Sequence record: PZ347661.1
Reading direction: 5' to 3' (one strand)
Origin: a phage
Length of the DNA stretch: 64,000 nt
This document shows, piece after piece, positions 1 through 64,000 of the stretch (position 1 is the first letter of the stretch; every line of letters starts with the position of its first letter). A program made the position numbers and the translations under genes. Under the pieces are notes generated by a model. The model had not been told where the DNA came from, did not search any database, and was given only the letters and a program-made list of their open reading frames with translations.

Positions 1-34
1 GTGAGGGCTTTCTTGTATATATAGGAGAGTAAAA

Positions 35-349
35 ATGACCCAGAAATTACGTGTATGGCACATCCCCCAAGTGCCAATGAAGGCATTTCATGTAGAGACT
101 GATAGTCTTCAGGAAGCTGTTAAGATTAAGAATGCGCTAGCAGACTACGATCTATTCCAATATGAGAACAACGTCAAAGGCGATTATGCTAATGCTAACG
201 GTATTGAGATGTGGGATGAGTCCCTCACTGACCAAGACCTTATTGATATGGAATTGGATGACCGTTGGGTAGATTGGTATATTGAAACTGAAGAATATTT
301 CTTTGATGACCCAGAAGAGTATCTGAATTATCTAGCCAAGCAAGTATGA
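35..349 (+). CDS. hypothetical strongly acidic small protein
   Basis: 104-aa ORF; roughly 24 Asp/Glu against about 8 basic residues; terminator immediately downstream. Confidence 0.45.
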   Translation: MTQKLRVWHIPQVPMKAFHVETDSLQEAVKIKNALADYDLFQYENNVKGDYANANGIEMWDESLTDQDLIDMELDDRWVDWYIETEEYFFDDPEEYLNYLAKQV

Positions 350-395
350 TTGCTTTATTTGGGGCTATAAACCCTGAAATAAAACCCTCAAGTTT

Positions 396-425
396 GACCT
401 CCCTATTGAAGGGAGGTCTTTTTTT
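396..425 (+). terminator. rho-independent terminator
   Basis: GACCTCCC-tattgaa-GGGAGGTC stem-loop followed by a T7 run. Confidence 0.7.
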
Positions 426-450
426 GACTTAAACATCCTGGAGCCAGGAA

Positions 451-639
451 ATGTATAAAGAGATTGCATTTTTCTCATTCTTACTTGGTGGTTTAATAGG
501 TGCAGGAATTGTAGCTATTTCTAATACCTACTTTGGTTCTACTCCAAACTCTCTAACACAAACCCTCAAGCATGAATGTGAATTGAATATCCCTCGTAAT
601 CAAAACTGTGTAATGCAGTTCGTACCGGAGAAAAAATGA
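451..639 (+). CDS. small membrane protein (hypothetical)
   Basis: 62-aa ORF with one hydrophobic helix IAFFSFLLGGLIGAGIVAI. Confidence 0.35.
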   Translation: MYKEIAFFSFLLGGLIGAGIVAISNTYFGSTPNSLTQTLKHECELNIPRNQNCVMQFVPEKK

Positions 640-896
640 ATATTCATAACCTACGTTTGGTTGAAAAACTGTATGAAGAATACAACGACAACCGGCAGCA
701 ATTAGCTAGTTTGAAGAAGTCACCACATATGGTGAAAGTATCATTCAATGATACGGATTTAGGACTACAAGCCCGTACAAGAATACTTCCTGAACTACTG
801 TCCTTTTATCAAAAGAGGATTGCTGTTTTAGAAAAACGCTTTGAGCATTTAGGCGTAGATTTATCACCACTCCCAGATGAAGGAGAAGAAGAGTGA
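636..896 (+). CDS. hypothetical protein
   Basis: 86-aa ORF, start overlaps upstream stop, same-strand operon context. Confidence 0.4.
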   Translation: MNIHNLRLVEKLYEEYNDNRQQLASLKKSPHMVKVSFNDTDLGLQARTRILPELLSFYQKRIAVLEKRFEHLGVDLSPLPDEGEEE

Positions 897-1102
897 AAGT
901 AACAAATCGTTCTGAGAACAATGAGGTAACTTTCGGTGATGTAGAGCCTGCTAATGGTTTTATTTATAACCAGACAGTGTGTCTAAAGATTCACTTACCT
1001 GAAGGTAAACCTGCTGCTGTTGCTGTAGAAACTGGCAAATCATTCTATCTATCAGCAAATACATATGTAACACCAATAAACCTGGAAGGATATTACCTTT
1101 GA
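893..1102 (+). CDS. hypothetical protein
   Basis: 69-aa ORF, 4-nt overlap with upstream gene. Confidence 0.35.
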   Translation: MKVTNRSENNEVTFGDVEPANGFIYNQTVCLKIHLPEGKPAAVAVETGKSFYLSANTYVTPINLEGYYL

Positions 1103-1284
1103 AACTTACCCAGTCCCAAGCAATCTTCCTTCGTATGGTTCAAGGTGGTTCTGCCACCAGCAACCGTAATAACAAAACCGCACAGTCTCTTAAGAAGCTG
1201 GGCTTAGTACAGTTCAATACTGGTCTTGGGTGGTCATTAACCCCTATCGGTGTACTTCAACTTAACGAAATGAAAGGTAACTAA
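1099..1284 (+). CDS. hypothetical protein
   Basis: 61-aa ORF, 4-nt overlap with upstream gene. Confidence 0.35.
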   Translation: MKLTQSQAIFLRMVQGGSATSNRNNKTAQSLKKLGLVQFNTGLGWSLTPIGVLQLNEMKGN

Positions 1285-1614
1285 ATGAAAACTTTACTTA
1301 AAGGTATTGCAGTAGCCGCACTGATAGCTTTGGCCCCAAGTGCACAAGCAATTGAACCAGAACCAATTCTGGAAGGTGCTCAGGCTTATCTGGATGACAC
1401 CCGTGATGCGTTCGGGCAAGGATTCTTCATGGGCAGTATGATCTCTTATATCGAGAGTACAAATAATTGCGTTCCTGAAGGTGTTAAGTATTCAGTCATT
1501 CTGCCTAAGATTGTCAAAGTAGTTATTTATGACTCTGCAATTCTCAAATTGAAGAATACATCTCAAATTGTTGTGTACTCAGTACACAAGGCATATCCCT
1601 GCACTAAATCTTAA
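1285..1614 (+). CDS. secreted/periplasmic small protein (signal peptide)
   Basis: N-terminus MKTLLKGIAVAALIALAPSAQA has n/h/c regions and an AQA-I cleavage-like site; 109 aa. Confidence 0.45.
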   Translation: MKTLLKGIAVAALIALAPSAQAIEPEPILEGAQAYLDDTRDAFGQGFFMGSMISYIESTNNCVPEGVKYSVILPKIVKVVIYDSAILKLKNTSQIVVYSVHKAYPCTKS

Positions 1615-1648
1615 TCAGTAATTCCATTAGCTTTAGGAGAGTAAGTAA

Positions 1649-2701
1649 ATGGCAAGCATTGACTCCTTGACTGTATGTAATTCACGTCAAGCTCGTAACT
1701 TTATTATCCGTGCCCTGAAAGCAGGTAACGTACCATTCCTGACTTCATCACCGGGCATGGGTAAATCTGCAATCATTCGTTCTATTGCAGAAGAATTTGG
1801 TATGAAGCTGATAGACCATCGTCTGTCTACTTCTGCTCCAGAAGACCTTTCTGGCTTACCATTCCGCAATGGTGACCGTGCAGAGTTTATCCCATTCGCT
1901 GACTTATTTCCTATTGAAGGGGATGCTGTACCGAAGGGTTATAATGGCTGGCTCCTGTTCCTCGATGAGTTCAACTCAGCTAAGAAAGAAGTAGTAGCTG
2001 CTGCATACAAACTGATTCTCGACCGTATGACTGGTCAGAAAAAACTACATCCTAATGTGATGATTGTCTGTGCAGGTAACAAAGCTACTGACCGTGCCAT
2101 TGTTAACCCACTGGGTACTGCAATGCAGTCCCGTGTGGTTCACTTCGAAATGGAACTTAACTTCGACATCTTTGTTGAAGACGTAATGATTCCTCAGCAA
2201 TGGGATGAACGTCTGGTTGCATTCTTACATGCTAACCCCGGTTACCTGCATGACTTCGACCCGGCACATAAGAACAAAACATTCTGTTGTCCTCGTACCT
2301 GGGACTTTGTTAACAAAGACCTCAAGAACTTGCCAGAAGGTGCTCTGCCTGATGAAGATTCTATCTACTATGCAGGTCACGTTACTGCTGGTAAGGCTAC
2401 AGAATTTGTTCAGTTTACCCAGGTGTACAATCGTATCATTACGATTGAGAAGGTAGTCAAAGACCCACTGGGCTGTGCACTACCGGATGATAACAACCTG
2501 TGTTGGGCTACTGTTAACCATCTGGCTAACAAAACTACTGAAGAGAACTTTGTTGATGTTCTTCGGTATATTGAACGCTTTAAAACGTTCACCCATAGGA
2601 TTCTATACTTCCGTACAGTAGGCAATGCATTACCAGATCTTCAGGCTACCCCTGAATGGCGTAAGGCTGCTGCTAATATCTCTCGCTACATTCACGGATA
2701 A
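1649..2701 (+). CDS. MoxR-like AAA+ ATPase
   Basis: Walker A SPGMGKSAI, Walker B LLFLDEFN, MoxR/AAA_5-like length of 350 aa. Confidence 0.75.
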   Translation: MASIDSLTVCNSRQARNFIIRALKAGNVPFLTSSPGMGKSAIIRSIAEEFGMKLIDHRLSTSAPEDLSGLPFRNGDRAEFIPFADLFPIEGDAVPKGYNGWLLFLDEFNSAKKEVVAAAYKLILDRMTGQKKLHPNVMIVCAGNKATDRAIVNPLGTAMQSRVVHFEMELNFDIFVEDVMIPQQWDERLVAFLHANPGYLHDFDPAHKNKTFCCPRTWDFVNKDLKNLPEGALPDEDSIYYAGHVTAGKATEFVQFTQVYNRIITIEKVVKDPLGCALPDDNNLCWATVNHLANKTTEENFVDVLRYIERFKTFTHRILYFRTVGNALPDLQATPEWRKAAANISRYIHG

Positions 2702-2708
2702 TCACAAC

Positions 2709-3884
2709 ATGAACCAATTTCCTCAGCACACACTTAGTGATGAACAACTCATGCGTGAGTATGACCGTATTCAGGCCCAAGCCTTCCTGGGCAAGTCTGC
2801 TGCGTTCTTTGGTTCATTACTGTGTAGTCTTAAATTCTCATGGAAACGTGAGGATTGTCCCACTGCATGTACTGATGGGATAGAACTTCATTTCAACCCA
2901 GACTTCTTTATCTGGATGTGTCCAGATGTAAGAGAAACAGTATTAATGCACGAACTATGGCATGTAGCATATCTACATGACATCCGTCGTGGAAGCCGTG
3001 ACCCGGAAGTCTGGAACCAGGCATGTGACCACTTCATTAACCTTCAGTTAGAAGAGGATGGTTACAAGTTCACTGGTATCGACAAGGGCATTTGCAAAGA
3101 CCCTAAATATAAAGATTGGGTCGAAGAAGACATCTACGATGACCTGATGAAGAACCCTCAGAAAAGGCAGAAGCCGTCAGGGGGTGCTGGAGCAGGTCTT
3201 GCTGGCGACATGAAATCCCCTACTTCGGGGCAGTCCCAGGGTGCTGTCGTCAACAACGTAGTACGTGCAATGCAGAGCCAGAAGATGGCTGGTGGACAGA
3301 TGCCCGGTAAGGGTGCTGGTCGTATGGAAGAGGTTATTACCCAATTCCTTAAACCAGTAGTTCCCTGGCAGGAAGTTCTGATAAACTTCTTTACCGACAT
3401 TGATGACACCCATTATACGTGGGCCAGACCTAATCGTCGTTACACTGACATCTATCTACCTTCCATGGAAGATGATGAAGGACGCTTACGACACTTAGCC
3501 TACTTTGAGGATGTATCTGGTTCCATTAGTAGTGATGACTCTCTGCGTTTTAACTCAGAGGTTGCTTACGTTAAGAGCCAATTCAATCCTAAGAAGATGT
3601 CCTTAATTACCTTCGACGATGTTATCCAGGAAGAAATAGACATCACTGAAGAAGATACTTTCGAAGAGATTAAGATTACTGGTCGTGGTGGTACAAACCT
3701 GGAACCAGTACGCGAATGGATTATTAAGAATAAGCCAACCGCTGCAATCATATTCTCCGATATGTATGTTCGCCCAATGGAAGAATTACCATTTGATATC
3801 CCCATCATCTGGTGTGTTCTGAATAATCCCAATGCTACCGTACCTTTTGGGGAGGTAGTTCATATCCCTAAAGGAATGAAATAA
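2709..3884 (+). CDS. VWA-like protein with N-terminal HExxH (putative metallopeptidase-like) domain
   Basis: HELWH motif near N-terminus, Gly-rich linker, C-terminal VWA-like region; directly follows the MoxR ATPase; start moved to ATG 2709 to avoid overlap. Confidence 0.55.
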   Translation: MNQFPQHTLSDEQLMREYDRIQAQAFLGKSAAFFGSLLCSLKFSWKREDCPTACTDGIELHFNPDFFIWMCPDVRETVLMHELWHVAYLHDIRRGSRDPEVWNQACDHFINLQLEEDGYKFTGIDKGICKDPKYKDWVEEDIYDDLMKNPQKRQKPSGGAGAGLAGDMKSPTSGQSQGAVVNNVVRAMQSQKMAGGQMPGKGAGRMEEVITQFLKPVVPWQEVLINFFTDIDDTHYTWARPNRRYTDIYLPSMEDDEGRLRHLAYFEDVSGSISSDDSLRFNSEVAYVKSQFNPKKMSLITFDDVIQEEIDITEEDTFEEIKITGRGGTNLEPVREWIIKNKPTAAIIFSDMYVRPMEELPFDIPIIWCVLNNPNATVPFGEVVHIPKGMK

Positions 3885-4390
3885 TGGTTGTTAACGGTAA
3901 TTCTCTATATCGTTCCTCTCAGTTGCTGGATGTTCCAGACCATAAGGTATCTGAACACGGTGTAAGCTATGGATTAGGTGAAGCTGGTTATGATATTCGT
4001 ATCAAACAAGATATTACCTTCTATCGCTTATTTGGGTTGATTCCAATGGTGAAGGTCGTTGATGGAAATCAAGTATCACGCCATCTCGGTAAGTTCACAT
4101 TGGCTTCAGCAATTGAGAAGTTCAACATGTCCCCATCCTGTGTAGCTATCGTTCACGATAAGTCTACCTGGGCAAGACGTGCATTATCTGTGTTCAATAC
4201 CGTAATAGAACCAGGATGGAAAGGGTATCTTACCCTCGAACTGGTCTATCATGGTCGCAAGAAATTGCATATCCCAGCTGGTTCTGGGATAGCTCAAGTA
4301 TTATTTCATCTGGTTCAGGAACCTGCTAATTACAATGGCAAGTATATGAACCAGGAAAACAAACCAGTAGCTGCAAGAAGCAGCAAATAA
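3884..4390 (+). CDS. dCTP deaminase / dUTPase-superfamily protein
   Basis: Motifs NTVIEPGWKGYLTLEL and IAQVLFHLV...NYNGKYMNQ typical of the Dcd/dUTPase fold. Confidence 0.65.
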   Translation: MVVNGNSLYRSSQLLDVPDHKVSEHGVSYGLGEAGYDIRIKQDITFYRLFGLIPMVKVVDGNQVSRHLGKFTLASAIEKFNMSPSCVAIVHDKSTWARRALSVFNTVIEPGWKGYLTLELVYHGRKKLHIPAGSGIAQVLFHLVQEPANYNGKYMNQENKPVAARSSK

Positions 4391-4399
4391 GGAAACAAC

Positions 4400-4609
4400 A
4401 TGTCAGTATTTCAAGTAACTCATGCAACCTCAGATGTACGTTTAACCATTAATGCTGCAAATGTAATTGCAGTAGAACAGATTCCACAGTCTGACCATGC
4501 ACGCGTCATATTTGTAGATAATAACTATATAGAAACCAAAGAAACCTATCGTTCAGTACGCAATTACCTGAAGAAAGCTCTTGCTCCTGCAAGCAAAGAC
4601 GCTGAGTAA
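4400..4609 (+). CDS. hypothetical protein
   Basis: 69-aa ORF in operon context. Confidence 0.4.
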   Translation: MSVFQVTHATSDVRLTINAANVIAVEQIPQSDHARVIFVDNNYIETKETYRSVRNYLKKALAPASKDAE

Positions 4610-4682
4610 GTAGCTGCCTAAATAGCCCAACATAGTTGGGCTATTTGTGAAGAAACTAACTCAACCTCACATAGGAACCATC

Positions 4683-4925
4683 ATGGAATCTTTAGCAGCA
4701 ATCCTTGTTTTCTTATTCATATTGGCTGTATACCTTATCCCTACTATCATTGCTTTTTCACGAGGCCATGTCTCTAAGTGGGGCATTGGTGTACTCAATA
4801 TCGTATTAGGCTGGTCACTGGTATTCTGGGTAGTAGCACTGATTTGGTCACTGTCCAACAAAGGGCAGAACCAGGTTACAAATGTAACCGTTGTTCAAAC
4901 CAATGGTGGCAGTAAAACAGAGTAA
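4683..4925 (+). CDS. superinfection-immunity (Imm)-like two-TM membrane protein
   Basis: YLIPTIIAFSRGH...LNIVLGWSLVFWVVALIWSL resembles the Imm-family pattern; two TM helices; ATG 4683 chosen (GGA upstream). Confidence 0.5.
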   Translation: MESLAAILVFLFILAVYLIPTIIAFSRGHVSKWGIGVLNIVLGWSLVFWVVALIWSLSNKGQNQVTNVTVVQTNGGSKTE

Positions 4926-4997
4926 CTAATCGTAATAGTCTCATGAGGCTATTACTGGAAGTTACTTCCAGCTCATTGCTTATCCATCTCCTAATCC

Positions 4998-5026
4998 AAG
5001 CCCACCTAACCCGTGGGCTTTTTTAA
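4998..5026 (+). terminator. rho-independent terminator
   Basis: AAGCCCAC-ctaaccc-GTGGGCTT followed by TTTTTTAATT. Confidence 0.7.
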
Positions 5027-5040
5027 TTACAGGTACTCTT

Positions 5041-5421
5041 ATGTCAAACAGACGAAATGGTAAGTCTATCCTGCAAGGACTGGACTTCAGTAAGCTGGAA
5101 CAAACTGCAATGCTTGCTTTAGGTAAAACTATCCATGACCAAGTGGAGAGTAAAATTGAATTAGATCTTTATGCAACAATGCAGACTCTTATTCAGAAAA
5201 AATGGATTACTAGCAGACTTTTTCCTTCATACATTCCCCCAGAACCTCATCTGAAATCTAAGGTAGACCGAATCATAGATAAGTTCTGGCTTAACCCATA
5301 CGGGGATGATATGCAACTTTATCTGACTCAAATACAAAAGAATCCTCATACTAAGGATGTGTTCAAGGGTAAAAGTACTACCCATCACTACCCCTGGTAT
5401 AGAAGAGGTAGTAAATACTAA
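5041..5421 (+). CDS. hypothetical protein
   Basis: 126-aa ORF after terminator. Confidence 0.4.
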   Translation: MSNRRNGKSILQGLDFSKLEQTAMLALGKTIHDQVESKIELDLYATMQTLIQKKWITSRLFPSYIPPEPHLKSKVDRIIDKFWLNPYGDDMQLYLTQIQKNPHTKDVFKGKSTTHHYPWYRRGSKY

Positions 5422-5864
5422 TGCGTATCCCATTCCTAAGAAAAAGGGAACGAAATCCTGTTCTTTATAATAAAGGCATAGAGGATGAGTATGCACTCAA
5501 CAGTAAAGCTCGTTCCTACACAACAAAATTATTTATGGGGACTAAAAACCCTGATAGATTACTGGACTTTGTTTTTGAACAAGTCTTTATCATATACAGC
5601 TTAGCTATGACTGCTGGTTCACAAGAAGTAAGTGATAAGGCAAGAGATGCTCTCTGTATGCTCCGTAAAGAGTATGAAGCCCTCATGTATGAAGACTTGT
5701 ACTCCTTTAAAAAAGAAACCGCTGTAGCGTGTTCTGTGGCTCTTACTGAAGGTGTAGCAGTATTACAAGAACTACCTCGTAGTGAGTTTAAGCTGGTATA
5801 TGTTCAGGTTAAGAGAATCACAGAGACTAGAAGTGGTATCACCAACTATCTAAGGTCATTCTAA
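5421..5864 (+). CDS. hypothetical protein
   Basis: 147-aa ORF, start overlaps upstream stop. Confidence 0.4.
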   Translation: MRIPFLRKRERNPVLYNKGIEDEYALNSKARSYTTKLFMGTKNPDRLLDFVFEQVFIIYSLAMTAGSQEVSDKARDALCMLRKEYEALMYEDLYSFKKETAVACSVALTEGVAVLQELPRSEFKLVYVQVKRITETRSGITNYLRSF

Positions 5865-6808
5865 TGATTAAGGCATCAGTAATTGCAGATTCTGTTCATC
5901 CAGAAACAGGAACTCGTATAACAACCTTTGAATTGGTTTATCCCCGATTCATTCACAGTGAGTTTATGACTCACCGTGTATTCAACCGTAATGCTTCGAG
6001 CAGTCGTGCTATTCCTACCTCTAAGCTTATCGAACAGGTTCGTAATGAACCAGTGATGCCAAGTCACTGGGGCAAGAACCAGAAAGGTATGCAAGCAGAG
6101 GAAGAACTCACTCCTATGGAGATTGGGGATGCCAAGTTTATCTGGGATAACGCTGCATCTGCTGCTGCTGTGTACGCTGAACAACTACGCCGTGGTCAGG
6201 TACATAAGCAGATTGTTAACCGTATTCTGGAACCCTTCACGCATATTCGTGTAGTGGTAACTTCAACTAGCTGGGCTAATTTCTATGGACTGCGTGACCA
6301 CAAAGATGCACAACCAGAGATTCGTGAACTGGCTCAAGCAATGCGTAAGGCACATGAAGAAAGCACACCAAGAGCACTATCATATGGGCAATGGCATATG
6401 CCGTACATTACTCATATTGATCGTGTTGGGGCTTACAATTTCTGCAAACGCAATCGAGTTACACGCGATGAACCAAGTGATGCAGAAGTACATGGACTAC
6501 TTCTTAAAGTAAGTGCTGCACGCTGTGCTCGTGCTTCCTATAACAACTTTGAAGGGCGACCTTCTACTATCGAAGAAGACCTTGGCTTATTTGCTAAGTT
6601 AGTGGAAAACCAACCTATTCATGCTTCTCCAACGGAACATCAAGCTACGCCTATGAACCTTAGTGAGAAGTACGTGAATAACATGAACCCAGTTACATGG
6701 GAACAAGGTGTTACATCCATGGATAAAGAAGGGAATCTGTACTCAGGTAACCTGCTTCACTTTATCCAATTCCGTAAATTAATTCCTGGTGAGACTATTA
6801 CTGAATGA
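5864..6808 (+). CDS. thyX: flavin-dependent thymidylate synthase ThyX
   Basis: ThyX signature region THRVFNRNASSSR (RHR-x7-S-x-R-like); 314 aa. Confidence 0.7.
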   Translation: MIKASVIADSVHPETGTRITTFELVYPRFIHSEFMTHRVFNRNASSSRAIPTSKLIEQVRNEPVMPSHWGKNQKGMQAEEELTPMEIGDAKFIWDNAASAAAVYAEQLRRGQVHKQIVNRILEPFTHIRVVVTSTSWANFYGLRDHKDAQPEIRELAQAMRKAHEESTPRALSYGQWHMPYITHIDRVGAYNFCKRNRVTRDEPSDAEVHGLLLKVSAARCARASYNNFEGRPSTIEEDLGLFAKLVENQPIHASPTEHQATPMNLSEKYVNNMNPVTWEQGVTSMDKEGNLYSGNLLHFIQFRKLIPGETITE

Positions 6809-7044
6809 AAAAACTAGCTCTATACGCAATGCTAATTAGTACCTTACTTACACTAACCTACGCATACAAAGTTGCCTTTGTCGTAGAAACAGATATGCAG
6901 TTCATTCGAGCTAGTATTCTGTTCTTTGTAAGTGAAATTGGTTTATGGTGTGTCTACTACTTTGCTCGTGATTATGAAGCGATTCGTGAGCATGATGAAG
7001 CAAAGGAACGAATGAGACGCTTCATTGAAGAAAATAGTAAGTAA
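6805..7044 (+). CDS. small membrane protein (hypothetical)
   Basis: 79-aa ORF with two hydrophobic helices. Confidence 0.4.
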   Translation: MKKLALYAMLISTLLTLTYAYKVAFVVETDMQFIRASILFFVSEIGLWCVYYFARDYEAIREHDEAKERMRRFIEENSK

Positions 7045-7050
7045 ACTTAA

Positions 7051-7076
7051 GACCTCCTCCGGGAGGTCTTTTTTTT
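7051..7076 (+). terminator. rho-independent terminator
   Basis: GACCTCC-tccg-GGAGGTC followed by a T8 run. Confidence 0.75.
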
Positions 7077-7104
7077 GGTTTCAATAACTGTCCCAGGAGG
7101 ACTT

Positions 7105-7329
7105 ATGGCAAGTTGGTATGCAACTATGTTGGAGAAAGACTCCAATGGAATATACAGAGAATCCGCAGGCAGTTTTAAAAACATCTGTATAGATGGGCGT
7201 TTATGCAAAATTAATGCAATAGACACTGCGGAAGAAATCCTGTCTAAAGAATCAGGGTATGCAGGATTCAAGTTAGAAAAACTTAGTAAAGCCTGGGATT
7301 ACAGAAATCCCATTGTTATTAAAAAATAA
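7105..7329 (+). CDS. hypothetical protein
   Basis: ORF with AGGAGG RBS at 7094-7099 and ATG at 7105. Confidence 0.4.
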   Translation: MASWYATMLEKDSNGIYRESAGSFKNICIDGRLCKINAIDTAEEILSKESGYAGFKLEKLSKAWDYRNPIVIKK

Positions 7330-7338
7330 GGAAACAAT

Positions 7339-7551
7339 ATGCCTGCTAAATATCGTATTAAAGACACTCCCGTAATGTGTGAGGGAGAAAAGGGTGACAT
7401 TGTATATGCCTGTATCCAGGATGATTTCAATGCTGCTCTAATGTTAACCCAAATGACAAATACACTGCATGTATCAGTAACACTGGACCCTACCGGTGAC
7501 TATCCATGCTTCCCTATTCCTGCCCATAACCTGGAGCAAATTCATGATTAA
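7339..7551 (+). CDS. hypothetical protein
   Basis: 70-aa ORF. Confidence 0.35.
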   Translation: MPAKYRIKDTPVMCEGEKGDIVYACIQDDFNAALMLTQMTNTLHVSVTLDPTGDYPCFPIPAHNLEQIHD

Positions 7552-7858
7552 CCCTGAAGTAATTCATAGTAAAACCGGTAAGGCTGTCCCGCTTAGTGAG
7601 ATTGCAGTAACTGGTGATATTGCTGCTTGTCCAGCTAACATCGCTTCTCTATGTATGTGCATTGCTGCATTAGCAGAAGAACGTAAATTATGGCTGGAAC
7701 CAAGCAAGGAGATGGTACTGGCTGGTATGTCTGAACTGAATGCTCTTCTGAAAGAAATGTATGACGAGAATGGGCAATTAGTTGAACCTACTGATGACCA
7801 AATTTCAGACACTGTAGTATTTGTACTACAAGCAATGGCGGAGAAACGAAATGGCTAA
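7544..7858 (+). CDS. hypothetical protein
   Basis: ORF with ATG at 7544 overlapping upstream stop. Confidence 0.35.
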   Translation: MINPEVIHSKTGKAVPLSEIAVTGDIAACPANIASLCMCIAALAEERKLWLEPSKEMVLAGMSELNALLKEMYDENGQLVEPTDDQISDTVVFVLQAMAEKRNG

Positions 7859-8045
7859 CGCTACAGTAAAAAACAAAAAACAATTCTCCATCACTATTGA
7901 TGGTTTATCTGAAGAAGATTTACTAATTCTGGCTAGTTTTATGCAAAACAGTCCTTTTGGTTACAGTCCTCATGAGGAACCGGAAAAAGAACGGGAATTA
8001 CGTAAAGTAATCTTTGAAGCCTGTAAATCGGCATTAGATTCTTAA
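7851..8045 (+). CDS. hypothetical protein
   Basis: ATG at 7851 overlapping upstream stop; 64 aa. Confidence 0.3.
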   Translation: MANATVKNKKQFSITIDGLSEEDLLILASFMQNSPFGYSPHEEPEKERELRKVIFEACKSALDS

Positions 8046-8088
8046 TAGTCATAACCAAGAAGCAACATTTAATCTGGAGAGTAAATAA

Positions 8089-10653
8089 ATGTTAGTTGCA
8101 GATACTAATGAAGTAGCTACCTCAGCGACACTGGGTGGCAAAGAAACAATTGCCTTTGGCATCTCTGATGACCCGGCATTCTTCCATGTATTAAGTACTT
8201 CTCTGTATAACAATCCTACTCTGGCAGTAGTCCGTGAGACTATCTGTAACAGTTGGGATGCTCATATTGAAGCAGGTAAGACTAATACTCCTATTCGTAT
8301 CACCATTGATACAGACAACTTTATTACCTTCCGTGACTACGGTAACGGTATCCCAGATGAACTCATTGGTTCCATTTATGGTGTCTATGGTGCATCTACT
8401 AAGAAAGCCAACAGTAGTGTTACTGGTGGCTTTGGTCTGGGATGTAAATCCCCATTCGCTTATACGGATAGCTTCCAGGTTACTTCATGGAACCAGGGAA
8501 AGATGTCGGTATACAACGTAGCTAAGGCTGCGATTGAGAATGATGGTAAGCCAGGTATTGTTCCTATTGTTACTGGTATTCCTACTGAGGAATCTGGTCT
8601 GGAAGTTAAATTCCAGTTAGGCAAACATGATTTAAATACCTTTATTCATTACATCAAATCAATCGTGTTTAACGGTGAGATTAAAGCTGAGCTAAGTACC
8701 ACTAAACTCGTTAAAACAGAAGAGGGCATTAGTATTCAGCAAGGTGACTACACTCTACTGAATACATTGGGTATGTCATTTGAACCCGGTTCGTATGATA
8801 TGTCTGATAGCTGGTATCAGGGTTATATGGGTAACAGTAACATTTTCGTTCGTTACGGCAACGTAATGTACCCAATTGTATCCAGTCCTGCTAGTGAAGA
8901 AGCTGTAGGTCTTATTCTCAACTTTATGAATATCATTGGTGCTTCTAATTTAGTAGTTCAAGCTGCACCAGATACTCTGGCTATTGCTCCTAGTCGAGAA
9001 ACTCTGTCTAACCAGAAGTTAACCGACGATGGTATTACTACTCTATGTGTAGATTTAGTAGACCGTATGGAGAAAGAGATTAAGGCTAAAATTCCTGAAG
9101 CTATTAAGCAGGTTGAAGAATTCGCCTCTAAATCCTCTACTCGCTTTTGGGAATATCCTTCTTTCCTGTCTGCTGTTACAAACCCAATTGTTCAACGTTA
9201 TATGTCTTCTAGTTTGTGGGCTAAGCAACGTAAGCATCACATCAAGCACTGGCGTAACCTATCCAATAAAGCATTACTAGCTCGTCCTGAATATGCAGGT
9301 CTTAAGAAGCTGTATGGTAAAGCTATACGTGCTCTTAAGCATACGCGTACAGACAGCACCTATTTATTCCAGGATTTAGTATACCGTCACCTACACTTAC
9401 CCCAACTTGCTGCTCTAAAGGCTACTGGTATTAAGTGGTCTGGTTACATAGTGAACCAGGGTAGCTGTGTTGACTTAGTAAAAGGTAAGCTTACTGATTA
9501 CTTTAAGATGACTCATCTTAGTCATTTAGGTATCGGCATATTCACTACCAAGAACGTTGTAGTTACCCGACGTTTATCTGATTGTGCAGACTCTTTCTCA
9601 TACTTCCCTGAGTACAACCGAGGTGACTTGGAGCGTACAGCTTTTGTTCATGTCGTTGGTCCTAAGAAGGGTGCAGCAGAGGAAGCTGTAGCTAAGTTTA
9701 CTGTTATGGGTTATCGGGTAATTGACCTTACTCAATATAATGAGTGGGACAAACCAACTAACTTCCGTAGAGAACAAGCTAAGATGGCTGCTGAAAAACG
9801 GGCTAAGACAATAGCTGCCAATAAAACCAAAGCAGGAGGTAAAACCAATGCTCTGATTTCATTGAATGCAGTTCTTGATACTACCCGGGTACGGAATAAA
9901 AATGGTGATTGGGAACCCAAGCCCTATATCCAGAAGGAATTTGCTGACCCAAGTCGCCATGAGAAGTACGGTTTCGTTGAAGTGGAGCAACCTAAGTACT
10001 ACGTACTAGCCAATCAGGTTGGTTCAGGTAGCCCAGTAACAGCCAGTATTGGAACCATGTGGAAATGGTATGAGTTGTCCGATGAGATGAAAGCAGAGAC
10101 TGTTGTCTGCCGTAATCAAATCGAAGCTAACAAGGCCAAGCGACGTGGTGCTATCCACATTGATGATGTTCGCTTTATGGAACTGATGCCCGTAATTACT
10201 AGTAAAGGCTTCAAGAAGTATGTTACTGAACATCGCATCGGTATTCTGGAATACGTAGGACTGGATGACAGGGAATACTGGGAAATTCTAGACATACTGG
10301 GTCTAACCTTCAAACCATTACAGAATCTGATTTTTAAACCAGAGTATGAGTGGGCATATGACTTTCTACGGAATCGACCACATGACAACAAAGAAAAACT
10401 TGTTGAAATGGGTTGTATTAAGTCAGTGAGTGACTTAGAACCATATACAAAACTGGTTAATCCCCGTAATCATAAGTACTTTAAAATACTTAATGATTAC
10501 AAAGAATTATTCAGTTATAGCTGGGCTAAAAATGACATCCTACAGACGCTGGACTTAGGTAGTTTGGTCAAACACCTTAAGAAGAATCCAGAGGATATTC
10601 CTGGGTTTAAGTCCCTCTACCGTAATCGTCTAAATAAACTGAAAGGTAACTAA
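8089..10653 (+). CDS. rIIA: rIIA-like protein (GHKL-type ATPase N-domain)
   Basis: N-terminal Bergerat-fold motifs ETICNSWDA, RDYGNGIP and GGFGLGCKSPF; 854 aa; followed by rIIB-sized partner. Confidence 0.6.
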   Translation: MLVADTNEVATSATLGGKETIAFGISDDPAFFHVLSTSLYNNPTLAVVRETICNSWDAHIEAGKTNTPIRITIDTDNFITFRDYGNGIPDELIGSIYGVYGASTKKANSSVTGGFGLGCKSPFAYTDSFQVTSWNQGKMSVYNVAKAAIENDGKPGIVPIVTGIPTEESGLEVKFQLGKHDLNTFIHYIKSIVFNGEIKAELSTTKLVKTEEGISIQQGDYTLLNTLGMSFEPGSYDMSDSWYQGYMGNSNIFVRYGNVMYPIVSSPASEEAVGLILNFMNIIGASNLVVQAAPDTLAIAPSRETLSNQKLTDDGITTLCVDLVDRMEKEIKAKIPEAIKQVEEFASKSSTRFWEYPSFLSAVTNPIVQRYMSSSLWAKQRKHHIKHWRNLSNKALLARPEYAGLKKLYGKAIRALKHTRTDSTYLFQDLVYRHLHLPQLAALKATGIKWSGYIVNQGSCVDLVKGKLTDYFKMTHLSHLGIGIFTTKNVVVTRRLSDCADSFSYFPEYNRGDLERTAFVHVVGPKKGAAEEAVAKFTVMGYRVIDLTQYNEWDKPTNFRREQAKMAAEKRAKTIAANKTKAGGKTNALISLNAVLDTTRVRNKNGDWEPKPYIQKEFADPSRHEKYGFVEVEQPKYYVLANQVGSGSPVTASIGTMWKWYELSDEMKAETVVCRNQIEANKAKRRGAIHIDDVRFMELMPVITSKGFKKYVTEHRIGILEYVGLDDREYWEILDILGLTFKPLQNLIFKPEYEWAYDFLRNRPHDNKEKLVEMGCIKSVSDLEPYTKLVNPRNHKYFKILNDYKELFSYSWAKNDILQTLDLGSLVKHLKKNPEDIPGFKSLYRNRLNKLKGN

Positions 10654-10657
10654 TCTG

Positions 10658-12694
10658 ATGAAAATCGAACTGATTTCTATCATCGCACTGGCAGTTGACA
10701 GTCGTAACCTTACACTGTGGAAGCCCGATGGCTCCACGCTTATATATCCTCAGAGCGATCCACGGGTTGCTCGTATTGTATCTGAAGCACAAACCAAAGG
10801 TCTGGGAACTACCAAAGACCAAATAGAAGTGAATATTGCACCAGAAGTAAACCTGCGTACTGAATATCTGGAAGCAGAGAAGAACACTAATGGATTCGTC
10901 CGTTTCTTCAAGGTAGCTAAAGCTAAACTTATGGAGTTCTTTCAGGATGGTACAGGTGTTCCTCCTGCACGTATCGTCTCAGATATTAAGCTGGGTAACC
11001 CTACTAAGACGTTGGTATCTAAAGCCATGGATACCTTCCTGGCTGTACAAGCTAATGAACCAGAAGTAACTGTAACAGATGGTTTCTACGACAGACGAGA
11101 CAACCTGATGTGGGTTACTGGCTGGGATAAGGACCATAACCATCCTGCACTGGTTCGTTTTATCAATGACGTACTGCGTTGTGGTTATGACCATACCAAC
11201 CGTACTCTTGCACAGGAATGGCCTATTGCAATTCGTGCAGTATCCGATGATGAAATGGGTGAGTTTGCTAAACAAGCTCAGCACATCAAAGGAGTACACA
11301 TTGTATTTACCAGTCGTGATGTAACGCCATTTCCTTACGTAGAAGTAGTTAAAACTACGAACCAGGATAAGCTGGCTGCCGCTTCTGAGAAGCTGGCTGC
11401 ATTGGGGGCTATTAGTACTGATGATGCTAACTTCCACACTGATGTGAAGGAAGATGAAGTGGTTGTTGCTGTTACCAACAATGGGGTTATCCCTGGAGTT
11501 GAGAACCTGCATCGTCACTTGCGTCAATCTGCTCAGCTGAAAGACTACAAGGGCTTTACTAAGTTCCTTGAGCGTCTGGCTCCGGTTATTAAAGACCGTC
11601 TGCACTCAGTAGAAGACCTGATGAAGTTCATGGAGACTGCTGAACTGCCTATTGCCGATGATGGTTCAATCCTGTTCCTCAAACGCCTTAAGTCTAGTGG
11701 TATAGAAAACGGTAAACGTGTATTCGTTGACTGTCACTCAGGTAACATTCGTCAATGGGTAGGCTGTAAAGTGCAGGTACGTGAAGACCTGGTAGACCCT
11801 GACCGTCGTCAGGATTGTTCTAACGGTCTGCACGTAGCATCCATGAGCTATCTACGTGGCTTCGGTGGTAACGTAACTATCCTTGGTAAAGTAGCACCGG
11901 AAGATGTATTTGCTGTTCCTGAGTACAGCACTAATAAGATGCGTGTATCTGCATATCATATTATTGCTGAGCTACCCGAAGAGGAACGTAATAACGTTAA
12001 CAACGGTATCTATCTTTCTAAAACTGAAGTAGGTAAAAAGCTACTTAATGATGCCATCGTTGGGAACCATAGTTCACCTACCACACTTATTATGGTTGGT
12101 GGTCATTATGGTACTAACCTCAAATACACCAATCTATCTTCTGGTTCCGTAGAACAATTCCGTACAGTTGCTAGTAAAGAAGCACTGAATATGGAAGAGT
12201 CACTGAATGAAGCTGTAGCTGCTGAACCAGTGAAAGCTACTGACCTTAAACCTATTAGTAAGAAGGCTCCTACTGTGAAAGAACAAATCCAGGAACTGGT
12301 TAAAGAGTTCCTTAATGCAACAACCCCTGAAGATAAGTTAGCTGCTGCTGACCTTCTGGTAGAACTGCGTGGTAAAGCTCGTAAGCCCTGGGGTGCATTC
12401 GACGTAGGTAGTGATGTAGTAGACGCTATTGCTACTATCCGTAGTACTCGCATTCCTGCACCAAAAGCTAAACCGGTGAAGGTAAGCAAACCTATTAAAA
12501 CTGCCCCTAAACCAATTAATGGAACACACGCTGATAATCTGCGTAGCATCCTGAACGATACGACGTACTCCGACTATCAGAAAGGCCATGCTCTGCAAGA
12601 CTATAAGCGTCATGCTAAGAAGTCATTCACTGCAATGGGTTTGACTGAAGAAGAAGCTAAATTAGCTACCAAACTGGTCAAAGCTGTTAAGTAA
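10658..12694 (+). CDS. rIIB: rIIB-like protein (putative)
   Basis: 678-aa ORF immediately downstream of the rIIA-like gene; assignment by synteny only. Confidence 0.45.
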   Translation: MKIELISIIALAVDSRNLTLWKPDGSTLIYPQSDPRVARIVSEAQTKGLGTTKDQIEVNIAPEVNLRTEYLEAEKNTNGFVRFFKVAKAKLMEFFQDGTGVPPARIVSDIKLGNPTKTLVSKAMDTFLAVQANEPEVTVTDGFYDRRDNLMWVTGWDKDHNHPALVRFINDVLRCGYDHTNRTLAQEWPIAIRAVSDDEMGEFAKQAQHIKGVHIVFTSRDVTPFPYVEVVKTTNQDKLAAASEKLAALGAISTDDANFHTDVKEDEVVVAVTNNGVIPGVENLHRHLRQSAQLKDYKGFTKFLERLAPVIKDRLHSVEDLMKFMETAELPIADDGSILFLKRLKSSGIENGKRVFVDCHSGNIRQWVGCKVQVREDLVDPDRRQDCSNGLHVASMSYLRGFGGNVTILGKVAPEDVFAVPEYSTNKMRVSAYHIIAELPEEERNNVNNGIYLSKTEVGKKLLNDAIVGNHSSPTTLIMVGGHYGTNLKYTNLSSGSVEQFRTVASKEALNMEESLNEAVAAEPVKATDLKPISKKAPTVKEQIQELVKEFLNATTPEDKLAAADLLVELRGKARKPWGAFDVGSDVVDAIATIRSTRIPAPKAKPVKVSKPIKTAPKPINGTHADNLRSILNDTTYSDYQKGHALQDYKRHAKKSFTAMGLTEEEAKLATKLVKAVK

Positions 12695-12706
12695 TAGCCT
12701 GTTCAA

Positions 12707-12740
12707 ATAGCCTCACTTATAATAAAGTGAGGCTATCTTT
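12707..12740 (+). terminator. stem-loop terminator candidate
   Basis: 12-bp stem ATAGCCTCACTT / AAGTGAGGCTAT with 6-nt loop, then CTTT. Confidence 0.5.
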
Positions 12741-12756
12741 GAAGAGGAAATAAGCT

Positions 12757-13152
12757 ATGTCTAAAGTATTCAGAAGTAATCGCAAAGCAACTGATGAAGA
12801 CATCATTCGTATGAATGCTGTTGGTCTATCCCTCGCAACTATCGCTAAGACGTTGGGGGTTCACCCCACTACGGTTACTTTGCGATTGCGTTCTCTAAAC
12901 ATTGAACCAGCCGACACACGTCGGACGTTCATGGAAAACGTATTACGACCTTTACCAACCCATGTGGCTGATTGGCTATCGGAACAAGTTGGTCCTGCTT
13001 ATGAGATTCGCTCATATGTAAGAGACTTGATTCTGGAGGCATATAATAATCGCCACCTTAACCAAGAGAGTGAGCATGACAAGTTCATCCGTTTGTACGC
13101 TGGCAAATACGGAAGCCTGGTTCCGGAAAGCAGTACCAAATCCAACGAGTAA
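12757..13152 (+). CDS. helix-turn-helix DNA-binding protein
   Basis: HTH-like segment DEDIIRMNAVGLSLATIAKTLGVHPTTVTLRL. Confidence 0.45.
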   Translation: MSKVFRSNRKATDEDIIRMNAVGLSLATIAKTLGVHPTTVTLRLRSLNIEPADTRRTFMENVLRPLPTHVADWLSEQVGPAYEIRSYVRDLILEAYNNRHLNQESEHDKFIRLYAGKYGSLVPESSTKSNE

Positions 13153-13537
13153 GAACATTAGTACCCAGATTGGCTGCCATCTGGAAGAAGTATGTGAAAT
13201 GTTAGATGAGTTAACCCCATCCTGCGAGGATAGTATGCAAGTGTTAGCCGATGCACAGGCTGCTTTGGGTAAATTATCTCTGCTAATGAAATCAAACCAC
13301 ATGGCTATCTTCCCAGCGAATAGCAATCGCTTAGCTTTGCTGGATTCACTGGCAGACCAGATTGTTACAGCAACTGGCGTCGGTACTTTCCTTGGGATGA
13401 ATGTCTCTGGAGCATTGGCTGAAGTCAATCGCTCAAACTATTCTAAGTTTGAAGATGGAGAACCTGTCTTCAATGAGAACATGAAAGTTATGAAAGGGAA
13501 AGACTACACTCCCCCAGATTTAACGCCATATATCTGA
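13070..13537 (+). CDS. MazG-like nucleotide pyrophosphohydrolase (putative)
   Basis: Acidic EExxE-type motif HLEEVCEMLDEL and later LAEVNRSNYSKF; start uncertain, overlaps upstream gene in another frame. Confidence 0.35.
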   Translation: MSMTSSSVCTLANTEAWFRKAVPNPTSKNISTQIGCHLEEVCEMLDELTPSCEDSMQVLADAQAALGKLSLLMKSNHMAIFPANSNRLALLDSLADQIVTATGVGTFLGMNVSGALAEVNRSNYSKFEDGEPVFNENMKVMKGKDYTPPDLTPYI

Positions 13538-13544
13538 GGTACAT

Positions 13545-13679
13545 ATGACTGAAGATTTTCTGACATGGTTTGAAAAGACTTTTCCCGTGCATCTTTGGCC
13601 CTCTGAAGAGGAACGGGAGGAACTAAAAACCTACACCTGGCTTGCTTGGCGTGATGCCAAAAGAGTAACTACTTAAAAA
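13545..13679 (+). CDS. small hypothetical protein (44 aa)
   Basis: ATG 13545 preceded by GAGGT; ORF ends just before terminator 13681-13701; below the ORF-track size cutoff. Confidence 0.3.
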
Positions 13680-13680
13680 C

Positions 13681-13701
13681 AACCCTCTACGGAGGGTTTT
13701 T
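13681..13701 (+). terminator. rho-independent terminator
   Basis: AACCCTC-tacg-GAGGGTT followed by TTTTT. Confidence 0.7.
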
Positions 13702-13714
13702 ACTGGAGATTTTA

Positions 13715-15025
13715 ATGTTTTCCAAACCTACCAAAGCCCCGCTGAACAAGGGGCAAGAAGCGGTTGCGAAGGAGTTCTTCGACTTCCTGCTCAACCCTAA
13801 TGCTACCGAATTCAATATTAGTGGCCCAGGGGGAACTGGCAAGACATTCCTGATGTCGCACCTCATTGATGACACAATGCCTGCATATATGGAAACTTGC
13901 TCCCTTATGGGAACCAAGTCTCTGTATAACGAAGTTGTTATGACTGCGACCACGAACAAAGCTGCTGAAGTTCTGGCTCAGGCTACTGGACGTCCTACAT
14001 CTACTTATCATTCCTTCCAGGGATTGATTGTTAAGAATGACTTTAAGACTGGTGAGGCTAATGTCGTACCATCTAAATCATTCAATATTAAGAAGAACAA
14101 AATCATCTTCGTAGATGAAGCATCCATGATTGACCGTCAGTTACTTAAGTATGCCCGTGAAGGTACTCACCAGTGCAAACTGGTATTTGTAGGAGATGCT
14201 TCCCAGCTTCTGCCTGTTAAAGAGAATAAGTCTCCAGTGTATGCAGGTAATATCCCAACACACTATCTGACTGAACAGATGCGTACCGATGTACCGGAAC
14301 TCAAAGCATTGAACCAGCAATTGCGTGATACGGTAGAAGGTAAGACAGGCTTCCTGCCTATTAAGTGTATTCCAGGCATCATTGATTGGGTACAGGGGGA
14401 AGAGATGGAGAAACTGGTTCTCAGTCACTTCACTCAACCTACTAATAGCCGTATTGTTGCTTACACAAATGACCAGGTTATTAATTACAATAACTACATT
14501 CGTGAAGCTAATGGCTACGTGGGTGAGTACTCCATTGGTGAACAGCTAGTCTCTAACTCTGCTATTCGCTTAGGTGTGGATAATCGTCTGTCTATCGAAC
14601 AAGACGTAAAACTCATCGACCAGGATAGCAGTACTCGCATGATTAAGGTTACAGGTGACCTGGAACTGGAAGTTCGTGATAGTACTCTGGACCTTGGTTA
14701 TGGTGGTATTGTAAGTGAAGTTCCTGTTCCTACTGACCCAGACTACTTCAACCGTTTGGTTAAGTGGTTAGGTAAAGAGAAGAACTGGGAACCTTACTTC
14801 CGTCTTAAAGAAACCATTCCAGACCTGCGTGCTACTCATGCATGTACTGTCCATAAATCACAAGGCTCTACTTACGACACAATCTTCATTGATGCAGATG
14901 ACCTCTCAAGCTGTCGCCAACCTGATATGGTTGCTCGTCTGCTTTACGTCGCTGTGTCCCGTGCGCGTAAGCGAGTAGTGTTCTATGGCAATCTTGCCAG
15001 TAAGTATGGTGGTCTAACTTTCTAA
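13715..15025 (+). CDS. SF1 DNA helicase (Dda/RecD-like)
   Basis: Walker A GPGGTGKTF, Walker B IIFVDEASMI, C-terminal motif ATHACTVHKSQGSTYD. Confidence 0.75.
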   Translation: MFSKPTKAPLNKGQEAVAKEFFDFLLNPNATEFNISGPGGTGKTFLMSHLIDDTMPAYMETCSLMGTKSLYNEVVMTATTNKAAEVLAQATGRPTSTYHSFQGLIVKNDFKTGEANVVPSKSFNIKKNKIIFVDEASMIDRQLLKYAREGTHQCKLVFVGDASQLLPVKENKSPVYAGNIPTHYLTEQMRTDVPELKALNQQLRDTVEGKTGFLPIKCIPGIIDWVQGEEMEKLVLSHFTQPTNSRIVAYTNDQVINYNNYIREANGYVGEYSIGEQLVSNSAIRLGVDNRLSIEQDVKLIDQDSSTRMIKVTGDLELEVRDSTLDLGYGGIVSEVPVPTDPDYFNRLVKWLGKEKNWEPYFRLKETIPDLRATHACTVHKSQGSTYDTIFIDADDLSSCRQPDMVARLLYVAVSRARKRVVFYGNLASKYGGLTF

Positions 15026-15035
15026 GGGAGGGTAT

Positions 15036-15566
15036 ATGCCTCAGATTGGTTCAGCGACTATTGGTCAAGTTGCCAATAGCAGTGATATAGTCAAACACCT
15101 GTTCTTAGCAGAACTGGTTCGTCTTGATAGTGTGTTAAACGGTATCATTGATAAGAACGACCGTATCAATGGTATTGATGTATCGGCTGGATTCCTTTAT
15201 CAAGGGGAATTCTATCAGCGTTCTAATGCTGCCAGACCCCCAACCTACGGTGAGCGATTAACACTTAATCCAGAACTATGGCCTGCAATGGACAAGTATC
15301 TGAAAGCCTCCAGTCGCTTGATTATGGAAGTACACCTTGTGAACCAGACAGTATATCGTCTGGTTCGTGGTTGTATGTCTTATCAGGATGTACGTGATGC
15401 TTTACCTGAGTGCCTGGTAGCCCAGGACCAGACTGGTAAGTACAAGGAACTGCCACGTACTCGTGAAGCAGCCTGGACACTTGCTGGTGATCCTATGGCA
15501 ATAAAACAGTATGAGAAGATTCTTCCCTCTATTGAGTATTATGCAGCTTCCCATCTGATTTTCTAA
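15036..15566 (+). CDS. hypothetical protein
   Basis: 176-aa ORF between helicase and DNA polymerase. Confidence 0.45.
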   Translation: MPQIGSATIGQVANSSDIVKHLFLAELVRLDSVLNGIIDKNDRINGIDVSAGFLYQGEFYQRSNAARPPTYGERLTLNPELWPAMDKYLKASSRLIMEVHLVNQTVYRLVRGCMSYQDVRDALPECLVAQDQTGKYKELPRTREAAWTLAGDPMAIKQYEKILPSIEYYAASHLIF

Positions 15567-15575
15567 GGTAAAGCT

Positions 15576-18155
15576 ATGCGTTACATCACCTCTCAAGATA
15601 CGGGTAAGTATCCCATTGCTATCCTCGGTCATCAAATCCGAAGGGAGGAGATGATTAAAACCTACCTGCTGCCTAATGACTTAAGCATGGAAGATTTCAT
15701 CTTCATTGAGCTTCATTCTGCCCCAGGCAAGAAGAAGACTCCTGCAAGGGAAATTAAAGAGTTCATACAGCAGGAACTTCAACAAGTACTGGATGATGCA
15801 GAAACTCAATACATAATCTGTACCGATTCTGATTACTTCAAAATACTGACTAAAGAAGCTAAAGCAGAGGCTAACCTCGGCTATGTTTGTGACTCAATAT
15901 GGGGTAAGCAGAAGGTTATCTATGCACCTAGCTACAGGCAGGTCTTTTATGATCCTCCTGTAGTGAAATCCAAGATTGCTCAGGGTATGGATGCATTACT
16001 TAACCACATCCGTGGGCAGTATGCCGAACCAGGTCAGGGAATCATTGAGTTTGAAGCCTATCCAGATACACCAGAGAAGATTAAAGCCTGGTTAGACCAG
16101 TTGCTTGAGATGAATAAGCCACTGGCTATAGACATTGAAACATTCGGTTTAAAGCACTATAACGCCGAGGTAGGAACAATTACATTCTGTTGGAGTAAGA
16201 CACAAGGCATAGCCTTTAATGTGGACTACGAGCCGATTCCTGGGGCTACTGAAGCACCTTACGGGCGTATCAACAGAAATGATATTGTTCGAAATCTTCT
16301 CCGTGAGTTCTTCATTAAGTACACCCAACGGCAGATGTATCACAACATTAGCTATGACGTGTATGTGCTTATCTATCAGTTATTCATGGATAACCTGATT
16401 GATACAGAAGGCTTACTACATGGCATGGAAATCATGCTACGTAACTGGGATTGCACTAAGTTAATTACCTACCTGGCTACTAACAGTTGTGCCGGTAATC
16501 ACCTTAGTCTGAAAGATCAGGCTCAGGAGTATGCTGGTAACTATGCTCAGGATGATATTAAAGACATCTGTCTTATTCCTAATGAGCAGCTGTTACGCTA
16601 CAACCTCATTGACGGTTTGTGTACGTGGTACACCTATGAGAAGCACTGGGATACTCTCATTGCTGATAACCAATTGGATGTTTACAACAACATCTTTAAG
16701 CCAGCTTGTGAAGATATTATCCAGATGCAGTTAACCGGTATGCCCATGAATATGGATACCGTTAACCAAGTAGCTAAGGAGATGGAAACTGACAGGAACC
16801 AGGCTCTGAAAACTATTCGTGAGTCTAAGCTCATGAAGAACTTCACACTGATGCTTCGTCAGGAATGGGTAGACGATAAGAATGCTAAGCTGAAGAAGAA
16901 GCAAGTAACACTTGCTGACTGTGACATCGAGTTTAATCCAAACTCCGGTCCACAGCTACAGAAGCTGTTATTTGACTATATTGGCTTACCGGTTCTTGGT
17001 CTTACTAAGAGCAAGCAACCTGCTACTGATGGTGACACTATTAAAGCACTGCGTACCCATACGCAGAGTGAAGATGTTAAGGAACTGCTCAATGCACTTA
17101 TCGACTATAAGCTCGTGGATAAGATTATCACTAGCTTTATACCAGCTTTCAGGAATGCCCAACCGGGACCGGATGGCTGGCACTACCTATTCGGTAACCT
17201 CAATCTGGGAGGCACAGTCTCCGGTAGGCTATCGGCTTCAGAGCCAAATCTACAAACAATTCCATCCGGCTCTAAATATGCCAAGAAGATTAAGAAATGC
17301 TTCGAAGCTCCTCCAGGCTGGATATTTTGCGGCTTGGATTTCGCCTCGCTGGAAGACAGAATCTCTGCACTGACTACTAAAGACCCACAAAAGCTCAAGG
17401 TATATACCGACGGCTATGATGGTCACAGTCTACGTGCATATGCTTACTTCGGCGAGCAGATGCCAGACATAGAAGACACAGTAGAATCCATTAACTCCAT
17501 TCAGCATAAGTACAAATCATTACGTAGTGATTCGAAGGCTCCAACCTTCCTGCTTACCTATGGTGGTACTTATATGGGCTTAATGAAAAACTGTGGCTTC
17601 TCTGAAGAGAAGGCTAAAACTACAGAGAAACGTTATCACGATCTCTATGTAGTTAGTGACAGGTGGGTTCAGGCTAAGCTGGACGAAGCTGCCAAAACTG
17701 GCTATGTTACTGCCGCATTCGGTTTGAGAGTGCGTACTCCTTTACTGGCTCAGGTTTTACGTGGGACATGTAAGACTCCGTATGAAGCAGAAGCAGAAGG
17801 CAGAACTGCTGGTAATGCTTTAGGGCAAAGCTGGTGTCTACTGAATAACCGTGCTGGTTCAGAATTTATGCGTAAAGTCAGAGCCAGTGAGTTCAGATTA
17901 GATATTCGTCCTAGTATTCATATTCATGATGCTCAGTACTTCATGATTCGTGACAACATGGATACCTTGCAGTTTACGAACAAGCACTTGGTTGAAGCTG
18001 TTAACTGGCAAGACCATCCTGATATTGCTCATCCAGAAGTTGGCTTGGGTGGGGAACTATCCTTGTTTTACCCAACGTGGGCTAACGAGATTGAAATTCC
18101 AAATCACGCTACCCCAGAAGAAGTTCATCAAATAATTCAAAAGGCATTCGCATGA
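15576..18155 (+). CDS. family A DNA polymerase with 3'-5' exonuclease domain
   Basis: Exo motif LAIDIETFGL; polymerase motifs GLDFASLEDRISA, RSDSKAPTFLLTYGGTYMGL and IHIHDAQYF; 859 aa. Confidence 0.85.
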   Translation: MRYITSQDTGKYPIAILGHQIRREEMIKTYLLPNDLSMEDFIFIELHSAPGKKKTPAREIKEFIQQELQQVLDDAETQYIICTDSDYFKILTKEAKAEANLGYVCDSIWGKQKVIYAPSYRQVFYDPPVVKSKIAQGMDALLNHIRGQYAEPGQGIIEFEAYPDTPEKIKAWLDQLLEMNKPLAIDIETFGLKHYNAEVGTITFCWSKTQGIAFNVDYEPIPGATEAPYGRINRNDIVRNLLREFFIKYTQRQMYHNISYDVYVLIYQLFMDNLIDTEGLLHGMEIMLRNWDCTKLITYLATNSCAGNHLSLKDQAQEYAGNYAQDDIKDICLIPNEQLLRYNLIDGLCTWYTYEKHWDTLIADNQLDVYNNIFKPACEDIIQMQLTGMPMNMDTVNQVAKEMETDRNQALKTIRESKLMKNFTLMLRQEWVDDKNAKLKKKQVTLADCDIEFNPNSGPQLQKLLFDYIGLPVLGLTKSKQPATDGDTIKALRTHTQSEDVKELLNALIDYKLVDKIITSFIPAFRNAQPGPDGWHYLFGNLNLGGTVSGRLSASEPNLQTIPSGSKYAKKIKKCFEAPPGWIFCGLDFASLEDRISALTTKDPQKLKVYTDGYDGHSLRAYAYFGEQMPDIEDTVESINSIQHKYKSLRSDSKAPTFLLTYGGTYMGLMKNCGFSEEKAKTTEKRYHDLYVVSDRWVQAKLDEAAKTGYVTAAFGLRVRTPLLAQVLRGTCKTPYEAEAEGRTAGNALGQSWCLLNNRAGSEFMRKVRASEFRLDIRPSIHIHDAQYFMIRDNMDTLQFTNKHLVEAVNWQDHPDIAHPEVGLGGELSLFYPTWANEIEIPNHATPEEVHQIIQKAFA

Positions 18156-18457
18156 CCAAAAGTACTAAAGAAACTGTAGTCAGAAAATATCATTGGATGG
18201 TGGCAGCACAAGTAGTCTTCCAGCTTCCTAAAGTGGATGATGGTTCCCTGCTTACCATGAACACAATGTTGCTCACTGATGAACCTTATGTGACCTATAA
18301 AGATTTGGCCCGTGCCAATCATTCCCTGAAGATTAGTCTGGACCAGCGTTTCGACACTTCGGTTGACCTGAAAGACATTGTTTATCTGTCTCTTAGTAAC
18401 CTGGGTCTGATGTCTGAACCAGAGTTCCAGGCAAACATGATTCCAAAGGATAAATAA
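18152..18457 (+). CDS. hypothetical protein
   Basis: 101-aa ORF with ATGA overlap to polymerase stop. Confidence 0.4.
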   Translation: MTKSTKETVVRKYHWMVAAQVVFQLPKVDDGSLLTMNTMLLTDEPYVTYKDLARANHSLKISLDQRFDTSVDLKDIVYLSLSNLGLMSEPEFQANMIPKDK

Positions 18458-18741
18458 TGACTAAGCTCTCCGGTGGATTGAATAACTGGTATGTAGTACC
18501 AGTTAAGCACCCTCAACGGAAAGAGCAAGAGCCATACCAAGCAGAGTGTGAGGATATTATCCAAGCACTGGGCATGACCTTCGATGAAGGTTGTGCCTTT
18601 AAAGCTCTGTGGCGAAATGCTGCTGCCCGTATGGGTAATGGTAAACCTGGAAACTCTTCAGTGTACGACTCAGAGAAGATTGTGCACTATGCCAACCGTA
18701 TATTAAAAAAGGCTTACAATGAAGATAACCAACAATCATGA
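18457..18741 (+). CDS. hypothetical protein
   Basis: 94-aa ORF. Confidence 0.4.
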   Translation: MTKLSGGLNNWYVVPVKHPQRKEQEPYQAECEDIIQALGMTFDEGCAFKALWRNAAARMGNGKPGNSSVYDSEKIVHYANRILKKAYNEDNQQS

Positions 18742-19699
18742 TGTCTCACTGGCTCTGGCTGTATGGCTACTACATGATGAGTATGATTACGTAGACAATC
18801 CTAAGTATCTGTCTGTTACTACATTGCTTAAGCCTATTAAGCAAATCGTCATGAAACATCGTGTAGATCTCAGTGACCAGTCAATTGATGTTATGGATTT
18901 TGTCTCCACATCAATGGGTACTGGCTTACATGACTCTATCGAGAAAGCCTGGAAGCTGGGTCATAAGACTGCATTGAAGAAGCTAGGTTATCCTCAGCGC
19001 GTAATTGATGCAGTAGTCATTAATCCAACCGAAGCAGACTTTGATGCTAACCCTGACCTTATCCCAATCTACATTGAACAACGTGGAACCAGGGTAGTTA
19101 AGGGTTGGACTATCGGTGGTAAGTTCGACATCGTAACAGAAGGTCTGTTGCAGGACTTTAAGTCCACTTCAACCTATTCCTGGGTTGCTGGTTCCCGTGA
19201 TGATGAACACAAGATGCAAGGTAGCTTATATCGTTGGATTCACAACGACATCATTACCGAGGATGTAATCCGTATTAACTACATCTTCACTGACTTCATG
19301 AAGCATATGGCCAATAGCAATCCGAACTATCCTGCTAATCGTATTATGCACAAGGATATTCCGTTGCTATCTGTCGATAAGACTGAACGTTGGGTAGAAG
19401 AGAAGATTCACCTCATTGAGAAGTACTGGAATGCACCTGAAGAGGAAATTCCTGAATGTACTGACGAGGAGTTGTGGCGAACAGAGCCACAGTTCAAATA
19501 CTTCTCTGATGCTTCTAAGGTAGATGTACCTGGAGCCAGAAGTACCAAAAACTTTGACGATATGGCATCTGCTCGTATCTTCATGGCTGAAAAAGGTGGC
19601 AAGGGTGCTATCAAGGTCGTGGAGGGGCAGGTTAAGCGTTGTCTATACTGCCCTGTCGCGTCCATTTGCAAACAAAGAGAGAGATATTTTCCATCATGA
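18719..19699 (+). CDS. PD-(D/E)xK-type nuclease with C-terminal Cys cluster (putative)
   Basis: GKFDIVTEG...LQDFKST resembles the PD-(D/E)xK core; four Cys near C-terminus (PECT, RCLYCPVASIC). Confidence 0.4.
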   Translation: MKITNNHDVSLALAVWLLHDEYDYVDNPKYLSVTTLLKPIKQIVMKHRVDLSDQSIDVMDFVSTSMGTGLHDSIEKAWKLGHKTALKKLGYPQRVIDAVVINPTEADFDANPDLIPIYIEQRGTRVVKGWTIGGKFDIVTEGLLQDFKSTSTYSWVAGSRDDEHKMQGSLYRWIHNDIITEDVIRINYIFTDFMKHMANSNPNYPANRIMHKDIPLLSVDKTERWVEEKIHLIEKYWNAPEEEIPECTDEELWRTEPQFKYFSDASKVDVPGARSTKNFDDMASARIFMAEKGGKGAIKVVEGQVKRCLYCPVASICKQRERYFPS

Positions 19700-20211
19700 G
19701 TAAGCTGACCCAGCAACGTCTGAAAGAATTACTGCATTATGATGCTCAAACTGGCATCTTCACTCGTCGTATATCTCTCAGTAATCGCACACCAGTAGGT
19801 AGCATTGCTGGGTCAGTTAACAAGAGTGACGGCTATATCTATATAACTGTTGATGCCAAACGGGAAGCTGCTCACAGATTAGCTTGGTTCTATGTATATG
19901 GGGTATGGCCAGAAGGTCTTTTAGACCATAAGGACACTATTAAAACCCATAACTGGATAGACAATCTGAGAGAAGCCGATAAAAGTACTAACGGAGCTAA
20001 CCGTGGACTGAATAAAAACAACACTACAGGTTTTATGGGTGTTACAAAATTCAGGAGTGGATACCGAGCAGCAATTAAGGTAAACCACAAATCACATTTT
20101 CTAGGTGTATTCCCAGATGTAGTAGAGGCAGCTAAGGTATACGACAAAGCTGCATTAGAACATTTTGGGGAATTTGCCGTTACTAACATGAGCTTAGGAT
20201 TATTTAAATGA
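19696..20211 (+). CDS. HNH-AP2 homing endonuclease
   Basis: HNH_3-like AHRLAWFYVYG...DHKD...NWIDNLR plus AP2-like GVTKFRSGYRAAIKVNHKSHFLGVFPDVVEAAKVYDKAALEHFG; ATGA overlaps at both ends. Confidence 0.7.
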   Translation: MSKLTQQRLKELLHYDAQTGIFTRRISLSNRTPVGSIAGSVNKSDGYIYITVDAKREAAHRLAWFYVYGVWPEGLLDHKDTIKTHNWIDNLREADKSTNGANRGLNKNNTTGFMGVTKFRSGYRAAIKVNHKSHFLGVFPDVVEAAKVYDKAALEHFGEFAVTNMSLGLFK

Positions 20212-22361
20212 GTATTGACCTTACTGGCATAAGTCACCACCCTGCAATTGAAGAAATTGTAGACGTGCTGTGTAACAAGACACAAAACAACGACAGAGGA
20301 TTCTTCCGTGTCGAAGTAGCCTACTTCCTGGCTAAAATGGCATCCTGTATGGGTGCAACCATTGTCACTAAAGACCGTGGTGACTTACCAGTCAACATTT
20401 ACGCTATGGCATTAGCAACGTCTGGCTTCGGTAAAGGTCACTCGGTAAATATTATTGAAGACGGATTTATGACTGGCTTCCGTAAACGCTTTATGGAAGA
20501 CACCATGCCCGTCATTGCAAATGACCGTTTATGGAAGATTGCTAACGAACGTGCTGCTCGTCAGGGTACAGACCAGAATGATGAGTTTGATAAAGTTGAG
20601 GCAGAGTATAAGCGTGCTGGAGCATATCCGTTTACGTTTGACTCAGGTACTCCACCAGCAGTTAAACAATTACGTCACAAGCTGTTAATGGCTGGGTGTG
20701 GTTCAATCAACCTTCAGATTGATGAGATTGGTTCAAACCTGTTAGCTAACACAGATGTATTAACCCTGTTCCTGGAGCTATATGACCAGGGTAAGGTTAA
20801 GCAGAAGCTAACCAAAAACACTGCTGAAAGTGTTCGTGGAGAAGAACTGGATGGTAAGACTCCAGCTAACCTGTTGTTGTTTGGTACACCAAGTAAGCTA
20901 CTGGATGGTGGTCAGACCGAAGATCAGTTCTATGACTTCCTCGATACAGGGTATGCACGTCGCTGTCTGTTTGCCATTGGGCATTTAGACAAACGAGCAC
21001 ATGCAACAATGTCTCCGGAAGAAATCTACCGTAACCTGATTAAACAGGATAACGTGCAGTCTCTTGGCAAGTGGGCTAATCATTTCCATAGTCTGGCTGA
21101 CCCAAACCTGTTTGGTTTTAAAATGGTTGTGGAAGATGCTGTGGGGATTGCTCTGATTACTTACAAGATTGATTGTGAGAAACAGGCAGAGGCTATGGCT
21201 GACCACGAAGAGATTCGTAAGGCTGAAATTTCACACCGTTACTTCAAAGCTCTTAAGCTGGCAGGAGCACTGGCATTTGTTGACCAGAGTTCATTCATTG
21301 AGATGTCCCATCTTAAACAAGCAATCCTGCTTGTAGAGGAATCTGGAGCAGCATTCCAGGGTATTCTCAATCGTGAGAAAGCCTATGTGAAGCTGGCTAA
21401 GTACATTGCCTCTGTAGGTAAAGAAGTAACTCATGCTGACTTGCTGGAGTCATTGCCTTTCTATAAGAGCGGTAATGCAGCTCGTAATGAGATGATGACT
21501 CTTGCTACAGCATGGGGTTACAAACAGCACATCATCATTAAGAAAACCTTCAATGAAGGTATTGAGTTCTTCCGTGGTGAGACTCTGAAAGAAACTGACA
21601 TCAATGAGATGATAGTGGCATATAGTGATAGCTTTGCTTATGACTACATTGGTGAACGTGTACCGTTCGACCAGTTGCATGTATTAACCCAAGCTCCCGG
21701 TATGCACTGGGTAAACCATCATATGAAGAATGGGCATCGTTCTGAAGAGAACGTTATTCCAGGATTTAACATGATTGTTATTGACTGTGATGGTGGAGTA
21801 CCACTGCATATGTGCCATGAACTGATGAAGGAATATAAGTTCATGACCTATACCACTAAACGTCATTCTGATGAAGAGAACCGATTCCGACTGATTATTC
21901 CAATGAACTATGAGTTACACCTCGACACTGAGGAATACAAAGAGTTCATGAATAACGTTATGTCTTGGCTACCGTTCGAAACGGATGAGTCTGCTAATCA
22001 GCGAGCCAAGAAGTGGATGTCCTGCGAGATTGGTTCCTATCATTACAATCTTGAAGCAAATCTGTTGGATGTGCGTGACTTTATTCCTCGTACTAGTAAG
22101 AACGAGCAGTTCCGGAACCAGATGAAGGAAGTACAGTCGTTGGATAATCTGGAGCGTTGGTTCGCTAGTCGTATTGCTACCGGTAATCGTAATAATCAAA
22201 TGATTAAGTACGCACTGGCATTGGTTGACAGTGGTTGGGATTTTGCCCAAGTACAGCAAGCCGTCCACTCATTCAATAAGAAACTGGTTAATCCATTGCC
22301 AGATGATGAATTGAATGCAACCGTAATGGTCACCGTGGCTAAACGCTTCGCTGGCAAGTAA
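20208..22361 (+). CDS. primase-like replication protein (putative)
   Basis: 717 aa; IVIDCDGG acidic motif and C-terminal helical region; position between nuclease and recombination genes. Confidence 0.4.
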   Translation: MSIDLTGISHHPAIEEIVDVLCNKTQNNDRGFFRVEVAYFLAKMASCMGATIVTKDRGDLPVNIYAMALATSGFGKGHSVNIIEDGFMTGFRKRFMEDTMPVIANDRLWKIANERAARQGTDQNDEFDKVEAEYKRAGAYPFTFDSGTPPAVKQLRHKLLMAGCGSINLQIDEIGSNLLANTDVLTLFLELYDQGKVKQKLTKNTAESVRGEELDGKTPANLLLFGTPSKLLDGGQTEDQFYDFLDTGYARRCLFAIGHLDKRAHATMSPEEIYRNLIKQDNVQSLGKWANHFHSLADPNLFGFKMVVEDAVGIALITYKIDCEKQAEAMADHEEIRKAEISHRYFKALKLAGALAFVDQSSFIEMSHLKQAILLVEESGAAFQGILNREKAYVKLAKYIASVGKEVTHADLLESLPFYKSGNAARNEMMTLATAWGYKQHIIIKKTFNEGIEFFRGETLKETDINEMIVAYSDSFAYDYIGERVPFDQLHVLTQAPGMHWVNHHMKNGHRSEENVIPGFNMIVIDCDGGVPLHMCHELMKEYKFMTYTTKRHSDEENRFRLIIPMNYELHLDTEEYKEFMNNVMSWLPFETDESANQRAKKWMSCEIGSYHYNLEANLLDVRDFIPRTSKNEQFRNQMKEVQSLDNLERWFASRIATGNRNNQMIKYALALVDSGWDFAQVQQAVHSFNKKLVNPLPDDELNATVMVTVAKRFAGK

Positions 22362-22417
22362 GCAAACAGGAGTCTTTCTTTGGTTTGAAGGACTCCTAAA
22401 TTAAATGAGGAAAAATA

Positions 22418-23170
22418 ATGTCCGAAGTAATTCCCAATGATATGAACACTCAGCTAATCCTGATTGCAGGATTCTCAGCGAGCGGTAAATCAGCATCACT
22501 GCGTAACATCCGGAACCAGGAACGCTGGCTCTATCTGAACACTGAAGCAGGTAAACGTCTGCCTTTCCGTAACAAATTCAATACCTACAACATCGAAGAC
22601 CCATATCAGATTTGGGAAGCATTTGATGTTGCATCTCCTGGTGGAGAAATGGCAGATGATGTTGATGGTATCATCATTGACTCAGCAACCTTTATGATGG
22701 ATATGCTGGAATCCCAGTATGTATTGCCCTCTGCAAACACACAAAAGGCATGGGGTGATTTTGCACAGTTCTTTAAGATACTGCTGCAACAGAAAGTTGT
22801 TAAGTTTGGTAAGCCAGTAATCATTACTGCTCATGCTAAAGACGAACTGGATGAAGCTGCTGGTGTGATGAAAACATTCATCCCAGTGAAAGGTTCTCTT
22901 AAGAATAACGGGCTTGAAGCCTACTTCTCTACAGTGGTTTACGCAGAACGTGTAGACATTAAAGAACTGGAGAAGTATGGGAACAAGATGCTTGAAATTA
23001 CGGAAGAAGAACGTGACTTAGGGTATAAGCACGTATTCCAGACCCGTCCAACCAAGAAGTCAGTAGGTAAACGACTTCGTTCCCCAATGGGTATGTTTGA
23101 TAAGTCCGAGACTTATATCGACAATGATGCCCAGAAACTCTTAGACCACCTGGCTGAATACTACGCTTAA
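22418..23170 (+). CDS. AAA_24-type (Sak4-like) ATPase
   Basis: N-terminal P-loop LILIAGFSASGKSAS followed by NTEAG; 250 aa. Confidence 0.5.
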   Translation: MSEVIPNDMNTQLILIAGFSASGKSASLRNIRNQERWLYLNTEAGKRLPFRNKFNTYNIEDPYQIWEAFDVASPGGEMADDVDGIIIDSATFMMDMLESQYVLPSANTQKAWGDFAQFFKILLQQKVVKFGKPVIITAHAKDELDEAAGVMKTFIPVKGSLKNNGLEAYFSTVVYAERVDIKELEKYGNKMLEITEEERDLGYKHVFQTRPTKKSVGKRLRSPMGMFDKSETYIDNDAQKLLDHLAEYYA

Positions 23171-23209
23171 GCGTTTGTCTGGTTGTTAATCACTTATTAG
23201 GAAAATCAT

Positions 23210-24013
23210 ATGTCATTGTTCAGTAATCTGAAAGAAAAAACCAAAAACGTTGAAGCTGCTAAAGACTCCCTGGGTGGGGGTGGCTTCGGTGCAAAAGAAA
23301 CCGATATCTACACCGGTACTGTAAAAGTAGCTTACGTAGGCAAAGCTGACTCTGGTGCAGACTGGATGCAGTTAATCATTGAAGACCTGAAGAACTCTGA
23401 TGGCGTACCTGCTGGTGAGTTCCGTGCTCAGGTGTACTTCACTTCTGGTAATGCTAAAGGTAACAAGCCAACTTACGAGAAGAATGGCAAAGAATACTTC
23501 TTGCCTGGCTACACTGTCATTAACGACATGATGCTGATGGCTACCGGTACTGAACTGCCTGAAGCAGACTTCGAAGAGAAGATTGTTAAGGTCTATGACT
23601 TCGATGCTAAAGCAGAGGTTAATAAATCCGTCATGGTTCCAGTTGACCTGGTTGGTCAGACTGTTACCTTCGCTCTGGAAAAAGTTCTGGAATCTAAGCA
23701 GGTTAAAGGTGACAACGGCTACGTTGACTCCGGTGAAACTCGTGAAGTAAACGAGATCCAGAAAGTGTTTCATCCGGAACTGCTGGTCACAGTCGTCGAG
23801 GCTCAGGAAGCAGAGAAGGCTGAGAAAGAACTGACCCCAGAACTGGCTGTATTCTATGCAGCATGGCTGGAAAAGAACAAAGGCAAGACTCGTGATAAGA
23901 CCAAGGGTTCTGCTGGTGGTAATGGTAAAGGTGGCTTGCCTCCTAAACCAGGTGCAGGTGCTGGCACGGGTACTACTCCTGCTGGTGGTAAATCACTGTT
24001 CGGTAAACGTTAA
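23210..24013 (+). CDS. single-stranded DNA-binding protein (N4 SSB-like, by synteny and size)
   Basis: 267 aa with Gly-rich C-terminal tail; located between ATPase and resolvase. Confidence 0.45.
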   Translation: MSLFSNLKEKTKNVEAAKDSLGGGGFGAKETDIYTGTVKVAYVGKADSGADWMQLIIEDLKNSDGVPAGEFRAQVYFTSGNAKGNKPTYEKNGKEYFLPGYTVINDMMLMATGTELPEADFEEKIVKVYDFDAKAEVNKSVMVPVDLVGQTVTFALEKVLESKQVKGDNGYVDSGETREVNEIQKVFHPELLVTVVEAQEAEKAEKELTPELAVFYAAWLEKNKGKTRDKTKGSAGGNGKGGLPPKPGAGAGTGTTPAGGKSLFGKR

Positions 24014-24567
24014 TGAAAATCCCAATTGTTGGTGCAGACATTAGTCTCCGCAATTGGGGTTTAGCTCGTGGGATGCTGGACATTGAGTCCGGCGTCTTCG
24101 AGCAGGTCGAACTTAAACTGGTTCAAACTGAAGTTGACCACAACAAACAAGTTCGAACCAACTCCAAAGATATACAAGCCGCTCACGATTTGTTTCTTGG
24201 TTGTGAGGAATGGTTACGGTCTGCTAAAGCAGTATTCGTAGAAGTACCAGTAGGCTCTCAGTCTGCTAACGGTATGAAATCCTATGGAGTATGCGTAGGA
24301 TTAATCGGTGCATTTCGTGCATTGGGTTGTCCAATCTTTGAAGTATCCCCAATTGAAAACAAACTTGCACTGGTCGGTGATAAAACTGCATCTAAGGACA
24401 CGATGATTCGTGCTGCTCATGCCATTTATCCTGAAGCCAACTGGCTCACAGATAAGAAGGGCAAACTTCTGAATAAGAATGAGCACTTAGCAGATGCAAT
24501 CGGTGCAATCCATGCTGGTGTAAATCTCCCAGCTTTCCAGAACCTCATTAAGTTATTAAAGGCGTAA
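24013..24567 (+). CDS. RuvC-like Holliday junction resolvase
   Basis: N-terminal IVGADIS, EVPVGSQSANG and C-terminal HLADAIGAIHAG resemble RuvC catalytic motifs. Confidence 0.55.
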   Translation: MKIPIVGADISLRNWGLARGMLDIESGVFEQVELKLVQTEVDHNKQVRTNSKDIQAAHDLFLGCEEWLRSAKAVFVEVPVGSQSANGMKSYGVCVGLIGAFRALGCPIFEVSPIENKLALVGDKTASKDTMIRAAHAIYPEANWLTDKKGKLLNKNEHLADAIGAIHAGVNLPAFQNLIKLLKA

Positions 24568-24568
24568 T

Positions 24569-25021
24569 ATGCAAATCATTTTGAACCAGTCCGAAGTAGA
24601 AGCTGCTGTACAGGCTTATGTTGATGATCAAATCAATCTTGCTGGTGACATTAATATTGTCATCAATGCAGATGGTACAGCCTCCGTTGGTATCAACGAA
24701 GAGGTTCACGAAGATACTCCACCCGTGGGAGTAGAGAAGAAAACTCGTCGTTCTCGCAAAAATCCACAGGAAGCTAAACATCGTCCGGTAGAACCAGAGC
24801 CGGAAGAAGCTGTTGAAGAGGTAAAGGTAGAAGAAACCCAGACCTCTACTGGTGGTCCGAACGGGAATTCTACGCCGGAACCTGAAGAAGAAGCAGTAAC
24901 TGAACCAGTAGCACAAGAAGAAGTTGTGCAGGAAGAGGCCAAGAAAGAAGATCGTGAGCTTCCTCCGGAAGAACGACCGGTAACGAAGCCTTCACTGTTC
25001 GCTGGCCTTAAACGTAGTTAA
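24569..25021 (+). CDS. acidic Pro/Glu-rich hypothetical protein
   Basis: 150-aa low-complexity ORF. Confidence 0.35.
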   Translation: MQIILNQSEVEAAVQAYVDDQINLAGDINIVINADGTASVGINEEVHEDTPPVGVEKKTRRSRKNPQEAKHRPVEPEPEEAVEEVKVEETQTSTGGPNGNSTPEPEEEAVTEPVAQEEVVQEEAKKEDRELPPEERPVTKPSLFAGLKRS

Positions 25022-25845
25022 TCTGGTAGGTGGCTCAGAAGCTGCTGCTATTTGTGGTAGTGTTCATAATTCTGATGCTATTGCTTATCAGGATTCTGGA
25101 CGTGTCGGCTCCATACATAGCATTTATCATCACTGTGCTTATACTTTGGAAACTCAGTGATAAAAACGGTGGTGACAAGCCGCCAGACTAACAACAACCG
25201 AACCAGTGTGCAGGAATACTCTCCCCTGTGCATTGGTTCAACTGAGACTAATATGAACAAATTTACTATTCACTGGCTCAATGGAAAGGTTAGTTCTTTC
25301 ATGGGTGGAGAACCTGTTGAAGGAAAGAAAGCATTTCACATTGAATCAGAAGGCTGCAAAATCTTAATACCATACGCTTGGTATAAAGATGGTGAAGTAG
25401 AAGCATTAAAAAAGAGTAGTTAATATCGTGAAGGGTTCTGTTAGAATCCTTTGAGATAGGAACTCCTATCATAACCTTTCTTAACTTAATCTTTGCCGTA
25501 TGGCACTGACGCTAGGGGTGGCCCCCCATCCGTCAGGTAGACTATTTTAAGAATGGGTTATCACAGCAAATGTAAAGCAACATTCGGGTTAATCAATGGC
25601 CTCTCCCTATAGGGGCCATTTCTGAATCTTAGGCTATATCCCAAAGGTTAATATCTTTGGGATAAGGCTTCAGATCCCTTATCAACTAACCGCTCAATGT
25701 TGAGCATTTTAATCACATAAGCCCCTATATGGGCTGGGTTAAATGTCGGATAGCATAGCTACCTACAGCATCGAATTGTTAGGTCTTACATGCAAACTAA
25801 ATCATAGGGTAAAGAGGGACTCGTCCTCCCTCCCCTATTATAATG

Positions 25846-25915
25846 GTCGGGGTAGCGCGTAGGCATGTGCAGAAGGTCGCTACTTCTCTCGCTGGTTCGA
25901 ATCCAGCCCCCGACC
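25846..25915 (+). tRNA. tRNA-like gene, 70 nt, isotype uncertain
   Basis: Acceptor GTCGGGG/CCCCGAC 7 bp; T-arm GCTGG-TTCGAAT-CCAGC; D-stem GCGC/GTGC; anticodon stem AGAAG/CTTCT with loop GTCGCTA (possible CGC); short variable loop. Confidence 0.4.
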
Positions 25916-26466
25916 TACTGACATCCTATCAATGAGTACATTAGGCTAACGTGCGGAGGTTTACACTGTAGCCGGTGTAGGTGGAGAAGACGGCAGGATA
26001 GCTACCTGTGCTTAGTGTACTCTTTGATAGTTTTCGTAAGCGATTATGCGGTTTTTTAGAAACGAACCAATAACATAAATGCAAACGATGATGTTGTTCT
26101 GATGGCGGCGTAATAGCCTATAAGTCAGCAAGGTCTTCCGATTCCTTGTAAACAAATTCGGCGCAGTGGCCCGCTGTGATTAATAATGGGCACACAACAG
26201 GTAAGAGCATTTAGGCTACTGAGAAATCATCCGAGGCAATCAGACCTATCTTCTGTTAAGTGCTCTTTCCGTTGTGGTGAATGTGCAGGCTGATGCGCAG
26301 TGGGACGTGGCTGACTCACGAGGATGGCTCAAGCGAATAAGCAAGCTCGACGCCGCCGAATAAGCGCCTTATGCCGGAGATCAGTACCGGCCACCACAAC
26401 AAGTCCAGACGATATCTGAGTGACTATAAAAACAGATGGAGCCAGGTGGAATCCCTGGCAACTAAT

Positions 26467-26532
26467 TCCGGTGTAGGTACTAGTGTCGTGCACGGCATGA
26501 GTGTTCTGGTTCGAGTCCAGACGCCGGAACCA
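26467..26532 (+). ncRNA. tRNA-like minihelix element with encoded CCA
   Basis: TCCGGTG pairs with CGCCGGA; T-arm TCTGG-TTCGAGT-CCAGA; discriminator A then CCA; body only about 63 nt, too short for a full cloverleaf. Confidence 0.3.
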
Positions 26533-26534
26533 AT

Positions 26535-26658
26535 TACCAGTTGCACGAGATGGCTTGATATGTTCAAGTTTGGACTAAGTGTGACACCGCTAGATTGGAG
26601 AGCTGCTGCGGTAAGCTATAGACTCCAACCGGGGGTTCGAATCCCTCACTGGTAACCA
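26535..26658 (+). ncRNA. tRNA-like element with oversized body and encoded CCA
   Basis: TACCAGT pairs perfectly with ACTGGTA; T-arm GGGGG-TTCGAAT-CCCTC; discriminator A then CCA; about 121 nt between acceptor strands with internal hairpins. Confidence 0.3.
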
Positions 26659-27102
26659 ATTCAAAGTAGCATTGCACTAATCCATCCCGGAGTTCAAAGG
26701 CCAAACATGGAGCAGTGCTACTTTGAATTAGAAAGATTATGGGGGTAAGTCGTAACCATACGACGGCGTAAGTACCAGATGAGACTTCTGGACGCCCCTA
26801 CCAGATTTGGGGTGTAACAGTTAGATCCAGTTGCCGGAAGTGCTATTCTAGATACGCTGCCAATGTGTGAACGGTAAGGCTGTACAGGACTCGGACTCCC
26901 ACCTCAAACCAAAGTCGCCAGGTACTTATGGCAAACGGGTAGTAACGAACTAGTCATTCGTCAAACGCCCAACCTATTATGAGTCAGCAAGAACGCCTTC
27001 ACTTAAACTTAAACAAAAAAGCTTAACGCAATAATTATGTAGGGGTATGTAAGGATTGCGAAGAAGGAGCCAGTTAAAGTCTGGCATGGCTCAACCTATT
27101 AT

Positions 27103-27176
27103 GCCCACTTAGCTTAGACAGGGAAAGCAACCGACTAATAATCGGAAGGTCACTGGTTCAAATCCAGTAGTGGGTA
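27103..27176 (+). tRNA. tRNA gene, canonical cloverleaf, anticodon loop CTAATAA
   Basis: Acceptor GCCCACT/AGTGGGT; T8 A9; D-stem GCTT/AAGC with 9-nt loop containing GGG; anticodon stem CCGA/TCGG; 5-nt variable loop; T-arm ACTGG-TTCAAAT-CCAGT; 74 nt. Confidence 0.55.
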
Positions 27177-27491
27177 CTTATTTGCTGCAATATTCCCATA
27201 GGGAATGGTGCCGTATACGCCACCTAGTTTCTGGTGAAACTCCAGATGCAGCAATCCATTCAGCAGTAACATAGTCCTGATTGCATTGCACTCTAAAGAC
27301 AACACTGGTAAGACAGTCCAGTGACTGCTAATGTACTGTTATTCCCCTCGACGGGAATTTCGCTAGTGAAGGTAACACTTAAAAATCCAAACCTACGTCT
27401 TACTACTATCGGGCTATCAACCCACAGTCGCTTAACACACTAGTGGTAGTAGTTTGACGGCCTAGCCTCGTTAGCTGCGTTAAAGCTACTA

Positions 27492-27517
27492 AGTCCCTCT
27501 TCGGAGGGACTTTTTTA
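27492..27517 (+). terminator. rho-independent terminator
   Basis: AGTCCCTC-ttcg-GAGGGACT followed by TTTTTT. Confidence 0.75.
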
Positions 27518-27687
27518 TTTGAGTATTAATAAATGGATATTCAGGATGATTGACCTAATTTCTACTCCGTATGCCTATGAGGTAACGGATAACCGAGGAC
27601 ATAAGTACTTGGTATTTGCAGGTAGCGTAGCCTATAACAACGCAGTAATGTTTAAGTACAAACTCAAACCACTCTATGAGGCTAATA

Positions 27688-28068
27688 ATGGCAACAGTAA
27701 GTAAAGAAGCAATCGAAGCTAAGATTAAGAGCATTTACTTTTTCAATGGTGCTGACGCAGTGAAGTCTGCATTCGTTGATCCATCTGCACTTCCAGCAGA
27801 TGATTTGGCTAACCTGGGTCTGACAACTCATTGCATTATCATCCTGGAAAATGGATTCAAAGTTGAAGGCGTATCCGCCTGCGTAGACCCGGCTATCTAT
27901 GATGAGCAAAAAGGTCGTCAGTATGCATATGAAAATGCATTCAATAAGATTTGGGAATTAGAAGGTTATCTGCTACGTCAGGCACTGCATGAGAAAGAAG
28001 AGACTGCTAAAGCTCTGGCTTCCTTTGCAGAAAACAATACCTGTGATGGTGGTGGTTGTACAATCTGA
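27688..28068 (+). CDS. hypothetical protein
   Basis: ORF with start at MATVSKE (27688); 126 aa. Confidence 0.4.
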   Translation: MATVSKEAIEAKIKSIYFFNGADAVKSAFVDPSALPADDLANLGLTTHCIIILENGFKVEGVSACVDPAIYDEQKGRQYAYENAFNKIWELEGYLLRQALHEKEETAKALASFAENNTCDGGGCTI

Positions 28069-28187
28069 TTCAAAGGTGTATGGTAGTTTTTACCGAAAGG
28101 TACTGAACTACCCGACAAAGTAGTAAGGCTCAAGAAGCCAAAACAAAACAAGCCCTCCTAGCGAGGGCTTTATCATTTGAGGTAGTT

Positions 28188-28679
28188 ATGTCAGAAGAAA
28201 TTAAAGTCCATTTCACCAATTATATCGGAACCAAGTGTGTAAATGGTTTCCCGATGAACAAAGAAACATACTGCAAACTTCGTGGCTGGAATGTACCTGC
28301 TAAAGAAGACCCACTAGAAGAAGGTTATTTAGTCGAGTACCCAGACTCTAAGTCCAACCATCCTCAGTTCCGTGGCTATATTAGCTGGTCACCTAAAGCT
28401 GCATTCGAAGCTGCATACCATGACGTAGAAAAAGGTTGTACCTTTGGTCATACAGTAGAGCTTCTCAAATCAGGCTTCAGAATGACCCGTAAAGGTTGGA
28501 ACGGAAAAGGAATGTATATCACCTTAGTATCTGGTGAAAATTGGGCCATGGATAAACATGAAAATACCGTTTGTGAGAAACGGGATTGGCTGGGTATTAA
28601 AACCGTTGATAACCAGTTTATGCCATGGGTTCCATCTCAATCAGATGTATTAGCAGAAGATTGGGTGTTAGCTCAGTAA
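28188..28679 (+). CDS. two-domain protein with C-terminal DUF2829 (Tad2-like) domain (putative)
   Basis: C-terminal TFGHTVELLKSGFRMTRKGWNGKGMYITLV ... PWVPSQSDVLAEDWVLAQ matches the DUF2829 pattern as recalled; N-terminal ~80 aa has no recognised motif. Confidence 0.45.
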   Translation: MSEEIKVHFTNYIGTKCVNGFPMNKETYCKLRGWNVPAKEDPLEEGYLVEYPDSKSNHPQFRGYISWSPKAAFEAAYHDVEKGCTFGHTVELLKSGFRMTRKGWNGKGMYITLVSGENWAMDKHENTVCEKRDWLGIKTVDNQFMPWVPSQSDVLAEDWVLAQ

Positions 28680-28685
28680 AAAGAT

Positions 28686-28710
28686 AAGCCCCTCATTAGA
28701 GGGGCTTTTT
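28686..28710. terminator. bidirectional rho-independent terminator between convergent genes
   Basis: AAGCCCCTC-atta-GAGGGGCTT with T-run on + strand and A-run upstream, so a U-run on - strand; lies between + gene end 28679 and - gene end 28714. Confidence 0.7.
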
Positions 28711-28713
28711 CAT

Positions 28714-31700
28714 TTAGTTAGTGAGGTTGAGCCAAGGGTTCAGGTTATGAGCACGTAAGCCTTGACCGAAACCGAAGGAGTAACCAAGGTTGCCTTGTGC
28801 AGCAATGCTAAAGATGTTGTCCTGAATAGGCAGGCCAACGTTACCAAACATAGTAGGAGTTGGAGCCAGCATAGCCATAGCAGCATGTACAGGGTTGTTA
28901 CGAATCATGGACACTGCAACTTTTGCGGAACGAATCTTAAAGTTGTAGAACCACATAAGACCAACGCTTTCCATATAACCACGGAAGCGTCCTGGCAAAC
29001 GGTCATAGTTAATGAACTCTTCCGTCACACGTCCAAGTGCTTCTTCACGGGTTTTACCTTTACGCTTAGTCAGTTCATCATAGATGATCGCTTTAGCAAT
29101 AAAGTCAGAGTACTCAACCGTCTTCTGGATACCCTGGAAGAGAGCAGTATCCTTAGTGATAAGTGCATAACGACCTGCATTGCGTACAGACTTAGGCAGC
29201 TTATCAGCCAGCTTATCCATGTATTCGTGGAGTTTGCCCTCAGTAATCAGGATGTCATCACGTCCAATACCAGCATCTGCAATTGAGGAGAACTCACCTG
29301 CTTCTAGCAGAGGCCAGATACTCAAACGCTTATGACTATCCGTGATGGACTGAATCTCAGCTTTCAACTTACGAATCTGGTTCGGGTTAGTAGCTGCACG
29401 TAATTCTGCTTCTGCATCTACCTGACGTAAACGAGATTTCAGATACTGGTTAATCTCAGCAGTCTTCTGTGGAATGCTCTTAGCAATGTTCTTAACGGGT
29501 ACACCACGAGCAACCATCTGATAAAGGTTAGCCAGGAAGTTAACAGCAGGTACGACTACTGACTTAACTACAATCAGAGTCTTAGCTTCTTTAACTAAGT
29601 TTTGAACCAGGTTCTCACCACCCATTACATACTTGTAGGCACGGTTGCCGAATACACCCAACATAGCCTTCTTGAAGGTATCCAGCGTTTCTGGGGACCA
29701 ACGAGAATTACCAGACCAGGCATCACCAACGGAAGCTGCACGATAACCAAGAGCATCATTAAGCATGTCACGACGTACCCACAGCTCACCTGGGCCAAAC
29801 AGACTTTCTGCTTTCTGACGTGTTTCACTGTTCATCAGTTTAAGAGCATCGGCAGTTACTGGGTCCAGTTTAGAACCAAGAAGGTTAACGTACTGAGACT
29901 TATTAGAAGCAGACATCTTAATGTCGTTCTCATACATGCTATACAGATTCTCAATTAGCATATCGTTGAAACGCTGGGCCTTGGCCTCTTCTACCTGACG
30001 ACCACGCCATACACCAATTGCACGAGCAAGATGGTTCTCACCCTCAATGTGCTTCAGCATGTTAGGGTCAATGGATTGCTCATAAGCAACCACATTACCA
30101 TTGGCATCATATACAGGCAGAAGTGGTTCATTACCTCGTTCACCACGAGCCAGTGCTTTGGTGATACGGTCCACGGAAGGCTTGTCAGTAATACGACCTG
30201 CTACCATGGTTCCCATCGTAAAGCCTGTACCAAGGTCTACACCACCAGCAGTATTACGAACGTTCTGTAAGATACCCTGTGAGAATGGAGCCTGTGACTG
30301 TACTGGTGCAAAGTAGTAGCTACGTGCTGGACCACGATTAGCAGAGCTACCCTGATAAGTACCCAGACGTACATAAGACTTCTCAATCAAATCAGCAAAT
30401 TGATTATCTTCAGCAACAATCAGGTTAACACCTTGTTTGTTCTCACCAGGGATATACCCTTTGTACTGGTTCAAGGTTGCACGCGAATCAGACTTGGCTT
30501 TAGCCATTTCATCCTTACGTTGACCAACCAGGTAAGAAGTAGCAAAGTCCATACCTTCAATTTCTGTCTGAGCCAGTAAAGATAACATCTCACGGTCAGA
30601 TTTATTCATTGCTTCCAGTGCATACAGGGTAATGAGTTTATCCAGTTGAGCTACATCAACAACAGAGCGTGTAGTCTTACGCTCACCCAGCAAGCGTGAA
30701 ATTGCAGTAGCATTACGCAACAAGTTATTTCCGACTGTACCATTAATCATGTACTGAGCCAGTTGCTTAGATTTACGGCTAATCAGATGCCAGTTACGTC
30801 CTGCTTGTTTCTGCAAATCTGCTTCCAGTTTATTAACCTCACGGTCAACAATCTTCTGGTCAGACAACAGGTCACGAATTTCAGCCAGAGACATAGTGTC
30901 ACGCAGGACAGCTAAGTCAGTTTTACCCATACCGGTATGCATTGCTTTCCACTCAACATTAGTCAGCTTACGGCTGAACTTAGATGCGATAGTGGTAGGC
31001 AGGTGTTCACGGAACTGTTGACGGTCAGCCTGTACCTGTGCACGTACTGCTTTAATCAAATCATATACAGAAGCATTACTCTTAGTACGACCGATTATGT
31101 CATTAACCAGGTCATGGAACGGTTGCCATACTTTACCCTGGTTCATTGCAGCCATAACACCTTCAGCTACGATTGAACCATTCTTCTCTGTAGCAATAGC
31201 AGCTACCAGTTGTGCAGCATGAGCAGCACCTTTAACCAATGGGTTCTTGGTATTAGCTGCAACTTCACGAGCACCTTCCAAAGCACGGGTAGACAGTACA
31301 TCAATAGAATCCACCAGATACTGGTTAGCACGGTCAATAGCATTACCGGTAGGAGTAGCAACGGAATCATAGAAGGACTCTGCATTAAGACTGGTCTGCA
31401 TAATTGTCTGAGCTAGTGCATCCATACCTTCTTGTACGTTAGTGGCTTTAGTATCGCCTGCTACACGGGCATTCAGACTAGCCATTGCAGCAGTACCGAT
31501 GTTAGTCAGCATTGCATCAACAGTATTGCCTGACTTCTTATCTGCTTTCATAACAGGAATATCAGCCAGTACTTTACGTACCTCTTCACTTACCATTGCC
31601 AGACCAACAAAGGTAGGCAGCAAGGAAGAACGACCCTGTGCATCAAACTCAATGTTGTTAGCACCCATGATGGTATCGAACTTCTGCTGTGCATAGTAAC

Positions 31701-34700
31701 GGTCAGCAGGGTTAGTACTATCTGGGTCAGCCATGAACGATTCAACAGTTAGGTTCTTAGTAACGTGTGTGTAGTATTCCTGTGCACGAGCCATGGCAGC
31801 TGGGTTAATAGCAGCCTCGGTAGCCAGTGCAGCAACAATGTTAGTGAAGAGACGCTGTTCCTGCATATTCATGGTGAAGCCATGAGCCTGAACATCACGA
31901 GTTACTTTAGTTGCATTCACTACTGCATCAGAGAACTTACCTTTACGAATTACTTGCTGTACTGGTTCTGAACCAATGTAGTCAGTAATCAGTTTATCGA
32001 AGGTTTTTCCTAACTCTTCCAGACGAGTATTGTTACCGTATGCTTTGTTATGGAACAGGGTAGTGTCCTTAGCTACAGCAGCAGTAGGAGCCTGTCCACG
32101 CATAACTACAGCAGAGTTAAACAGTAAGCCAGAGAACATATCATCTGCATTAGACGGAGCTTTCTTACGTCCAAATACCAGGCGTTTGATTGCTTCATAT
32201 ACAGCCTGAGCCATAGCTTTAAGTGCAGTGGTTTTCTTCTGCTTACCAATCAGTTCACGGTTAGTTAAGCCCCAAGCCATGTACTCATTCAATGCAGCAG
32301 CTTTAGCCATTGCTGGTTCAATGAAGCCATTGGACAAGTGACCATTAATGGTATTCAGTGCATCAGCATATGCTTCACGTACTACCGGAGATTCATCCTT
32401 AACATCCAGAGTACGGAATTGGTTCATCAGGTCTTCAATATTCTGGACAGCTTCATTAGGAGTACCCTCATAGTGAGCCAGTACAGATTCAAAAGTAGAG
32501 GCATGTACTAATTCATGAACCAGAGTCTCTAAGGAAGGGGTAACTAAGTAGATGGTCTTATCTTCAAAGTTAGTCCAGCCATATGCATTACCAGCTTCAG
32601 CAGCTTCAATATCTTCCGGTGCAGGGCGAGTAATATTCTTCTCAATAGCGTAGGCATCCAGTTGAGAAGGTGTACCGTAAACAACCTTATAGTCTTTAGC
32701 AGCAAGAGATTTCTGTATTTCTTTCAATACTGCTTGCTGTTCAGGAGACATCTCTTTAGCCAGCTTAGTGATAGCAGTATTAGACAGCAGACGTACACCA
32801 GACTTCAGTACACGACCTACCTTCTCCATAGCTGGTACAACTTTCACCGGCACTTCCTTCACTGGTTCTGCCTTCGTTGGTTCCGCTTTAGCAGCACGTA
32901 CTGCTTCACGACGCTTGTTTAGTTCAGCATCAAACAGCTCGTTCAGCTTAGCTACTTGCTGGTCTACAGTCAGACCTTCCAGAGAGATTTTACCGTTGTT
33001 CACATAAGGAGCACCTACAGCAGCCATCTGGTCAACAGTGACCTGTACCTGGTCCATTACCTTGTGACGAATATCTACACCCAAAGCAATGTTACGCAGG
33101 TTACGCTCAATCAGTGCAATACCAGAATCTCTAATCATAGAAATTTTATAATCTCTATCACCATCTACTCTGGCAATATGAGCACGTTGCTCAAAGTCTA
33201 AAGCAGACTTTGCAATAGCATCTATTGCTGAATCGGACAGCTTATTTAAATCAACATTCTTAACAAACTTAGAGAAAGACTCATATACATTCTTGATAGG
33301 GTTACCCTGCCAGGAAGTATATACAGCCTCATTAGCTTTACGGCTTGCATCAGTAATGTCATTAATACCAATGTTCATACCATCAAAGATTTTCAGGGTA
33401 TTCTTCGGAGCACCTTTCATAGTAGAAAGAGTCTGCATCATCATGCCATCACCAGTACCGATGGTCATAAATGGAATACCTGCAACACCTGCTTGCGAAG
33501 GAGCATAGATGCTCATTGGCACACGCATACGGTCATCTAAGTTGGTGGCCAGTACTTGGTTAGCAACATCAGTGTTTTCACTACCAGCAATGTAGAAAGT
33601 CTGTGAGCCAGTCTTAATCATTGGAGCCAGTGGTGCTAAGCTATTCTGGATTTCATTCAGTTCTTTCTGTGTTAAGAAATCGCCTTTTTTCCATGTTGGG
33701 TCTTTTTCTTTTTCTGCCAGCTTAGCCTGTACTGCCTGTTGGAACATATCCTGCAATACCAGAGATTGTATCTGAGTAGCCTTCTGCAAGTTCTCAGTAG
33801 AGTGCATCAACCCTTCACCAACAGTAAATCGGATACCTTGTCTCATTGGCTCAACAAAGAAATGCAGCATATTCTCTTGTAAGTTCTTCAGAGCATCCCC
33901 GGATACGGTAAACTCCTGAGGATTTAACTCACCAGTCAGAACACCATCTACTTCCTTAATAAATAACCTACCTTTGCGTTTGGCTGGAATCTTGCCAGTC
34001 AATGCTTCCATAGAAGTAAGGAAGGTATCCAGCATAGCCTGAGCATCAGCTTCAGAAGCAGCCTCCTTACCAAACATCGCCATAGCTGGGGAAATGCTAG
34101 GGTCAGCAGCACGGGCTTTTAGAACGTCGCTTAAGCGTTCATAGATGGCGTCAGTAATTGCACTTACCATCTTGCCTGCAATACCGCGAGCACCAGAACC
34201 ATAAATGGTAATAGTCAGTGGGTTTTTAGCGATACCACGCTTCAGGTCCAGAGTACCATCTTCATTAAGATTGAAGTCTTTGATGAACAGGTCCATTAAC
34301 TTCTGGAGATGGTCCATCTGATTTATAATAGGAATATTTTTGCTGTAAGTATTGCGTAGTTCATTCAGATGGAATTGCAGACTATTGGTAGATGCTTCAT
34401 ACAGGTCAACATTATCATCCTGAGTATGATGCTCATTCATAGTCTTACCGGCTTTACCGAAGAACAAACCACCTTTAGCAGTATTCTTAATCCAGTTTGG
34501 GGTGAACTTACCACCAGTCATTAATACCATTGCGTTGATTGGCCCGTTGGTTACACCATCGGCTTCAACGTACAGTGGGGTATTAAAGTTGGCTCGGTCA
34601 TCACTGTTAAGGTAACGGGCATATTCCATAAGAGCCATGAGAGCTACAAATGATTTATCATTACCCAGAGATGTTCTCAGGATATCCACTGCGTCAGCAG

Positions 34701-37700
34701 GCAAGTATCCAGACTTATCAAACTCAACCATCATATCTACAGCAGGCTTCAGTTTACCTTCCAGAGCCTTGGTAAGTTCTTCTGACATAGTTTCACGAGT
34801 CATTTTATGAACTTTGATACCCAATGCCTGAGCCAGACCTAACTGGAAGCCAGAGAAGTCTTCATTGTTTTGGTTCGATAAATCCAGAGTAGCTTTAGTA
34901 GGTAAGATAGCCTCACGAACCAGCTTAGCTGATTGAGGATTGTATTTGCCCAACATCTGCATACGACCAACACGGGTCATATTGTAAGCATAGTGAATAG
35001 GTACAGAAGAAATGTCTTCACTCTGTGCTCTCACCTGTTCAATAACAGAGAACAGTTGGTTGTAAGAATCTTCTACAGAACGATTCTTACCTTCCAGAGA
35101 TTTAGCATGGTTCTTATTAAGTAAATCCTTATCCAGAGTACCTGCACCCATCAGTTCAAGGATACGGTCTTTACCTAATGCTTCATAGAACTGAACCATT
35201 GGAGTATGTACAAAGAACTCAGTAGCCTGTTCTGCTTTAAGAGCAGCTTTCTGTTCTGGAGTATTACGGACAGCAGGGTTACGTAACTGAGTAGGAGCCA
35301 CTGAAGGAATATCATCACCCAGGTACAATTTCTCTTCTGGTTCTACGAGGACAGCTTCCTCGATAGCAGTAGGGAATTTGTTAATGGCATCGTTATCATC
35401 CAGTTTCTCAATGGTATACAGACCAATAGTCTTATTAGATTCTGGGTCAATTTCAGACACATCAAGCATAGACTCTTTAACTTCACCCATCTCAATGAGA
35501 GAAGACAGAATCTCTGTAGCCATTGCCATTGGAATACCTTTGGTATAACCCAATGGTGCATCAGCATTACGATTAAGTCCCCAATAAGATTCAATCTTTT
35601 GAGCCAGTGAGTTAGTAGCTTCTACTAAGGTTTGTGCATTCTCAAATTCTGCGAGGATGCCCTCTGGTAACAAGGAAGCATTTACACCAGTAATTGCAGC
35701 CACATCCTGCATGTCTTTAATAGCAGCATTCTGTGTAGCAGTAAGTCGCCATTGCAGACCAGCAAGTACAGCAGTCTCTAATAACTGGTCATTGAACTTA
35801 AAGGTATCACCATCTTTCTCTACGATGTTAAGCAGTTTGCCACCTACCCAACGGTTAGCCTCAGTACCCTCTGCAAAACGTTTACCAACATTCTTGTTAG
35901 CAAGGAACTTAGCCAGACGATCAGACAGAGTAGTCTTCAGAGTTTCACCAAAATCAAATAAGTCCTGGTAACGCTTAATCACATCACTTGTGAGAGCGTT
36001 ATTTTCTCTTTGAGTGAATGCTTCAAAACGAGCAGCAGAAGACAATGCTTTCTTAACATCAGTCAAAGGAGATTCAGAACCAATGGTACGAGACTTAGGT
36101 TCTTCTGGAAGAGAAAATGCTTTAAGGAACTGGTTCGGTGTCTTGTCGTTGTTATAGACAGGGAACACTGTTTCTATTCCCGATAGAGGTTTACCGCCAA
36201 CGGTATAGTCTGCTTTCAGTTGAGCCAGTGATACTTCTTCCTTCTCGACGTTATTGGTATTAAGCCCAGATGTATCTACACCAATCTGAATCAGTGCATT
36301 GTTTGCTTCTACGAATGATTGAACAGTATTAAATTGTTCCGGGGTCAGCTTCTGGTTATCAAACAGTTGCAAAGATACAAATGGTTGTTCACTACCTTTG
36401 TAGAAGGTAGAGCGAATAGCACCAGTATCTAAAGACATATCACGATAACCATCATGACCAAATACATCAGACAGACTGATATGGTCACCATTAGAACCAA
36501 CAACAGTACCATCAGCAAAGAGCCATGGACTTTCCCTACGGTCACCATACTTATTAAGAGTATCTTGTGAAATAGTATTCTCTTTCACATAAGAATCTCT
36601 TTCAGATTCAGTAGGCTGTTCAACGGTATCCTGTTTTTCAGACTGGTTCTCAGGTTCTTTTACAGTCTGTGGTTTAGACTCTTTATTAGTAGGTTCTGTT
36701 TTAACAGCTTCACTAACAGAGGGTTTAGTCTGTACAGTAGGGGTAACTGGTTCCTGTTTCGTAACAGGAGTTTCATCAACCTGATTCACTGGTTCATTGG
36801 TCTGTTGGGATTGAGCAGCATCAAGATTGCCCTGACGGAACTCTTTAACTACCTGGGCAGCAGGCTTGTCCAGACGTGAATCCAATGGGGTAACTTTCAC
36901 ATGAGAAACATTAAGCTCCGGGTAAGCCGTAGCAAGTGCGTTAGCAATATCAGCTACGGTCTTGGCTTCCAGTCCTACTTGCTGGGCAAACTTAACAGAC
37001 TTGGTATCATACGGATTGACACCGAGGCCAGTACGACTACGTACCCATTCACGCGAGGGAGTAAGAGCCTGATAATGGACAGACTTATTCTTATCCGCAT
37101 TCCCAGAAATCAGATGCTCATTCAACGCTCCGACCTTATTCTGCATGTGCTGGGCGAACTTCATAAAGTCGTCGAGATAAGCGGAAGCCAAATCGAAGTT
37201 ACCAGAGTTGTACGCAGAACGAATGCGTTTAGCATGTTGCAACGCAGAGTACTGGCCTTCATTAGAACGAGATTCGTCGGTTTTAATTTGTTTACTAACA
37301 ATGTCTTGAGGACGTAAGCCTAGTTCTTCTGCTTTAGCGTCAAATTCTCGTGCTCCTTGCAATAGAGCAGCAGCAGATTGCAGGGCAGCACGCTGACGAT
37401 TCCCCAGTGTAATCTTACCTTCACTCGCATGTTTCAGAACCATGTTCACTGAATCTGCATCCAGTACTTCTGGAGACACATCAGCAGCCATAGCAATATT
37501 GTTTGCCTGGGCTTGGTTAGCTTCTTCAGTAGCTTTCAGTTTACCTGCTTCAGCCTGTTCCTGAATCATGGAATGAATGGCACGGAATGCACGGAGTACT
37601 TTCGGTGTATTCTGAACATTAGCCATCAGGCCGGAGAACTGGTCAACGATATTAGCAGCAGGAGAACCCTGTTCCAGATTAGCTAATGCACCTGGGTCAC

Positions 37701-39531
37701 GGTTAATGAAGCTATCCATAGACATGATGTTGTCATACATCTGGATTGCAGCTTCCATTTGAACGTTAGGGTCTTCAGCAGTATTAACCAGGTCAGCCAT
37801 CTTCTGAATAGCTTCAACACGGTTAGTGGAACCAGAAACAGCTTCACGGATTGCAGGACTAGCTTGTTCCAGTTCTACTGGGTCAAACTTCATTGCCTGA
37901 GTTAAGTCAGCAGCATACTGAGTAGCAGCAGCTTTCTCTTCAGGAGAAATATCCATTGCATCTACTGCTTCCTGAACAGTTGCTTGTGCTTGTTCTGCCT
38001 GAGCAGTAGCTTCCTGTGCAGCAGCGTTAACTGTAGCATCTGATACAGGGGATGCTTGTTCATTACGCTTAGCAACTTCTTCTCCACGTTGAACCAGAAT
38101 GTTAGTAATAGGTGAAGCTACTTTTGCTAATGCCTTACCAGCCAGAGAAGCACCAGCCAAGGTAGTACGTACAGCAGGACCAACGGCAGCACCAGCAGCC
38201 TTAACAGTTGCACCAGGAGCTTGAGCAACTCCAGCAGAACCGAAGCCGTACAGTGCACCCAGACCTGCTTGCTCACCAACACCTTTGAGGATGTCACGAG
38301 ATGCATCAACATTACCTTGGATTGCCTTGTTCTGTGCAAACTGACTTGTACCAGACTGGATACCTTCTTCTACAGTCTCACGCAGCATGTTGGAACCAGC
38401 ACCAGCCAGTGAACCTACCTTAAGTGGATTAAGTTCAAACTTGGATACCAATGGAGCAGTAAGAGCAGCAACTGGAGCAGTTAAACCAGCAGCAGTGATA
38501 CCTGTTTCAGATGCAGTCTGACGTCGTGCCTCTTCAGGAGTTAAGCCGTCTTTAATGTGTTGTTGGTATACAGGAGATTTAGCAGCCAGTTCACTGAATG
38601 GCATTTCCATAATTTCATTGGCAGTCTGTTGATATGCACCACCAGCTTCCATACCACCAATTGCTATAGCAGGTGCAGCAATACGACCAGCAGTCTGTGC
38701 AATCCGTGCAGGACGTGAACCTAACTCAGCAGCTAAGGTAATACCCTTAACAGCTTTGTCCCCACCTACCATTACTTTACCAAGTGCGGATACACCACGG
38801 ATAAGTGGACCACCAGTGAAGAGAGAACCAACGCCTTCAGCCAGACCATCTGTAGCAGCCATGCCATTGGACAAGGTATTAGCAACAGAATCATAAGCAT
38901 CCCGACCAATTCGAGACAGAGAAGCAACGAGTTCACTTTCTCCTTTAGCAATATCCTGCTTATAGAGTTTCTCATTTTCCTGTGCAGATATTACGTTCTG
39001 GTTCTGTACTACATTACGACGAGCATTCAGTGCATCAGACTGTAGGTTGTGTACACCTTTATTCAACCAGTCAAGACCGGAAGCAATGGATGCCCCGGCA
39101 TTATCATTGACCAAGCCTGTGCCAAGAGCAGCAATGCCCCCAAGGGTATTAGCAACACCAAGACCAACACCAGAAAGGGTATCACCAAGTGCTTCACCAT
39201 ATGTGCGACTCTTAGTTAAATCACGACGAACAGCATTAGCTGCATTGACACGAGCATTGAGAATGTCCATTCCTTGCTCATTGCCATACTTGTTTACGAT
39301 TTCAAGAGGGGAGGCATTAGTAAAATCTGCCTGAATAGAACCTGGGTCAAATGCACCAGCACCTAAGTCACCGGCACGTCCTGCCTGTAATTGGTAAGCG
39401 TTCTGAGAAGTTAATTGGAAAGGGTTTTGCCCTTGTTCAGCTTGTTTCCGAGAGGTTGCAGTAGAGACATCGACTTGCTTAGCAGTAGTGATGCTGTCTG
39501 CGAAACCTGCCAGACGGTCAAATGTTGACAT
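28714..39531 (-). CDS. virion-encapsidated RNA polymerase (N4 vRNAP-like giant protein)
   Basis: About 3600-aa ORF at the head of the late block; central region has single-subunit RNAP-like motifs (VEADGVTNG, KNPLTITIYGSGARG, KIFDGMN); ATG at 39531 with AGGA RBS, alternative TTG at 39549. Confidence 0.85.
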   Translation of the reverse strand: MSTFDRLAGFADSITTAKQVDVSTATSRKQAEQGQNPFQLTSQNAYQLQAGRAGDLGAGAFDPGSIQADFTNASPLEIVNKYGNEQGMDILNARVNAANAVRRDLTKSRTYGEALGDTLSGVGLGVANTLGGIAALGTGLVNDNAGASIASGLDWLNKGVHNLQSDALNARRNVVQNQNVISAQENEKLYKQDIAKGESELVASLSRIGRDAYDSVANTLSNGMAATDGLAEGVGSLFTGGPLIRGVSALGKVMVGGDKAVKGITLAAELGSRPARIAQTAGRIAAPAIAIGGMEAGGAYQQTANEIMEMPFSELAAKSPVYQQHIKDGLTPEEARRQTASETGITAAGLTAPVAALTAPLVSKFELNPLKVGSLAGAGSNMLRETVEEGIQSGTSQFAQNKAIQGNVDASRDILKGVGEQAGLGALYGFGSAGVAQAPGATVKAAGAAVGPAVRTTLAGASLAGKALAKVASPITNILVQRGEEVAKRNEQASPVSDATVNAAAQEATAQAEQAQATVQEAVDAMDISPEEKAAATQYAADLTQAMKFDPVELEQASPAIREAVSGSTNRVEAIQKMADLVNTAEDPNVQMEAAIQMYDNIMSMDSFINRDPGALANLEQGSPAANIVDQFSGLMANVQNTPKVLRAFRAIHSMIQEQAEAGKLKATEEANQAQANNIAMAADVSPEVLDADSVNMVLKHASEGKITLGNRQRAALQSAAALLQGAREFDAKAEELGLRPQDIVSKQIKTDESRSNEGQYSALQHAKRIRSAYNSGNFDLASAYLDDFMKFAQHMQNKVGALNEHLISGNADKNKSVHYQALTPSREWVRSRTGLGVNPYDTKSVKFAQQVGLEAKTVADIANALATAYPELNVSHVKVTPLDSRLDKPAAQVVKEFRQGNLDAAQSQQTNEPVNQVDETPVTKQEPVTPTVQTKPSVSEAVKTEPTNKESKPQTVKEPENQSEKQDTVEQPTESERDSYVKENTISQDTLNKYGDRRESPWLFADGTVVGSNGDHISLSDVFGHDGYRDMSLDTGAIRSTFYKGSEQPFVSLQLFDNQKLTPEQFNTVQSFVEANNALIQIGVDTSGLNTNNVEKEEVSLAQLKADYTVGGKPLSGIETVFPVYNNDKTPNQFLKAFSLPEEPKSRTIGSESPLTDVKKALSSAARFEAFTQRENNALTSDVIKRYQDLFDFGETLKTTLSDRLAKFLANKNVGKRFAEGTEANRWVGGKLLNIVEKDGDTFKFNDQLLETAVLAGLQWRLTATQNAAIKDMQDVAAITGVNASLLPEGILAEFENAQTLVEATNSLAQKIESYWGLNRNADAPLGYTKGIPMAMATEILSSLIEMGEVKESMLDVSEIDPESNKTIGLYTIEKLDDNDAINKFPTAIEEAVLVEPEEKLYLGDDIPSVAPTQLRNPAVRNTPEQKAALKAEQATEFFVHTPMVQFYEALGKDRILELMGAGTLDKDLLNKNHAKSLEGKNRSVEDSYNQLFSVIEQVRAQSEDISSVPIHYAYNMTRVGRMQMLGKYNPQSAKLVREAILPTKATLDLSNQNNEDFSGFQLGLAQALGIKVHKMTRETMSEELTKALEGKLKPAVDMMVEFDKSGYLPADAVDILRTSLGNDKSFVALMALMEYARYLNSDDRANFNTPLYVEADGVTNGPINAMVLMTGGKFTPNWIKNTAKGGLFFGKAGKTMNEHHTQDDNVDLYEASTNSLQFHLNELRNTYSKNIPIINQMDHLQKLMDLFIKDFNLNEDGTLDLKRGIAKNPLTITIYGSGARGIAGKMVSAITDAIYERLSDVLKARAADPSISPAMAMFGKEAASEADAQAMLDTFLTSMEALTGKIPAKRKGRLFIKEVDGVLTGELNPQEFTVSGDALKNLQENMLHFFVEPMRQGIRFTVGEGLMHSTENLQKATQIQSLVLQDMFQQAVQAKLAEKEKDPTWKKGDFLTQKELNEIQNSLAPLAPMIKTGSQTFYIAGSENTDVANQVLATNLDDRMRVPMSIYAPSQAGVAGIPFMTIGTGDGMMMQTLSTMKGAPKNTLKIFDGMNIGINDITDASRKANEAVYTSWQGNPIKNVYESFSKFVKNVDLNKLSDSAIDAIAKSALDFEQRAHIARVDGDRDYKISMIRDSGIALIERNLRNIALGVDIRHKVMDQVQVTVDQMAAVGAPYVNNGKISLEGLTVDQQVAKLNELFDAELNKRREAVRAAKAEPTKAEPVKEVPVKVVPAMEKVGRVLKSGVRLLSNTAITKLAKEMSPEQQAVLKEIQKSLAAKDYKVVYGTPSQLDAYAIEKNITRPAPEDIEAAEAGNAYGWTNFEDKTIYLVTPSLETLVHELVHASTFESVLAHYEGTPNEAVQNIEDLMNQFRTLDVKDESPVVREAYADALNTINGHLSNGFIEPAMAKAAALNEYMAWGLTNRELIGKQKKTTALKAMAQAVYEAIKRLVFGRKKAPSNADDMFSGLLFNSAVVMRGQAPTAAVAKDTTLFHNKAYGNNTRLEELGKTFDKLITDYIGSEPVQQVIRKGKFSDAVVNATKVTRDVQAHGFTMNMQEQRLFTNIVAALATEAAINPAAMARAQEYYTHVTKNLTVESFMADPDSTNPADRYYAQQKFDTIMGANNIEFDAQGRSSLLPTFVGLAMVSEEVRKVLADIPVMKADKKSGNTVDAMLTNIGTAAMASLNARVAGDTKATNVQEGMDALAQTIMQTSLNAESFYDSVATPTGNAIDRANQYLVDSIDVLSTRALEGAREVAANTKNPLVKGAAHAAQLVAAIATEKNGSIVAEGVMAAMNQGKVWQPFHDLVNDIIGRTKSNASVYDLIKAVRAQVQADRQQFREHLPTTIASKFSRKLTNVEWKAMHTGMGKTDLAVLRDTMSLAEIRDLLSDQKIVDREVNKLEADLQKQAGRNWHLISRKSKQLAQYMINGTVGNNLLRNATAISRLLGERKTTRSVVDVAQLDKLITLYALEAMNKSDREMLSLLAQTEIEGMDFATSYLVGQRKDEMAKAKSDSRATLNQYKGYIPGENKQGVNLIVAEDNQFADLIEKSYVRLGTYQGSSANRGPARSYYFAPVQSQAPFSQGILQNVRNTAGGVDLGTGFTMGTMVAGRITDKPSVDRITKALARGERGNEPLLPVYDANGNVVAYEQSIDPNMLKHIEGENHLARAIGVWRGRQVEEAKAQRFNDMLIENLYSMYENDIKMSASNKSQYVNLLGSKLDPVTADALKLMNSETRQKAESLFGPGELWVRRDMLNDALGYRAASVGDAWSGNSRWSPETLDTFKKAMLGVFGNRAYKYVMGGENLVQNLVKEAKTLIVVKSVVVPAVNFLANLYQMVARGVPVKNIAKSIPQKTAEINQYLKSRLRQVDAEAELRAATNPNQIRKLKAEIQSITDSHKRLSIWPLLEAGEFSSIADAGIGRDDILITEGKLHEYMDKLADKLPKSVRNAGRYALITKDTALFQGIQKTVEYSDFIAKAIIYDELTKRKGKTREEALGRVTEEFINYDRLPGRFRGYMESVGLMWFYNFKIRSAKVAVSMIRNNPVHAAMAMLAPTPTMFGNVGLPIQDNIFSIAAQGNLGYSFGFGQGLRAHNLNPWLNLTN

Positions 39532-39597
39532 AGCATGATTCCTGTTCAAACTTATATCGTATAAGAAGATTCACTGTACAGTAAGTGAATGTAAGAG

Positions 39598-39617
39598 AAA
39601 AGCCCCGGATGGGGCTT
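39598..39617 (-). terminator. intra-operon stem-loop (attenuator/terminator candidate)
   Basis: AAAGCCCC-ggat-GGGGCTTT palindrome between the 648-aa gene and the vRNAP gene; T-rich on the - strand downstream. Confidence 0.45.
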
Positions 39618-39634
39618 TATTAGTATGTAAGATT

Positions 39635-41581
39635 TTATCGAGGTTGCATATAGGGAGGTAAACCCTCTGCTAATTTTAGGTAACGTTTAGCACGTTCTTC
39701 ATCTTCACGACTACGTTCACGCTCTACTGAAGCATTAGAACGGAAGTTCTGTGGAACCAGGTTTCCTTGGTCAGCCACTACAGTATTGACAGCAGCATCT
39801 AGTGCAGCCCGTGCTCTTGCTAACTCAGCTTCACGAGCAGGGATAGTAGCAGCAAGCCCACTTTGCCCAGCAGCTACACGACGACGAGTATCAGCAAGTA
39901 AGGCTTCTGCTTGTGTTACCTGGTTCTGGGCATTAGCAATATTACCCTGTACCTGGGTAAGAACATTATCACGAGCAGTAGCTTCAATACCTTCCCCACG
40001 TCGTACCGAACGTGCCAGTTCTCTGGCAACGGTATCGTCAATACGAATTCCATTACCACCTTCCGGTGATTTCCCTGGTGTAAGCGCATCCCAGGTACGA
40101 CCGAGGATACCTTCCGGTACGTTGGTAATAGACTGCTTAAGAATCTCAGCAGCTACAGCAGGAGACTGTCCGGATTCCTGCATAACTTTATTCAGTCGAG
40201 CTATCATCCATCCTTTCTCAGAACCTTTGAAAGCATCCTTAAGAAGACGGTCTGCCACTTCACCAATGGTAGAATTATCACGCAATGCACGAGCATAGTT
40301 AGCAGTAATGGTTCCAGTATTATCTTCCGACTGACGTGCAGCAACTGTATTGCCTGCCATGTTTGAAACTACTTGCTGGGTCTGTAGCTGGTCAATAGGT
40401 GCACCTACTTCTGCCTGTGCAATTAACTGACGTGCTTCACTCCATGGCATGTCCTTATAACCACCCACACCCAAGTCAGGCAATGCTGCCCAAGTCTTGG
40501 AAAGGTTACCATTCTTACGGTCATTGAAGATTGCTTCAGCTATTTTGTCCTGTACTTCAGGAGTCATTTGCTGATTACGCCAACCTGAACCAAGTACTTT
40601 GGGGGCATAGTCTTCCAGAGTAGCTTTATTAATCTGGAATGCACCTACAGGAGAATGACCTTGTGATGGGTTATTAATCATAGTTTGCTGATGATTAGTA
40701 ACCTCTCCCAGTGTCATCTCGGTAATAGGCTTATCAGTAGCAGCAAAGGTATATGTTGCATCATAAGGGGAACCAGAACGAGTACCAGCAGTTCCTGGAG
40801 CAGAGCCAGAAGAAGACGTAGCATAAGTACCAGGGAATCTCTGGTTCACACCTCGCATGATTGCAGCACGTACACCAGGAGAAGCATTCTGCATAGCAGA
40901 CTCTGCCAGTGTAAGAGCATCCATAGGTGTGGAAGCACTACGGAAAATATCAGTCAGTATACCGGATGCAGCTTGCGAATCAGCATCATTACGCTGAGCC
41001 ACACCCAAATCAAAGCGGTTCTGTGCTTGGTTAATAGCCTGACCACCCTGACCTTGAAGACGACTCAGCATATCCAGTTGTTGGTCAGCAGGAAGTGCAG
41101 ACAGTGCCTCACGAGTCTGATTCAATGCAGCATTAACACGGTTCTGGTCACCAGACTGATAAGCCTCAGATAATAAACGGATAGCTGGGGATGCATTATC
41201 TAATGCAGAATCAGTATTCTGTAAACGATCAAAACGATATGCATTGTAATCATTAATTCCCTGCTGACCTTGTTGAGTCAGAAGAGTACCTGCTCGCTCA
41301 TCCAGATTCTGGAGGGTATGTTGGTTTACCAGTGATGGGTCAACTCCCTGGAACAATGCACCAGATGCCAAAGCATTGCGATACTCAGTAGGGTCTTGAT
41401 ACTGCATAGCATTCATCATGACGGCATTGCCAGCCTCCTGCTTGGCAGCGTTCTGGAAGTTACCCAGTGCATCACTTAAGCCGGAGGTGGCGTTACCAAT
41501 CATGCTTCCAAATGTGCGAATGCTGTCACCAACTCCAGAAAAGTTAGGTGCATCAACATTACGCCATGTAATCTGAGCCAT
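39635..41581 (-). CDS. virion internal protein (gp51-like position)
   Basis: 648-aa Q/N/A-rich ORF immediately upstream of vRNAP in the late operon. Confidence 0.45.
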   Translation of the reverse strand: MAQITWRNVDAPNFSGVGDSIRTFGSMIGNATSGLSDALGNFQNAAKQEAGNAVMMNAMQYQDPTEYRNALASGALFQGVDPSLVNQHTLQNLDERAGTLLTQQGQQGINDYNAYRFDRLQNTDSALDNASPAIRLLSEAYQSGDQNRVNAALNQTREALSALPADQQLDMLSRLQGQGGQAINQAQNRFDLGVAQRNDADSQAASGILTDIFRSASTPMDALTLAESAMQNASPGVRAAIMRGVNQRFPGTYATSSSGSAPGTAGTRSGSPYDATYTFAATDKPITEMTLGEVTNHQQTMINNPSQGHSPVGAFQINKATLEDYAPKVLGSGWRNQQMTPEVQDKIAEAIFNDRKNGNLSKTWAALPDLGVGGYKDMPWSEARQLIAQAEVGAPIDQLQTQQVVSNMAGNTVAARQSEDNTGTITANYARALRDNSTIGEVADRLLKDAFKGSEKGWMIARLNKVMQESGQSPAVAAEILKQSITNVPEGILGRTWDALTPGKSPEGGNGIRIDDTVARELARSVRRGEGIEATARDNVLTQVQGNIANAQNQVTQAEALLADTRRRVAAGQSGLAATIPAREAELARARAALDAAVNTVVADQGNLVPQNFRSNASVERERSREDEERAKRYLKLAEGLPPYMQPR

Positions 41582-41593
41582 GATGGTTTCCTA

Positions 41594-42037
41594 TTAACGG
41601 GTTAATTTATTAGCTGCAATATAAGCATCAGCAGTAGACTGGTCACGGTTCTCTGCAACAGCACGACTACGAGCACGGTCTTCCAGTGCAGTGTTATAAG
41701 ACTTAATCTGGTTATTCAGGTTAGTGTTAGTAACACTCTTAGCAAAGTTCAACTGGTCTTTGGCTAACTTATTGGCCTGGAAACCACTATAGATATTAGC
41801 TAATGAACCAAGTGCACCCAGTCCTAACTGAAATGTGGGTACGTTCATACCCAACTGATTGGCCGAACCAGACATGAACGAAGTAGGGGCAGATGCACCC
41901 AAATTCGTACCCATACCAATAGCTGCACCTGGGTTATAGTTCATAGCCGGGGTATTAAAGTTCTGATTGTTATTAGACATCCAAGACATAGCTGCTGGCT
42001 GTGGGGTTTGGTTGCCTGTTAAGAATGACAAATCCAT
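41594..42037 (-). CDS. virion protein (gp52-like position)
   Basis: 147-aa ORF, synteny. Confidence 0.4.
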   Translation of the reverse strand: MDLSFLTGNQTPQPAAMSWMSNNNQNFNTPAMNYNPGAAIGMGTNLGASAPTSFMSGSANQLGMNVPTFQLGLGALGSLANIYSGFQANKLAKDQLNFAKSVTNTNLNNQIKSYNTALEDRARSRAVAENRDQSTADAYIAANKLTR

Positions 42038-42050
42038 GGGGATTCTCCTG

Positions 42051-44693
42051 TTAAACTAAGTCAGTATTAAGGGTCATGTCAGAGTAGTTACCTATCATGT
42101 CTAAAGACAGGTCGGCTATATCTGAACCAGTCATGAGAGTACGTGATAAGAATGAATCCAGTGACTCCATTGACACGAATTGCATTGGGTCAATTACACC
42201 CTGTCCAGCAGTACCAAACATTTCTTCATACTGCTTATTGATTTCCATCATATCAGTATTGTACTGCTGCATTACTTTCTCTGCTTTCTGAATAGTAGCA
42301 GCCGTAGATGCATTAATATACTGGCTAATACCATTACCTACTGAACTGGTAAGCTGCATGATGTTTTGGGCATTCATCATTTCACTTGCCAGAGCAGACA
42401 GAGATGTACCAGTAGACATAGCAGTACCAACATTCATAGCTACCATCGAAGCAACGGCTGCAATGATAAAGCCCAGTTTGTCTCCGAACAGTGCAGCAGA
42501 TACTTTAGTGATAATGGATACCAGAATCATTCCAGCAATAGCGTTTGCTACAGCACCGACTATCACAGCAGCTAATCCAACAAAACCCAGAGATGCACCA
42601 ACTGCACCATATGCACCAAGTATACCTGCACCACCAGCACCAGCTGTAAATACAGAGATAACCACAGCGACCACTACAACAACAATCTTAAATGCCCCAG
42701 TCTGATACCACTTCTGCTTAACCTTCTTATATGAGTTCATCACTAAGTAGGAGCAGGCAGTAGATAACTGAGTACTTCGAACTAGTGACATGGAACGATA
42801 GATGTTGGTGTGCAGTGGGATAATGAACCCACTCTCTTCTGCATCACCCATTGCTTCGGCTACATCAATGTGCACTGACTTATTTTTGTATACCCTGTTA
42901 TTGTGGTTTAGGCCCAGTACCCTGAGTTTACGGTAAGTGTCATTACCATCCTGCCAGAGTAACTCATACTCCTGCATAGAGTAGAATGTAGTGGTAACTT
43001 CCAGTTTGTTGTTAGTACCAGTGCGTATGTTCTTACGAGTAAGAGTTATATCCCCTGCATATCTGGATCGAAGTTGCCCTTGCTTAGCACCAGACCATGC
43101 TTGCCCCGAATGAGTAGTTTCAGATACATAGTTCCAGCCAATAGTCATGTCGTACTTGTACTGCTTATTGCTATGTACCCTAAACTCTCGCTTAGGTATA
43201 ACTGGGTATTCCGGCAGTGGAGGAGGTGTTCCAACAATCTGACCTTCCTGCCTGTTCCACCATTCTACATATGCATCAACTGCATCATTAGCTGCCTGAT
43301 AACCTGCAATTACTGCTTCCAAAGTCGGGTAGGTTGGGTCAGGTGGGAATGCTTCAGTAGCCATCTGAAAGAAACGATAGATATATTCCTTAGCAGTGTC
43401 TTCTGGAGTATTAAGAGATACACCGAATGTGCCGTAAATGTACTGAATATCTCCTATGTCATCATTCTTCTTAAGCTCTGTCACCACCTTATCAATTTTC
43501 CCACCAGTAGCTTTATAAAGAGCTTTCTTACAGTGTGGGTAGATTGAGTCATTCTCTACCCATTGCTTGTCATTCCTGATTGGAATGAATGGATAGAATC
43601 GGTTATCAGTAGCTTCGGTATTAAACAGTGAATCTAGTGCAACATTACCAGAGTTTTGCTTATAGATAAGCAATTTAGGTGTACCAACAGCAGTCATCTC
43701 AGTATCTGTACGGGTAGTCTGGGATGAGTACTTACGAACCAGTGTCTCTGTGGTTGTAGTAATTGTGTCAGTACGTGTAACACCACCACCTATATCAACT
43801 ACATTGGTAGTTACAGTAGTACTGGATTGAACCTCACCAAACTTTTTGTGGGTCATTACTCTGTCAGATACAACTACAGTCACATCATCAGGTTTCTCTG
43901 TAAATCCTCTACGATAAACCTTAACGTAAGAATTCCAGTTATCCACACTTGGTTCAGTGACAGTACTATCTTCATCCGGTCTGCCATCAGAGTAGACAGA
44001 ATGAGTATGTGTAGTCTTAGTAAGATTAGTTGTATTAGCTGTTGTATCACTTGATACAGTAGTCCATAACAAAGTGGAGGGTAAGTCACCCTCATTGTCA
44101 TAGACAGTAGTCGGCCCTACTACCGGAGGATTAGTATTAGGGGACTTGTAAAATGAGTAATAAGCATAGAGATATAAAGCACCTGGTTCAAAGTTAGTAG
44201 GTGTGAATTTAATAGTGGAACCTCCATCTAAGGAGGTCATAGTAATTTCATTGGTATCTTCATCAATATCTATGTCGAATCGTTCCATGATTCGACTTGG
44301 AGCATTCTCATAAAGATACTGGTCACACCATTGTTCAAAGTCAGCAAAGCCAATCTCTGCTGCCTGAACATAGACAGACTCTCCAGTAGGAGGTGTAATT
44401 TGACCCTCTATAACAGTAGGGTCAATCTTAGCCAACACACCTAATGAAGAACCAGCCATACCAACTTTTGAATCATAGTGATTCTTACTCCAGCTGGAGA
44501 ACAGTCGCATACGAATACCCGGCCCATTCAGATAACTATCAGAGATAGTGTCTGCCATAGTGAATCCTGTATTGGAAACAATGTTACCAATGACCACAGT
44601 TTTCATATAGTTAGGACGTTTATGTATATCCCCTGCCATGTTATAGACAGAGGATGCTACGTATACTTTGGTCTTCCCACTGAATAAGCCCAT
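42051..44693 (-). CDS. large virion protein with Gly/Ala-rich multi-helix hydrophobic segment (gp53-like position)
   Basis: 880 aa; C-terminal about 120 residues of GxxxG/AxxxA-rich hydrophobic sequence. Confidence 0.45.
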   Translation of the reverse strand: MGLFSGKTKVYVASSVYNMAGDIHKRPNYMKTVVIGNIVSNTGFTMADTISDSYLNGPGIRMRLFSSWSKNHYDSKVGMAGSSLGVLAKIDPTVIEGQITPPTGESVYVQAAEIGFADFEQWCDQYLYENAPSRIMERFDIDIDEDTNEITMTSLDGGSTIKFTPTNFEPGALYLYAYYSFYKSPNTNPPVVGPTTVYDNEGDLPSTLLWTTVSSDTTANTTNLTKTTHTHSVYSDGRPDEDSTVTEPSVDNWNSYVKVYRRGFTEKPDDVTVVVSDRVMTHKKFGEVQSSTTVTTNVVDIGGGVTRTDTITTTTETLVRKYSSQTTRTDTEMTAVGTPKLLIYKQNSGNVALDSLFNTEATDNRFYPFIPIRNDKQWVENDSIYPHCKKALYKATGGKIDKVVTELKKNDDIGDIQYIYGTFGVSLNTPEDTAKEYIYRFFQMATEAFPPDPTYPTLEAVIAGYQAANDAVDAYVEWWNRQEGQIVGTPPPLPEYPVIPKREFRVHSNKQYKYDMTIGWNYVSETTHSGQAWSGAKQGQLRSRYAGDITLTRKNIRTGTNNKLEVTTTFYSMQEYELLWQDGNDTYRKLRVLGLNHNNRVYKNKSVHIDVAEAMGDAEESGFIIPLHTNIYRSMSLVRSTQLSTACSYLVMNSYKKVKQKWYQTGAFKIVVVVVAVVISVFTAGAGGAGILGAYGAVGASLGFVGLAAVIVGAVANAIAGMILVSIITKVSAALFGDKLGFIIAAVASMVAMNVGTAMSTGTSLSALASEMMNAQNIMQLTSSVGNGISQYINASTAATIQKAEKVMQQYNTDMMEINKQYEEMFGTAGQGVIDPMQFVSMESLDSFLSRTLMTGSDIADLSLDMIGNYSDMTLNTDLV

Positions 44694-44694
44694 A

Positions 44695-45537
44695 TTAGTT
44701 CAGCCCGTTGTTAGACTTCAGCTTGGTCAGAATGGTGTCAATACTTGCGTTAGTGAAGCCATTCGGTGGGTTCAAGCCTTCATCAATAGTCTTCTGTGTA
44801 ATCCATGCATCAGTAAACAGCTTAGATGCTTTAACTTCTGCATCACGTTGATAAGAAGTAATCTGTTGGGAGTACAACTCTTTCTGTTTACCTACAGAAC
44901 CAGTAACAGTAGCACCATCACTACGGGTATCCAGTGTCTGTGCACGTTGTGCTTCGGTCTGCTCAGTAACCAGCTTAAGCTGTTGAGGTAACATCTGACT
45001 AGCATTAAACAATGCAGCACAGTATGTCTCAGACTCAGTAGCAATTTTCATCTTAGTAAGAGCATATTCACTCTTAGCAGATATTGCCTGAATCTTAGCC
45101 AGTACAAACTGAGCTTTAGAAGTAGCTAATGTAACGCGTGCAGTAACTGCCTGAATCTGTGCCAGTGCAGCAGCCCAGTATGCCTGGTCACGACCAAGTA
45201 AGAACTGAACAGCATTACTCATGCATGATTCCATCATAGCAATGTATGCTTTGGTATATTCACCACCTGTAATACGGTTAGCCTTAAACTCAGCTTTAAG
45301 GTGATTATGTGCAGACTCCATTAATGCATCAAACGTACCACTACCACCTACTTCACGGGTAGTAAGGGATTCATTGGTTACTTTAGAAATAGCACCAAAG
45401 ATTGGAGAACCATCTCCACCTGGGATATCCCATTCAGGGCCGGACATATCAATATCAGGAAGGGTAAAGTCATCACCCTTAGTTAACTCTTCTAGAAGTC
45501 GGTTAGCTTCTACCTCAGCAGAACAAGACATAATCAT
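44695..45537 (-). CDS. virion protein (gp54-like position)
   Basis: 280-aa ORF, synteny. Confidence 0.4.
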
Positions 45538-45607
45538 TCCTCTTGGTTCAAAAAGAAACGGCCCACGGAGTTACCCCAGTGAGCCGTGTTGAACTGTAGC
45601 TTATACG

Positions 45608-46246
45608 TTAATCGTTAAGGCTACCAGCAGCAATCTGTGCTTGAGCCAGTTGAGCTAATTCAGCTTCAGTCAACGGAGGCAGTACTTCAATGGAGAACTC
45701 ACGTGCTTCTGTTGCACGGATGTCCGGTAAGCCATTCTTACCTTTACGAGTAGTAATGTTAATGAACTTACGTTCTTTAAGAAACTCGTAGATACAGTAC
45801 GGAATATGATAACCATTGTCGGTCACTTCACCGAATGGAACAAACTTACGTACAGTACCCATATATTCGTTAGCTACGGTGATAATCTCACCTGGCAGGT
45901 CTTTCTTCTTCGGATCAAGGTTCTGGATACGTACACGAATCAGTCGAGTCTGTTCTGCACGAATCTTCTGACCCAGGGTCATCTTCTTAACACCAGATTC
46001 TTGGTTAGCACCCAGTGGGTTAACAGCAGCTTCTACTACTGGTTCATCTTTTACTTGTGCAGCTTCAATCTTCTCGCGAAGCTTCTCAACGGAAATGTTG
46101 TTAGAGAACTTGATATTCATCAACGTTGCACGTTGCTTAAGAACTTCAAGTTCGCTAGGCATTGCAATATCGTTAACGGTATCTTCGTTGCCCTGTACGT
46201 TCACTTCTACGTCAGTGGTCGGTTTATCGTTAATGCTCATGTTCAT
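45608..46246 (-). CDS. hypothetical structural-module protein
   Basis: 212-aa ORF downstream of the capsid gene. Confidence 0.4.
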   Translation of the reverse strand: MNMSINDKPTTDVEVNVQGNEDTVNDIAMPSELEVLKQRATLMNIKFSNNISVEKLREKIEAAQVKDEPVVEAAVNPLGANQESGVKKMTLGQKIRAEQTRLIRVRIQNLDPKKKDLPGEIITVANEYMGTVRKFVPFGEVTDNGYHIPYCIYEFLKERKFINITTRKGKNGLPDIRATEAREFSIEVLPPLTEAELAQLAQAQIAAGSLND

Positions 46247-46276
46247 ATTTCCTGTGGTTCATTTAGTTTTATTAAG

Positions 46277-46296
46277 AGGGGGACTTATGTCCCCCT
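46277..46296 (-). terminator. stem-loop downstream of capsid gene (attenuator candidate)
   Basis: AGGGGGAC-ttat-GTCCCCCT GC-rich hairpin in the 67-nt gap after the major capsid gene. Confidence 0.4.
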
Positions 46297-46313
46297 TGTT
46301 TTATTTCGGACTA

Positions 46314-47516
46314 TTACAGAGGAGCAACAGTCTTAATCAGAGCCAGACGTTCTGGGCGTTTAACCAGGATACCATAGTACCACTTGATAGAACTGAAGCC
46401 AGTTTCACCATACGGGTCATTACGGTCAGCAGTTTCTTTACCAGGCATCTTAGTCATGATGGTGAACTTAACAGACTTACCATCAGTCTGGAAGCCAATG
46501 GTAGAGAAGGAGTCATCACCAACTACCAGCATTGGGAATACGTCGTAGTGCTCCTGACCAGATACCATAGAAGTACGGTAACCCGGGTTAGTAGTAACCT
46601 GAGCACCAGCACCTGCCCAATGCAGCATCTCAGGAACCTGAATGATACGGAACTTATCAATACAACCGATTTCACCATTCATCAGAGTACCAGCATCAGC
46701 ATAGTGCTGAACTTCGATGAATGCTTTATTACCGAACAGGTCTTTCATCGCTTTCAGTTCTGGAACCAGTTCAGAACCAACGTACATTACACGAGTACCA
46801 CCAAGTACTTTGGTATCTGTCAGTTTAGAACCAGTGATGATAGTAGTCTGGGTCGGAGTACGGTTCTCAGTAAGAATCTGGTCAAGACGCATCAGGTTCT
46901 TATAAGAAACTACAGACGGGGTAGCACCTTCACCTGTGATGGTAGCATCAGAGACAGCAGCACCTGCATACAGTACAGTACCAGCAGCAGCCAGCAGGTC
47001 TTTCTGGAGAACAGCTTCAGTCAACTGCACAGCACCGTTCATCAGTTCACGAGACAGGTGTTCTTTCAGTTGGTCATCAGAATCAAAGTCCAGAGACTCT
47101 TGGGTAAATTCATAGAAGAAACCGAACTTATGAATAGAGCCTTCACGAGCAATACGAGTAAAGCCTACACGGTTAACACGACCACCGTTCTCTGACAGCA
47201 GAGGCAGTTTAGAAGTGATGTTACCTACGTCTTTGGAAGAACCGTACAGGTTACCATTAACGATGGTAGCACCATTAGCATCAATACCCTGGTCGTTAAT
47301 GTTCTTATCGTCGAGCAGAGGAACGTACTCATACACCTTAACAGTCTTACCGTAGTTCTTCGGCATGTTAACGGTGTTAGCCAGAGGCATAAAATACTGG
47401 TCTTTACGGGACTGAATAATAGCCTTCTTCAGCCAGTAATAGGTATTCATCTGGTCGGAACCAGCACCATCAATGCTAGATTTCTGACCGTCAATTGGAG
47501 CGTTATAGTTTAACAT
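46314..47516 (-). CDS. major capsid protein
   Basis: 400 aa, matching N4 gp56 in size and position relative to portal and scaffold-like genes. Confidence 0.65.
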
Positions 47517-47532
47517 ATCATCTCATTCCTGT

Positions 47533-48753
47533 TTAAAGACTACCCGGTACTGGGAGTTTAGCGAAATCTTCATCACTCATAGCGAGTGGGTTTACAATAG
47601 GCGTTGCTTTACGTGTAGCAGCCCGATTAAGGGAAGCTGCTTTAGCTTGCTCACTGTTAGCCAGAGTCTGCTTAGGTCGTGCTACACGCACTACCGGCTG
47701 AACTGCTGGTTTAACTGCTTGTACCGGTTCAGGCTTAGCCACTTGGTTAAATGCACCCTGCTGTGCAAGGAGATTACCAACGTAGTTATAAGCCTGAATG
47801 AACGGAGTACCTACCGGAATCTGACCTAACACCTGAAGACGATTCACTTCGTTAGCAATGGTGTCATAAATACCATTCTCACGCTGTTCGTGAATGGTGT
47901 GGAGTAAGCCACGATTCTGATAAAGAGCATCTTTACTGGCAGCATCCCATGTCGAGCTAATAACACCTAATGTAGCTTGTCCTTCTTGAGTAGACTTTAA
48001 GTCGTCAATTTCGGTTGCAAAATCTGCTTCGGTGTCTGTAACACGGTGTTTGCCACCCTGGTAGTTAATTTCCTCATCAGGATTAAAGTCCAGAGGATCT
48101 GTACCAGAGTCTTTTAACAACTTTTTAATGGCTTCAGGATTCTTTTTATCCAGGTCAATCAGGAAAGAAAGTTTTTCCTCATCCATTAAACCGTTGTTCT
48201 GTAGCATCAGCATTACCTTACGGTACGGCTGAAGTTCTTGCATCTTACGAGTATAGTTAGCACCCATCTGCATCAGGCTAATGGCCTCCTCCGGTGAACG
48301 GGGAGTAATCATTTTGCCGTTAGCTTTAAAAGGAGCCATCAACTTCTCGTAACCTTCCTTATAGTTGAAGTCAGCAGGCAGACCTTCAGACTGTTTGCCT
48401 TCTTCTTTCTGTTCCTGGCCTGGTTCAGTAGTAGAAGGTTCAGCTTTAGTAATCGGCTCACCGTTACTATCAACTTCTGTGTCAACAACTTTATCATCAA
48501 CTTTATCAGAAGTTAAAGAATTTGCTGAATCATCTTCAACTGGCTCAGTTTCAGGGGAGGTTTCTTCGGTTGGTAGGTCTTCAACAGCAGAGGGGTCAAC
48601 TTCTTCATCAGGAGTCTGTACGCCGTTGGTTTCTGGGTTGTTCTGAGTGGAAGTATCTTCCTCAGCAATAATTGCTGGGGCTTCCATATTCAGAATCTCA
48701 TCATCCGACATTGCGAGAATGTCGGAAGCTGTGGTTGCAGCTTCCGTAGTCAT
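47533..48753 (-). CDS. head assembly / scaffolding-like protein (putative)
   Basis: 406 aa with strongly acidic low-complexity N-terminal third; immediately upstream of the capsid gene. Confidence 0.4.
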   Translation of the reverse strand: MTTEAATTASDILAMSDDEILNMEAPAIIAEEDTSTQNNPETNGVQTPDEEVDPSAVEDLPTEETSPETEPVEDDSANSLTSDKVDDKVVDTEVDSNGEPITKAEPSTTEPGQEQKEEGKQSEGLPADFNYKEGYEKLMAPFKANGKMITPRSPEEAISLMQMGANYTRKMQELQPYRKVMLMLQNNGLMDEEKLSFLIDLDKKNPEAIKKLLKDSGTDPLDFNPDEEINYQGGKHRVTDTEADFATEIDDLKSTQEGQATLGVISSTWDAASKDALYQNRGLLHTIHEQRENGIYDTIANEVNRLQVLGQIPVGTPFIQAYNYVGNLLAQQGAFNQVAKPEPVQAVKPAVQPVVRVARPKQTLANSEQAKAASLNRAATRKATPIVNPLAMSDEDFAKLPVPGSL

Positions 48754-48772
48754 AGGAAATATCTCCGGTTAA

Positions 48773-49117
48773 TTATTCGTCTTCAGGTTCAGCACGAACT
48801 GCATCGAGTTCTTCTTCTACCTGAAGAATAACGTCAGCTTCATTTTCACCCATACGAATGGCGAGGTCGAGCCAACGACGTAAGTGACCAGCAGCTTGAG
48901 CCATGTTGAGTGCATCTGCACGGTTATTCGGTTCAAGCAGTGGATCACCAGACTCTTGTACGTAACGTGCACAATCTTCCACACAGAACTGACGAAGGAT
49001 TACTTTACGGAACAGTGGATTCTCCAGAAGTTTACGTACATCTTCTGCATGTGCAACTGCACCTTTAGCAGCTTCCAGTCGATGTTCCAGTCCTGCGATT
49101 GTTGATTCTTTACTCAT
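48773..49117 (-). CDS. hypothetical protein
   Basis: 114-aa ORF between portal and scaffold-like genes. Confidence 0.4.
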   Translation of the reverse strand: MSKESTIAGLEHRLEAAKGAVAHAEDVRKLLENPLFRKVILRQFCVEDCARYVQESGDPLLEPNNRADALNMAQAAGHLRRWLDLAIRMGENEADVILQVEEELDAVRAEPEDE

Positions 49118-49130
49118 GTGAAGGTCTGCC

Positions 49131-51401
49131 TTATAAGTTCATACCAAGAGCCGATGCTGGGTCTTGGCTAGGGTCATAAAACTGGGAACTAAGTGAATAA
49201 GTCGGATCTTGCTGTGCAGCTAAGTCACGTTCCTGTAAAGAGTTCCCGTTAGTCAAAGCGTTATATCCGACAGCAGCAGATATGTTGGGGGTAGTTTCAC
49301 CTTCTTTAGTAGGTGTTGTCAACGCCTTAGTTATTTGAAGGTTCTGGTTTCCTTGAGATTGTGCTTTTTGTTTTTCCATATCACGGGCATGTTTAGTACC
49401 AGATTCTTGTTCCAGATAATCCAGGTCTTTAAGGTCACCGCTAGAAATAGCTTCTTTAGCCTTAGCATTATTGAGTGCAATCTTACTTTTCAACTCCTCA
49501 TTCTCAAGCTGTGCTTTCTGAATTGCTAATTGCTTAAGCTGTTCTTCCATAGGGTCTGGTTGTGGTTTCCAGGTACGTAACTCATGTGCAAGGTCTGGCA
49601 TACGTTTAAGTTCTGCAATCTTAGCTACAAGAGATAACGTAATAGTCTGGTCAACTGTATTACCTAATGTTTGAACCATGAAGCTCAAATCCTGGGACTT
49701 CTGGTTATCAATTTCAGCAGTATTAATATCAACCTCAATGTCGAAGTTACCTTTAAGGTCTTCACGGTTAATTTCTACATACTGCTCATTAGTAATACGT
49801 ACCACTTCCTTTTCAGATAAGAACACAGCATTCATTGCACAAATCTTAGTACCAATGTCTGCCATACCCTTAGCTAATCGACGAAGGATTGCCATCTCAC
49901 GTTTGGATGCTGCATCGAGTGCACCACGAATACCAGCAGCTACATCCCCATAAGCTGCACCAGTTACACCACCAGAAAATGCTTTAACACCAGTTAGTGC
50001 TTCTGCTTCCTGGTTCTGCATCTGAGTCATTACTATTGCCGACTGAGGTAATTCCGGGAACTTATGTTCCATAATGGCCTGACTAGGATTACCCTGCATT
50101 GGGTTATATTCATAGTCTTGCCCATCATCATATCGACGACGGTTAAGGGTATCTAACATCCCCTTGGGATATCCACGCTGCCCATTTGCACTTCGGCCTA
50201 ACAGGTCAATCATCCCACGCATAGTTGCACCAAGAATTGCTTGGTTATCCCCTAACAGTTCAGCATCAGCCTCACCATAGAGTTCACGTTTACGTGGCAT
50301 ATAAGGAACAACTACCAAAGGTAGCTTACCATCCGGGAATGGGTTCTTTTCCATACGGATAAGAGTAGAACCAATCCAGGTAGCAACAATTGGTTCCAGT
50401 GAACCATCGTCGTTAATGTCGTAGAATCCCCAGTATTCATAGGCAATGACTTTCTTACGAAGTGCATCCTTAAACTGGAAATCGCCAGGGGTTTTACTTT
50501 CATGGTCTGGGTCAGTCATAGGACTGGAACTTTCCCAGTCAATCTTATCCAGATTGTGGTAACGGTCCTTGTTCTTCATAAGGTCTGCTTTGCAAGTCTC
50601 AAATGAGATAACTGCATACAGAGCCTTATCCAAATCACCATTACAGCTTGGGTCAATAACTACGTTATTGGGGTTAAGCATTTCAACAGTAGGCCTGTTA
50701 ACCAGTGCCTTCTCTACCTCTACCTCAGTAACACCAGTCTGGATTGCATAGGTAGCTTCCCCAGTTTCATTGAAGTAGTTAACAGCTTCCTTAATATCTT
50801 CTGGCATTGTTTCGTCATATTCACGAGGATTTTCTGCCTGAAGCTGCAAAGCCTGCTGAAGAATATCTGCTTGCTCTTGGTTCTCAATTGGATACAACTG
50901 GAAGACTGGTGTTTCTGTTTTAATCTTAACAGTCTTACGTTCCCAACCAATACGAGCAATACCAGTACCGTCATCTACGACACTGTGTACGTAATCATCT
51001 ACCAGTTTTACTTTATTAAGCTGGGTACGGAATTGGTAGTTAAGAACTAATTCATTCTGACGTGCAGCTAACTCATCTTCAAAAGTAACAGGGGTTACTT
51101 TAAAGAGTTTGTTAGACGAGAGGAATGGTTCTGACAATGGTGCATAACGCCACTCTGCCTGACGGCGAACCAGTCTAGGTTGGACTTGTGATCGTCCCTT
51201 AACCTTTGGGGGTTTAGCCTTACCCTTAACTTCCATTAAGTCATTCCACTCACGAATCTGAGCCATGATTGCATCGTGAGCAGGCTTAGCTGATTCCAAA
51301 TCACCCTTGAGTAATTGGATACTTGGTTCCTTCTTCCAGTCCGTTAACTTCTCTGATTGAGTCGGGTCTGGTAAAGGCTTAAAAGTGTCTTGGTGTTCCA
51401 T
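49131..51401 (-). CDS. portal protein
   Basis: 756 aa, size and position match N4 gp59-like portal. Confidence 0.65.
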
Positions 51402-51403
51402 AG

Positions 51404-51910
51404 TTATTCCTGTTCAAAAAGTTTACGGTCAGCCTGAATCTGTTTACCCAACTCAATTAGTTGGCTGTCACGGAGTCTAACAGTTGCCCTGAGTTCTTCA
51501 ACCAAACGTCTGCCTTCTTCAAGACTGTTGTCGAGTCTGGCTGCATGGCTTGCAAGACTTCTGCACTCAAAGGTTCCGGCTTCGGCTTTACGTTTATATA
51601 CCGATGCTCGTCTTTCAGACTGTTGCATCCGGCTGTCGTAATCACTGCTAACGCGAGCAAGCTCGCTTGCGTAATTACTCTCAGCCGTCTGCAACCGGGA
51701 AGTGAGTAACCCGACTTCATAACTATGGTTTCTTTGGAGAGCATTGTATTTGTCCTGTAATTTTTGTGTTGCCTTTTGATCTTCAATCTTTTGGTCATCC
51801 CACTTCTTTTGAACAGTAGACTGTCCATTGGAATTACCCCAAAAGTAAATGGTGGCCCCTAGGACCACCACCAGAAGATAAGGCCAACCTTTAGAGATTA
51901 GCATCTTCAT
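51404..51910 (-). CDS. i-spanin (Rz-like)
   Basis: N-terminal TM helix [16 protein letters not shown] then long coiled-coil periplasmic domain; downstream of endolysin; contains embedded +1-frame lipoprotein ORF. Confidence 0.5.
51457..51720 (-). CDS. o-spanin (Rz1-like lipoprotein) embedded in i-spanin gene
   Basis: Signal peptide with lipobox-like ...[12 protein letters not shown], short Pro-rich mature region; wholly inside the Rz-like ORF in another frame. Confidence 0.45.
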   Translation of the reverse strand: MKSGYSLPGCRRLRVITQASLLALAVITTAGCNSLKDEHRYINVKPKPEPLSAEVLQAMQPDSTTVLKKADVWLKNSGQLLDSVTAN

Positions 51911-52526
51911 TACATGCCTCCAGTGGCACATTGCCTATTCGGTTAGCTACCCAACCATACGTAAAGTCTGGCATGTTTAATGAGGTGTAGTGGTTCAGTT
52001 GTTTGGCATCAAGTAACTTAATCATTACCTGACATGCTGCAACTTTGCCTCGTTTTTTCTGCAATGCTTTATATGCATTAACAGTACTTGTACCGACTTT
52101 ACCATCAACCTGTATTTTAGGGTAGTCTTTGCCATTGCGAGACATTTCATTAAGAGATAACTGCAACCATTTAGCAGGACGAGTTACACCAGTGTTAACA
52201 CCAGCATCTACCAGCTTGTGTGTTACAGCAGGAGATATATCAGCGAAGGCTACGAAGTTAGGCTTAAGTACGTAGTCATCAATGTATATCTCAGCAGCCA
52301 TCTCTTTAGATAAACCTTTCATAGAACCATCCCAACCATACTCAGTAGCCAGAACTTCTTTATGAGATTTAGCTACAGATTGGGTAATACCATAATTAGT
52401 TTCCCCACCTGGGTCACGAGGATTGTTTACATATCCCCCTTCCATATAGAACACTGCCCCCAGGATAGCAGCGACAACTCCTCCCACTGCACCACCTTTC
52501 GCAGCAAGTTTCTGTTTAGCTTTCAT
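51891..52526 (-). CDS. GH108-family N-acetylmuramidase endolysin with N-terminal SAR-like segment
   Basis: EGGYVNNPRDPGGETNYGIT motif of the GH108 family; Gly/Ala-rich N-terminal hydrophobic stretch GGAVGGVVAAILGAVFYM. Confidence 0.75.
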   Translation of the reverse strand: MKAKQKLAAKGGAVGGVVAAILGAVFYMEGGYVNNPRDPGGETNYGITQSVAKSHKEVLATEYGWDGSMKGLSKEMAAEIYIDDYVLKPNFVAFADISPAVTHKLVDAGVNTGVTRPAKWLQLSLNEMSRNGKDYPKIQVDGKVGTSTVNAYKALQKKRGKVAACQVMIKLLDAKQLNHYTSLNMPDFTYGWVANRIGNVPLEACNEDANL

Positions 52527-52776
52527 GTGAATCTTCCTTTGGTCGGAATCGTATTAATCTGCCTACGATGTTTAAGGCAAACAGTGCAATTGCAATATTG
52601 GAACCATGGGGAATATCTTCCAGGATGTGACGAGGTAATCCTGTCAGCATTGGTTGAATGATATCTATGGCAGAAAACATAATTAACCCAAAAGTACTAA
52701 TCTGAATGGATGCCCACTTCCAGCATCTTTTCCAATTAGGTACTAACTCAATCTTTCTTCTTAACCTGCGAACCAT
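52516..52776 (-). CDS. holin-like two-TM membrane protein
   Basis: Two hydrophobic helices (ISTFGLIMFSAIDII, IAIALFALNIVGRLI), immediately upstream of endolysin. Confidence 0.45.
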   Translation of the reverse strand: MVRRLRRKIELVPNWKRCWKWASIQISTFGLIMFSAIDIIQPMLTGLPRHILEDIPHGSNIAIALFALNIVGRLIRFRPKEDSHES

Positions 52777-53090
52777 GCGAATATCTCCCGTCTTGCAGCA
52801 GCCAATACACCAATGATTGCACCTGCCCCAGCCCACACCCACTTACCAAAAATCCCAGCACCAACAACTTTATGTTTAATGGTAATGAACTCTTCAATAG
52901 TAGGTTCATTCTTAGCTAAACTATCCTCCACGTTTTTCAGTCTATTACCTATGTCATTGATTGAATCCCGTAGCTCCACCAGAGTTTCCTCCAGTTTCTC
53001 ACGATCCTGTCTTTCTCTTGTCTGGTTCTCAAACAGAGTCTTCAATCGTTCCTCCAGCCTGACTAGGAGTAGTTCACCCGATTCATTCAT
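52761..53090 (-). CDS. membrane-anchored coiled-coil protein (holin/antiholin candidate)
   Basis: Charged helical N-terminus, C-terminal TM VVGAGIFGKWVWAGAGAIIGVLAAA; first gene of the lysis cluster. Confidence 0.4.
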   Translation of the reverse strand: MNESGELLLVRLEERLKTLFENQTRERQDREKLEETLVELRDSINDIGNRLKNVEDSLAKNEPTIEEFITIKHKVVGAGIFGKWVWAGAGAIIGVLAAARREIFAWFAG

Positions 53091-53324
53091 AATATTACCG
53101 TAGTTGTGTAGTTAGAATCCCCAATAGGGTCATATCATAAGATGACTCATAGATAATACTTAGTATGATGAGGTACATCCAGACATAGTGTCTGGTATCA
53201 ACACATGGTAGATAGCGTTCAGTTGGGTATGTTTAATATCTCAAGGCAAGTAATTACCTTAACAGCAGTATCAGTTAGGGTAATGCAAACAGTGAACTCT
53301 ATATAAAAAGTATCATTAGTAGGT

Positions 53325-53354
53325 AAAACTAACCCCGCCGAAGCGGGGTTTTTG
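53325..53354. terminator. rho-independent terminator
   Basis: AACCCCGC-cgaa-GCGGGGTT with T-runs on both sides; directly after the 699-aa tailspike gene. Confidence 0.65.
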
Positions 53355-55454
53355 TTATGGCATTCTTATGATTCCAGTTATGTTATTAGGGGTTGCTGGC
53401 AAGGCTGTACCGCTGAATGTCAACTTCAAGAGTCCACCATTATTTGACGGTGTTATAGTTAAATTAGGTGCCGTCCCGTCTAAGTAAACAGCATCGTTAT
53501 ATACGCGACCCCGCACCCGAATACCTTCAACCGTCAAGTTGATTAGAACAATCATATGCGGTCTAAAAGTAATGGCGGTATAGATAGCCCGGGTCGCAAC
53601 ACCCTCATTAATCTGAGAGCAGAACGGTATAGTTGTGGAAGCATCACCTTGGTCACCACTAAACGGCAAATCTACTTTACCGCCGGTGAAGTTCTGACGT
53701 GCAATGAAATTACCAGACCCATCAAGCGCCACAGCAGGAAATACTATTTTCTCGAAACCAGAGAATGTCCACCCAGACGGAACCCCCGGCAGAGTGTTAA
53801 CCGATACCGCAGCAGGAGGAATGTTGACCGTTAAGCCATTCAGGTTTCCAGCATCAGTATTGAATTTGGTGGTGCAGTTCAGGAAGTACGTATTCTCACC
53901 GAATACACCAGAGCTTAACTGGTTGCCGTAGAAACAAGTATTTACGTTGTTAAAGAATCCACCAATTTTAACGGCTCTATGCGCTTGCGCCGCACCCATG
54001 TCAATGGCTACATCGGTGATATCTTCGTAGTAACCGTAAATTTCCAACGGCATTACTTCCCCGGTGAATACTAGCCCTTTATCACAGCTTTCAGCGTTCA
54101 CGAATTCAAGGCGCTGCCCGTTTATAGCGCCGTCAAAACGATACGCAAGTTTGCGCTGTGTAACGTTAATGTTATGGATGTTCTGCGAGTTGATATAGGT
54201 ATCAAACAAGAACGCCGGTTGTGTATGCGTTTTTGGTGCCGTCAGGTTTCGGGAAGTCATAGTATGGAACGCACCATACCAGCTTGACTTAGCAATTAGG
54301 TTTTGAGCACAATCCACGAACGTAATAGAGTGTAATTCGCTTGCCTCTGCAAAGTTCCGTACGCTAAAACCAATCCCTGCATTTCTTACGATGAAATTTC
54401 TAATCTTGGTTCCAGTTACGCGATAAGTATTATCTGCGAGGGCCACATTGCTCTCTAACACCCCTGTTGATGGGTTAAACCCACCAGTAACAAACATAGT
54501 ATTTGTACCATTTCCGACTAGTTCAGCGCCGTTCAGGTCGATGTCTACCATGGCAGGAATGATGATGGGGGAGCTGCCGATTACGTTAAATCGACCACCC
54601 CTTGATGATACTTTGCGGATGCCTTGTTTCATAGCATCAGCGTAGACATCGCCACTTATTCCATTACCAGCAGCTTTAACTGCATCAGCAATAGCTTGTG
54701 TATTATCCGTTGCCGTTGTATATGCGCCAAAATCCTCTATATACAGGATACTGCATTCTCGAATCCAACGACCAGGACCGGATATGGCGGTTGGTTTGAT
54801 GACCACACCATTGTCATCATCCCTGGTATTCGCTGAATCCCATACAAAAATACCACCACCGCCGGATACGCCAGTGCGGTAAGCTTTAACCTGAATTCGC
54901 TGATTAGAAACACTACCGGTAACTCCGCGAAGCGCAACAATCGAATCTACGGCACCTACTAACTTAAGACCATCCTGCGCGGATAAATCAGTTCGTAATG
55001 TTGGGTCAGTCTGCGGCTTCCAGTCAGCGTTACCAACTGGGTTAGTTCCTGAGGGAATAGTTACAGGTAAAGAACCTAAGTAGGTGTAACCCATGCCATT
55101 GTGAAATAATAATTCATTTCTGGTATTTACAACTAAACCAGTAACAAACGAGTCGGACAGGCTTACGAATTCTCTACGTGTAGCAGCCAGTTCACCTAAA
55201 TCAATAGTACCAGCTGAATGAACCAGGACTGCTTGCTCACTGAGACTTACAGCAGTGGTTCCTACTGGGAGTACGGGTAATGAGTAAGCACGTTGAGTAG
55301 TCTTATCATAAATAACTTTGTAACCACCTAAGTCTACACCTACAGAAAAGTAGACTACTTCATTCTGCTTAACACCAAACTTACGGGCAATGGCCTGCTT
55401 ATTGGTAAGAATACCAGTAGAACCTCTACCACCTTGTGAGAACATCTCGTTCAT
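53355..55454 (-). CDS. tailspike / tail fiber with beta-helix (pectate-lyase-like) domain
   Basis: 699 aa; IEDFGAYTTATDNTQAIADAV resembles the N-terminal cap motif of right-handed beta-helix depolymerases. Confidence 0.55.
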   Translation of the reverse strand: MNEMFSQGGRGSTGILTNKQAIARKFGVKQNEVVYFSVGVDLGGYKVIYDKTTQRAYSLPVLPVGTTAVSLSEQAVLVHSAGTIDLGELAATRREFVSLSDSFVTGLVVNTRNELLFHNGMGYTYLGSLPVTIPSGTNPVGNADWKPQTDPTLRTDLSAQDGLKLVGAVDSIVALRGVTGSVSNQRIQVKAYRTGVSGGGGIFVWDSANTRDDDNGVVIKPTAISGPGRWIRECSILYIEDFGAYTTATDNTQAIADAVKAAGNGISGDVYADAMKQGIRKVSSRGGRFNVIGSSPIIIPAMVDIDLNGAELVGNGTNTMFVTGGFNPSTGVLESNVALADNTYRVTGTKIRNFIVRNAGIGFSVRNFAEASELHSITFVDCAQNLIAKSSWYGAFHTMTSRNLTAPKTHTQPAFLFDTYINSQNIHNINVTQRKLAYRFDGAINGQRLEFVNAESCDKGLVFTGEVMPLEIYGYYEDITDVAIDMGAAQAHRAVKIGGFFNNVNTCFYGNQLSSGVFGENTYFLNCTTKFNTDAGNLNGLTVNIPPAAVSVNTLPGVPSGWTFSGFEKIVFPAVALDGSGNFIARQNFTGGKVDLPFSGDQGDASTTIPFCSQINEGVATRAIYTAITFRPHMIVLINLTVEGIRVRGRVYNDAVYLDGTAPNLTITPSNNGGLLKLTFSGTALPATPNNITGIIRMP

Positions 55455-55476
55455 AAGTACCTCTTTGTTTTTCTGG

Positions 55477-55500
55477 AAAACCCCTCCGAAGAGGGGATAT
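55477..55500 (-). terminator. stem-loop terminator between tailspike genes
   Basis: CCCCTC-cgaa-GAGGGG with U-run on the - strand. Confidence 0.5.
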
Positions 55501-55511
55501 GTTAATTATTA

Positions 55512-58253
55512 CTACATACGCTGAATACGCCATCTACGCGTAGTGCTGGATATACCAGATTCTACATATACACCAGTGAGGGTATATAGGGTATTACCTA
55601 ATCGTGTAGCATCAGCAACTGCATGAGAGATGGTATATGCAACACTATCAGTAGCAGCATCATACCCATTGACTGTAACTGTAAATGCAGGAGTTGCCAG
55701 TAAAGTTGCACCACTACTAGCTTCGCCAATGACTTTAGTTACTAGTACGCCAGTACCCGCTGTACTAGCCTCTGGTAGCGTAATACCTATTAAATATTGT
55801 TCATTACCTTGTATATAGTTTTCAGATACTGCTTTCGTTAAAGCATTAATCTGTAGGTGCATCATACGGGGGTTGCCACTACCTGCCGGGATATAAACCT
55901 TAAATACAGCAACAGGAGAAGTAGATGCATGGTTCTTAAAGTTTACCATTGCGGGGATAATAGAGTTCCAATCCCTAACATCCATTGGGCGTGCTTCTAC
56001 ATACATAGATGCTGTGTGCATTGCACTCCCATCGTAATCCCCAGTTCTTCCATAATCTGGTGCATCCGAGAATGTACCTAAGTATCTGTATTTAGATAAG
56101 ACTATCTTAGTGCCATTACCTTGTAGTGAAACGTTGGGTGAGTTAGACCATCCGCCATTAATATAAATAGTAATATTCTTACCTAGTGAGCTGACTGTGT
56201 TTCCTAAACGGAACATGCAATCGTTACAGGTTATTACCTGGTTTACAGTCTGCCCTTCTACCAAATATGGATAAGACGAGGATTCTACATCCCCCTCGAT
56301 ATAGCAAGAATTGAGGGTAAACGTGTTTACCGATGCCATAGTAGCAAAATAAATACGAGACTGTCCTTTGGTTTCAAAAGAACACTCGTTCCACGTTAAC
56401 ACCTGAGTTGGGCAGTGCACTGATACCGCATGGGTCTGTTGCTCTGCCATCCATATATTTGAGAAGTTAACGTTGTTAACTTCCTCTGTTGGTTGATTGT
56501 AGCCAATTCGGATATGTGATCCTGTTAGCACCACAGATGAACTACTACGACGGAAACGGATATTTTGGTACACGGAATACCAACATTTATCAATATCAAT
56601 GCCGTAGTGGAAGTCTTCAAGTATTGCGTCTACAACCCCACCATTATCCGTGTTATACGTACTAGAAATGCCCCTAAGGTTGGCATTACTCGCATTCCCT
56701 TTTAAGCGTAGTGTTTCTAGACGTGCTCCAAATCCTACCAGGGTTACTAAATATCCTGAATTGGTATTATTCGAGGCGTCGATTATTGTGAATAAATCTT
56801 CCCCGCAAATAGTGGTCCCACTCGGCAGAGTGATACCCGCCCCATTGTAGATATATGTACCATGCGGTAAGTACAGTCTACGGAAGTTAGTGACTAAACT
56901 GGTTCCTGTTAATGCTGCACACGCGGCGTCGATGGCATTGGTGTCATCTGTTACACCGTCCCCTTTTGCACCCCAATCCTTAACACTTATATAATCTGCG
57001 TTGAAATCATGTTGTGTACGCATTACAGCAGTAATGTGATTAACCTTGGTGCCAATATGCCCACTACCACTTTCACTTCCTAATCGGTTTTCTAAGTCAG
57101 AAACCTGGGCACTGGGAACGGGAACCAATGCTACGGTAATATTGCCTGGATTATAAGTTAGCTGCCCATTGTTTACAGAGTCGATGTAAACGTTGGTTGG
57201 TAACGTAGGTAACCCATATGCCTTCTGTTCACTAACAGAATAAATAATCTTCTTACCATTAAGTACTTGGGAATTATCCGTACTAAGGATTACCTCAGAA
57301 TCTTTTACATTAGCAGCACGGGCAACTTCCTGAAGAGTATGGTCTGATGTTTCCAGTACCTGTGTCTCTCCGCCAATCTGAACAATCAGACGATCATTAG
57401 TTGCCAGTGGCTCAGTAAGAAGGATACGCTGGTTATCTGGGTCAGCAGTATATGACTCAGTAGTTAGTCCTTTATACAAACGAAGACCATTCTTATACAC
57501 AGCAGGAACAGACTGGAAGGTATAAGGAATAGCAATAACCTGCTCACCACCCACAGCAGCACCATTGTTGTATAACCAGTTAATCTGAACCCAGTCATTA
57601 ACGTTAGGGTTGTCTGGTACAGCAGGAACACCAGTCAGCAAGAATACAACTTCATCACCTTCTTCCAGAGGCTGAGCCAGAGTCACGGACAGATTCTCTA
57701 CGTTAAACTCAAAGCCACGACCTACATACTGCATGTCACCATTAATAATGATAAATGGTACACCTACTGTACCATCCGGTACGTTGATTGTGGTTTCCCC
57801 ACCAGTAGCAGAACCATTGCTATATACCCAAGGAATGTATGCACCCTCACCAGAGGAAGTACCACCTCCATTGGAACCGGTAGTAGCAACAGTAATCCAC
57901 GAACCAGTTGATTCTGGGTCATCTGGGATAATACCGGTACGATCACCTTCTACGTATAAGTAGTCAGTTACCTGACGGTCACCTGCACGGGAGAAGCCAT
58001 AAATACGTGCATACTTAGCTTTGGTTGTTAGAGCCTTAAGTTCTGCCTCAGACTGTACGCCAAGTACCATCCCATACTGATTCAAGAAGTCATAAATCAG
58101 TTTAAGGTTACCCAGGTTGCAGTACACAGTACGAACCACGTGGTAAGCATTACCAAGTAGTGCATCTACCATTGGGTCATTGGAACTGTTCTGGCAGTAA
58201 GGATTAGTCCAATCCTGATTTGCATCAAAGGGGGTATGTGCGTTCATCGCCAT
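55512..58253 (-). CDS. tailspike with pectate-lyase-superfamily beta-helix domain
   Basis: 913 aa; SVKDWGAKGDGVTDDTNAIDAACAAL is the classic beta-helix tailspike/depolymerase motif. Confidence 0.65.
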   Translation of the reverse strand: MAMNAHTPFDANQDWTNPYCQNSSNDPMVDALLGNAYHVVRTVYCNLGNLKLIYDFLNQYGMVLGVQSEAELKALTTKAKYARIYGFSRAGDRQVTDYLYVEGDRTGIIPDDPESTGSWITVATTGSNGGGTSSGEGAYIPWVYSNGSATGGETTINVPDGTVGVPFIIINGDMQYVGRGFEFNVENLSVTLAQPLEEGDEVVFLLTGVPAVPDNPNVNDWVQINWLYNNGAAVGGEQVIAIPYTFQSVPAVYKNGLRLYKGLTTESYTADPDNQRILLTEPLATNDRLIVQIGGETQVLETSDHTLQEVARAANVKDSEVILSTDNSQVLNGKKIIYSVSEQKAYGLPTLPTNVYIDSVNNGQLTYNPGNITVALVPVPSAQVSDLENRLGSESGSGHIGTKVNHITAVMRTQHDFNADYISVKDWGAKGDGVTDDTNAIDAACAALTGTSLVTNFRRLYLPHGTYIYNGAGITLPSGTTICGEDLFTIIDASNNTNSGYLVTLVGFGARLETLRLKGNASNANLRGISSTYNTDNGGVVDAILEDFHYGIDIDKCWYSVYQNIRFRRSSSSVVLTGSHIRIGYNQPTEEVNNVNFSNIWMAEQQTHAVSVHCPTQVLTWNECSFETKGQSRIYFATMASVNTFTLNSCYIEGDVESSSYPYLVEGQTVNQVITCNDCMFRLGNTVSSLGKNITIYINGGWSNSPNVSLQGNGTKIVLSKYRYLGTFSDAPDYGRTGDYDGSAMHTASMYVEARPMDVRDWNSIIPAMVNFKNHASTSPVAVFKVYIPAGSGNPRMMHLQINALTKAVSENYIQGNEQYLIGITLPEASTAGTGVLVTKVIGEASSGATLLATPAFTVTVNGYDAATDSVAYTISHAVADATRLGNTLYTLTGVYVESGISSTTRRWRIQRM

Positions 58254-58954
58254 CCTCGTTGTTCAAATTTAGTTTCGGTAATTGAAATACTTCCATTAGC
58301 CAGGTCGTAATCAACAACCTCACCACAGATGCTTTCATACGTTTGCAGATACTCTGCTGCTTTAGCATTAGCTTCAGGAGTATTCAAACCGGTGTGGTAA
58401 CGATAGCCCACCCAGTTATGAAGTGCCGTCATTAGCGTATCAGCTAAATCAACTTCCTGTTCTTCATCACCCGTAAGTACAGGGTGCTTAGCTTGATAAG
58501 TTACGTTAAGTGCCTCGAAGTGTCGAGGTCGCATACACTGAATAGTATCAGGCCGAGGAGTAAAAATTGCATGAGGGTCTGAATCGTCGTTAAGTCTACG
58601 TCGATTCCCTGAGTTATCAAACACATTTAGGATTTTAATAACATCATCCTGGAAAGGCTTCATGAACCCATCCATGATATATGGATATTGAATCTCAAGA
58701 GTAGGCTTAGTAAATCTGGAATAGGCATATTTGGATTGAAGGGGATAATCAGTACGACCTTCCTTCATTTCCACAATACAGCTGTTAGTCCTAAGAGGGA
58801 AACGACTATGTAGTCGTACCAGTCCCTCATTAATAGCAGCTAATATCTCAGGCTTACTCTCTGGTTCAATATCTAATCTGTCATCAGTGATTGCACCAGT
58901 ACCCTTCAGAGTACTTAGTGCCAAGCCACGATATACTTCCGATAATTTCTGCAT
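58244..58954 (-). CDS. virion / tail-associated protein (gp67-like position)
   Basis: 236-aa ORF between terminase and tailspike genes. Confidence 0.4.
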   Translation of the reverse strand: MQKLSEVYRGLALSTLKGTGAITDDRLDIEPESKPEILAAINEGLVRLHSRFPLRTNSCIVEMKEGRTDYPLQSKYAYSRFTKPTLEIQYPYIMDGFMKPFQDDVIKILNVFDNSGNRRRLNDDSDPHAIFTPRPDTIQCMRPRHFEALNVTYQAKHPVLTGDEEQEVDLADTLMTALHNWVGYRYHTGLNTPEANAKAAEYLQTYESICGEVVDYDLANGSISITETKFEQRGWR

Positions 58955-58960
58955 GGTTCC

Positions 58961-60550
58961 TCACACAATATATGAACGTAGTGGGTTAACACTATCTTCT
59001 TCTTCGTCATCCCACATTGGGTCGCCTTTGTTATCCACCATAGTCATACCTGCTTGTGGTTTCCAAGGATTGAGATAACCCAGCATGGAGATAGTATCAA
59101 TACAGTCATCCTTGCCTTTAATTCCATTAATGGTAGCTAGTTTAATCTGGCCCATGAACAGACCCATAATAGTTGAATCTCTCAACTCTTCCGGGAAGTA
59201 CATTTTACCAGCCTTGAACCATGGAACTACCAGGTTAAAGCGTGACAGCTTAGAGGTTACAGGACGTATGCCTGGCTTACCACCCTCAGAGGATGCAAAG
59301 TTAAAGAAGACATTACGGTTAATCATTTCTTTCTGAAGGAGTGAGATGAATCCATTCTGCTGTCCTGTGATTTCGACCCCAACGTTTTGCGGTTGGTATT
59401 CCTGAACCAGACGGAACAGGTCGTCAAAGTTTTTATCCATAAGCTGACGATTAGCCACACCATCAACCCAGAACCAATCTCCATTAGAACTATAAGCCCA
59501 AACTGATATGACACTGTAGTCACTGGTCTGTTTCTCCGATGTAGCAAAGTCGGTTGTAATATAATAGTTGTAGCAAGACTTCATCCTTAACAGCTGCTGT
59601 CTGCTATACCATCTTATTTCACTATCCTGAACCAGTCTCTCATCCTCAGAACTAATACGAAGCATTAGTTCCTGGTAGAAGCCAGCCAACTTACCAGTCT
59701 TAACTGCCATGTCATATTGGGCTTTGATGTAGTCATAAGAGAAACGGTCATCCCATGCACCCTGAAATTCTTCTCTGCTACAAGGGAACTTCTCACACAC
59801 AGGCCATACGTTGACATCCCATGCACCAGACTCAACAGCTTCAATGATAATGTCTTCCTTATTAAAGGGAGTACCATTGAAGATTACTTTACGACGAGTA
59901 GGGTCAAGAGCATGGTTCACACCTTTATAGACAGTATCTTTAATAGCTTCCATACTCGTCTTGGAGTTAGCATCACCATCACTAATCAAGTCATCCAGTA
60001 CACAGAGTGTTGGACGTTTACCATATATCTTTGTACCACGAAGACCTGTCTTAGCACCAAACAGCTTAACACCAAGTCGATGTCCTTCTACATTACGAAA
60101 CTCTAATAGGTTATCCGTAAAGGTAGCTTCAGGTATCCATTGCTGGAGGAACTCACTATTCTTGTAACGGAACTCAATGTTCTTACGTGCAGACTTAGCA
60201 CCGTTATCCATTGAGTCAGATACGTAAATCATTCCTTCTACTTTACCCAGGCTAGGTAAGTGACCAAACACTGCCAGGAACAAAGTAAAGTATTCCATGA
60301 ACACAGCAGTCTTGCCTGCACCACGGAAGCACAGGTTAACCACATACTGGTTCGGGCTAATCATCTTATCCAGCATCTTCAAGTGAACTGGAGGTGTTTT
60401 GTTGGATTCACCCTCTTTGCCATTAACCAACTTAATAAAGTTGGCAAAGGTAAGAGCAAACTGACTAGGAACATAGTTAGAAGAATTAAGGTGGGAGTAA
60501 TCCACCTGGTCTAGCCATTCATCCAGTTCCTGTTTAATTAACTCAGACAT
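58961..60550 (-). CDS. terminase large subunit
   Basis: Walker A CFRGAGKT, Walker B LCVLDD, nuclease-domain motifs ITTDFATS and DDCIDT; ATG 60550 overlaps upstream stop. Confidence 0.8.
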   Translation of the reverse strand: MSELIKQELDEWLDQVDYSHLNSSNYVPSQFALTFANFIKLVNGKEGESNKTPPVHLKMLDKMISPNQYVVNLCFRGAGKTAVFMEYFTLFLAVFGHLPSLGKVEGMIYVSDSMDNGAKSARKNIEFRYKNSEFLQQWIPEATFTDNLLEFRNVEGHRLGVKLFGAKTGLRGTKIYGKRPTLCVLDDLISDGDANSKTSMEAIKDTVYKGVNHALDPTRRKVIFNGTPFNKEDIIIEAVESGAWDVNVWPVCEKFPCSREEFQGAWDDRFSYDYIKAQYDMAVKTGKLAGFYQELMLRISSEDERLVQDSEIRWYSRQQLLRMKSCYNYYITTDFATSEKQTSDYSVISVWAYSSNGDWFWVDGVANRQLMDKNFDDLFRLVQEYQPQNVGVEITGQQNGFISLLQKEMINRNVFFNFASSEGGKPGIRPVTSKLSRFNLVVPWFKAGKMYFPEELRDSTIMGLFMGQIKLATINGIKGKDDCIDTISMLGYLNPWKPQAGMTMVDNKGDPMWDDEEEDSVNPLRSYIV

Positions 60551-61232
60551 CTGTAATGTCCTCATCTGCACGTACTAGTTTAGAACCAGCAACCTCTTTG
60601 GTAGGTACACCACTATTGATTGCATTAATTTGCTGCTCAGCCAATGCAGCGAGTGTTGCCTTGAGGTCGGTTAATCCAGAGTTCTCTCTCAAGTCCAGAT
60701 TGATATTTGTTACCTGGTCCTTTGGTTTAGCTAAGTGAGTAAGGATAGAGTTAGCTGCATCACATCTTACCTTCTCGCTTGCTGCCGAAGTCATCAGTTC
60801 AACCTGAACATTGATTGCCTTCTGATAGTTGTCCTGGTTCACAATCCACACTGGAACCAAACTTTGTTCCATGATGAGGTTAACTAACTTACCTCTGTGG
60901 TAAGCAGATACATAAGCACTAATATCTTTCTCACTGGTTCCTCGTGCAACAAGTTCTGCTTGTCGGTTAGGGAATGTTTTAAAGTAGGCTTCCTTATTTG
61001 AGTAACCCATATGTTTGTAAGTCACATACTGAACTGCATTCATGTAGTCCTGTGTCTTAAACTTACCTTCCTTCATTACACCAGAGTAGGAGATAAAGTT
61101 TTCACGAAAGGACTCAGCAACCAGTTGGTCTTGGGTTATGTTGTTAATCGTGTCTACCAATTCCTGGGTAACACTGTTTTTGAAGTTAGCAGGTAAGGCA
61201 TTAATAATCTGCTGCTTAGTTAGTTCACTCAT
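60543..61232 (-). CDS. terminase small subunit-like protein (putative)
   Basis: 229-aa ORF immediately upstream of and overlapping the large terminase; first gene of the late strand block. Confidence 0.4.
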   Translation of the reverse strand: MSELTKQQIINALPANFKNSVTQELVDTINNITQDQLVAESFRENFISYSGVMKEGKFKTQDYMNAVQYVTYKHMGYSNKEAYFKTFPNRQAELVARGTSEKDISAYVSAYHRGKLVNLIMEQSLVPVWIVNQDNYQKAINVQVELMTSAASEKVRCDAANSILTHLAKPKDQVTNINLDLRENSGLTDLKATLAALAEQQINAINSGVPTKEVAGSKLVRADEDITDV

Positions 61233-61403
61233 ACTTATCTCGCTACAAAGTTATTTCTATTAAAGAAGATTTTTTTCTTGGGGTGAGTTACCCCTTGAAG
61301 AAACGATACCATACAGTTACACTTTAGTCATGATATAGAAAAAGTTCATGATACTAAATAGTATGTAATGTTCCGATGACCCTATTCCCAAAAGGAGTAA
61401 CCT

Positions 61404-61694
61404 TTGAGAATCTATATGAAAGTCTCAGACTCTAAAGATGAATACAAGGAGCTAGACCACACTAAGGCTGGTTTTCTTTCAGGTGATGTCATTATTACCC
61501 ATAATGAAGATACCTACCATGAATTAGCTGGGATGATGCTTTTAGAGAATCGTCCGGGCATTAAAATCTTAGAACCAAGAGAAACTTACTCTTTAGAAAA
61601 ACGCCCTTCAGCTCTTGTGTTCTTCACAAAATTACCTCATAGTGTCTCCGTCAGGCGAAGCAAAGACAGTGTTCGGATGACGGTGACGATGTGA
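61404..61694 (+). CDS. small protein, paralog family member A
   Basis: TTG start after AAGGAG; motif VIITHNEDTYHELAGMMLLENRPGIKILEP shared with neighbours. Confidence 0.4.
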   Translation: MRIYMKVSDSKDEYKELDHTKAGFLSGDVIITHNEDTYHELAGMMLLENRPGIKILEPRETYSLEKRPSALVFFTKLPHSVSVRRSKDSVRMTVTM

Positions 61695-61894
61695 TTAGTC
61701 ATGCCGCCTAGTAGACAGTGGCGGTACTCGTAAAGAGTTAATAACTTCTACAGTCAGGGTTGCCCGGCTCCTTTCCTACCTAGTAGGCTAACGATACACA
61801 TGTATCTAGGGTGATGAACTGACCCGTGATTGAAAACGGTAAGGGGTAGAGTCGAGAGGCTCTACCCCATTTCTTTTTCAGGAGGTATGCAACT

Positions 61895-62290
61895 ATGAGC
61901 ATCTACGCTTTTGATATTGATATTACCGGTGTACTTCGTAAGCAGGAACCCTACTACCTTGGGGAACCAGAGATGGTTAGTAAGTTCTTGTCTAAACATG
62001 TAGTCTTCCTACCAGACTGTGAAGAATCTCATGAGATAGTTGGTTCATTTTTCCTAAGTAACCTACAAATAAATACACGTATACTTACTGAACCAGTTGT
62101 GTATGACCTTACTGAGTATGCAGACTTCGAAACATTCTTCCCAGGAGTCAGATTCTATAAAGTACCCGGCTGGGAAATGATAGCTGACCATAACGTCTTT
62201 AATAAAACACTTTCCATTTACTTCAGACCTATTCCTAAAGGAAGGAAAATCCATCATGAAATTCATAATGACCATCCCCAGTTTTGCTGA
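61895..62290 (+). CDS. small protein, paralog family member B
   Basis: Motif VVFLPDCEESHEIVGSFFLSN...RILTEP. Confidence 0.4.
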   Translation: MSIYAFDIDITGVLRKQEPYYLGEPEMVSKFLSKHVVFLPDCEESHEIVGSFFLSNLQINTRILTEPVVYDLTEYADFETFFPGVRFYKVPGWEMIADHNVFNKTLSIYFRPIPKGRKIHHEIHNDHPQFC

Positions 62291-62570
62291 AAGGGAATCT
62301 ATGTATACAACTGACTTCACTTTAGAAGAAGTCATGAACAGCAACCCCCAGCAAGTAATCCTGGTTCCTACTTTAGAGGACTACCATGAGGTAAGGGGTC
62401 AACTCTTCTTAGCAGGTAATGACCGTAAGGTTGTATGTATTGTTCCTCCATCTGTCTATACCAACTTTAACTCCGGGGAACCTATCCCATACATGATGGT
62501 GTCTGATGATTACCAATGGGATTGTCGCTATGAGGATGGTGAATCCCGTTACTACTATGTAAGGAAGTAA
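62256..62570 (+). CDS. small protein, paralog family member C
   Basis: Motif VILVPTLEDYHEVRGQLFLAGNDRKVVCIVPP; start overlaps upstream gene. Confidence 0.4.
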   Translation: MKFIMTIPSFAERESMYTTDFTLEEVMNSNPQQVILVPTLEDYHEVRGQLFLAGNDRKVVCIVPPSVYTNFNSGEPIPYMMVSDDYQWDCRYEDGESRYYYVRK

Positions 62571-62573
62571 GGT

Positions 62574-62891
62574 ATGCGCTTCTATGGTTTGAGTTATCGT
62601 AGTACCAGTCCCCTTAATCTGGGGGTAGGTAAATCTCACTGGATTAGAATAAGCACGCCTATGACCATGTACTACGAACAATGCGAAAAAGCAGATGAGT
62701 TCATCGGAACTTGTCTCTTGTTGGGTGTACCCATTACCTTTATTAAAATAGACACTTCCATTGAAGTTCCAGAGAATGTAGTTGTGTATATCTATTCCTC
62801 CAGTGAACCTATGGTAGTTACTACCCTTACAGGTAGACTTATTACCCTCTATCCTTCTACCTCATATTTATCTAGCGACGAGAGCTATTAA
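62574..62891 (+). CDS. small protein, possible divergent paralog D
   Basis: Weaker resemblance (EFIGTCLLLG...IEVPE); 105 aa. Confidence 0.35.
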   Translation: MRFYGLSYRSTSPLNLGVGKSHWIRISTPMTMYYEQCEKADEFIGTCLLLGVPITFIKIDTSIEVPENVVVYIYSSSEPMVVTTLTGRLITLYPSTSYLSSDESY

Positions 62892-63175
62892 TGGTTATCA
62901 GTAAAATTTATTCAGAGCTACCATGGGATGAATACACCCACCATAAAAAAGTAGCTAACCTAGATGCTGATGTACTTATCCTGGTTCCAGACGAGCAGTC
63001 CTTGCATGAACTACAGGGATTGCTTTTCTTATACAATAAGAAAGCAGAAGTACATCTACTTGAACCAGGAACACCTATGTCCTGGCAGGGTAGCTTTAGT
63101 CCTTGGCATCTTAATACAGACAAGTACATTCTATCCTTCGAGGACAACACCCCAATCTATAAGGAAAGGTACTGA
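62891..63175 (+). CDS. small protein, paralog family member E
   Basis: Motif VLILVPDEQSLHELQGLLFLYNKKAEVHLLEP. Confidence 0.4.
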   Translation: MVISKIYSELPWDEYTHHKKVANLDADVLILVPDEQSLHELQGLLFLYNKKAEVHLLEPGTPMSWQGSFSPWHLNTDKYILSFEDNTPIYKERY

Positions 63176-63178
63176 AGT

Positions 63179-63583
63179 ATGAACGTTAAACTCTTAGGGA
63201 TGAAAGGTACAGACTTACTGCACTATTCCTCTGAACCAGAGAAAGCCATCATCCATGCTATGTCCTATGGGGATTCTACGCTAATAATGGAACCAGGGGA
63301 GTTAGCAGATTTTGCACAGGGGCATAGACTTCTCACTAACAGCAAAGCAAAGATAGTTACCCTCAATGAAGGAGATACTTACCTTGCACCAGAAGGGGAT
63401 TACTTCCATATCTTCCTACCGGTAACAGTAAAAACCAGTATGGTAAGAGAAGGTAACTCTTTCAGGTCTATAAGAATACTTGAGTCTAGAAAGATATTTC
63501 CTTGGGATATTAATTTGTCACAACCTTGGGACGTAAACACAGGTGATTATAGTATGCCCTTTGGTATCACAGATAGCTACTAA
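63179..63583 (+). CDS. small protein, possible divergent paralog F
   Basis: 134 aa; weak similarity (LIMEPGELADFAQGHRLL...KIVTLNEG). Confidence 0.35.
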   Translation: MNVKLLGMKGTDLLHYSSEPEKAIIHAMSYGDSTLIMEPGELADFAQGHRLLTNSKAKIVTLNEGDTYLAPEGDYFHIFLPVTVKTSMVREGNSFRSIRILESRKIFPWDINLSQPWDVNTGDYSMPFGITDSY

Positions 63584-64000
63584 CCACTTCCTCCTATTTA
63601 ACTGCTTATAAGGATTAATATGTGGTATATAACAGTAAAAGGCTTACTTGAACCAGTGATAGTACATAGCCTAGCTTTCGTAGAAGTAGGTGGACCATTG
63701 CTTGTAAAGGGTAAGCTATACGAGGTTTTAGGTATTAAACGCTACGATGAGTAGGGGATAGATAGTTATCCCCTATAGTATTTATAAATAAGGTAGAACC
63801 AGTGACAAGATTACAATACCTATGAATCCTACAATGCAAGCACAGGCAATGAAGTGAAGCCAATTCTCAGGGTCTGTAGGATTGTAGTTACCCCATCCAT
63901 CTTTCATGTTAGTACCTCAAAGTTATCTGCTTATAGAGATAGTGCCTATAATATTTTTGCATGTCAAAATTGTGATAGCTATGTACAGCCATAGTGGTGT

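Follow-up and report, generated by a model that had tools for sequence, protein, structure and literature searches.

[quoted passage not shown] In N4, the NTD is a lipid-binding, injection-associated domain, while the CTD is required for encapsidation and autoinhibits the polymerase (PMC13434306, PMC13492108). N4 structures and motif analysis reveal a right-hand fold with motifs T/DxxGR, A, B and C shared with the T7-like family, and show that residues R119 and W129 of mini-vRNAP read the -11G of the hairpin promoter (PMC13492108). Recent structural work portrays the N4 vRNAP as "beads on a string" that have to thread a channel of ~35 Å.

Here we analyze a gp50-like gene in a window of 64,000 nucleotides of phage DNA (sequence record PZ347661.1), in which the original prediction had put forward a giant vRNAP gene of roughly 3600 codons. 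The open reading frame (ORF) is real but lies on the minus strand: the ORF listing places it at 28714..39549, with 3611 codons opened at a mechanical TTG, and chance cannot account for a frame that stays open so long, the corresponding probability, (61/64)^3611, being ~1e-75. The likely start codon is the ATG at 39531 (-), yielding a coding sequence at 28714..39531 (-) that encodes 3605 aa followed by a stop codon at 28714-28716. This start agrees with the N terminus of N4 gp50 (MSVFDRLAGF..., here MSTFDRLAGF...) and with the 10818-nt coding sequence of Gamaleyavirus ZQ2, and it is preceded by a ribosome-binding site, AGGAA, 7 nt 5' of the ATG. The encoded protein is collinear end to end with N4 gp50, at 68.4% amino acid identity over 3473 aligned positions, and aligns without gaps to a protein of equal length annotated as vRNAP in ZQ2 (QWY13177.1; 97.6% amino acid and 94.5% nucleotide identity). 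PHROG 2206, "virion RNA polymerase", covers residues 25-3604 (E=0), and full-length N4 vRNAP in the PDB matches at E=0, aligned to residues 1-990 and 1131-3604. Judged from its sequence, the ORF is an intact, full-length gp50 orthologue and an ordinary hallmark gene of N4-like phages; the hallmark status originally predicted for it is borne out by PHROG 2206, the match to the N4 structure, conserved residues and synteny.

The phage is a Gamaleyavirus (Schitoviridae, N4-like) by gene order and nucleotide identity. Its best nucleotide matches all belong to this genus, among 85 related phage records, and it is ~93-94% identical to known Escherichia coli Gamaleyaviruses, with 57.4 of the 64 kb of the window aligning to the nearest record, ZQ2, at a mean of 92.9%. 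Across much of the window, identity does not rise above ~94.5% for any record, and the phage therefore probably represents a separate species. PHROG assignments outline an N4-like arrangement of rIIA/B, helicase, DNA polymerase, primase, SSB, major capsid protein, portal and terminase genes, and the vRNAP gene can be said to define the genome type because its neighboring genes are syntenic with those of N4 and Gamaleyavirus. The plus-strand ORFs after 61404 are right-end genes; an interpretation as early genes, with the record circularly permuted, was considered and rejected.

The late block (28714-61232) is read leftward, and the vRNAP gene is therefore its last, promoter-distal gene, so that its predicted location at the start of the block holds in map order and not in order of transcription. 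Directly upstream, in the same leftward block, lie the ejection-protein and plug genes, identified by PHROGs and by PDB matches: a gp51-like gene (39635-41581, -; PDB 11mn "66 kDa protein", 9e-116), a gp52-like gene (41594-42037, -; PDB 9yf4 "16.5 kDa protein", 2e-46) and a gp53-like gene (42051-44693, -; PDB 9yft "Gp53", E=0). The gp51-like gene stops at 39635, and in the gap that separates it from the vRNAP start a terminator-like hairpin can be read on the minus strand at 39593..39618, AAAGCCCC-ATCC-GGGGCTTT, followed by TCTCTT; N4 has an equivalent in the same place, and the hairpin probably functions as a terminator. It is followed by a conserved leader 5' of the ATG (39539..39558, -), GATATAAGTTTG..AGGAA, nearly identical in N4, which combines a -10-like TATAAG (39551-39556) with the AGGAA (39539-39543) and might conceivably act as a promoter. 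At the other end, a bidirectional intrinsic terminator at 28686..28707 (stem of 9 bp, six of them GC, with T runs on each strand) is common to the vRNAP gene (-) and to a convergent rightward gene ending at 28679 (+). Antisense ORFs also occur within the vRNAP gene (e.g. 28762-29286 and 36901-37317), with sizes that match the chance expectation for a 10.8-kb gene.

The protein resolves into five segments, all encoded on the minus strand. The NTD (residues 1-901; 36829..39531) is 60.8% identical to N4 residues 1-906 and is followed by a low-complexity, P/T/Q/E/K-rich linker 1 (residues 902-976; 36604..36828) that aligns to the first part of the N4 linker 907-1006 described in PMC13434306. A cassette of 142 residues (977-1118; 36178..36603), without counterpart in N4 or IME11, occupies the junction between linker 1 and the Pol domain. 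The Pol (mini-vRNAP) domain (residues 1119-2216; 32884..36177), supported by Pfam, PDB and a residue check, is the most conserved part of the protein relative to N4 (73.2% identity), and linker 2 together with the CTD (residues 2217-3605; 28717..32883) shows 70.3% identity to the N4 CTD. Within the latter segment, an HExxH motif, HELVH, at residues 2339-2343 (32503-32517, -) is conserved with N4 residue 2228; an HExxH metallopeptidase-like domain has been reported among polyvalent proteins (PMC5512222).

The polymerase-like motifs expected in the central third of the protein are indeed found there, within residues ~1119-2216 of 3605. Four Pfam families of the N4 polymerase domain, which take in the plug insertion and the helical domain, match residues 1426-2170 far above their 27-bit cut-offs (PF21867, 2e-55; PF21624, 4e-26; PF21894, 4e-100; PF21769, 5e-52). 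Alignment to N4 mini-vRNAP, the check suggested for the prediction, returned crystal chains 3q0a, 3c2p and 2po4 at E=0 over residues 1130-2214, with all tested residues conserved. R1523 of T/DxxGR, D1658 of motif A, R1765/K1769/Y1777-G1778 of motif B and D2050 of motif C are identical to N4, in identical local context. Their N4 counterparts are R424, D559, R666/K670/Y678 and D951, which we take to be the polymerase catalytic motif sites of Kazmierczak et al. 2002. The pair responsible for -11G recognition, R1218/W1228, is likewise conserved in identical local context (R119 and W129 of mini-vRNAP). The predicted T7-like nature of the enzyme stands through these N4-specific polymerase families and the published structures, and not through a direct link to T7: the profile search of the vRNAP recovered single-subunit RNAPs only by way of the N4-specific families, with the generic Pfam family of T7-type enzymes unmatched at E<=1, and PDB sequence searches returned no T7 or mitochondrial RNAP chain at E<=10, the palm/fingers half matching N4 chains only. 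Since sequence searches gave no T7 link, the T7-likeness claimed here goes back to the crystal structures and motif analysis published for N4.

N4-type hairpin promoters, defined by a 5-7 bp stem and a 3-nt loop ahead of early genes, were sought in the window, where GCGNAGC occurs 8 times against 11 expected and a stem-checked scan, validated on N4 by its recovery of P1-P3, found none. Their absence is explained by the position of the window, outside of which lie the ~9.4 kb of the left genome end, where the promoters would be located. In ZQ2, the scan found exactly three N4-type hairpins, which match N4 P1-P3; each has a GC-TCC-GC stem with TATGG or TTTGG after it, and all three lie on the early strand. 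The genes for a second phage polymerase, the heterodimeric RNAPII (gp15/gp16) that serves the middle genes, are annotated in ZQ2 and N4, in a part of the genome outside the window.

These observations bear on two alternative accounts of the protein as a whole. It could be a polymerase-dead descendant of a vRNAP, retained as a structural or ejection protein, given that two thirds of the chain are non-catalytic and serve packaging and ejection in N4; yet the catalytic and promoter-binding residues tested are all kept, the Pol domain has diverged least from N4, and the closest relative, ZQ2, retains N4-type hairpin promoters, which together make this pseudo-enzyme vanishingly improbable. It is also extremely improbable that we are dealing with a T7-style, non-virion RNAP that is made after infection and left unpackaged: although the literature assigns the catalytic core structurally to the T7-like family, the protein preserves the full N4 NTD and CTD needed for injection and encapsidation, its gene is embedded among the leftward-read structural genes, adjacent to gp51-gp53, and it has no sequence match to T7 RNAP. 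We consider it nearly certain that the gene encodes a virion-packaged, single-chain DNA-dependent RNAP of a Gamaleyavirus coliphage, working by an N4-type mechanism and bearing the cassette as an additional bead.

By orthology to N4, this vRNAP would be present in the virion and injected. Its gene, at the end of the structural block that is read leftward, would be expressed late, and a few copies of the protein would be packed into the capsid in a step requiring the CTD. On infection, the protein would pass through the tail after gp52 and gp51 as a loosely joined string of domains, with the NTD expected to remain membrane-associated and the central T7-like Pol domain to refold in the cytoplasm. 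There, the Pol domain would recognise promoters formed by DNA hairpins that extrude at the left end of the genome, and would transcribe the early genes, with the CTD presumably autoinhibiting the enzyme until the promoter is bound. The string proposed here has one extra bead, the 142-residue cassette at the linker 1/Pol junction, which is a member of a domain family known elsewhere from polyvalent proteins that are injected.

Within the cassette lies a folded alpha/beta module of ~125 aa with motifs SPWLxADG..VGxxGDH, TGAIRxxF and QKLTPxQ, and AlphaFold predicts a confident fold for the cassette (pLDDT 88.6, pTM 0.82). No curated Pfam family (including LPD1-39) matched the cassette, comparison with solved structures gave no convincing match, and a word-indexed protein search with the cassette returned none; a BFVD fold search turned up nothing beyond this domain in the vRNAP of pSb-1. 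Nor is it among the fusions to N4-like RNAPs listed by Iyer et al. 2017, which comprise MPTase, lysozyme, PBECR1 and ART (PMC5512222). An exhaustive HMMER search uncovered 23 homologues among 1.84 billion representatives, and a degenerate DNA pattern was used to look for the family at the nucleotide level. Among the homologues are giants that carry SLT, SNF2-type helicase, methyltransferase (MTase), ParB, LPD22/38/39, InPase or TrwC domains, in the combinations SLT/helicase/MTase/LPD39, ParB/MTase/LPD39, LPD38, LPD22, InPase and TrwC. DarB-like polyvalent proteins of other phages (P0003, P0004) carry cassette domains with 62-64% identity, and in a remote vRNAP the module occupies the same position. 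Gamaleyaviruses with 90-95% identity in the flanking sequence differ in whether they have the cassette: linker 1 carries no cargo in IME11 and AN24P2, one module here and two in G7C (the cassette and a second insert), and the cassette is present in ZQ2.

Most likely, the cassette serves as accessory cargo, a domain that is delivered along with the polymerase. A more specific proposal, which we advance tentatively, is that linker 1 of Gamaleyavirus vRNAPs constitutes a landing pad for exchangeable cargo, and that an uncurated SPWL...GDH...TGAIR...QKLTP family circulates among polyvalent proteins that are injected by unrelated phages and plasmids, acting in the host at the start of infection, for instance against a defence system or on nucleic acid. 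A comparable, less than even, degree of belief attaches to the cassette being a passive spacer, an additional bead that adjusts the length of the linker to packaging or ejection and does nothing of its own in the host. Its location in a flexible linker of varying length among relatives (with vRNAPs of 3450-3748 aa), some of which lack it, would suit such a role; against it, the family maintains invariant polar residues (S17, P18, D32, H33, R56 and Q82 in alignment A1) down to 23-30% identity in unrelated protein contexts, which would fit a binding or catalytic site better than a spacer, and the cassette recurs in proteins built of effector domains. Among the invariant residues, D32 and H33 correspond to D1016 and H1017 of the present protein. 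Presence/absence polymorphism among close relatives, together with introns and homing endonucleases known in other G7C-like core genes (bioRxiv 10.1101/542787), could alternatively point to a selfish element within the gene, such as a mini-intein or a homing-endonuclease remnant. The GC content of the cassette, slightly low at 0.399 against 0.443 +/- 0.024 for same-size windows in the gene (-1.8 SD), leans the same way and is a weak compositional sign of foreign origin. Nonetheless, the cassette is in frame and stop-free, its ends lack the Cys/Ser/Thr ... HN residues of splice junctions, Hint, intein and endonuclease Pfam families match none of 21 members, and the homologues occur at varied positions in unrelated proteins without conserved junctions. 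The intein/homing-element reading was rejected on the absence of junction residues and of Hint/endonuclease domains, and a selfish origin is in our estimation very improbable.

Identification of the vRNAP fixes the genome as that of a Gamaleyavirus (N4-like), probably a new species, and shows annotators how early transcription works. Its value is practical only, with the cassette as the one point of wider interest. Natural vRNAPs with zero, one and two extra beads at the same linker provide a ready-made test of channel tolerance, and the cassette variants point to a widely shared, uncharacterised domain that phages and plasmids deliver together with their DNA.

Compared with N4 gp50 (AAO24831.2; PDB 9PNR/11GP full length, 2PO4/3Q0A mini-vRNAP), the vRNAP studied here follows the same NTD-linker-Pol-linker-CTD order, with identical catalytic, promoter-recognition and HExxH residues. 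Both genes have the same neighbors (a convergent gp49-like gene, gp51-53 upstream) and the same hairpin and leader before the start codon. The present protein is 105 aa longer, and the 142 residues of the cassette between linker 1 and the Pol domain have no counterpart in N4, which is assigned to Enquatrovirus rather than Gamaleyavirus. The vRNAPs of ZQ2 (QWY13177.1), IME11 (YP_006990621.1) and G7C (gp50, YP_004782180.1) share both architecture and genome context with this one, at lengths of 3450 aa in IME11, 3500 in N4, 3605 here and 3748 in G7C. T7 and mitochondrial single-subunit RNAPs have motifs T/DxxGR, A, B and C in common with this vRNAP, which is ~3x larger than they are, has no sequence similarity to them detectable in the Pfam and PDB searches and belongs to a type that is packaged, injected and reads DNA hairpins instead of duplex promoters. 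Other virion RNAPs (crAss-like phi14:2 gp66, phiKZ vRNAP, P23-45 TMP-RNAP) bear no sequence relation to this vRNAP; they pursue the same strategy (PMC13434306), in which a virion-packed polymerase transcribes the first genes, with unrelated folds of multisubunit-like or RNAi-type RNAPs. Finally, like the polyvalent proteins known from phages and conjugative elements and exemplified by the P1 DarB-like SNF2-methyltransferase giants (PMC5512222), this vRNAP is a giant, multi-domain protein, presumably delivered with the DNA, and is built with domains common to other such proteins. Outside the cassette, the sole similarity to them is a weak NTD match (E=4e-4); the HExxH metallopeptidase-like domain and the cassette domain are the elements that they and this vRNAP have in common.

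The virion RNA polymerase (vRNAP) gene originally predicted at 28714-39549 is a genuine minus-strand open reading frame, comprising 3611 codons when read from a mechanical TTG; the chance probability of a stop-free frame of this length is approximately 1e-75. Codon 7 of the frame is an ATG at 39531, from which the product is 3605 aa long. We take the gene to span 28714-39531, because the N terminus obtained from this ATG (MSTFDRLAGFADS...) resembles the start of gp50, the N4 vRNAP (MSVFDRLAGFADS...), the annotated vRNAP CDS of the closest relative, Escherichia phage vB_EcoP-ZQ2 (MW630115.1), has the same length (10818 nt), and an AGGAA element is located 7 nt 5′ of the start codon. PHROG 2206 ('virion RNA polymerase') spans residues 25-3604 of the product (E=0), and sequence search of the PDB matches full-length N4 vRNAP chains (3500 aa; 9PNQ, 9PNR and 11GP) to residues 1-990 and 1131-3604 (E=0). 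The same search bears out the expected alignment to N4 mini-vRNAP structures, with crystal chains 2PO4, 3C2P and 3Q0A matching residues 1130-2214 (E=0). In direct alignment, identity to N4 gp50 is 68.4% overall, with 60.8% in the N-terminal domain (NTD), 73.2% in the polymerase domain (Pol) and 70.3% in the C-terminal domain (CTD).

The polymerase motifs anticipated in the central third of the protein fall within Pol, at approximately residues 1119-2216. Homology to single-subunit RNA polymerases on profile search was borne out for four Pfam families derived from the N4 polymerase domain [vRNAP_dom_2 (1426-1542), vRNAP_plug (1558-1640), N4_RNAP_helical (1718-1934; 4e-100) and vRNAP_dom (2016-2170)], but not for the generic T7-type RNAP family, which had no match in the protein at E≤1. 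Similarly, sequence search of the PDB with the palm/fingers half (E≤10) returned N4 chains only. Since neither search yields a direct T7-type match, placement among T7-like single-subunit polymerases is inherited, through 73% identity, from published N4 structures and motif analysis. The catalytic residues of N4 mini-vRNAP, R424 (T/DxxGR), D559 (motif A), R666/K670/Y678 (motif B) and D951 (motif C), are all kept with identical local sequence, as R1523, D1658, R1765/K1769/Y1777 and D2050. Also kept are R119/W129, the N4 readers of the hairpin-promoter −11 guanine (R1218/W1228), and the HExxH motif located in CTD subdomain C1 (HELVH, 2339-2343).

About four vRNAP copies are packaged in N4, and encapsidation requires the CTD; upon infection, gp52 and gp51 form an envelope-spanning channel, and gp50 passes through a ~30-35 Å channel as loosely connected domains, or 'beads on a string', its NTD providing lipid binding (PMC13492108, PMC13434306). 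Pol then transcribes from three left-end hairpin promoters, whose extrusion requires host gyrase and SSB, and, until promoter binding displaces it, the CTD keeps the enzyme autoinhibited via the plug and the motif B loop (PMC13492108, PMC13434306). By orthology, the window vRNAP would be packaged, injected and active in the same manner and, at the level of sequence, every element on which these steps depend in N4 is conserved in the protein.

A stem-checked hairpin scan that recovers N4 P1, P2 and P3 (N4 90-102, 557-573 and 4546-4562) detected no hairpins in the window, the left genome end lying outside it. Across the whole ZQ2 genome it identified exactly three, all on the early strand, two of them with flanks almost identical to those of N4 P1 and P3. 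These N4-type promoter candidates (MW630115.1 5960-5974, 5068-5084 and 1703-1717, minus strand) have 6-7 bp stems and a coding-strand TCC loop followed by TATGG or TTTGG, and lie in front of early genes and genes for RNAPII subunits.

The original placement of the vRNAP gene at the start of the late block holds in map order but not in transcription order: the minus-strand block is read from 61232 down to 28714, so the gene is first on the map and last transcribed. It ends 7 nt short of a bidirectional terminator (28686-28707) that also closes a convergent plus-strand gene ending at 28679. This convergent ORF (28188-28679, 163 aa, phrog_872) has no ZQ2 counterpart at that position; two smaller ORFs occupy the place of window 28179-28678 in ZQ2. 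The 24900-28200 interval, which separates the gp47-like gene from the genes converging on vRNAP, is ORF-poor; it carries a solid tRNA at 27103-27177 (ARAGORN tRNA-Ile with the unusual anticodon AAT; Rfam tRNA, 63.7 bits), a weak tRNA-like call at 25845-25916 [ARAGORN tRNA-Ala(CGC); Rfam 31 bits, below threshold] and a sub-threshold tRNA/tmRNA-like signal at 26010-26162. On the other side of the gene, the interval from the gp51-like stop (39635) to the vRNAP start contains a GC-rich hairpin with TCTCTT after it (39618-39593), and then the leader GATATAAGTTTG..AGGAA..ATG (the whole within 39539-39618); in N4, an equivalent hairpin and almost the same leader occupy this place (N4 locus L005, 10626-10710). 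We infer that these elements could act as an attenuating terminator and, after it, a late promoter, which suggests an attenuated or separate late transcription unit for vRNAP and would fit its reported low copy number in N4 relative to gp51 and gp52.

Both gene content and the match to a Gamaleyavirus vRNAP gene support the N4-like genome type initially proposed. The plus strand encodes rIIA/rIIB, a Dda-like helicase, DNA polymerase, primase and SSB. Beyond vRNAP in map order, the minus strand encodes gp51-, gp52- and gp53-like proteins, major capsid protein, portal, lysis genes, two tailspikes and terminase; the directly upstream group matches the solved N4 '66 kDa protein' (gp51, 9e-116), '16.5 kDa protein' (gp52, 2e-46) and Gp53 (E=0). 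At the DNA level, the vRNAP gene shares 94.5% identity across its full length with that of ZQ2 (Schitoviridae, Enquatrovirinae, Gamaleyavirus), with pSb-1, St11Ph5, EC1-UPM and others not far behind, and the window and ZQ2 proteins align without gaps at 97.6% identity. ZQ2 aligns to 57.4 of the 64 kb at a mean identity of 92.9%, and no record in the phage collection exceeded about 94.5% identity across the 25-kb chunks tested; the phage is probably a distinct species within a well-sampled genus. In N4 orientation, the window corresponds approximately to the final 64 kb of a genome of ~73 kb, its position 1 aligning near St11Ph5 9437. Its end is probably the end of the source record and the right genome end, because the St11Ph5 alignment runs to the last base (window 64000 to about 72443 of 72444). 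The final ~820 bases (63177-64000) show no ZQ2 similarity, and the main ZQ2-dissimilar region (53310-57153) involves the tailspike genes (53355-55454 and 55512-58253). Matches at ≥99% identity to some part of 39600-64000 occur in three other phage records; if that part is the tailspikes, recent exchange of receptor-binding modules would be suggested.

The original observation and its interpretation thus hold, and the gene is a textbook hallmark in a phage closely related to sequenced ones; beside it, a cassette in the linker provides a modest, testable lead. The window vRNAP exceeds N4 gp50 by 105 aa, and the difference corresponds to a block at residues 977-1118 (DNA 36178-36603), exactly between low-complexity linker 1, which joins NTD and Pol, and the first Pol residues (GIETVFPVY; GIDAVYPSL in N4). 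The cassette is present in 29 phage-collection records, all G7C-like coliphages, always within the vRNAP gene and at ≥91% identity. It is absent from IME11, AN24P2, PGN829.1, PhAPEC7, SP5M and other Gamaleyaviruses, the flanks being about 90-95% identical. Our literature search found no description of this presence/absence polymorphism, although one may exist.

HMMER, run exhaustively against 1.84 billion representatives, yielded 23 homologues. One, a remote N4-like vRNAP (identity of 23-25% across Pol and CTD), carries the module at the equivalent position; the remainder are giant proteins sharing the module only. These include two DarB-like proteins, P0003 (SLT, SNF2-type helicase, methyltransferase and LPD39; 64% identical in the module) and P0004 (ParB, methyltransferase and LPD39; 62%), and further carriers of LPD38, LPD22, InPase or TrwC relaxase. 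The P0004 gene comes after tail genes and adjoins P22-type antirepressor and Arc genes. Separately, vRNAP NTD residues 282-473 (~38113-38688) are weakly similar to the N-terminal regions of P0003 (E=4e-4) and P0004 (E=0.02), and may represent an injection or membrane module common to these proteins. Searching IMG/VR at the DNA level with a degenerate pattern of the cassette module's core motif, followed by HMM confirmation, returned 16 loci, 15 of them confirmed: seven G7C-like vRNAP genes, one more-diverged N4-like vRNAP in which the module has the same position, and seven sharing the module alone.

The module has no match in the PDB by sequence search, nor in Pfam for 21 family members (E≤1), and AlphaFold with an alignment yields a confident alpha/beta model (pLDDT 88.6, pTM 0.82). 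We conclude that it is a real, folded and horizontally exchanged domain, carried by an injected protein at a linker that tolerates insertion. The alternative of an intein or homing element was rejected, there being no Hint, intein or endonuclease Pfam family in the 21 members and no splice-junction residues. Between a passive spacer and a cargo or effector, the family alignment leads us tentatively to favor the latter, because polar residues are invariant across unrelated contexts (family-invariant positions, in alignment numbering: S17, P18, L20, G24, D32, H33, R56 and Q82).

Linker 1 of G7C (NC_015933.1 42941-45188) harbors, upstream of the shared cassette, a second, unrelated in-frame insert of ~145 aa (VPNGPEMKTAEFTGKQQATYMQIGQYFDYNGKEY...) that the window phage, IME11 and N4 all lack; the G7C vRNAP therefore reaches 3748 aa, compared to 3450 in IME11, 3500 in N4 and 3605 here. 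The fusion partners reported for N4-like RNAPs among 'polyvalent proteins' are MPTase, lysozyme, PBECR1 and ART, the cassette domain not being listed (PMC5512222). In architecture, the module carriers correspond to the polyvalent proteins described by Iyer et al. 2017, among which N4 vRNAP was already counted by virtue of its HExxH domain (PMC5512222).

Follow-up and report, generated by a model that had tools for sequence, protein, structure and literature searches.

A probable, leaky Rho-independent terminator, probably followed by a weak late promoter, at the gp51/vRNAP junction of the phage of record PZ347661.1

The gp51/vRNAP junction

The phage sequence record PZ347661.1 was analyzed over a stretch of 64,000 nt, hereafter the window, to which all coordinates refer. 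In a megablast search with positions 38500-41000, identity is 93-95% with EC1-UPM, St11Ph5, and ECBP1, Escherichia phages that are G7C-like, N4-like phages classified in the genus Gamaleyavirus of the family Schitoviridae. Rightward genes occupy positions 1-28679, and a leftward block runs from 61232 to 28714, with the vRNAP gene as the final gene of this late block. In N4, the late genes point leftward and depend for their transcription on the host sigma-70 polymerase, with the phage SSB as activator (PMC4496689). Upstream of vRNAP, a 648-residue ORF (46% identity) is the homologue of N4 gp51, a 66-kDa ejection protein and periplasmic-tunnel protein, and its counterpart in the EC1-UPM record is labelled structural protein. 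The giant ORF that follows encodes the homologue of N4 gp50, so that the sequence-only reading, which had called the two genes a virion protein and the vRNAP, identified both correctly. The gap of 85 nt that it had placed between them becomes 103 nt from the stop codon of the gp51 homologue (TAA, 39637-39635), the true vRNAP start being the ATG at 39531. This ATG has an AGGA 8 nt upstream and opens the conserved N-terminus MSTFDRLAGF, and the same start is annotated in EC1-UPM and N4, while the TTG at 39549 is merely a mechanical ORF start. The features of the junction and of related sites are collected in Table 1.

Table 1. Features of the gp51/vRNAP junction, other late-strand hairpins of the window, and terminators annotated at the same junction in other phages
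Feature	Position	Strand	Remarks
Gene of the 648-aa virion/ejection protein, N4 gp51 homologue	39635..41581	-	46% identity, E 4e-179
A-rich spacer AAUCUUACAUACUAAU between stop codon and hairpin	39619..39634	-	
Hairpin	39599..39618	-	5' arm AAAGCCCC 39618-39611, loop AUCC 39610-39607, 3' arm GGGGCUUU 39606-39599; dG -13.1 kcal/mol
U tract UUUUCUCUU, counted from the GC core	39593..39601	-	7/9 U, break after 4 U
Second inverted repeat (IR2), AUUCACU-UACUGUAC-AGUGAAU	39569..39590	-	dG -5.5 kcal/mol
-10-like box TG-TACAGT, putative late promoter	39573..39580	-	predicted start ~39562-39565
Invariant leader block GATATAAGTTTG, part of a longer conserved sequence, ATA(C)GATATAAGTTTGnAnAGGAA	39547..39558	-	
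vRNAP ribosome-binding site and start codon	39529..39543	-	AGGA 39543-39540, ATG 39531-39529
vRNAP gene, N4 gp50 homologue	28714..39531	-	3605 aa, 10.8 kb; similarity to N4 gp50
Hairpin after the 913-aa gene, CCCCUC-UUCG-GAGGGG-UUUU	~55480	late strand	
Hairpin after the 699-aa gene	53331-53350	late strand	
Hairpin after the major capsid gene, AGGGGGAC-AUAA-GUCCCCCU	46277-46296	late strand	-16 kcal/mol, no sense U tract
Hairpin after gp55	~45553-45590	-	-22 kcal/mol, then UUUCUUUUU
Terminal hairpin after vRNAP, AAGCCCCUC-UAAU-GAGGGGCUU	28686..28707	-	dG -17.8 kcal/mol, T tracts on both strands
Annotated terminator, PhAPEC5 (KF192075)	47020-47043	same as gp51/vRNAP	
Annotated terminator, Piffle (MZ326857)	52265-52289	same as gp51/vRNAP	
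Annotated terminator, Pollock (NC_027381)	42518-42534	same as gp51/vRNAP	

An inverted repeat lies in this gap, in non-coding DNA and on the strand of both genes, beginning 16 nt past the TAA and ending 67 nt before the vRNAP ATG. Its plus strand reads AAAGCCCC-GGAT-GGGGCTTT, a perfect 8-bp stem with five G-C pairs and a 4-nt loop, and the minus-strand RNA reads UAA-N16-AAAGCCCC-AUCC-GGGGCUUU-UCUCUUAC, the bases after the 3' arm being UCUCUU. The GC-rich hairpin that the sequence-only reading had noticed is real and perfect as a repeat, and only its coordinates, 39598-39617, were one base off, the true ones being 39599-39618. Folded alone, it reaches -13.1 kcal/mol, a stability matched by none of 200 shuffles, and it is kept in both the minimum-energy and the centroid folds when 130 nt upstream or 65 nt downstream are added. 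A regulated attenuator with an antiterminator fold was rejected, as these folds reveal no conserved competing pairing. An Rfam search of positions 39400-39750, with E values up to 5, returned no match.

Counted from the GC core, the tail after the hairpin is TTTTCTCTT. The minus strand carries a C at 39597 in the window's clade (EC1-UPM, ECBP1, pSb-1) and a T in all other Enquatrovirinae, whose T tract at the equivalent of this position reads TTTTTTCTT and whose U tract, UUUUUUCUU, has six consecutive T. Judging from this difference, the U tract of the window's clade is predicted to be somewhat weaker than that of its relatives, and, as C39597 breaks it after four U, read-through is possibly higher in this clade. 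The hairpin is absent from the list returned by a simple terminator scan of the window, which in our reading reflects a stem extended through A/T pairs and then only four T in the next eight bases. Given the broken U tract and the silent scan, termination efficiency could be low. Terminated RNAs are expected to end at ~39593-39596.

Conservation of the hairpin and its counterparts in the window

The window has 14 perfect hairpins whose stem spans 8 bp or more and includes five or more GC pairs, vs 0.98 ± 1.0 in dinucleotide shuffles, and a chance origin of the junction hairpin is excluded. A GC hairpin followed by a T tract is found at the gp51/vRNAP junction of every other N4-like lineage sampled (~20), with LUZ7 as the sole exception, and the stem sequences are unrelated between lineages, structure being kept rather than sequence. 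Among 14 distinct Enquatrovirinae sequences, the GCCC/GGGC core is kept and is followed by TTTTTT, as compared with TTTTCT in the window's clade, while the loops are ATCC, TACG, TCCG, ATAC, TTCG, or ACTA; the N4 hairpin reads AAAAGCCC-TTCG-GGGCTTTTTTCTC. In other genera, the hairpin and its T tract lie 4-22 nt past the gp51-like stop, and they are present in three Achromobacter lineages, Pseudomonas phage inbricus, Erwinia phage Frozen, P. putida phage Zuri, Stenotrophomonas phage Piffle, Rhizobium phage RHph_X2_28B, and Burkholderia phage HN03. They are also present in all eight held-out phages, fetched after the hypothesis was formed (Arace01, PB119, Meara, ZX86, C121, ort11, OLIVR3, and Pollock), and in five more IMG/VR lineages. 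A pattern scan of IMG/VR also gave unrelated coding matches, judged by their sequence to be photosystem (psbA-like) and other genes, which were discarded. The pairing of the terminator stem was judged from per-sequence folds, two stem variants being one column out of register in the alignment.

GenBank records carry a terminator feature at the same junction in PhAPEC5 (assigned by ARNold), Piffle, and Pollock. These annotations are predictions, and they share position, strand, and anatomy with the window's hairpin, which differs from them by one extra G-C pair, its AUCC loop, and a weaker, broken U tract. The PhAPEC5 element, AAAAGCCC-TACG-GGGCTTTTTT, is its direct sequence orthologue. The hairpin is therefore a kind of signal already known and annotated, and involves no new principle. 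A stable sense-strand stem-loop, a U-rich tract, a location at a gene end, and a structure kept in relatives, which characterize intrinsic terminators, are all found here, and E. coli RNA polymerase terminates at such signals. From this anatomy and conservation we infer that the hairpin terminates transcription in vivo.

The tail also bears on a different role, in which the hairpin would mainly serve as an RNA 3'-end stabilizer or processing site, acting as a shield against 3' exonucleases or as the flank of an RNase E/III cut, with little termination. The interrupted U tract and the AU-rich single-stranded box ahead of the stem would suit this role, and the capsid hairpin at 46277-46296, devoid of a sense U tract, means that some hairpins of this genome cannot be classical terminators. 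However, the hairpin has a T-rich tail behind it in all lineages examined, from the Achromobacter phages to the IMG/VR set and LUZ7 apart, a tail for which a pure stabilizer has no need, and relatives have six consecutive T. With the T tract conserved everywhere, a stabilizer-only role is quite unlikely.

On its other side, the hairpin is preceded by an A-rich spacer that contains, at 39620-39630 on the minus strand, a CATACTAA(T/C)A box kept in Gamaleyavirus and KP8, N4 having CATAATACA. Read on the plus strand, the spacer provides the hairpin with the T-rich tail TTTATTAGTAT (TTTTATTAGTAT in relatives), which makes it potentially bidirectional, and the plus-strand RNA folds at -13.6 kcal/mol. 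A bidirectional terminator, selected to stop antisense rightward transcripts from the vRNAP gene into the structural genes, would account for the symmetric stem, this tail and folding energy, and the conservation of the A-rich box on the sense side; moreover, antisense start and stop sites are mapped within the vRNAP gene of LUZ7, a phage that also has bidirectional terminators. Distant genera, in contrast, have a clearly better T tract on the sense side and often lack the upstream A tract. We regard selection against antisense transcripts as unlikely, and it would in any case be compatible with termination on the sense strand.

The small GC-rich stem-loops that act as N4 early promoters also resemble the window's hairpin. 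The N4 promoter P2 is laid out as a stem, a TCC loop, a stem, and TTTT, to which GCCCC-ATCC-GGGGC-TTTT, on the non-template strand, bears a superficial likeness, and the hairpin could then be a DNA hairpin promoter for vRNAP or for the second polymerase of the phage. The vRNAP promoters combine a stem of 5-7 bp with a loop of 3 nt whose central base, on the template strand, is a purine (PMC3715699); the N4 early promoters, in which this purine is conserved, are active as template-strand DNA at the left genome end, and the window's hairpin has none of these features. Its loop is of 4 nt instead of 3, the loops of relatives vary (TACG, TTCG, TCCG, ATAC, ACTA) and are often the classic UUCG tetraloop, and the stems reach 9-12 bp in other genera. 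Furthermore, it is located in the late region, as opposed to the left genome end where vRNAP promoters reside (PMC4496689; PMC3715699). On account of loop length and loop non-conservation we reject this reading, whose probability is close to nil.

Five other hairpins follow late-strand genes of the window (Table 1), some without a good U tract, and the N4 genome has the same hairpin-punctuated layout. With hairpins after many late genes, the late operon amounts to a series of hairpin-separated units, as demonstrated experimentally for the late units of LUZ7 (PMC9163698). The idea of a single late operon, from which the sequence-only reading had started, is thus not borne out, at least five other late-strand hairpins dividing the block. 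The last of them, downstream of vRNAP, is a bidirectional terminator at the meeting point of the rightward and leftward gene blocks. On the antisense strand, the capsid hairpin is followed by a good T tract, TGTTTTATTT, and it may stabilize the capsid mRNA or terminate antisense transcripts; in N4, a comparable hairpin follows gp56. Outside the late block, two perfect hairpins with 12-bp stems occur on the plus strand at 4620-4646 and 12707-12736, both with the outer arms ATAGCC...GGCTAT, a pattern seen twice vs 0.03 times expected. Each lies just past a stop codon of the rightward early/middle region, neither has a T tract, and the polymerases of the phage itself may use them as signals.

A putative late promoter and a second inverted repeat

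The ~60 nt past the T tract are as conserved as coding DNA, and between genera the intergenic DNA is 70-81% identical vs 50-74% for the coding flanks. This segment contains the box cTGTACAGT, which resembles an extended -10 element. It starts 23 nt past the GC core of the terminator and ends 41 nt before the vRNAP ATG in the window, and 40-42 nt before it in relatives. Its TA-AGT bases do not vary among 14 distinct relatives, and all four letters occur at the third position. Of the eight held-out phages, five carry a TAnAnT whose end lies 33-42 nt ahead of the ATG, vs 4-9% per sequence in shuffles; the three in which the box was not found, ZX86, ort11, and OLIVR3, all have Rhizobiales hosts.

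Seven of the eight strongest mapped LUZ7 late promoters have a TAnnnT ending 8-9 nt before the start, usually with a TG 0-1 base upstream, for instance cctgTAGACT, ggtgTACACT, and tatgTATATT. The putative promoter cTGTACAGT, invariant at its key positions, fits this type, with no -35 at the site, and the start that it predicts (~39562-39565) would fall where the conserved leader begins. A sigma-70 consensus scan of the gap called no promoter, owing to the lack of a -35 match. In the window, TA.AGT is 4.8 times denser in late-strand intergenic than in coding DNA, and a TAAAGT ~85 nt upstream of gp69 is conserved in N4 and the window. One of the four intergenic TA.AGT sites, however, is located upstream of a terminator, which counts against the promoter reading. 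N4 late promoters were reportedly defined by Cho et al. 1995. Considering its position, its invariance, and its likeness to the LUZ7 elements, we lean towards cTGTACAGT being a dedicated late promoter for vRNAP.

Several other candidates were tried and rejected. TGTAnAGT as a motif repeated in the window is seen 4 times vs 15 expected, which counts against the promoter reading as well, and ATAAGTTTG is not enriched as a repeated motif of the window. Over the whole window and both strands, TGTANAGT is under-represented (4 vs 15.2 ± 3.8 expected), two of its four sites being the palindromic TGTACAGT/ACTGTACA core at 39573-39582. Were TATAAG in the leader the -10 element, just ~12 nt of leader would remain, the ribosome-binding site would stand at its extreme 5' end, and no equivalent is seen at a usable spacing in distant genera. 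The hexamer TATATG, which lies in the final codons of gp51 and was considered as an upstream promoter of the LUZ7 type, misses the final T, and its conservation is explained by Tyr-Met codons.

The promoter box overlaps a second inverted repeat, IR2, the TA-AGT bases lying within its loop and 3' arm. Across the Enquatrovirinae (N4, KP8, and several Gamaleyavirus clades), the pairing of IR2 is kept while its arms change, with loops of 4-8 nt; by clade, the arms are ATTCACT/AGTGAAT, ACTCACT/AGTGAGT, GGCTTACT/AGTAAGTT, GGCTTACT/AGTAAGCT, TCACTA/TAGTGA, TTACACTA/TAGTGTGA, and CACACT/AGTGTG. As the box overlaps IR2, with G-U wobbles on the sense strand, its invariance could be due in part to a constraint on RNA structure. 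An inverted repeat over the -10-like box is also seen in Stenotrophomonas phage C121 and Burkholderia phage HN03. IR2 could act as an RNA operator, mark a processing site, or form a DNA hairpin at a promoter. Further downstream, the leader block GATATAAGTTTG is invariant, and it is, together with the CATACTAA(T/C)A box of the spacer, a non-coding box conserved across three genera. If we assume that these elements work together, the junction would be a three-part control module in which IR2 is the active part, the terminator its insulator, and vRNAP dosage actively regulated: replication or supercoiling might extrude IR2 as a DNA hairpin, in the manner of the N4 early promoters, or alternatively IR2 might be an RNA operator to which a phage protein binds, perhaps vRNAP. 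Such a module strikes us as improbable.

Read-through, vRNAP dosage, and other units of the late block

We consider it quite probable that the gp51/vRNAP junction is a Rho-independent terminator, probably leaky, and probably then a weak late promoter for vRNAP. Upon leaving the gp51-like gene, the host sigma-70 polymerase would produce a nascent RNA that folds into the 8-bp, GC-cored stem-loop ahead of UUUUCUCUU, and part of the elongation complexes would be released at this hairpin. The upstream mRNAs for the ejection and structural proteins would thereby gain a hairpin-protected 3' end, and most transcripts would be spared the 10.8-kb vRNAP gene. The weak extended -10 promoter cTGTACAGT, 23 nt downstream of the terminator, would give vRNAP a start site of its own, so that vRNAP dosage would be the sum of read-through and of initiation at this promoter, and would not be tied to the high expression of the structural genes.

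An experimentally mapped parallel is the orf74/orf73 (vRNAP) junction of LUZ7, which combines a partial stop with a dedicated TG(n)TAnnnT promoter, as proposed here. By ONT-cappable-seq, the 3' end T53 maps 75 nt past the stop of the gp51 homologue, inside vRNAP (75 nt), with a termination efficiency of 0.44 at 20 min, and more than 60% of the LUZ7 terminators are leaky (PMC9163698). The LUZ7 vRNAP has its own strong late promoter, PL18 (gtgtTAGTAT), one of the seven mentioned above, which was validated with a reporter and starts 37 nt upstream of the ATG. The two junctions differ in several aspects: in LUZ7 the two genes overlap, PL18 lies inside the upstream gene, and the promoter precedes the terminator, the opposite of the order proposed for the window. 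In addition, the T53 hairpin has no U tract and is not predicted as intrinsic, and the host is a Pseudomonas. The leaky late terminators of T7 and the stepwise read-through of LUZ7 orf64-69 offer a broader likeness, with hairpins after highly expressed genes, nested transcripts, and a dosage falling downstream (PMC9163698). Unlike in graded-terminator phages such as T7, the late polymerase is here the host sigma-70 enzyme instead of a phage single-subunit enzyme. Searches of the accessible literature returned no transcript data for this phage or its coliphage relatives, and no transcriptome of N4 or a G7C-like coliphage.

In virions, gp51 and gp52 are present in ~12 copies vs 4 ± 1 for vRNAP (PMC13434306; PMC4496689). 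A ratio of 12 gp51 to 4 ± 1 vRNAP fits a step-down in expression at the terminator, although the ratio need not be set there. The strict form of this idea is a pure attenuator, with vRNAP transcribed solely by read-through of a leaky terminator whose efficiency alone would set the vRNAP:gp51 ratio. The anatomy and conservation of the terminator, the copy numbers, and the scan without a canonical -35/-10 promoter agree with it, as does the term operon applied to gp52-gp51-gp50 in the literature (PMC13434306). At the 913-aa/699-aa and gp55/gp54 junctions, the hairpin leaves only ~20-25 nt to the next ATG, so that attenuation by read-through is evidently used in this genome. What stands against the pure attenuator is the DNA beyond the T tract, where 60 nt are conserved like coding DNA and include a -10-like box, invariant and of the LUZ7 type, that recurs equally far from the ATG in held-out phages, together with the strong, validated promoter that vRNAP possesses in LUZ7. 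We therefore find vRNAP transcription by read-through alone rather doubtful. Attenuation ahead of vRNAP, as the sequence-only reading had suggested, agrees with the terminator anatomy, its family-wide position, the 44% stop in LUZ7, and the copy numbers. That read-through alone would control dosage is not the best reading, in view of the own promoter of the LUZ7 vRNAP and of the conserved -10-like box downstream of the terminator.

With a terminator and a promoter at the junction, the gp52-gp51-gp50 ejection-protein operon would be broken by a conserved terminator and would probably restart at a promoter of its own, which matters for annotation. The layout of the junction also bears on the stoichiometry of 12 gp51 to ~4 vRNAP and on constructs that express or delete vRNAP.

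Two other gaps of the late block carry similar elements. Between gp55 and gp54, a TACAGT at 45593-45598 (minus strand) lies 7 nt upstream of the 45553-45590 hairpin, after which ~20 nt are left to the gp54 ATG, a placement that would be odd for a promoter. The non-coding gap of 264 nt at 53091-53354 opens with the terminator at 53331-53350, followed by a TAGAGT at 53301-53296 (minus strand) and, at 53179-53195, by the hairpin CCAGACA-CUA-UGUCUGG with a 7-bp stem and a 3-nt loop. This gap is likely a late promoter region.

Follow-up and report, generated by a model that had tools for sequence, protein, structure and literature searches.

A probable tail plug protein of the N4 gp53 type, with a Gly/Ala-rich hydrophobic region, in a G7C-like podophage

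The 880-aa protein encoded on the minus strand at positions 42051-44693 of the phage sequence record PZ347661.1 is very probably the tail plug of a G7C-like (Gamaleyavirus) N4-type podophage, orthologous to N4 gp53 and DEV gp74. The whole stretch of DNA that was analysed, 64,000 nucleotides in length, is referred to as the window. The plug protein acts on the ejection conduit, and both the plug function and the explanation of the hydrophobic stretch are already known from the N4 structure. The N4 tail plug is also the subject of Zheng et al. (Structure 2025). Judging from orthology with N4 and DEV, the copy number, the position at the tail tip, the hydrophobic knot and the retention on emptied particles would be shared by the protein of this phage.

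Identity of the 880-aa protein

42051..44693, minus strand: CDS of the probable tail plug protein (880 aa; ortholog of N4 gp53 and DEV gp74; PHROG 2220)

The ORF started with ATG, and its stop codon occupied positions 42051-42053. These limits agreed exactly with those in a first-pass annotation, which had omitted the (minus) strand and had named N4 gp53-like proteins as the comparison to be made. In BLASTP, residues 1-879 of the window protein (880 aa) aligned with residues 1-883 of N4 gp53 (885 aa) at 55% identity, and against the PDB, the protein matched 9yft_FA ('Gp53') at E=0 (phmmer) and 9ze4_M ('N4 gp53-like protein') at 1e-19. The PHROG 2220 profile (positions 1-847 of 850) matched residues 1-879 at E=0, and the core fold of the window protein matched a solved plug structure. 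Homology and core fold are established for this phage. In Pfam and NCBIfam, no significant family was found for the ORF (the sole Pfam line, DUF7375, had an E-value of 0.047, below the cut-off), and no homology to ejection proteins was found in the PDB, Pfam and NCBIfam searches.

A total of 1627 representatives matched at E<=1e-3, and the hydrophobic module was C-terminal in each of the 150 among those listed. The lengths of the homologs were bimodal, with a class of ~880-920 aa and a class of ~720-760 aa (DEV gp74 type). In the closest GenBank relatives among the matches listed (91-96% identical), the gene was labelled 'hypothetical protein'; a few distant homologs carried the label 'membrane protein', some annotations of homologs also read 'TMhelix containing protein', and the PHROGs entry for PHROG 2220 gave unknown function.

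Plug structures and virion data from relatives

In the cryo-EM structure of N4, the tail tube is closed by a plug made of one copy of gp53, most of which is outside the tube (PDB 9YFT; Bellis et al., Nat Commun 2026, PMC13434306). The tube that it seals is a dodecamer of gp54, the single plug copy is at a 12:6:1 symmetry mismatch, and the plug is held by gp65 domains in a tail-gating complex (gp53 : gp65 D9-D10 : gp54) (PMC13434306). Residues 29-56 and 670-716 fold into a 'hydrophobic knot' corking the gp54 tube at its base. The C-terminal ~160 residues are found in the tail lumen, where residues 717-776 and the polar tail, beside gp52, have no resolved model (PMC13434306). N4 gp52 is stored in the lumen above the plug and is a putative outer-membrane channel; channel activity in lipid bilayers was described for gp52 and gp51 only, and no bilayer recordings for gp53 were found in the N4 paper (PMC13434306). 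The plug was seen on both full and genome-emptied particles. By the authors' own caution, these 'empty' particles had released their DNA in vitro, not into cells, and their proposal is that the plug stays tethered and re-binds the emptied particle through the knot (PMC13434306).

A place in the virion, which the first-pass annotation had also proposed, is supported by mass spectrometry of homologs: N4 gp53 was detected in virions by LC-MS (PMC13434306), as were LIT1 gp74 (PMC3715699) and Moo19 gp70 (PMC11654681) by mass spectrometry. In the related phage Moo19, the tip of the tube also showed weak density to which no protein was assigned. DEV gp74 was assigned as the tail plug (PDB 9ZE4 chain M; mBio 2026, PMC12892993).

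Gene neighbourhood

The plug gene is flanked by the following genes, all on the same strand.

44695..45537, minus strand: tail tube protein, N4 gp54-like, 280 aa, PHROG 2050 (tblastn with N4 gp54, 67% identity)
41594..42037, minus strand: N4 gp52-like ejection protein, 147 aa, PHROG 2646 (61% identity to N4 gp52)
39635..41581, minus strand: N4 gp51-like ejection protein, 648 aa, PHROG 6126, putative periplasmic tunnel (47% identity to N4 gp51)
28714..39549, minus strand: giant virion RNA polymerase (vRNAP), N4 gp50-like (ORF list, annotation of relatives, N4 gene order)

The mechanically called ORF of vRNAP has 3611 aa from TTG, and the true start may lie further in. The gene order MCP, gp55, tube, plug, gp52, gp51 and vRNAP is established for this phage and is identical in N4; Pollock, VBP32 and D505 have the same order. 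The plug gene, previously placed two genes upstream of vRNAP, is the third upstream, since the gp52-like and gp51-like ORFs intervene. It belongs to the structural operon, and its translation appears to be coupled to that of the tail tube gene.

Homologs of N4 gp64 and gp65, considered as plug holders, were searched for by tblastn (E<=1e-3), and none was found in the window; the same search found N4 gp51-57, gp66 (N-terminus only) and gp67. The locus syntenic to N4 gp64/gp65 contained tailspike-like and G7C gp66-like ORFs. Because neither homolog is present in the window, the gating arrangement of the plug must differ from that of N4. Since the DEV plug has a different holder, the gp65 sheath is a trait of the N4 lineage, and not a criterion for the plug family.

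The Gly/Ala-rich hydrophobic region

42366..42710, minus strand: Gly/Ala-rich hydrophobic region, residues 662-776 (Kyte-Doolittle, composition, Hessa-scale sums, conservation)

Within the protein, strong hydrophobicity was confined to residues ~662-776. The Kyte-Doolittle mean (19-residue window) was at least 1.6, unbroken, across residues 662-760; Asp, Glu, Lys, Arg and His were absent from residues 670-729 (a stretch of 60 residues); and Gly and Ala made up 35% of residues 667-776 vs 12% of the remainder of the protein. The peptide VVAVVISVFTAGAGG...AGMIL corresponds to residues 673-724. Both the hydrophobicity and the Gly/Ala enrichment of the region are far beyond chance. Three to four TM-like segments were found, at about 670-688, 697-715, 710-728 and 740-758. 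Fifty-three homologs, with identities as low as 34%, had the region at the same position (family-mean span, 661-761). It was also found in other schitovirus subfamilies (Pollock, VBP32 and D505), where its position and particular Gly/Ala/Asn residues were likewise kept. In the 53 homologs, G699, G703, A709 and G713 were invariant, and G690, G693, G706, N717 and A720 were nearly so. Such Gly/Ala/Asn positions in a hydrophobic stretch point to a defined tertiary packing, and not to a generic membrane anchor.

The extended hydrophobic and Gly/Ala-rich character noted in the first-pass annotation was therefore upheld by the Kyte-Doolittle profile, composition and conservation, whereas the Gly/Ala zipper that it had read there was not. 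When the same region was shuffled, GxxxG (2 observed vs 1.85 expected) was at the level given by composition; [GA]xxx[GA] occurred 17 times vs 13.1 +/- 2.4 expected, a count reached by 7.6% of 5000 shuffles, and [GAS]xxx[GAS] occurred 25 times vs 20.0 expected, reached by 4.3%. The i,i+4 spacing is thus marginally enriched at most, and the conserved glycines, spaced by 3, 6, 4, 3 and 7 residues, formed no regular zipper. On the shuffling results, this periodicity was rejected as a defining feature. A soluble coiled coil, the structure against which the first reading had been set, is ruled out by the composition of this TM-like sequence, which has no charge over 60 residues. Nor does the protein end with the hydrophobic region, as had been stated: 104 polar and conserved residues (777-880) come after it.

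Hessa-scale sums, used as a rough guide and not as a topology prediction because the values are position-independent, were near 0 for residues 670-688 and 710-728. The top-scoring segments of the gp52-, gp54-, gp51- and gp55-like proteins had sums of +7 to +12, and that of vRNAP had +4.4. By sequence, the hydrophobic region of the plug is by far the most TM-like part of the whole ejection module, on a par with a real membrane helix.

The knot, the feather and the C-terminal tail

44526..44609, minus strand: putative hydrophobic knot, N-terminal half, residues 29-56 (N4 residues 29-56 map here, 71% identity)
42546..42686, minus strand: putative hydrophobic knot, C-terminal half, residues 670-716 (N4 residues 670-716 map here, 66% identity)
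43680..44147, minus strand: beta-'feather', residues ~183-338, four long antiparallel strands, Thr-rich (AF2, homolog comparison)
42054..42365, minus strand: polar helical C-terminal tail, residues 777-880, 104 aa (polar profile, conservation, AF2)

Residue numbering was identical to that of N4 gp53 through the hydrophobic region, and both segments that form the knot in the N4 cryo-EM structure (PMC13434306) could be located. Their identity to N4 gp53 (71% and 66%) was higher than that of the feather and core1 (42-43%), and the same trend, with knot segments better conserved than exposed parts, was observed across 50 closer relatives. Conservation of the knot segments is established for this phage. 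Among close and mid-range relatives, the best-conserved segments included 670-716, the N-terminus and 601-669, and the most variable was the feather. AF2 placed helices at residues 29-40 and 46-55 in the N-terminal half of the knot.

The feather strands predicted by AF2 were 211-234, 241-269, 272-302 and 305-334 (pLDDT mostly 82-93). This element is an insertion in the plugs of ~880-920 aa that is missing from those of ~720-760 aa, in which window residues ~183-335 have no counterpart, in line with the feather-shaped beta-sheet described in N4 gp53, but not in DEV gp74 (PMC13434306). In the C-terminal tail, whose N4 equivalent is inside the tail lumen with no resolved model (PMC13434306), E843, R851, T852 and G856 were invariant, and the F(F/Y)xRT motif also occurred in distant subfamilies (Pollock, VBP32 and D505). 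The helices of the tail, including a single long one at 776-825, were predicted by AF2 at low confidence. Since the pLDDT was 33-60 for residues 662-880 as a whole, the knot and the packing of the hydrophobic helices were not reproduced by the model.

Proposed mechanism and alternative explanations

In the mechanism proposed here, the dodecameric gp54-like tail tube would be closed at its distal end by one copy of the plug. Residues up to ~660 (the globular core and the long, four-stranded beta feather) would be located outside the tube, while residues 29-56 and 670-716, the second of these segments being the N-terminal half of the hydrophobic region, would form a compact knot of short helices corking the lumen, in which the invariant Gly/Ala positions would let the helices pack very tightly. 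The other ~165 residues (the second hydrophobic half and the conserved polar helices) may extend upwards in the lumen, alongside stored copies of the gp52-like protein. Engagement of a receptor by the receptor-binding proteins of the tail would displace the plug and release the gp52-like protein, then the gp51-like protein, and then vRNAP and DNA; the trans-envelope channel would be built by the set of gp52-like, gp51-like and vRNAP proteins, and not by the plug.

The first-pass annotation had instead proposed that the protein is ejected, inserts into the membrane and makes up the channel by which vRNAP and DNA enter the host. Although the region is TM-like, the gene adjoins the ejection cassette and vRNAP, and the protein is found in virions of relatives, this explanation is highly improbable and, for N4, contradicted by the cryo-EM data: N4 gp53 is a one-copy cork (12:6:1 mismatch), mostly outside the tube and kept on emptied particles, and three to four helices of one chain cannot line a pore of ~35 Å. 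A folded core of ~660 residues with a beta feather, located at the tail tip and not inside the capsid, also does not fit a cargo protein, and the proteins that form channels in bilayers are gp52 and gp51, both of which have separate orthologs in the window. A role of the region in the producing cell, as an inner-membrane anchor in tail assembly or in a non-structural function (superinfection exclusion or lysis timing), has a negligible probability. It would draw only on the TM-like sequence and the generic 'membrane protein' labels, and is opposed by the N4 structure, in which the region is resolved within the tube of the mature virion, by the location of the gene in the structural operon with apparent translational coupling to the tail tube gene, and by PADLOC, in which no defence or exclusion model matched the ORF.

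We consider it unlikely, to a lesser degree, that the protein acts first as a plug and then as a membrane-active pilot that anchors the tail tip and/or seeds the gp52 channel in the outer membrane. The C-terminal part of ~210 residues (~100 TM-like residues and the polar tail) could be extracted on unplugging and insert like the loops of phi29 gp9, which provide a precedent (PMC6542822). The Hessa-scale sums of residues 670-688 and 710-728, set against the best segments of the other ejection and tail proteins and of vRNAP, would agree with such a role, as would the 'membrane protein' and 'TMhelix containing protein' labels of some homologs, the lumenal location of N4 residues 717-776 and the conserved polar tail, unmodelled beside gp52 (PMC13434306), and the restriction of the N4 bilayer recordings to gp51 and gp52, with none found for gp53. 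Against this, the plug is re-seated on emptied N4 particles, for which the authors propose a tether and re-binding through the knot; the invariance of particular Gly/Ala/Asn residues speaks for a single defined fold; and a virion has a single copy. This reading extends the plug explanation and does not replace it. Within this less probable reading, the exposed and fast-evolving core and feather of the plug in G7C-like phages, which lack the N4 plug-holder gp65, might also have another tail protein as their holder, or might themselves sense the cell surface.

With the tail plug as the preferred assignment, the practical value of the finding is annotation: the gene may now carry the name 'tail plug protein (N4 gp53-like)', and its TM-like stretch has a structural explanation, which should prevent misreadings as a membrane protein or a holin-like protein.

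Comparison with known systems

The N4 gp53 gene, like that of the window protein, is located between those of the tail tube and gp52, and the two proteins share their domain plan (conserved N-terminus, knot-N 29-56, core, beta feather, knot-C 670-716 and lumenal tail). On the other hand, identity in the exposed core and feather is only ~42-43%, and N4 has a gp64/gp65 sheath holding the plug, both components of which are absent from the window. The hydrophobic module and polar C-terminal tail of DEV gp74 align with those of the window protein (E=2e-14), although identity is about 12% in structural alignment; DEV gp74 is a protein of 740 aa without the beta feather, and its holder is the gp56-gp55-gp54 receptor-binding fibre, not a sheath (PMC12892993).

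The L loops of the phi29 gp9 tail knob are a functional analogy only, no sequence or fold relation to the plug having been detected. In mature virions, these loops reportedly obstruct the tube (Xu et al., Nature 2016). On genome release, they leave the tail knob and make up a hydrophobic tip that penetrates the membrane (PMC6542822). Several copies of gp9 form a helix barrel, whereas the plug is one chain, and membrane insertion, shown for phi29 gp9, is hypothetical for the plug.

The podovirus ejection proteins (T7 gp14/gp15/gp16, N4 gp52/gp51/gp50 and DEV gp73/gp72/gp71) are encoded in the same late operon as the plug, adjoining vRNAP, and, like the plug, have hydrophobic helices and take part in genome delivery. 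However, they have no homology to the plug, and their orthologs are other ORFs of the window. They are multi-copy cargo that is expelled via the tail and builds the trans-envelope channel, whereas N4 gp53 is the single-copy gate that retains them.

Genomic setting of the 880-aa ORF

The minus strand carries the claimed ORF at precisely the stated coordinates (42051-44693); it begins with ATG and its product has 880 aa. Since its start codon is located one base after the stop codon of the upstream gene, translational coupling is suggested. The DNA of the locus was 90-94% identical to that of G7C-like coliphages (St11Ph5, ECBP1, EC1-UPM, pSb-1, and others; genus Gamaleyavirus, family Schitoviridae), and the protein, among the GenBank matches listed, was 91-96% identical to "hypothetical proteins" of these relatives; the match in Bp4 was divided between two such features. 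The minus-strand order was portal, gp58-like, gp57-like, major capsid protein, gp55-like, tail tube (gp54-like), the 880-aa ORF, gp52-like, gp51-like, and the giant virion RNA polymerase (vRNAP), corresponding to N4 gp59 down to gp50. The ORF is thus the third gene upstream of vRNAP, not the second as the first-pass annotation had counted, with the gp52-like and gp51-like genes in between.

Features of the late operon and its boundary
25845-25916, plus, tRNA-Ala(CGC), ARAGORN prediction
27103-27177, plus, tRNA-Ile(AAT), ARAGORN prediction
28714-39549, minus, vRNAP, mechanical ORF with TTG start, 3611 aa
39635-41581, minus, gp51-like
41594-42037, minus, gp52-like
42051-44693, minus, gp53-like, 880 aa
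47533-48753, minus, gp57-like, 406 aa, PHROG 2120

In N4, the annotated vRNAP gene spans 10,503 nt (~3,500 aa), versus 3611 aa for the mechanical ORF, whose true start codon probably lies downstream of 39549. PHROG 2120 and the N4 RefSeq record both name the gp57-like protein "tail length tape measure protein", a label that looks doubtful because the phage is short-tailed, its tube consisting of one gp54 dodecamer. Both predicted tRNA genes lie in an interval of ~2.6 kb (25021-27676) that is devoid of ORFs ≥100 aa and separates the plus-strand replication genes from the minus-strand late operon.

Relationship to N4 gp53 and family distribution

The 880-aa protein matched N4 gp53 over its full length (55% identity), and was covered end to end by PHROG 2220 ("unknown function"), while no family was found in Pfam, NCBIfam, or PADLOC. 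Sequence matches in the PDB were 9YFT chain FA ("Gp53"; E=0) and 9ZE4 chain M ("N4 gp53-like protein"; E=1e-19), the latter alignment being strongest over the hydrophobic region and C-terminal tail. In an AF2 model built on a 53-sequence alignment, residues 1-660 were mostly confident: a mixed α/β core and four very long antiparallel strands (211-334), corresponding to the N4 "feather", a β-sheet insertion outside the tube. Residues 662-880 were modeled poorly, as all helical (pLDDT 33-60).

Residues 601-880, used as a query against 1.84 billion representative proteins, matched at least 1627 of them at E≤1e-3 (clusters at 50% identity), a family for which Pfam and NCBIfam hold no model; a few distant homologs are labeled "membrane protein" or "TMhelix containing protein". 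The hydrophobic module was C-terminal in all 150 matches listed. Lengths were bimodal (~720-760 and ~880-920 aa), and the short class lacked window residues ~183-335, the feather, as published for DEV gp74. In Pollock (Humphriesvirinae), VBP32 (Fuhrmanvirinae), and Vibrio phage D505, the layout was retained: a KWYxxGxFK motif, ~90 hydrophobic Gly/Ala/Ser-rich residues, and a polar tail of 118-135 residues with an F(F/Y)xRT motif.

Composition and conservation of the hydrophobic region

The peptide quoted in the first-pass annotation corresponds to residues 673-724, and strong hydrophobicity was confined to the region holding it: the 19-residue Kyte-Doolittle mean was ≥1.6 throughout residues 662-760, residues 670-729 were free of D, E, K, R, and H, and Gly+Ala accounted for 35% of residues 667-776 versus 12% of the rest. 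The hydrophobic Gly/Ala-rich stretch is real; it does not end the protein, being followed by a conserved polar, predicted-helical tail of 104 residues (777-880). The proposed GxxxG/AxxxA zipper appears to be largely an effect of composition: GxxxG occurred twice versus 1.85 expected from shuffles, and [GA]xxx[GA] 17 times versus 13.1 expected (8% of shuffles reached 17).

The span was fixed at 661-761 over 53 homologs down to 34% identity, in which G699, G703, A709, and G713 were invariant and G690, L692, G693, V698, G706, N717, and A720 nearly so. Judged from the alignment, this pattern is more consistent with a specific, closely packed fold than with a nonspecific membrane anchor. The two segments of the N4 "knot" (residues 29-56 and 670-716) fell on identical residue numbers, with 71% and 66% identity, versus only 42-43% for the exposed core and feather; the knot was also better conserved than the exposed parts among 50 closer relatives.

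Probable function as a tail plug

In the asymmetric structure of the N4 tail (Bellis et al., Nat Commun 2026; PMC13434306), the dodecameric gp54 tube is closed by one copy of gp53, the "tail plug" (tube:sheath:plug, 12:6:1); the plug's globular core and β feather lie outside the tube, and six short helices make up a "hydrophobic knot" that corks the tube base. Domains D9-D10 of gp65, the receptor-binding sheath protein, hold the plug, which was found in virions by LC-MS and is carried by both full and emptied particles. Plug homologs were also detected in LIT1 and Moo19 virions, and the Moo19 tube tip shows weak, unassigned "plug" density. The earlier assignment as a gp53-like virion protein with a part in genome delivery is thus upheld, and the protein is very probably the tail plug. 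The hydrophobic region would act as the cork and, with its lumenal extension, keep the tube closed and the gp52-like protein stored inside it until the plug is dislodged by the receptor-binding apparatus.

The mechanism originally proposed, an ejected membrane-inserting protein forming the entry channel for polymerase and DNA, was not borne out: it conflicts with one copy at the tail tip, with retention of N4 gp53 on emptied particles, and with channel formation in planar bilayers by N4 gp52 (putative outer-membrane complex) and gp51 (periplasmic tunnel), both of which have separate orthologs here. Bilayer recordings for gp53 were not found in that paper (PMC13434306). Its abstract reverses the roles of gp51 and gp52; we followed the results, legends, and model for 41594-42037 and 39635-41581. 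It is improbable that the cork later turns into a membrane-active element; a precedent for such a dual role is phi29 gp9, whose hydrophobic loops, held in the tail knob, emerge when the genome is released and build a tip that penetrates the membrane (PMC6542822). Several annotators name homologs "membrane protein", and by a Hessa sum (simple hydrophobicity; a rough guide only) residues 670-688 and 710-728 scored ~0 kcal/mol, a propensity for insertion similar to that of genuine TM helices; the best gp52-, gp54-, gp51-, and gp55-like segments scored +7 to +12, and vRNAP +4.4.

Comparison with known plug systems

tblastn with N4 gp64 and gp65 gave no match in the whole window, and two other ORFs occupied their locus:

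53355-55454, minus, tailspike-like, 699 aa
55512-58253, minus, G7C gp66-like, 913 aa (match to N4 gp66 limited to the first ~72 residues)

Published structures of orthologs, both close and distant, already account for the feature; among them is DEV gp74, a plug held by the gp56-gp55-gp54 fibre (mBio 2026; PMC12892993). Whereas N4 carries gp64 and gp65, the sheath/receptor-binding protein holding the plug, this phage carries tailspike and G7C gp66-like genes at that locus.

Follow-up and report, generated by a model that had tools for sequence, protein, structure and literature searches.

A compact N4-type lysis cassette in the Gamaleyavirus sequence record PZ347661.1

Layout and neighborhood of the cassette

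The window analyzed is a stretch of 64,000 nucleotides from sequence record PZ347661.1, and the phage is a Gamaleyavirus, an N4-like E. coli phage of the Schitoviridae. Inspection of the open reading frames revealed five on the - strand at 51404–53090 (Table 1), exactly where an earlier note on this DNA had placed lysis genes. Overlaps of 16, 11 and 20 nt between the cassette genes bear out the description of the cassette as compact, and its reported position between tailspike and portal genes was confirmed by the matches of the flanking genes to phrog_7992 and SU10_portal.

Table 1. Features of the lysis locus and its borders (positions are those of the window).
Feature	Coordinates	Strand	Identity to N4 protein	Description
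Tailspike gene	53355–55454			Flanks the cassette; phrog_7992 match, 5.6e-84
Upstream hairpin	53331..53350	-		Intrinsic-terminator-like, AACCCCGC-TTCG-GCGGGGTT, AGTTTT after; 8 pairs, 6 G-C
gp63-like protein (likely pinholin)	52761..53090	-	68%	109 aa
gp62-like two-TM protein	52516..52776	-	63%	86 aa; ATG at 52776, GGGAGA ahead
gp61-like putative SAR endolysin	51891..52526	-	70%	211 aa; GH108 and PG_binding_3
Internal RNA hairpin	51837..51872	-		UGGUGGUCC-UAG-GGGCCACCA and U-rich tract UUUACUUUUGG; up to 11 pairs; putative terminator/attenuator
gp60-like i-spanin (Rz type)	51404..51910	-	57%	168 aa; ATG preceded by GGAGG
gp60a-like o-spanin (Rz1 type)	51457..51744 (start 51744 or 51720)	-	60%	Embedded wholly in gp60, different frame
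Portal gene	49131–51401			Flanks the cassette; SU10_portal match, 2e-150

PHROGs matches were obtained for the gp60-like protein (phrog_6197, 'Rz-like spanin', 3.9e-77), the endolysin (an endolysin family, 5.9e-42), the gp62-like protein (phrog_1356, 'holin', 7.3e-31) and the gp63-like protein (phrog_5211, 4.5e-50), and the complete five-gene order recurs in 18 independent IMG/VR loci; by these two measures the cassette lies far above chance. BLASTP comparison with N4 gp63, gp62, gp61, gp60 and gp60a returned E-values from 2e-34 to 5e-110, the latter for gp61, and the gp63 alignment covered 107 aa with an E-value of 7e-54. The cassette is a five-gene host-lysis module of the standard N4 type, which has been described previously; the observation is real but ordinary and already known. 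In N4, the gp63-gp62-gp61-gp60/gp60a cassette has been dissected experimentally, and the gp60-63 cluster is enough for rapid lysis (Awuah et al., 2025, preprint, bioRxiv 10.1101/2025.11.12.688109).

Searches against NCBIfam yielded a sub-threshold holin_dep_muram match for the endolysin and no match for the membrane proteins or spanins of the cassette, and no Rfam family reached a meaningful score within 51000–53600. A sigma-70 promoter scan upstream of the gp63-like gene gave no candidate on the - strand, a result of little weight given that N4 late promoters are atypical.

Membrane proteins, endolysin and spanins

The N-terminal part of the gp63-like protein is a heptad-repeat helix with LLLIILVL at the a/d positions of residues 31–60, a pattern that 0/1000 shuffles reached, and its one TMD is C-terminal and Gly/Ala-rich (aa ~75–99, encoded at ~52794–52868), in agreement with its earlier description as a coiled-coil single-TM protein. 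Nucleotides ~52869–52907 encode PTIEEFITIKHKV, the conserved 'Receiver' stretch. The N4 rapid-lysis residues T65 and T71 are retained within PTIEEFITIKHK, and PTIEEFITIKHKVVGAG, which includes both, is the same as in N4. The protein is conserved in the related loci L004–L021, and the features found in it, namely homology, a single C-terminal TMD and the Receiver stretch, are those of an N4 gp63-type pinholin. N4 gp63, which is lethal by itself, complements the pinholin of phage 21 but fails to complement the S105 holin of lambda (Awuah et al., 2025). Because of the 68% identity to N4 gp63 and the N4 experiments, we assign the gp63-like protein as the likely pinholin that would time lysis. At the position of the alternative N4 start, gp63 Met17, the window has a TTG after GGAGG and no ATG, so that regulation may differ from that in N4. 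Several Gamaleyavirus records mis-annotate gp63 as 'tail length tape-measure protein', a label that is obviously mistaken in the case of a membrane protein of 109 aa; elsewhere among such records gp60 is truncated or gp60a omitted.

The gp62-like protein displays two hydrophobic peaks (aa 22–40 and aa 59–77), begins with MVRRLRRK and matches the Pfam family DUF7940 (PF25612, 1.9e-13; 51.2 bits vs. a cut-off of 27); a score above the cut-off, two TMDs and basic residues at both termini are the features of a DUF7940 two-TM lysis regulator. An alternative GTG start at 52842, which appeared in the mechanical ORF list and would give 108 aa, was rejected: it directly follows a stop codon, a stop codon interrupts the N-terminal extension in loci L012–L014, and the GTG itself is an automatic by-product of conserved Lys-Trp codons in gp63 (aaR-tgg, hence RTG).

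Both of the membrane proteins listed in the earlier note are present, and its reading of the cassette was upheld throughout, with one refinement of roles: by N4 homology the likely pinholin is the coiled-coil protein, not the two-TM protein that the note called holin-like. The opposite assignment, in which the gp62-like protein is the true holin and the gp63-like protein has an antiholin, regulatory or structural role, draws on the 'holin' label of phrog_1356, on the annotation of gp62 as 'putative holin' in relatives, on the class-II-like topology conferred by two TMDs, and on the late, triggerable lethal activity of N4 gp62, which eventually frees even lambda R. These public labels are, however, bioinformatic. 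N4 gp62 is not needed for lysis in either plasmid or phage contexts, 0 mutations mapped to gp62 among >60 N4 rapid-lysis isolates, and N4 gp63, a conditionally essential protein, suffices by itself to complement the S21 pinholin. With window proteins 63% (gp62-like) and 68% (gp63-like) identical to those N4 proteins, we consider it improbable that the gp62-like protein is the true holin. N4 gp62 was called a 'lysis regulator' and found dispensable, in a preprint in which the assignment is tentative and complementation of the gp62 deletion failed (Awuah et al., 2025). The gp62-like protein is probably accessory and non-essential, with a slow holin-like activity, and the gp63-like protein remains our candidate for the pinholin.

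The claim that the third gene encodes a GH108 muramidase was upheld by Pfam matches to GH108 (PF05838, 4.6e-20; 72.4 bits vs. a cut-off of 21.2) and PG_binding_3 (PF09374, 1.6e-7; 31.8 bits vs. a cut-off of 24.6). The protein is arranged in the order SAR segment, EGGY motif (with catalytic Glu29), GH108 and PG_binding_3, and the Pfam score together with EGGY, the conserved catalytic motif of the N4 gp61 muramidase family (PMC13284979), places it among the GH108 N-acetylmuramidases. Its N-terminus reads MKAKQKLAAK-GGAVGGVVAAILGAVFY-MEGGY, in which MEGGY corresponds to residues 28–32. The SAR segment at aa 11–28 (GGAVGGVVAAILGAVFYM, encoded at nt ~52443–52496) comprises 18 uncharged residues, is preceded by four Lys and followed immediately by EGGY, and reaches 58% Gly/Ala/Ser/Thr in the best 19-aa window. 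Examination of the orthologues for absence of this Gly/Ala-rich N-terminus found it in every one (18/18 related loci, down to 50% identity), and comparison with N4 gp61 revealed the same SAR N-terminus, in which the N4 rapid-lysis residue G12 is also retained. A weakly hydrophobic, G/A/S/T-rich TMD that is conserved and has basic residues ahead of it is the sequence signature of a SAR endolysin, and the N-terminus appears to be of the SAR type, as had been suggested. N4 gp61 complements both soluble-endolysin and SAR-endolysin defects and works with a pinholin (Awuah et al., 2025).

Were the N-terminus an ordinary cleavable Sec signal peptide, a soluble, active enzyme would be secreted and would be regulated in some other way. 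Small residues that could fit a -3/-1 rule do occur within the hydrophobic stretch or where it ends, e.g., L-G-A at residues 22–24, yet the Gly/Ala-rich stretch abuts the catalytic EGGY without a polar c-region and is conserved across all orthologues. Furthermore, N4 gp61 behaves as a SAR endolysin, as evidenced by gradual holin-independent lysis and synchronous release by the pinholin, and charge insertions in its segment speed lysis up rather than abolish it. Because of this experimental behavior of the N4 orthologue, signal-peptide cleavage is very unlikely, and the gp61-like protein is most likely a SAR endolysin, tethered to the membrane and freed on depolarization.

The gp60-like protein carries an N-terminal TMD (placed at aa 3–25 or, more narrowly, at aa ~9–25) followed by a periplasmic helical domain with a moderate heptad signal (27/1000 shuffles reach it), and its match to DUF2514 is weak. 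Its start at 51910 is the one conserved among relatives; an upstream ATG at 51931 was rejected, being not conserved and absent in loci L011 and L012, as was a 123-aa form of the embedded ORF, which is not conserved. The out-of-frame lipoprotein ORF reported inside the i-spanin gene was located entirely within it, and the lipobox-like ITTAGC held up under a formal check: ITTAG/C (Cys codon 51625–51627; Cys40, or Cys32 when counted from the proximal Met) matches a PROSITE-PS51257-style rule, with Asn at +2, which would make the product a lipoprotein. The predicted mature part is 56 aa, the same length as in N4, and contains no Cys other than that for lipidation. The synonymous-difference fraction in gp60 is 0.113 over the mature o-spanin overlap vs. 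0.288, 0.340 and 0.402 elsewhere, a threefold fall. The i-spanin topology, the o-spanin ORF with its lipobox and the selection on both frames are those of an embedded two-component spanin (for the architecture classes, see PMC6139136). That the embedded frame is open by chance, with gp60 disrupting the outer membrane unaided or a different gene doing so, could be argued from the lack of a Pfam, PHROGs or NCBIfam match for this ORF, from Thr at lipobox position -3, where Leu is commoner, and from a proximal Met (MKSG) that is not conserved, but can be dismissed in view of a frame open in 18/18 loci with an invariant Cys, a mature part that retains 61% identity even where gp60 has only 38%, the threefold suppression of synonymous change, a conserved upstream Met, the complementation of lambda Rz/Rz1 by N4 gp60 and gp60a (Awuah et al., 2025), and the annotation of the ORF in G7C and St11Ph5 (gp60.1 in the latter).

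Terminator-like hairpins

The gp63-gp62-gp61 trio is bracketed by two terminator-like hairpins in Gamaleyavirus and N4 alike. The upstream one lies immediately past the tailspike stop codon, ~240 nt upstream of the gp63-like gene, and PhAPEC7 annotates the hairpin upstream of gp63 as 'putative terminator determined with ARNold'. The internal one falls within the TMD codons of the i-spanin, 19 nt past the endolysin stop, and is annotated as a terminator in PhAPEC7 (ARNold-based) and SP5M. Its MFE of -16.8 compares with -8.2+/-2.0 for codon-usage-weighted synonymous recodings (z -4.3). In an alignment of 8 sequences including N4, 97.7% of cells are paired and compensatory double changes occur at 4 of the 11 pairs, a value matched by 0/500 shuffles. 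It therefore combines a G+C-rich stem-loop, a U-tract and structural conservation, the structure of an intrinsic terminator. An artefact of Gly/Ala/Val-rich TMD codons was considered and rejected, since the remaining four TMD-coding regions of the cassette gave z from -0.8 to +0.9 in the comparison with synonymous recodings; the covarying pairs also contradict it.

We tentatively suggest that this downstream hairpin, kept by compensatory substitutions, acts as a partial terminator or attenuator that doses the lysis genes, a role that is possible rather than probable. In that case it could determine how much endolysin is made relative to spanin and how much transcription continues into the portal gene, and termination could depend on ribosome re-initiation at the overlapping gp60 start, giving a translation-coupled dosage of lysis genes. 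Lysis inhibition is a trait of N4, and control by the hairpin might feed into it or into lysis timing. The N4 study would have been blind to such an effect because the cassette was expressed under lambda Q antitermination. A literature search on N4-like late terminators yielded no relevant report for Gamaleyavirus or for E. coli N4, and transcript 3'-end data for their late genes were not found.

Proposed lysis pathway and comparison with known systems

The cassette is very probably orthologous, gene for gene, to that of N4 and would encode a pinholin/SAR-endolysin/two-component-spanin pathway. Gene content, order, overlaps, domains, topology signals, lipobox, dual-coding constraint and N4 orthology were read from the window itself, whereas every functional step is transferred, at 57–70% identity, from the N4 experiments and from established SAR, pinholin and spanin biology. 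The pathway would proceed as follows: (i) the host Sec system would export the GH108 muramidase, and the weakly hydrophobic SAR segment would tether it, inactive, in the inner membrane; (ii) the gp63-like protein would build up in the membrane until, at a programmed time, it forms small lethal holes and the membrane potential collapses, with the gp62-like protein as a probable accessory whose slow holin-like activity modulates timing; (iii) on depolarization the SAR segment would leave the bilayer, allowing the endolysin to refold and degrade the peptidoglycan around the whole cell; and (iv) the i-spanin in the inner membrane and the lipoprotein o-spanin in the outer membrane, pre-joined across the periplasm, would disrupt the outer membrane after the wall has been removed, presumably through the fusion mechanism that has been proposed for lambda Rz/Rz1.

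Beyond correct annotation, the finding carries little weight, the module being a textbook one with an experimentally dissected N4 counterpart. What is gained is that a likely pinholin role is assigned to the 109-aa coiled-coil protein, which relatives label 'hypothetical' or 'tape-measure', and a probable accessory role to the protein labelled 'holin'; that the start sites of gp62, gp60 and gp60a are corrected to positions downstream of the longest-ORF starts; and that the conserved terminator-like hairpins around the holin-endolysin genes offer a testable lead, which could bear on lysis-protein dosing and on the very large bursts of N4-like phages.

In N4 as in the window, the same five genes lie in the same order on the same strand and the portal gene follows immediately; also shared are the SAR N-terminus, EGGY, the Receiver stretch, the 56-aa mature o-spanin, the embedded architecture and an internal hairpin in the same register. 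The two differ in the upstream neighbor (a tailspike of the Gamaleyavirus gp63.1 type in the window, gp64/gp65 in N4), in N4 gp63 Met13 and Met17, both Leu in the window, in the lipobox (TIVG/C in N4, TTAG/C in the window) and in the distance of the upstream hairpin from the gp63 ATG (~20 nt in N4, ~240 nt in the window). For the N4 muramidase, see Stojkovic and Rothman-Denes (2007), as cited in Awuah et al. (2025). Among the Gamaleyavirus relatives, G7C, St11Ph5, Bp4, ECBP1, pSb-1 and PhAPEC7 have 95–97% DNA identity over 51001–53310, and the relatives annotate gp63, a putative holin gp62, an N-acetylmuramidase gp61 and Rz/Rz1 gp60.2/gp60.1. Their cassettes differ by point differences only, whereas the adjacent tailspike genes are unshared, ~35% of 53091–58300 being covered in the best relatives.

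The same logic, in which a small-hole holin depolarizes the membrane and an N-terminally tethered endolysin is freed, is found in phage 21 (S21-68/R21) and in P1 Lyz, although neither the phage 21 pinholin and SAR endolysin nor P1 Lyz has a sequence relationship to the window cassette. Unlike the GH108 endolysin of the window, R21 and Lyz are enzymes of the T4-lysozyme type. Of the two TMDs of S21, one exits the membrane, whereas gp63 combines a cytoplasmic coiled-coil with a single C-terminal TMD. N4 gp63 and gp61 cross-complement S21 and R21 (Awuah et al., 2025). The lambda Rz/Rz1 pair resembles that of the window in having an i-spanin of type II membrane topology whose gene encloses the whole o-spanin gene in a different frame, but the window spanin belongs to a different sequence family (phrog_6197), and the mature o-spanin of the window has no Cys beyond the lipidated one. 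Lastly, the GH108/TtsA-type muramidases of bacterial type 10 secretion (PDB 6v3z and 6v40; 1.4e-27 and 1.4e-20), a family linked to N4 gp61 (PMC13284979), have the same GH108 and PG_binding_3 fold family. The solved relatives 6v3z, 6v40 and 2ikb align from residue ~19–23 of the gp61-like protein onward, leaving most of the SAR segment uncovered, and the role of the solved bacterial GH108 proteins is secretion, not phage lysis.

Layout and relatives of the lysis cassette

The ORF listing and the sequence place five genes on the minus strand from 53090 to 51404, orthologues of the coliphage N4 lysis genes gp63, gp62, gp61, gp60 and gp60a, and this agrees exactly with the coordinates and gene order of the compact lysis cassette described in the earlier note. 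Consecutive genes overlap by 16, 11 and 20 nt, and only 2 nt separate the gp60 stop from the portal ATG. Profile matches to the portal and tailspike genes likewise confirmed that the cassette lies between them.

Features of the cassette and of other regions of the window, with protein identity to N4 where applicable
Feature	Coordinates	Strand	Length	Identity to N4	Remarks
gp63-like	53090..52761	-	109 aa	68%	
gp62-like	52776..52516	-	86 aa	63%	GGGAGA before ATG; longer GTG ORF from 52842
gp61-like	52526..51891	-	211 aa	70%	AGGAAG upstream
gp60-like (i-spanin)	51910..51404	-	168 aa	57%	GGAGG upstream; longer ATG at 51931
gp60a-like (o-spanin)	51744 or 51720..51457	-	95 or 87 aa precursor	60%	out of frame, entirely within gp60
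Portal	49131-51401				Pfam SU10_portal, 2e-150
Tailspike	53355-55454				phrog_7992, 5.6e-84
Tailspike/tail-fibre genes	53355-58253	-	699 aa and 913 aa		
Internal hairpin	51872..51848	-			with U-tract, 51837-51872
Upstream hairpin	53350..53331	both			
rIIA/rIIB-position pair	8089-10653 and 10658-12694	+			
Antisense ORF	46095-47195	+	366 aa		
Late-block ORF	46314-47516	-	400 aa		

An ORF of 3611 aa in the window is typical of the virion RNA polymerase of N4-like phages, and the region 51001-53310 is 95-97% identical at the DNA level to Gamaleyavirus genomes (Schitoviridae, Enquatrovirinae), including PD205, ZQ2, ECBP1, Bp4, St11Ph5 and pSb-1. In those relatives gp63 is labelled hypothetical, gp62 a putative holin, gp61 an N-acetylmuramidase and gp60.2/gp60.1 the Rz/Rz1 spanins; both spanin ORFs are also annotated in the G7C record. 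The N4 identities were obtained by BLASTP with the unannotated embedded ORF of N4 gp60 included. Among 18 IMG/VR loci retrieved with gp61 (50-98% identity), the five genes keep the same order, apart from gp62, for which no match was found in L021, the most divergent of these loci.

Annotation errors propagate among the GenBank relatives (Bp4 KJ135004, ZQ2, PD205, PGN829.1; PhAPEC7, SP5M): the 109-aa gp63 homologue is mislabelled 'tail length tape-measure protein', gp60 is cut short in Bp4, PhAPEC7 and SP5M (about 72-74 aa), and the embedded o-spanin is mostly left unannotated. Elsewhere in the window, a large ORF pair, the first with an HATPase_c_3 domain, occupies the position of the N4 rIIA/rIIB-like genes, and the KP8 paper gives its homologues the name rIIA/rIIB lysis inhibitors. 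In the late-gene block, the 366-aa ORF antisense to a 400-aa ORF is probably a spurious frame.

Endolysin, membrane proteins and spanins

The gp61-like protein exceeded the Pfam cut-offs of both Glyco_hydro_108 and PG_binding_3. It carries MEGGY at residues 28-32, in which EGGY is the catalytic motif conserved across this family of muramidases (PMC13284979). Its N-terminus reads MKAKQKLAAK and then GGAVGGVVAAILGAVFYM, an 18-residue uncharged stretch (58% Gly/Ala/Ser/Thr) that continues directly into the catalytic motif; the solved relatives 6v3z, 6v40 and 2ikb begin to match only at residue 19-23. A Lys-rich and then Gly/Ala-rich N-terminus is kept directly before E-G/Q-G in all 18 IMG/VR loci. 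The earlier proposal of a GH108 muramidase with a signal-anchor-release (SAR) N-terminus is upheld by the Pfam match, the Gly/Ala-rich stretch and its presence in orthologues. N4 gp61 is a SAR endolysin that functions with a pinholin, lyses gradually without any holin, and causes rapid lysis when charges are inserted into its SAR segment (Awuah et al., bioRxiv 10.1101/2025.11.12.688109). The Gly equivalent to N4 gp61 G12 is present in the window. By analogy, the N4 data argue against a cleavable signal peptide on the gp61-like protein.

No Pfam family was found for the gp63-like protein, which has a perfect 3-4 hydrophobic repeat at residues 31-60 (matched by 0 of 1000 shuffles) and a single C-terminal, Gly/Ala-rich TMD. 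The N4 pinholin is gp63, a single-TM, C-terminally anchored protein that is lethal and conditionally essential and that complemented the phage 21 pinholin S21 but not the lambda holin S105; the mutations that give rapid lysis are concentrated in a 'Receiver' stretch adjoining the TMD (bioRxiv 10.1101/2025.11.12.688109). In this stretch, PTIEEFITIKHKVVGAG, the window protein does not differ from N4, and the equivalents of T65 and T71 are both present. The annotated ATG of the gp63-like gene has a weak Shine-Dalgarno. The position of N4 gp63 Met17, a proposed alternative start, is TTG in the window, with GGAGG 5 nt upstream (53043-53057, minus strand, gp63 codons 12-16), and CTG or TTC in other relatives; a dual-start motif is thus not conserved.

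The gp62-like protein belongs to DUF7940 / phrog_1356 and has two hydrophobic segments. Its N4 counterpart is a non-essential 'lysis regulator' whose holin-like activity is late and triggerable (bioRxiv 10.1101/2025.11.12.688109). A longer form (108/109 aa, extension 52777-52842) is doubtful, since the conserved Lys-Trp codons in the overlapping TMD of gp63 automatically give rise to its GTG, since this GTG comes immediately after a stop codon, and since a stop closes the extension in L012-L014.

The gp60-like protein matched phrog_6197 'Rz-like spanin' (3.9e-77) and has an N-terminal TMD. The embedded ORF fits a PROSITE-PS51257-style lipobox rule, with Asn at +2 and a mature part of 56 residues, the length also found in, and reported for, the N4 o-spanin (bioRxiv 10.1101/2025.11.12.688109). 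Its frame is open in 18/18 IMG/VR loci, the Cys does not vary and the mature part is conserved; identity at the most distant locus is 61% for the o-spanin as against only 38% for the overlapping gp60. Among gp60 codon pairs with identical residues, the fraction of synonymous differences was 0.113 over the mature o-spanin overlap versus 0.288, 0.340 and 0.402 elsewhere, which is a dual-coding signature. The lipobox, the open frame and the synonymous drop bear out the out-of-frame lipoprotein ORF that had been noted within the i-spanin gene. The proximal Met (MKSG) is Thr in several relatives; the upstream Met (51744) is conserved, in agreement with the St11Ph5 annotation. The analysis itself shows the gene content, the topology signals, the dual coding and the orthology.

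Terminator-like hairpins

A terminator scan identified a hairpin, UGGUGGUCC-UAG-GGGCCACCA, of up to 11 pairs followed by UUUACUUUUGG, within the i-spanin TMD codons and 19 nt past the endolysin stop. Its stability (-16.8 kcal/mol; z -4.3) was reached by 0 of 300 codon-usage-weighted synonymous recodings, and the corresponding region gave z values of -3.5 in N4, -3.1 in L039 and -4.8 in L046; no significant stability signal was seen in L044, nor in L041 and L047-L049, four distant relatives, mostly GC-rich. When eight distinct Enquatrovirinae sequences were aligned without gaps, 97.7% of the cells were paired, as against 39-63% in slid controls, and compensatory double changes occurred at 4 of the 11 pairs, a covariation reached by 0 of 500 shuffles. 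The remaining segments of the cassette that code for TMDs had no excess structure. Stability in the window and its relatives, covariation and specificity support a selected RNA structure. The hairpin is already in databases, as a 'putative terminator determined with ARNold' (PhAPEC7) and a 'terminator' (SP5M), and looks intergenic there because gp60 is truncated in both records.

A second terminator-like hairpin, G+C-rich and palindromic, directly follows the tailspike gene, and an N4 analogue lies about 20 nt before the gp63 ATG (N4 locus L003, about 3675-3700); in the two lineages, terminator-like hairpins thus lie on either side of the gp63-gp62-gp61 trio. Terminators are not mentioned in the N4 study, in which the cassette was expressed under lambda Q antitermination (bioRxiv 10.1101/2025.11.12.688109). 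The conserved hairpins are putative terminators or attenuators of transcription.

The two tailspike/tail-fibre genes, the 913-aa one with a pectate-lyase-like domain, are only about 35% covered by the nearest Gamaleyavirus genomes, as against 95-97% identity in the adjoining cassette. The contrast suggests that a receptor-binding module was exchanged, with a breakpoint close to the terminator (about 53310-53350).

Comparison with the N4 lysis system

The proposed pathway, in which a pinholin, a SAR endolysin and a two-component spanin would act together, is the best-supported explanation of the cassette, with each functional step drawn by analogy from N4 and established lysis biology. In N4, the gp60-63 cluster is by itself enough for rapid lysis, and gp60/gp60a complemented lambda Rz/Rz1 (Awuah et al., bioRxiv 10.1101/2025.11.12.688109). 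The cassette is real and its earlier interpretation correct; it is also already known, an ordinary example of a system that has been both annotated and characterised by experiment.
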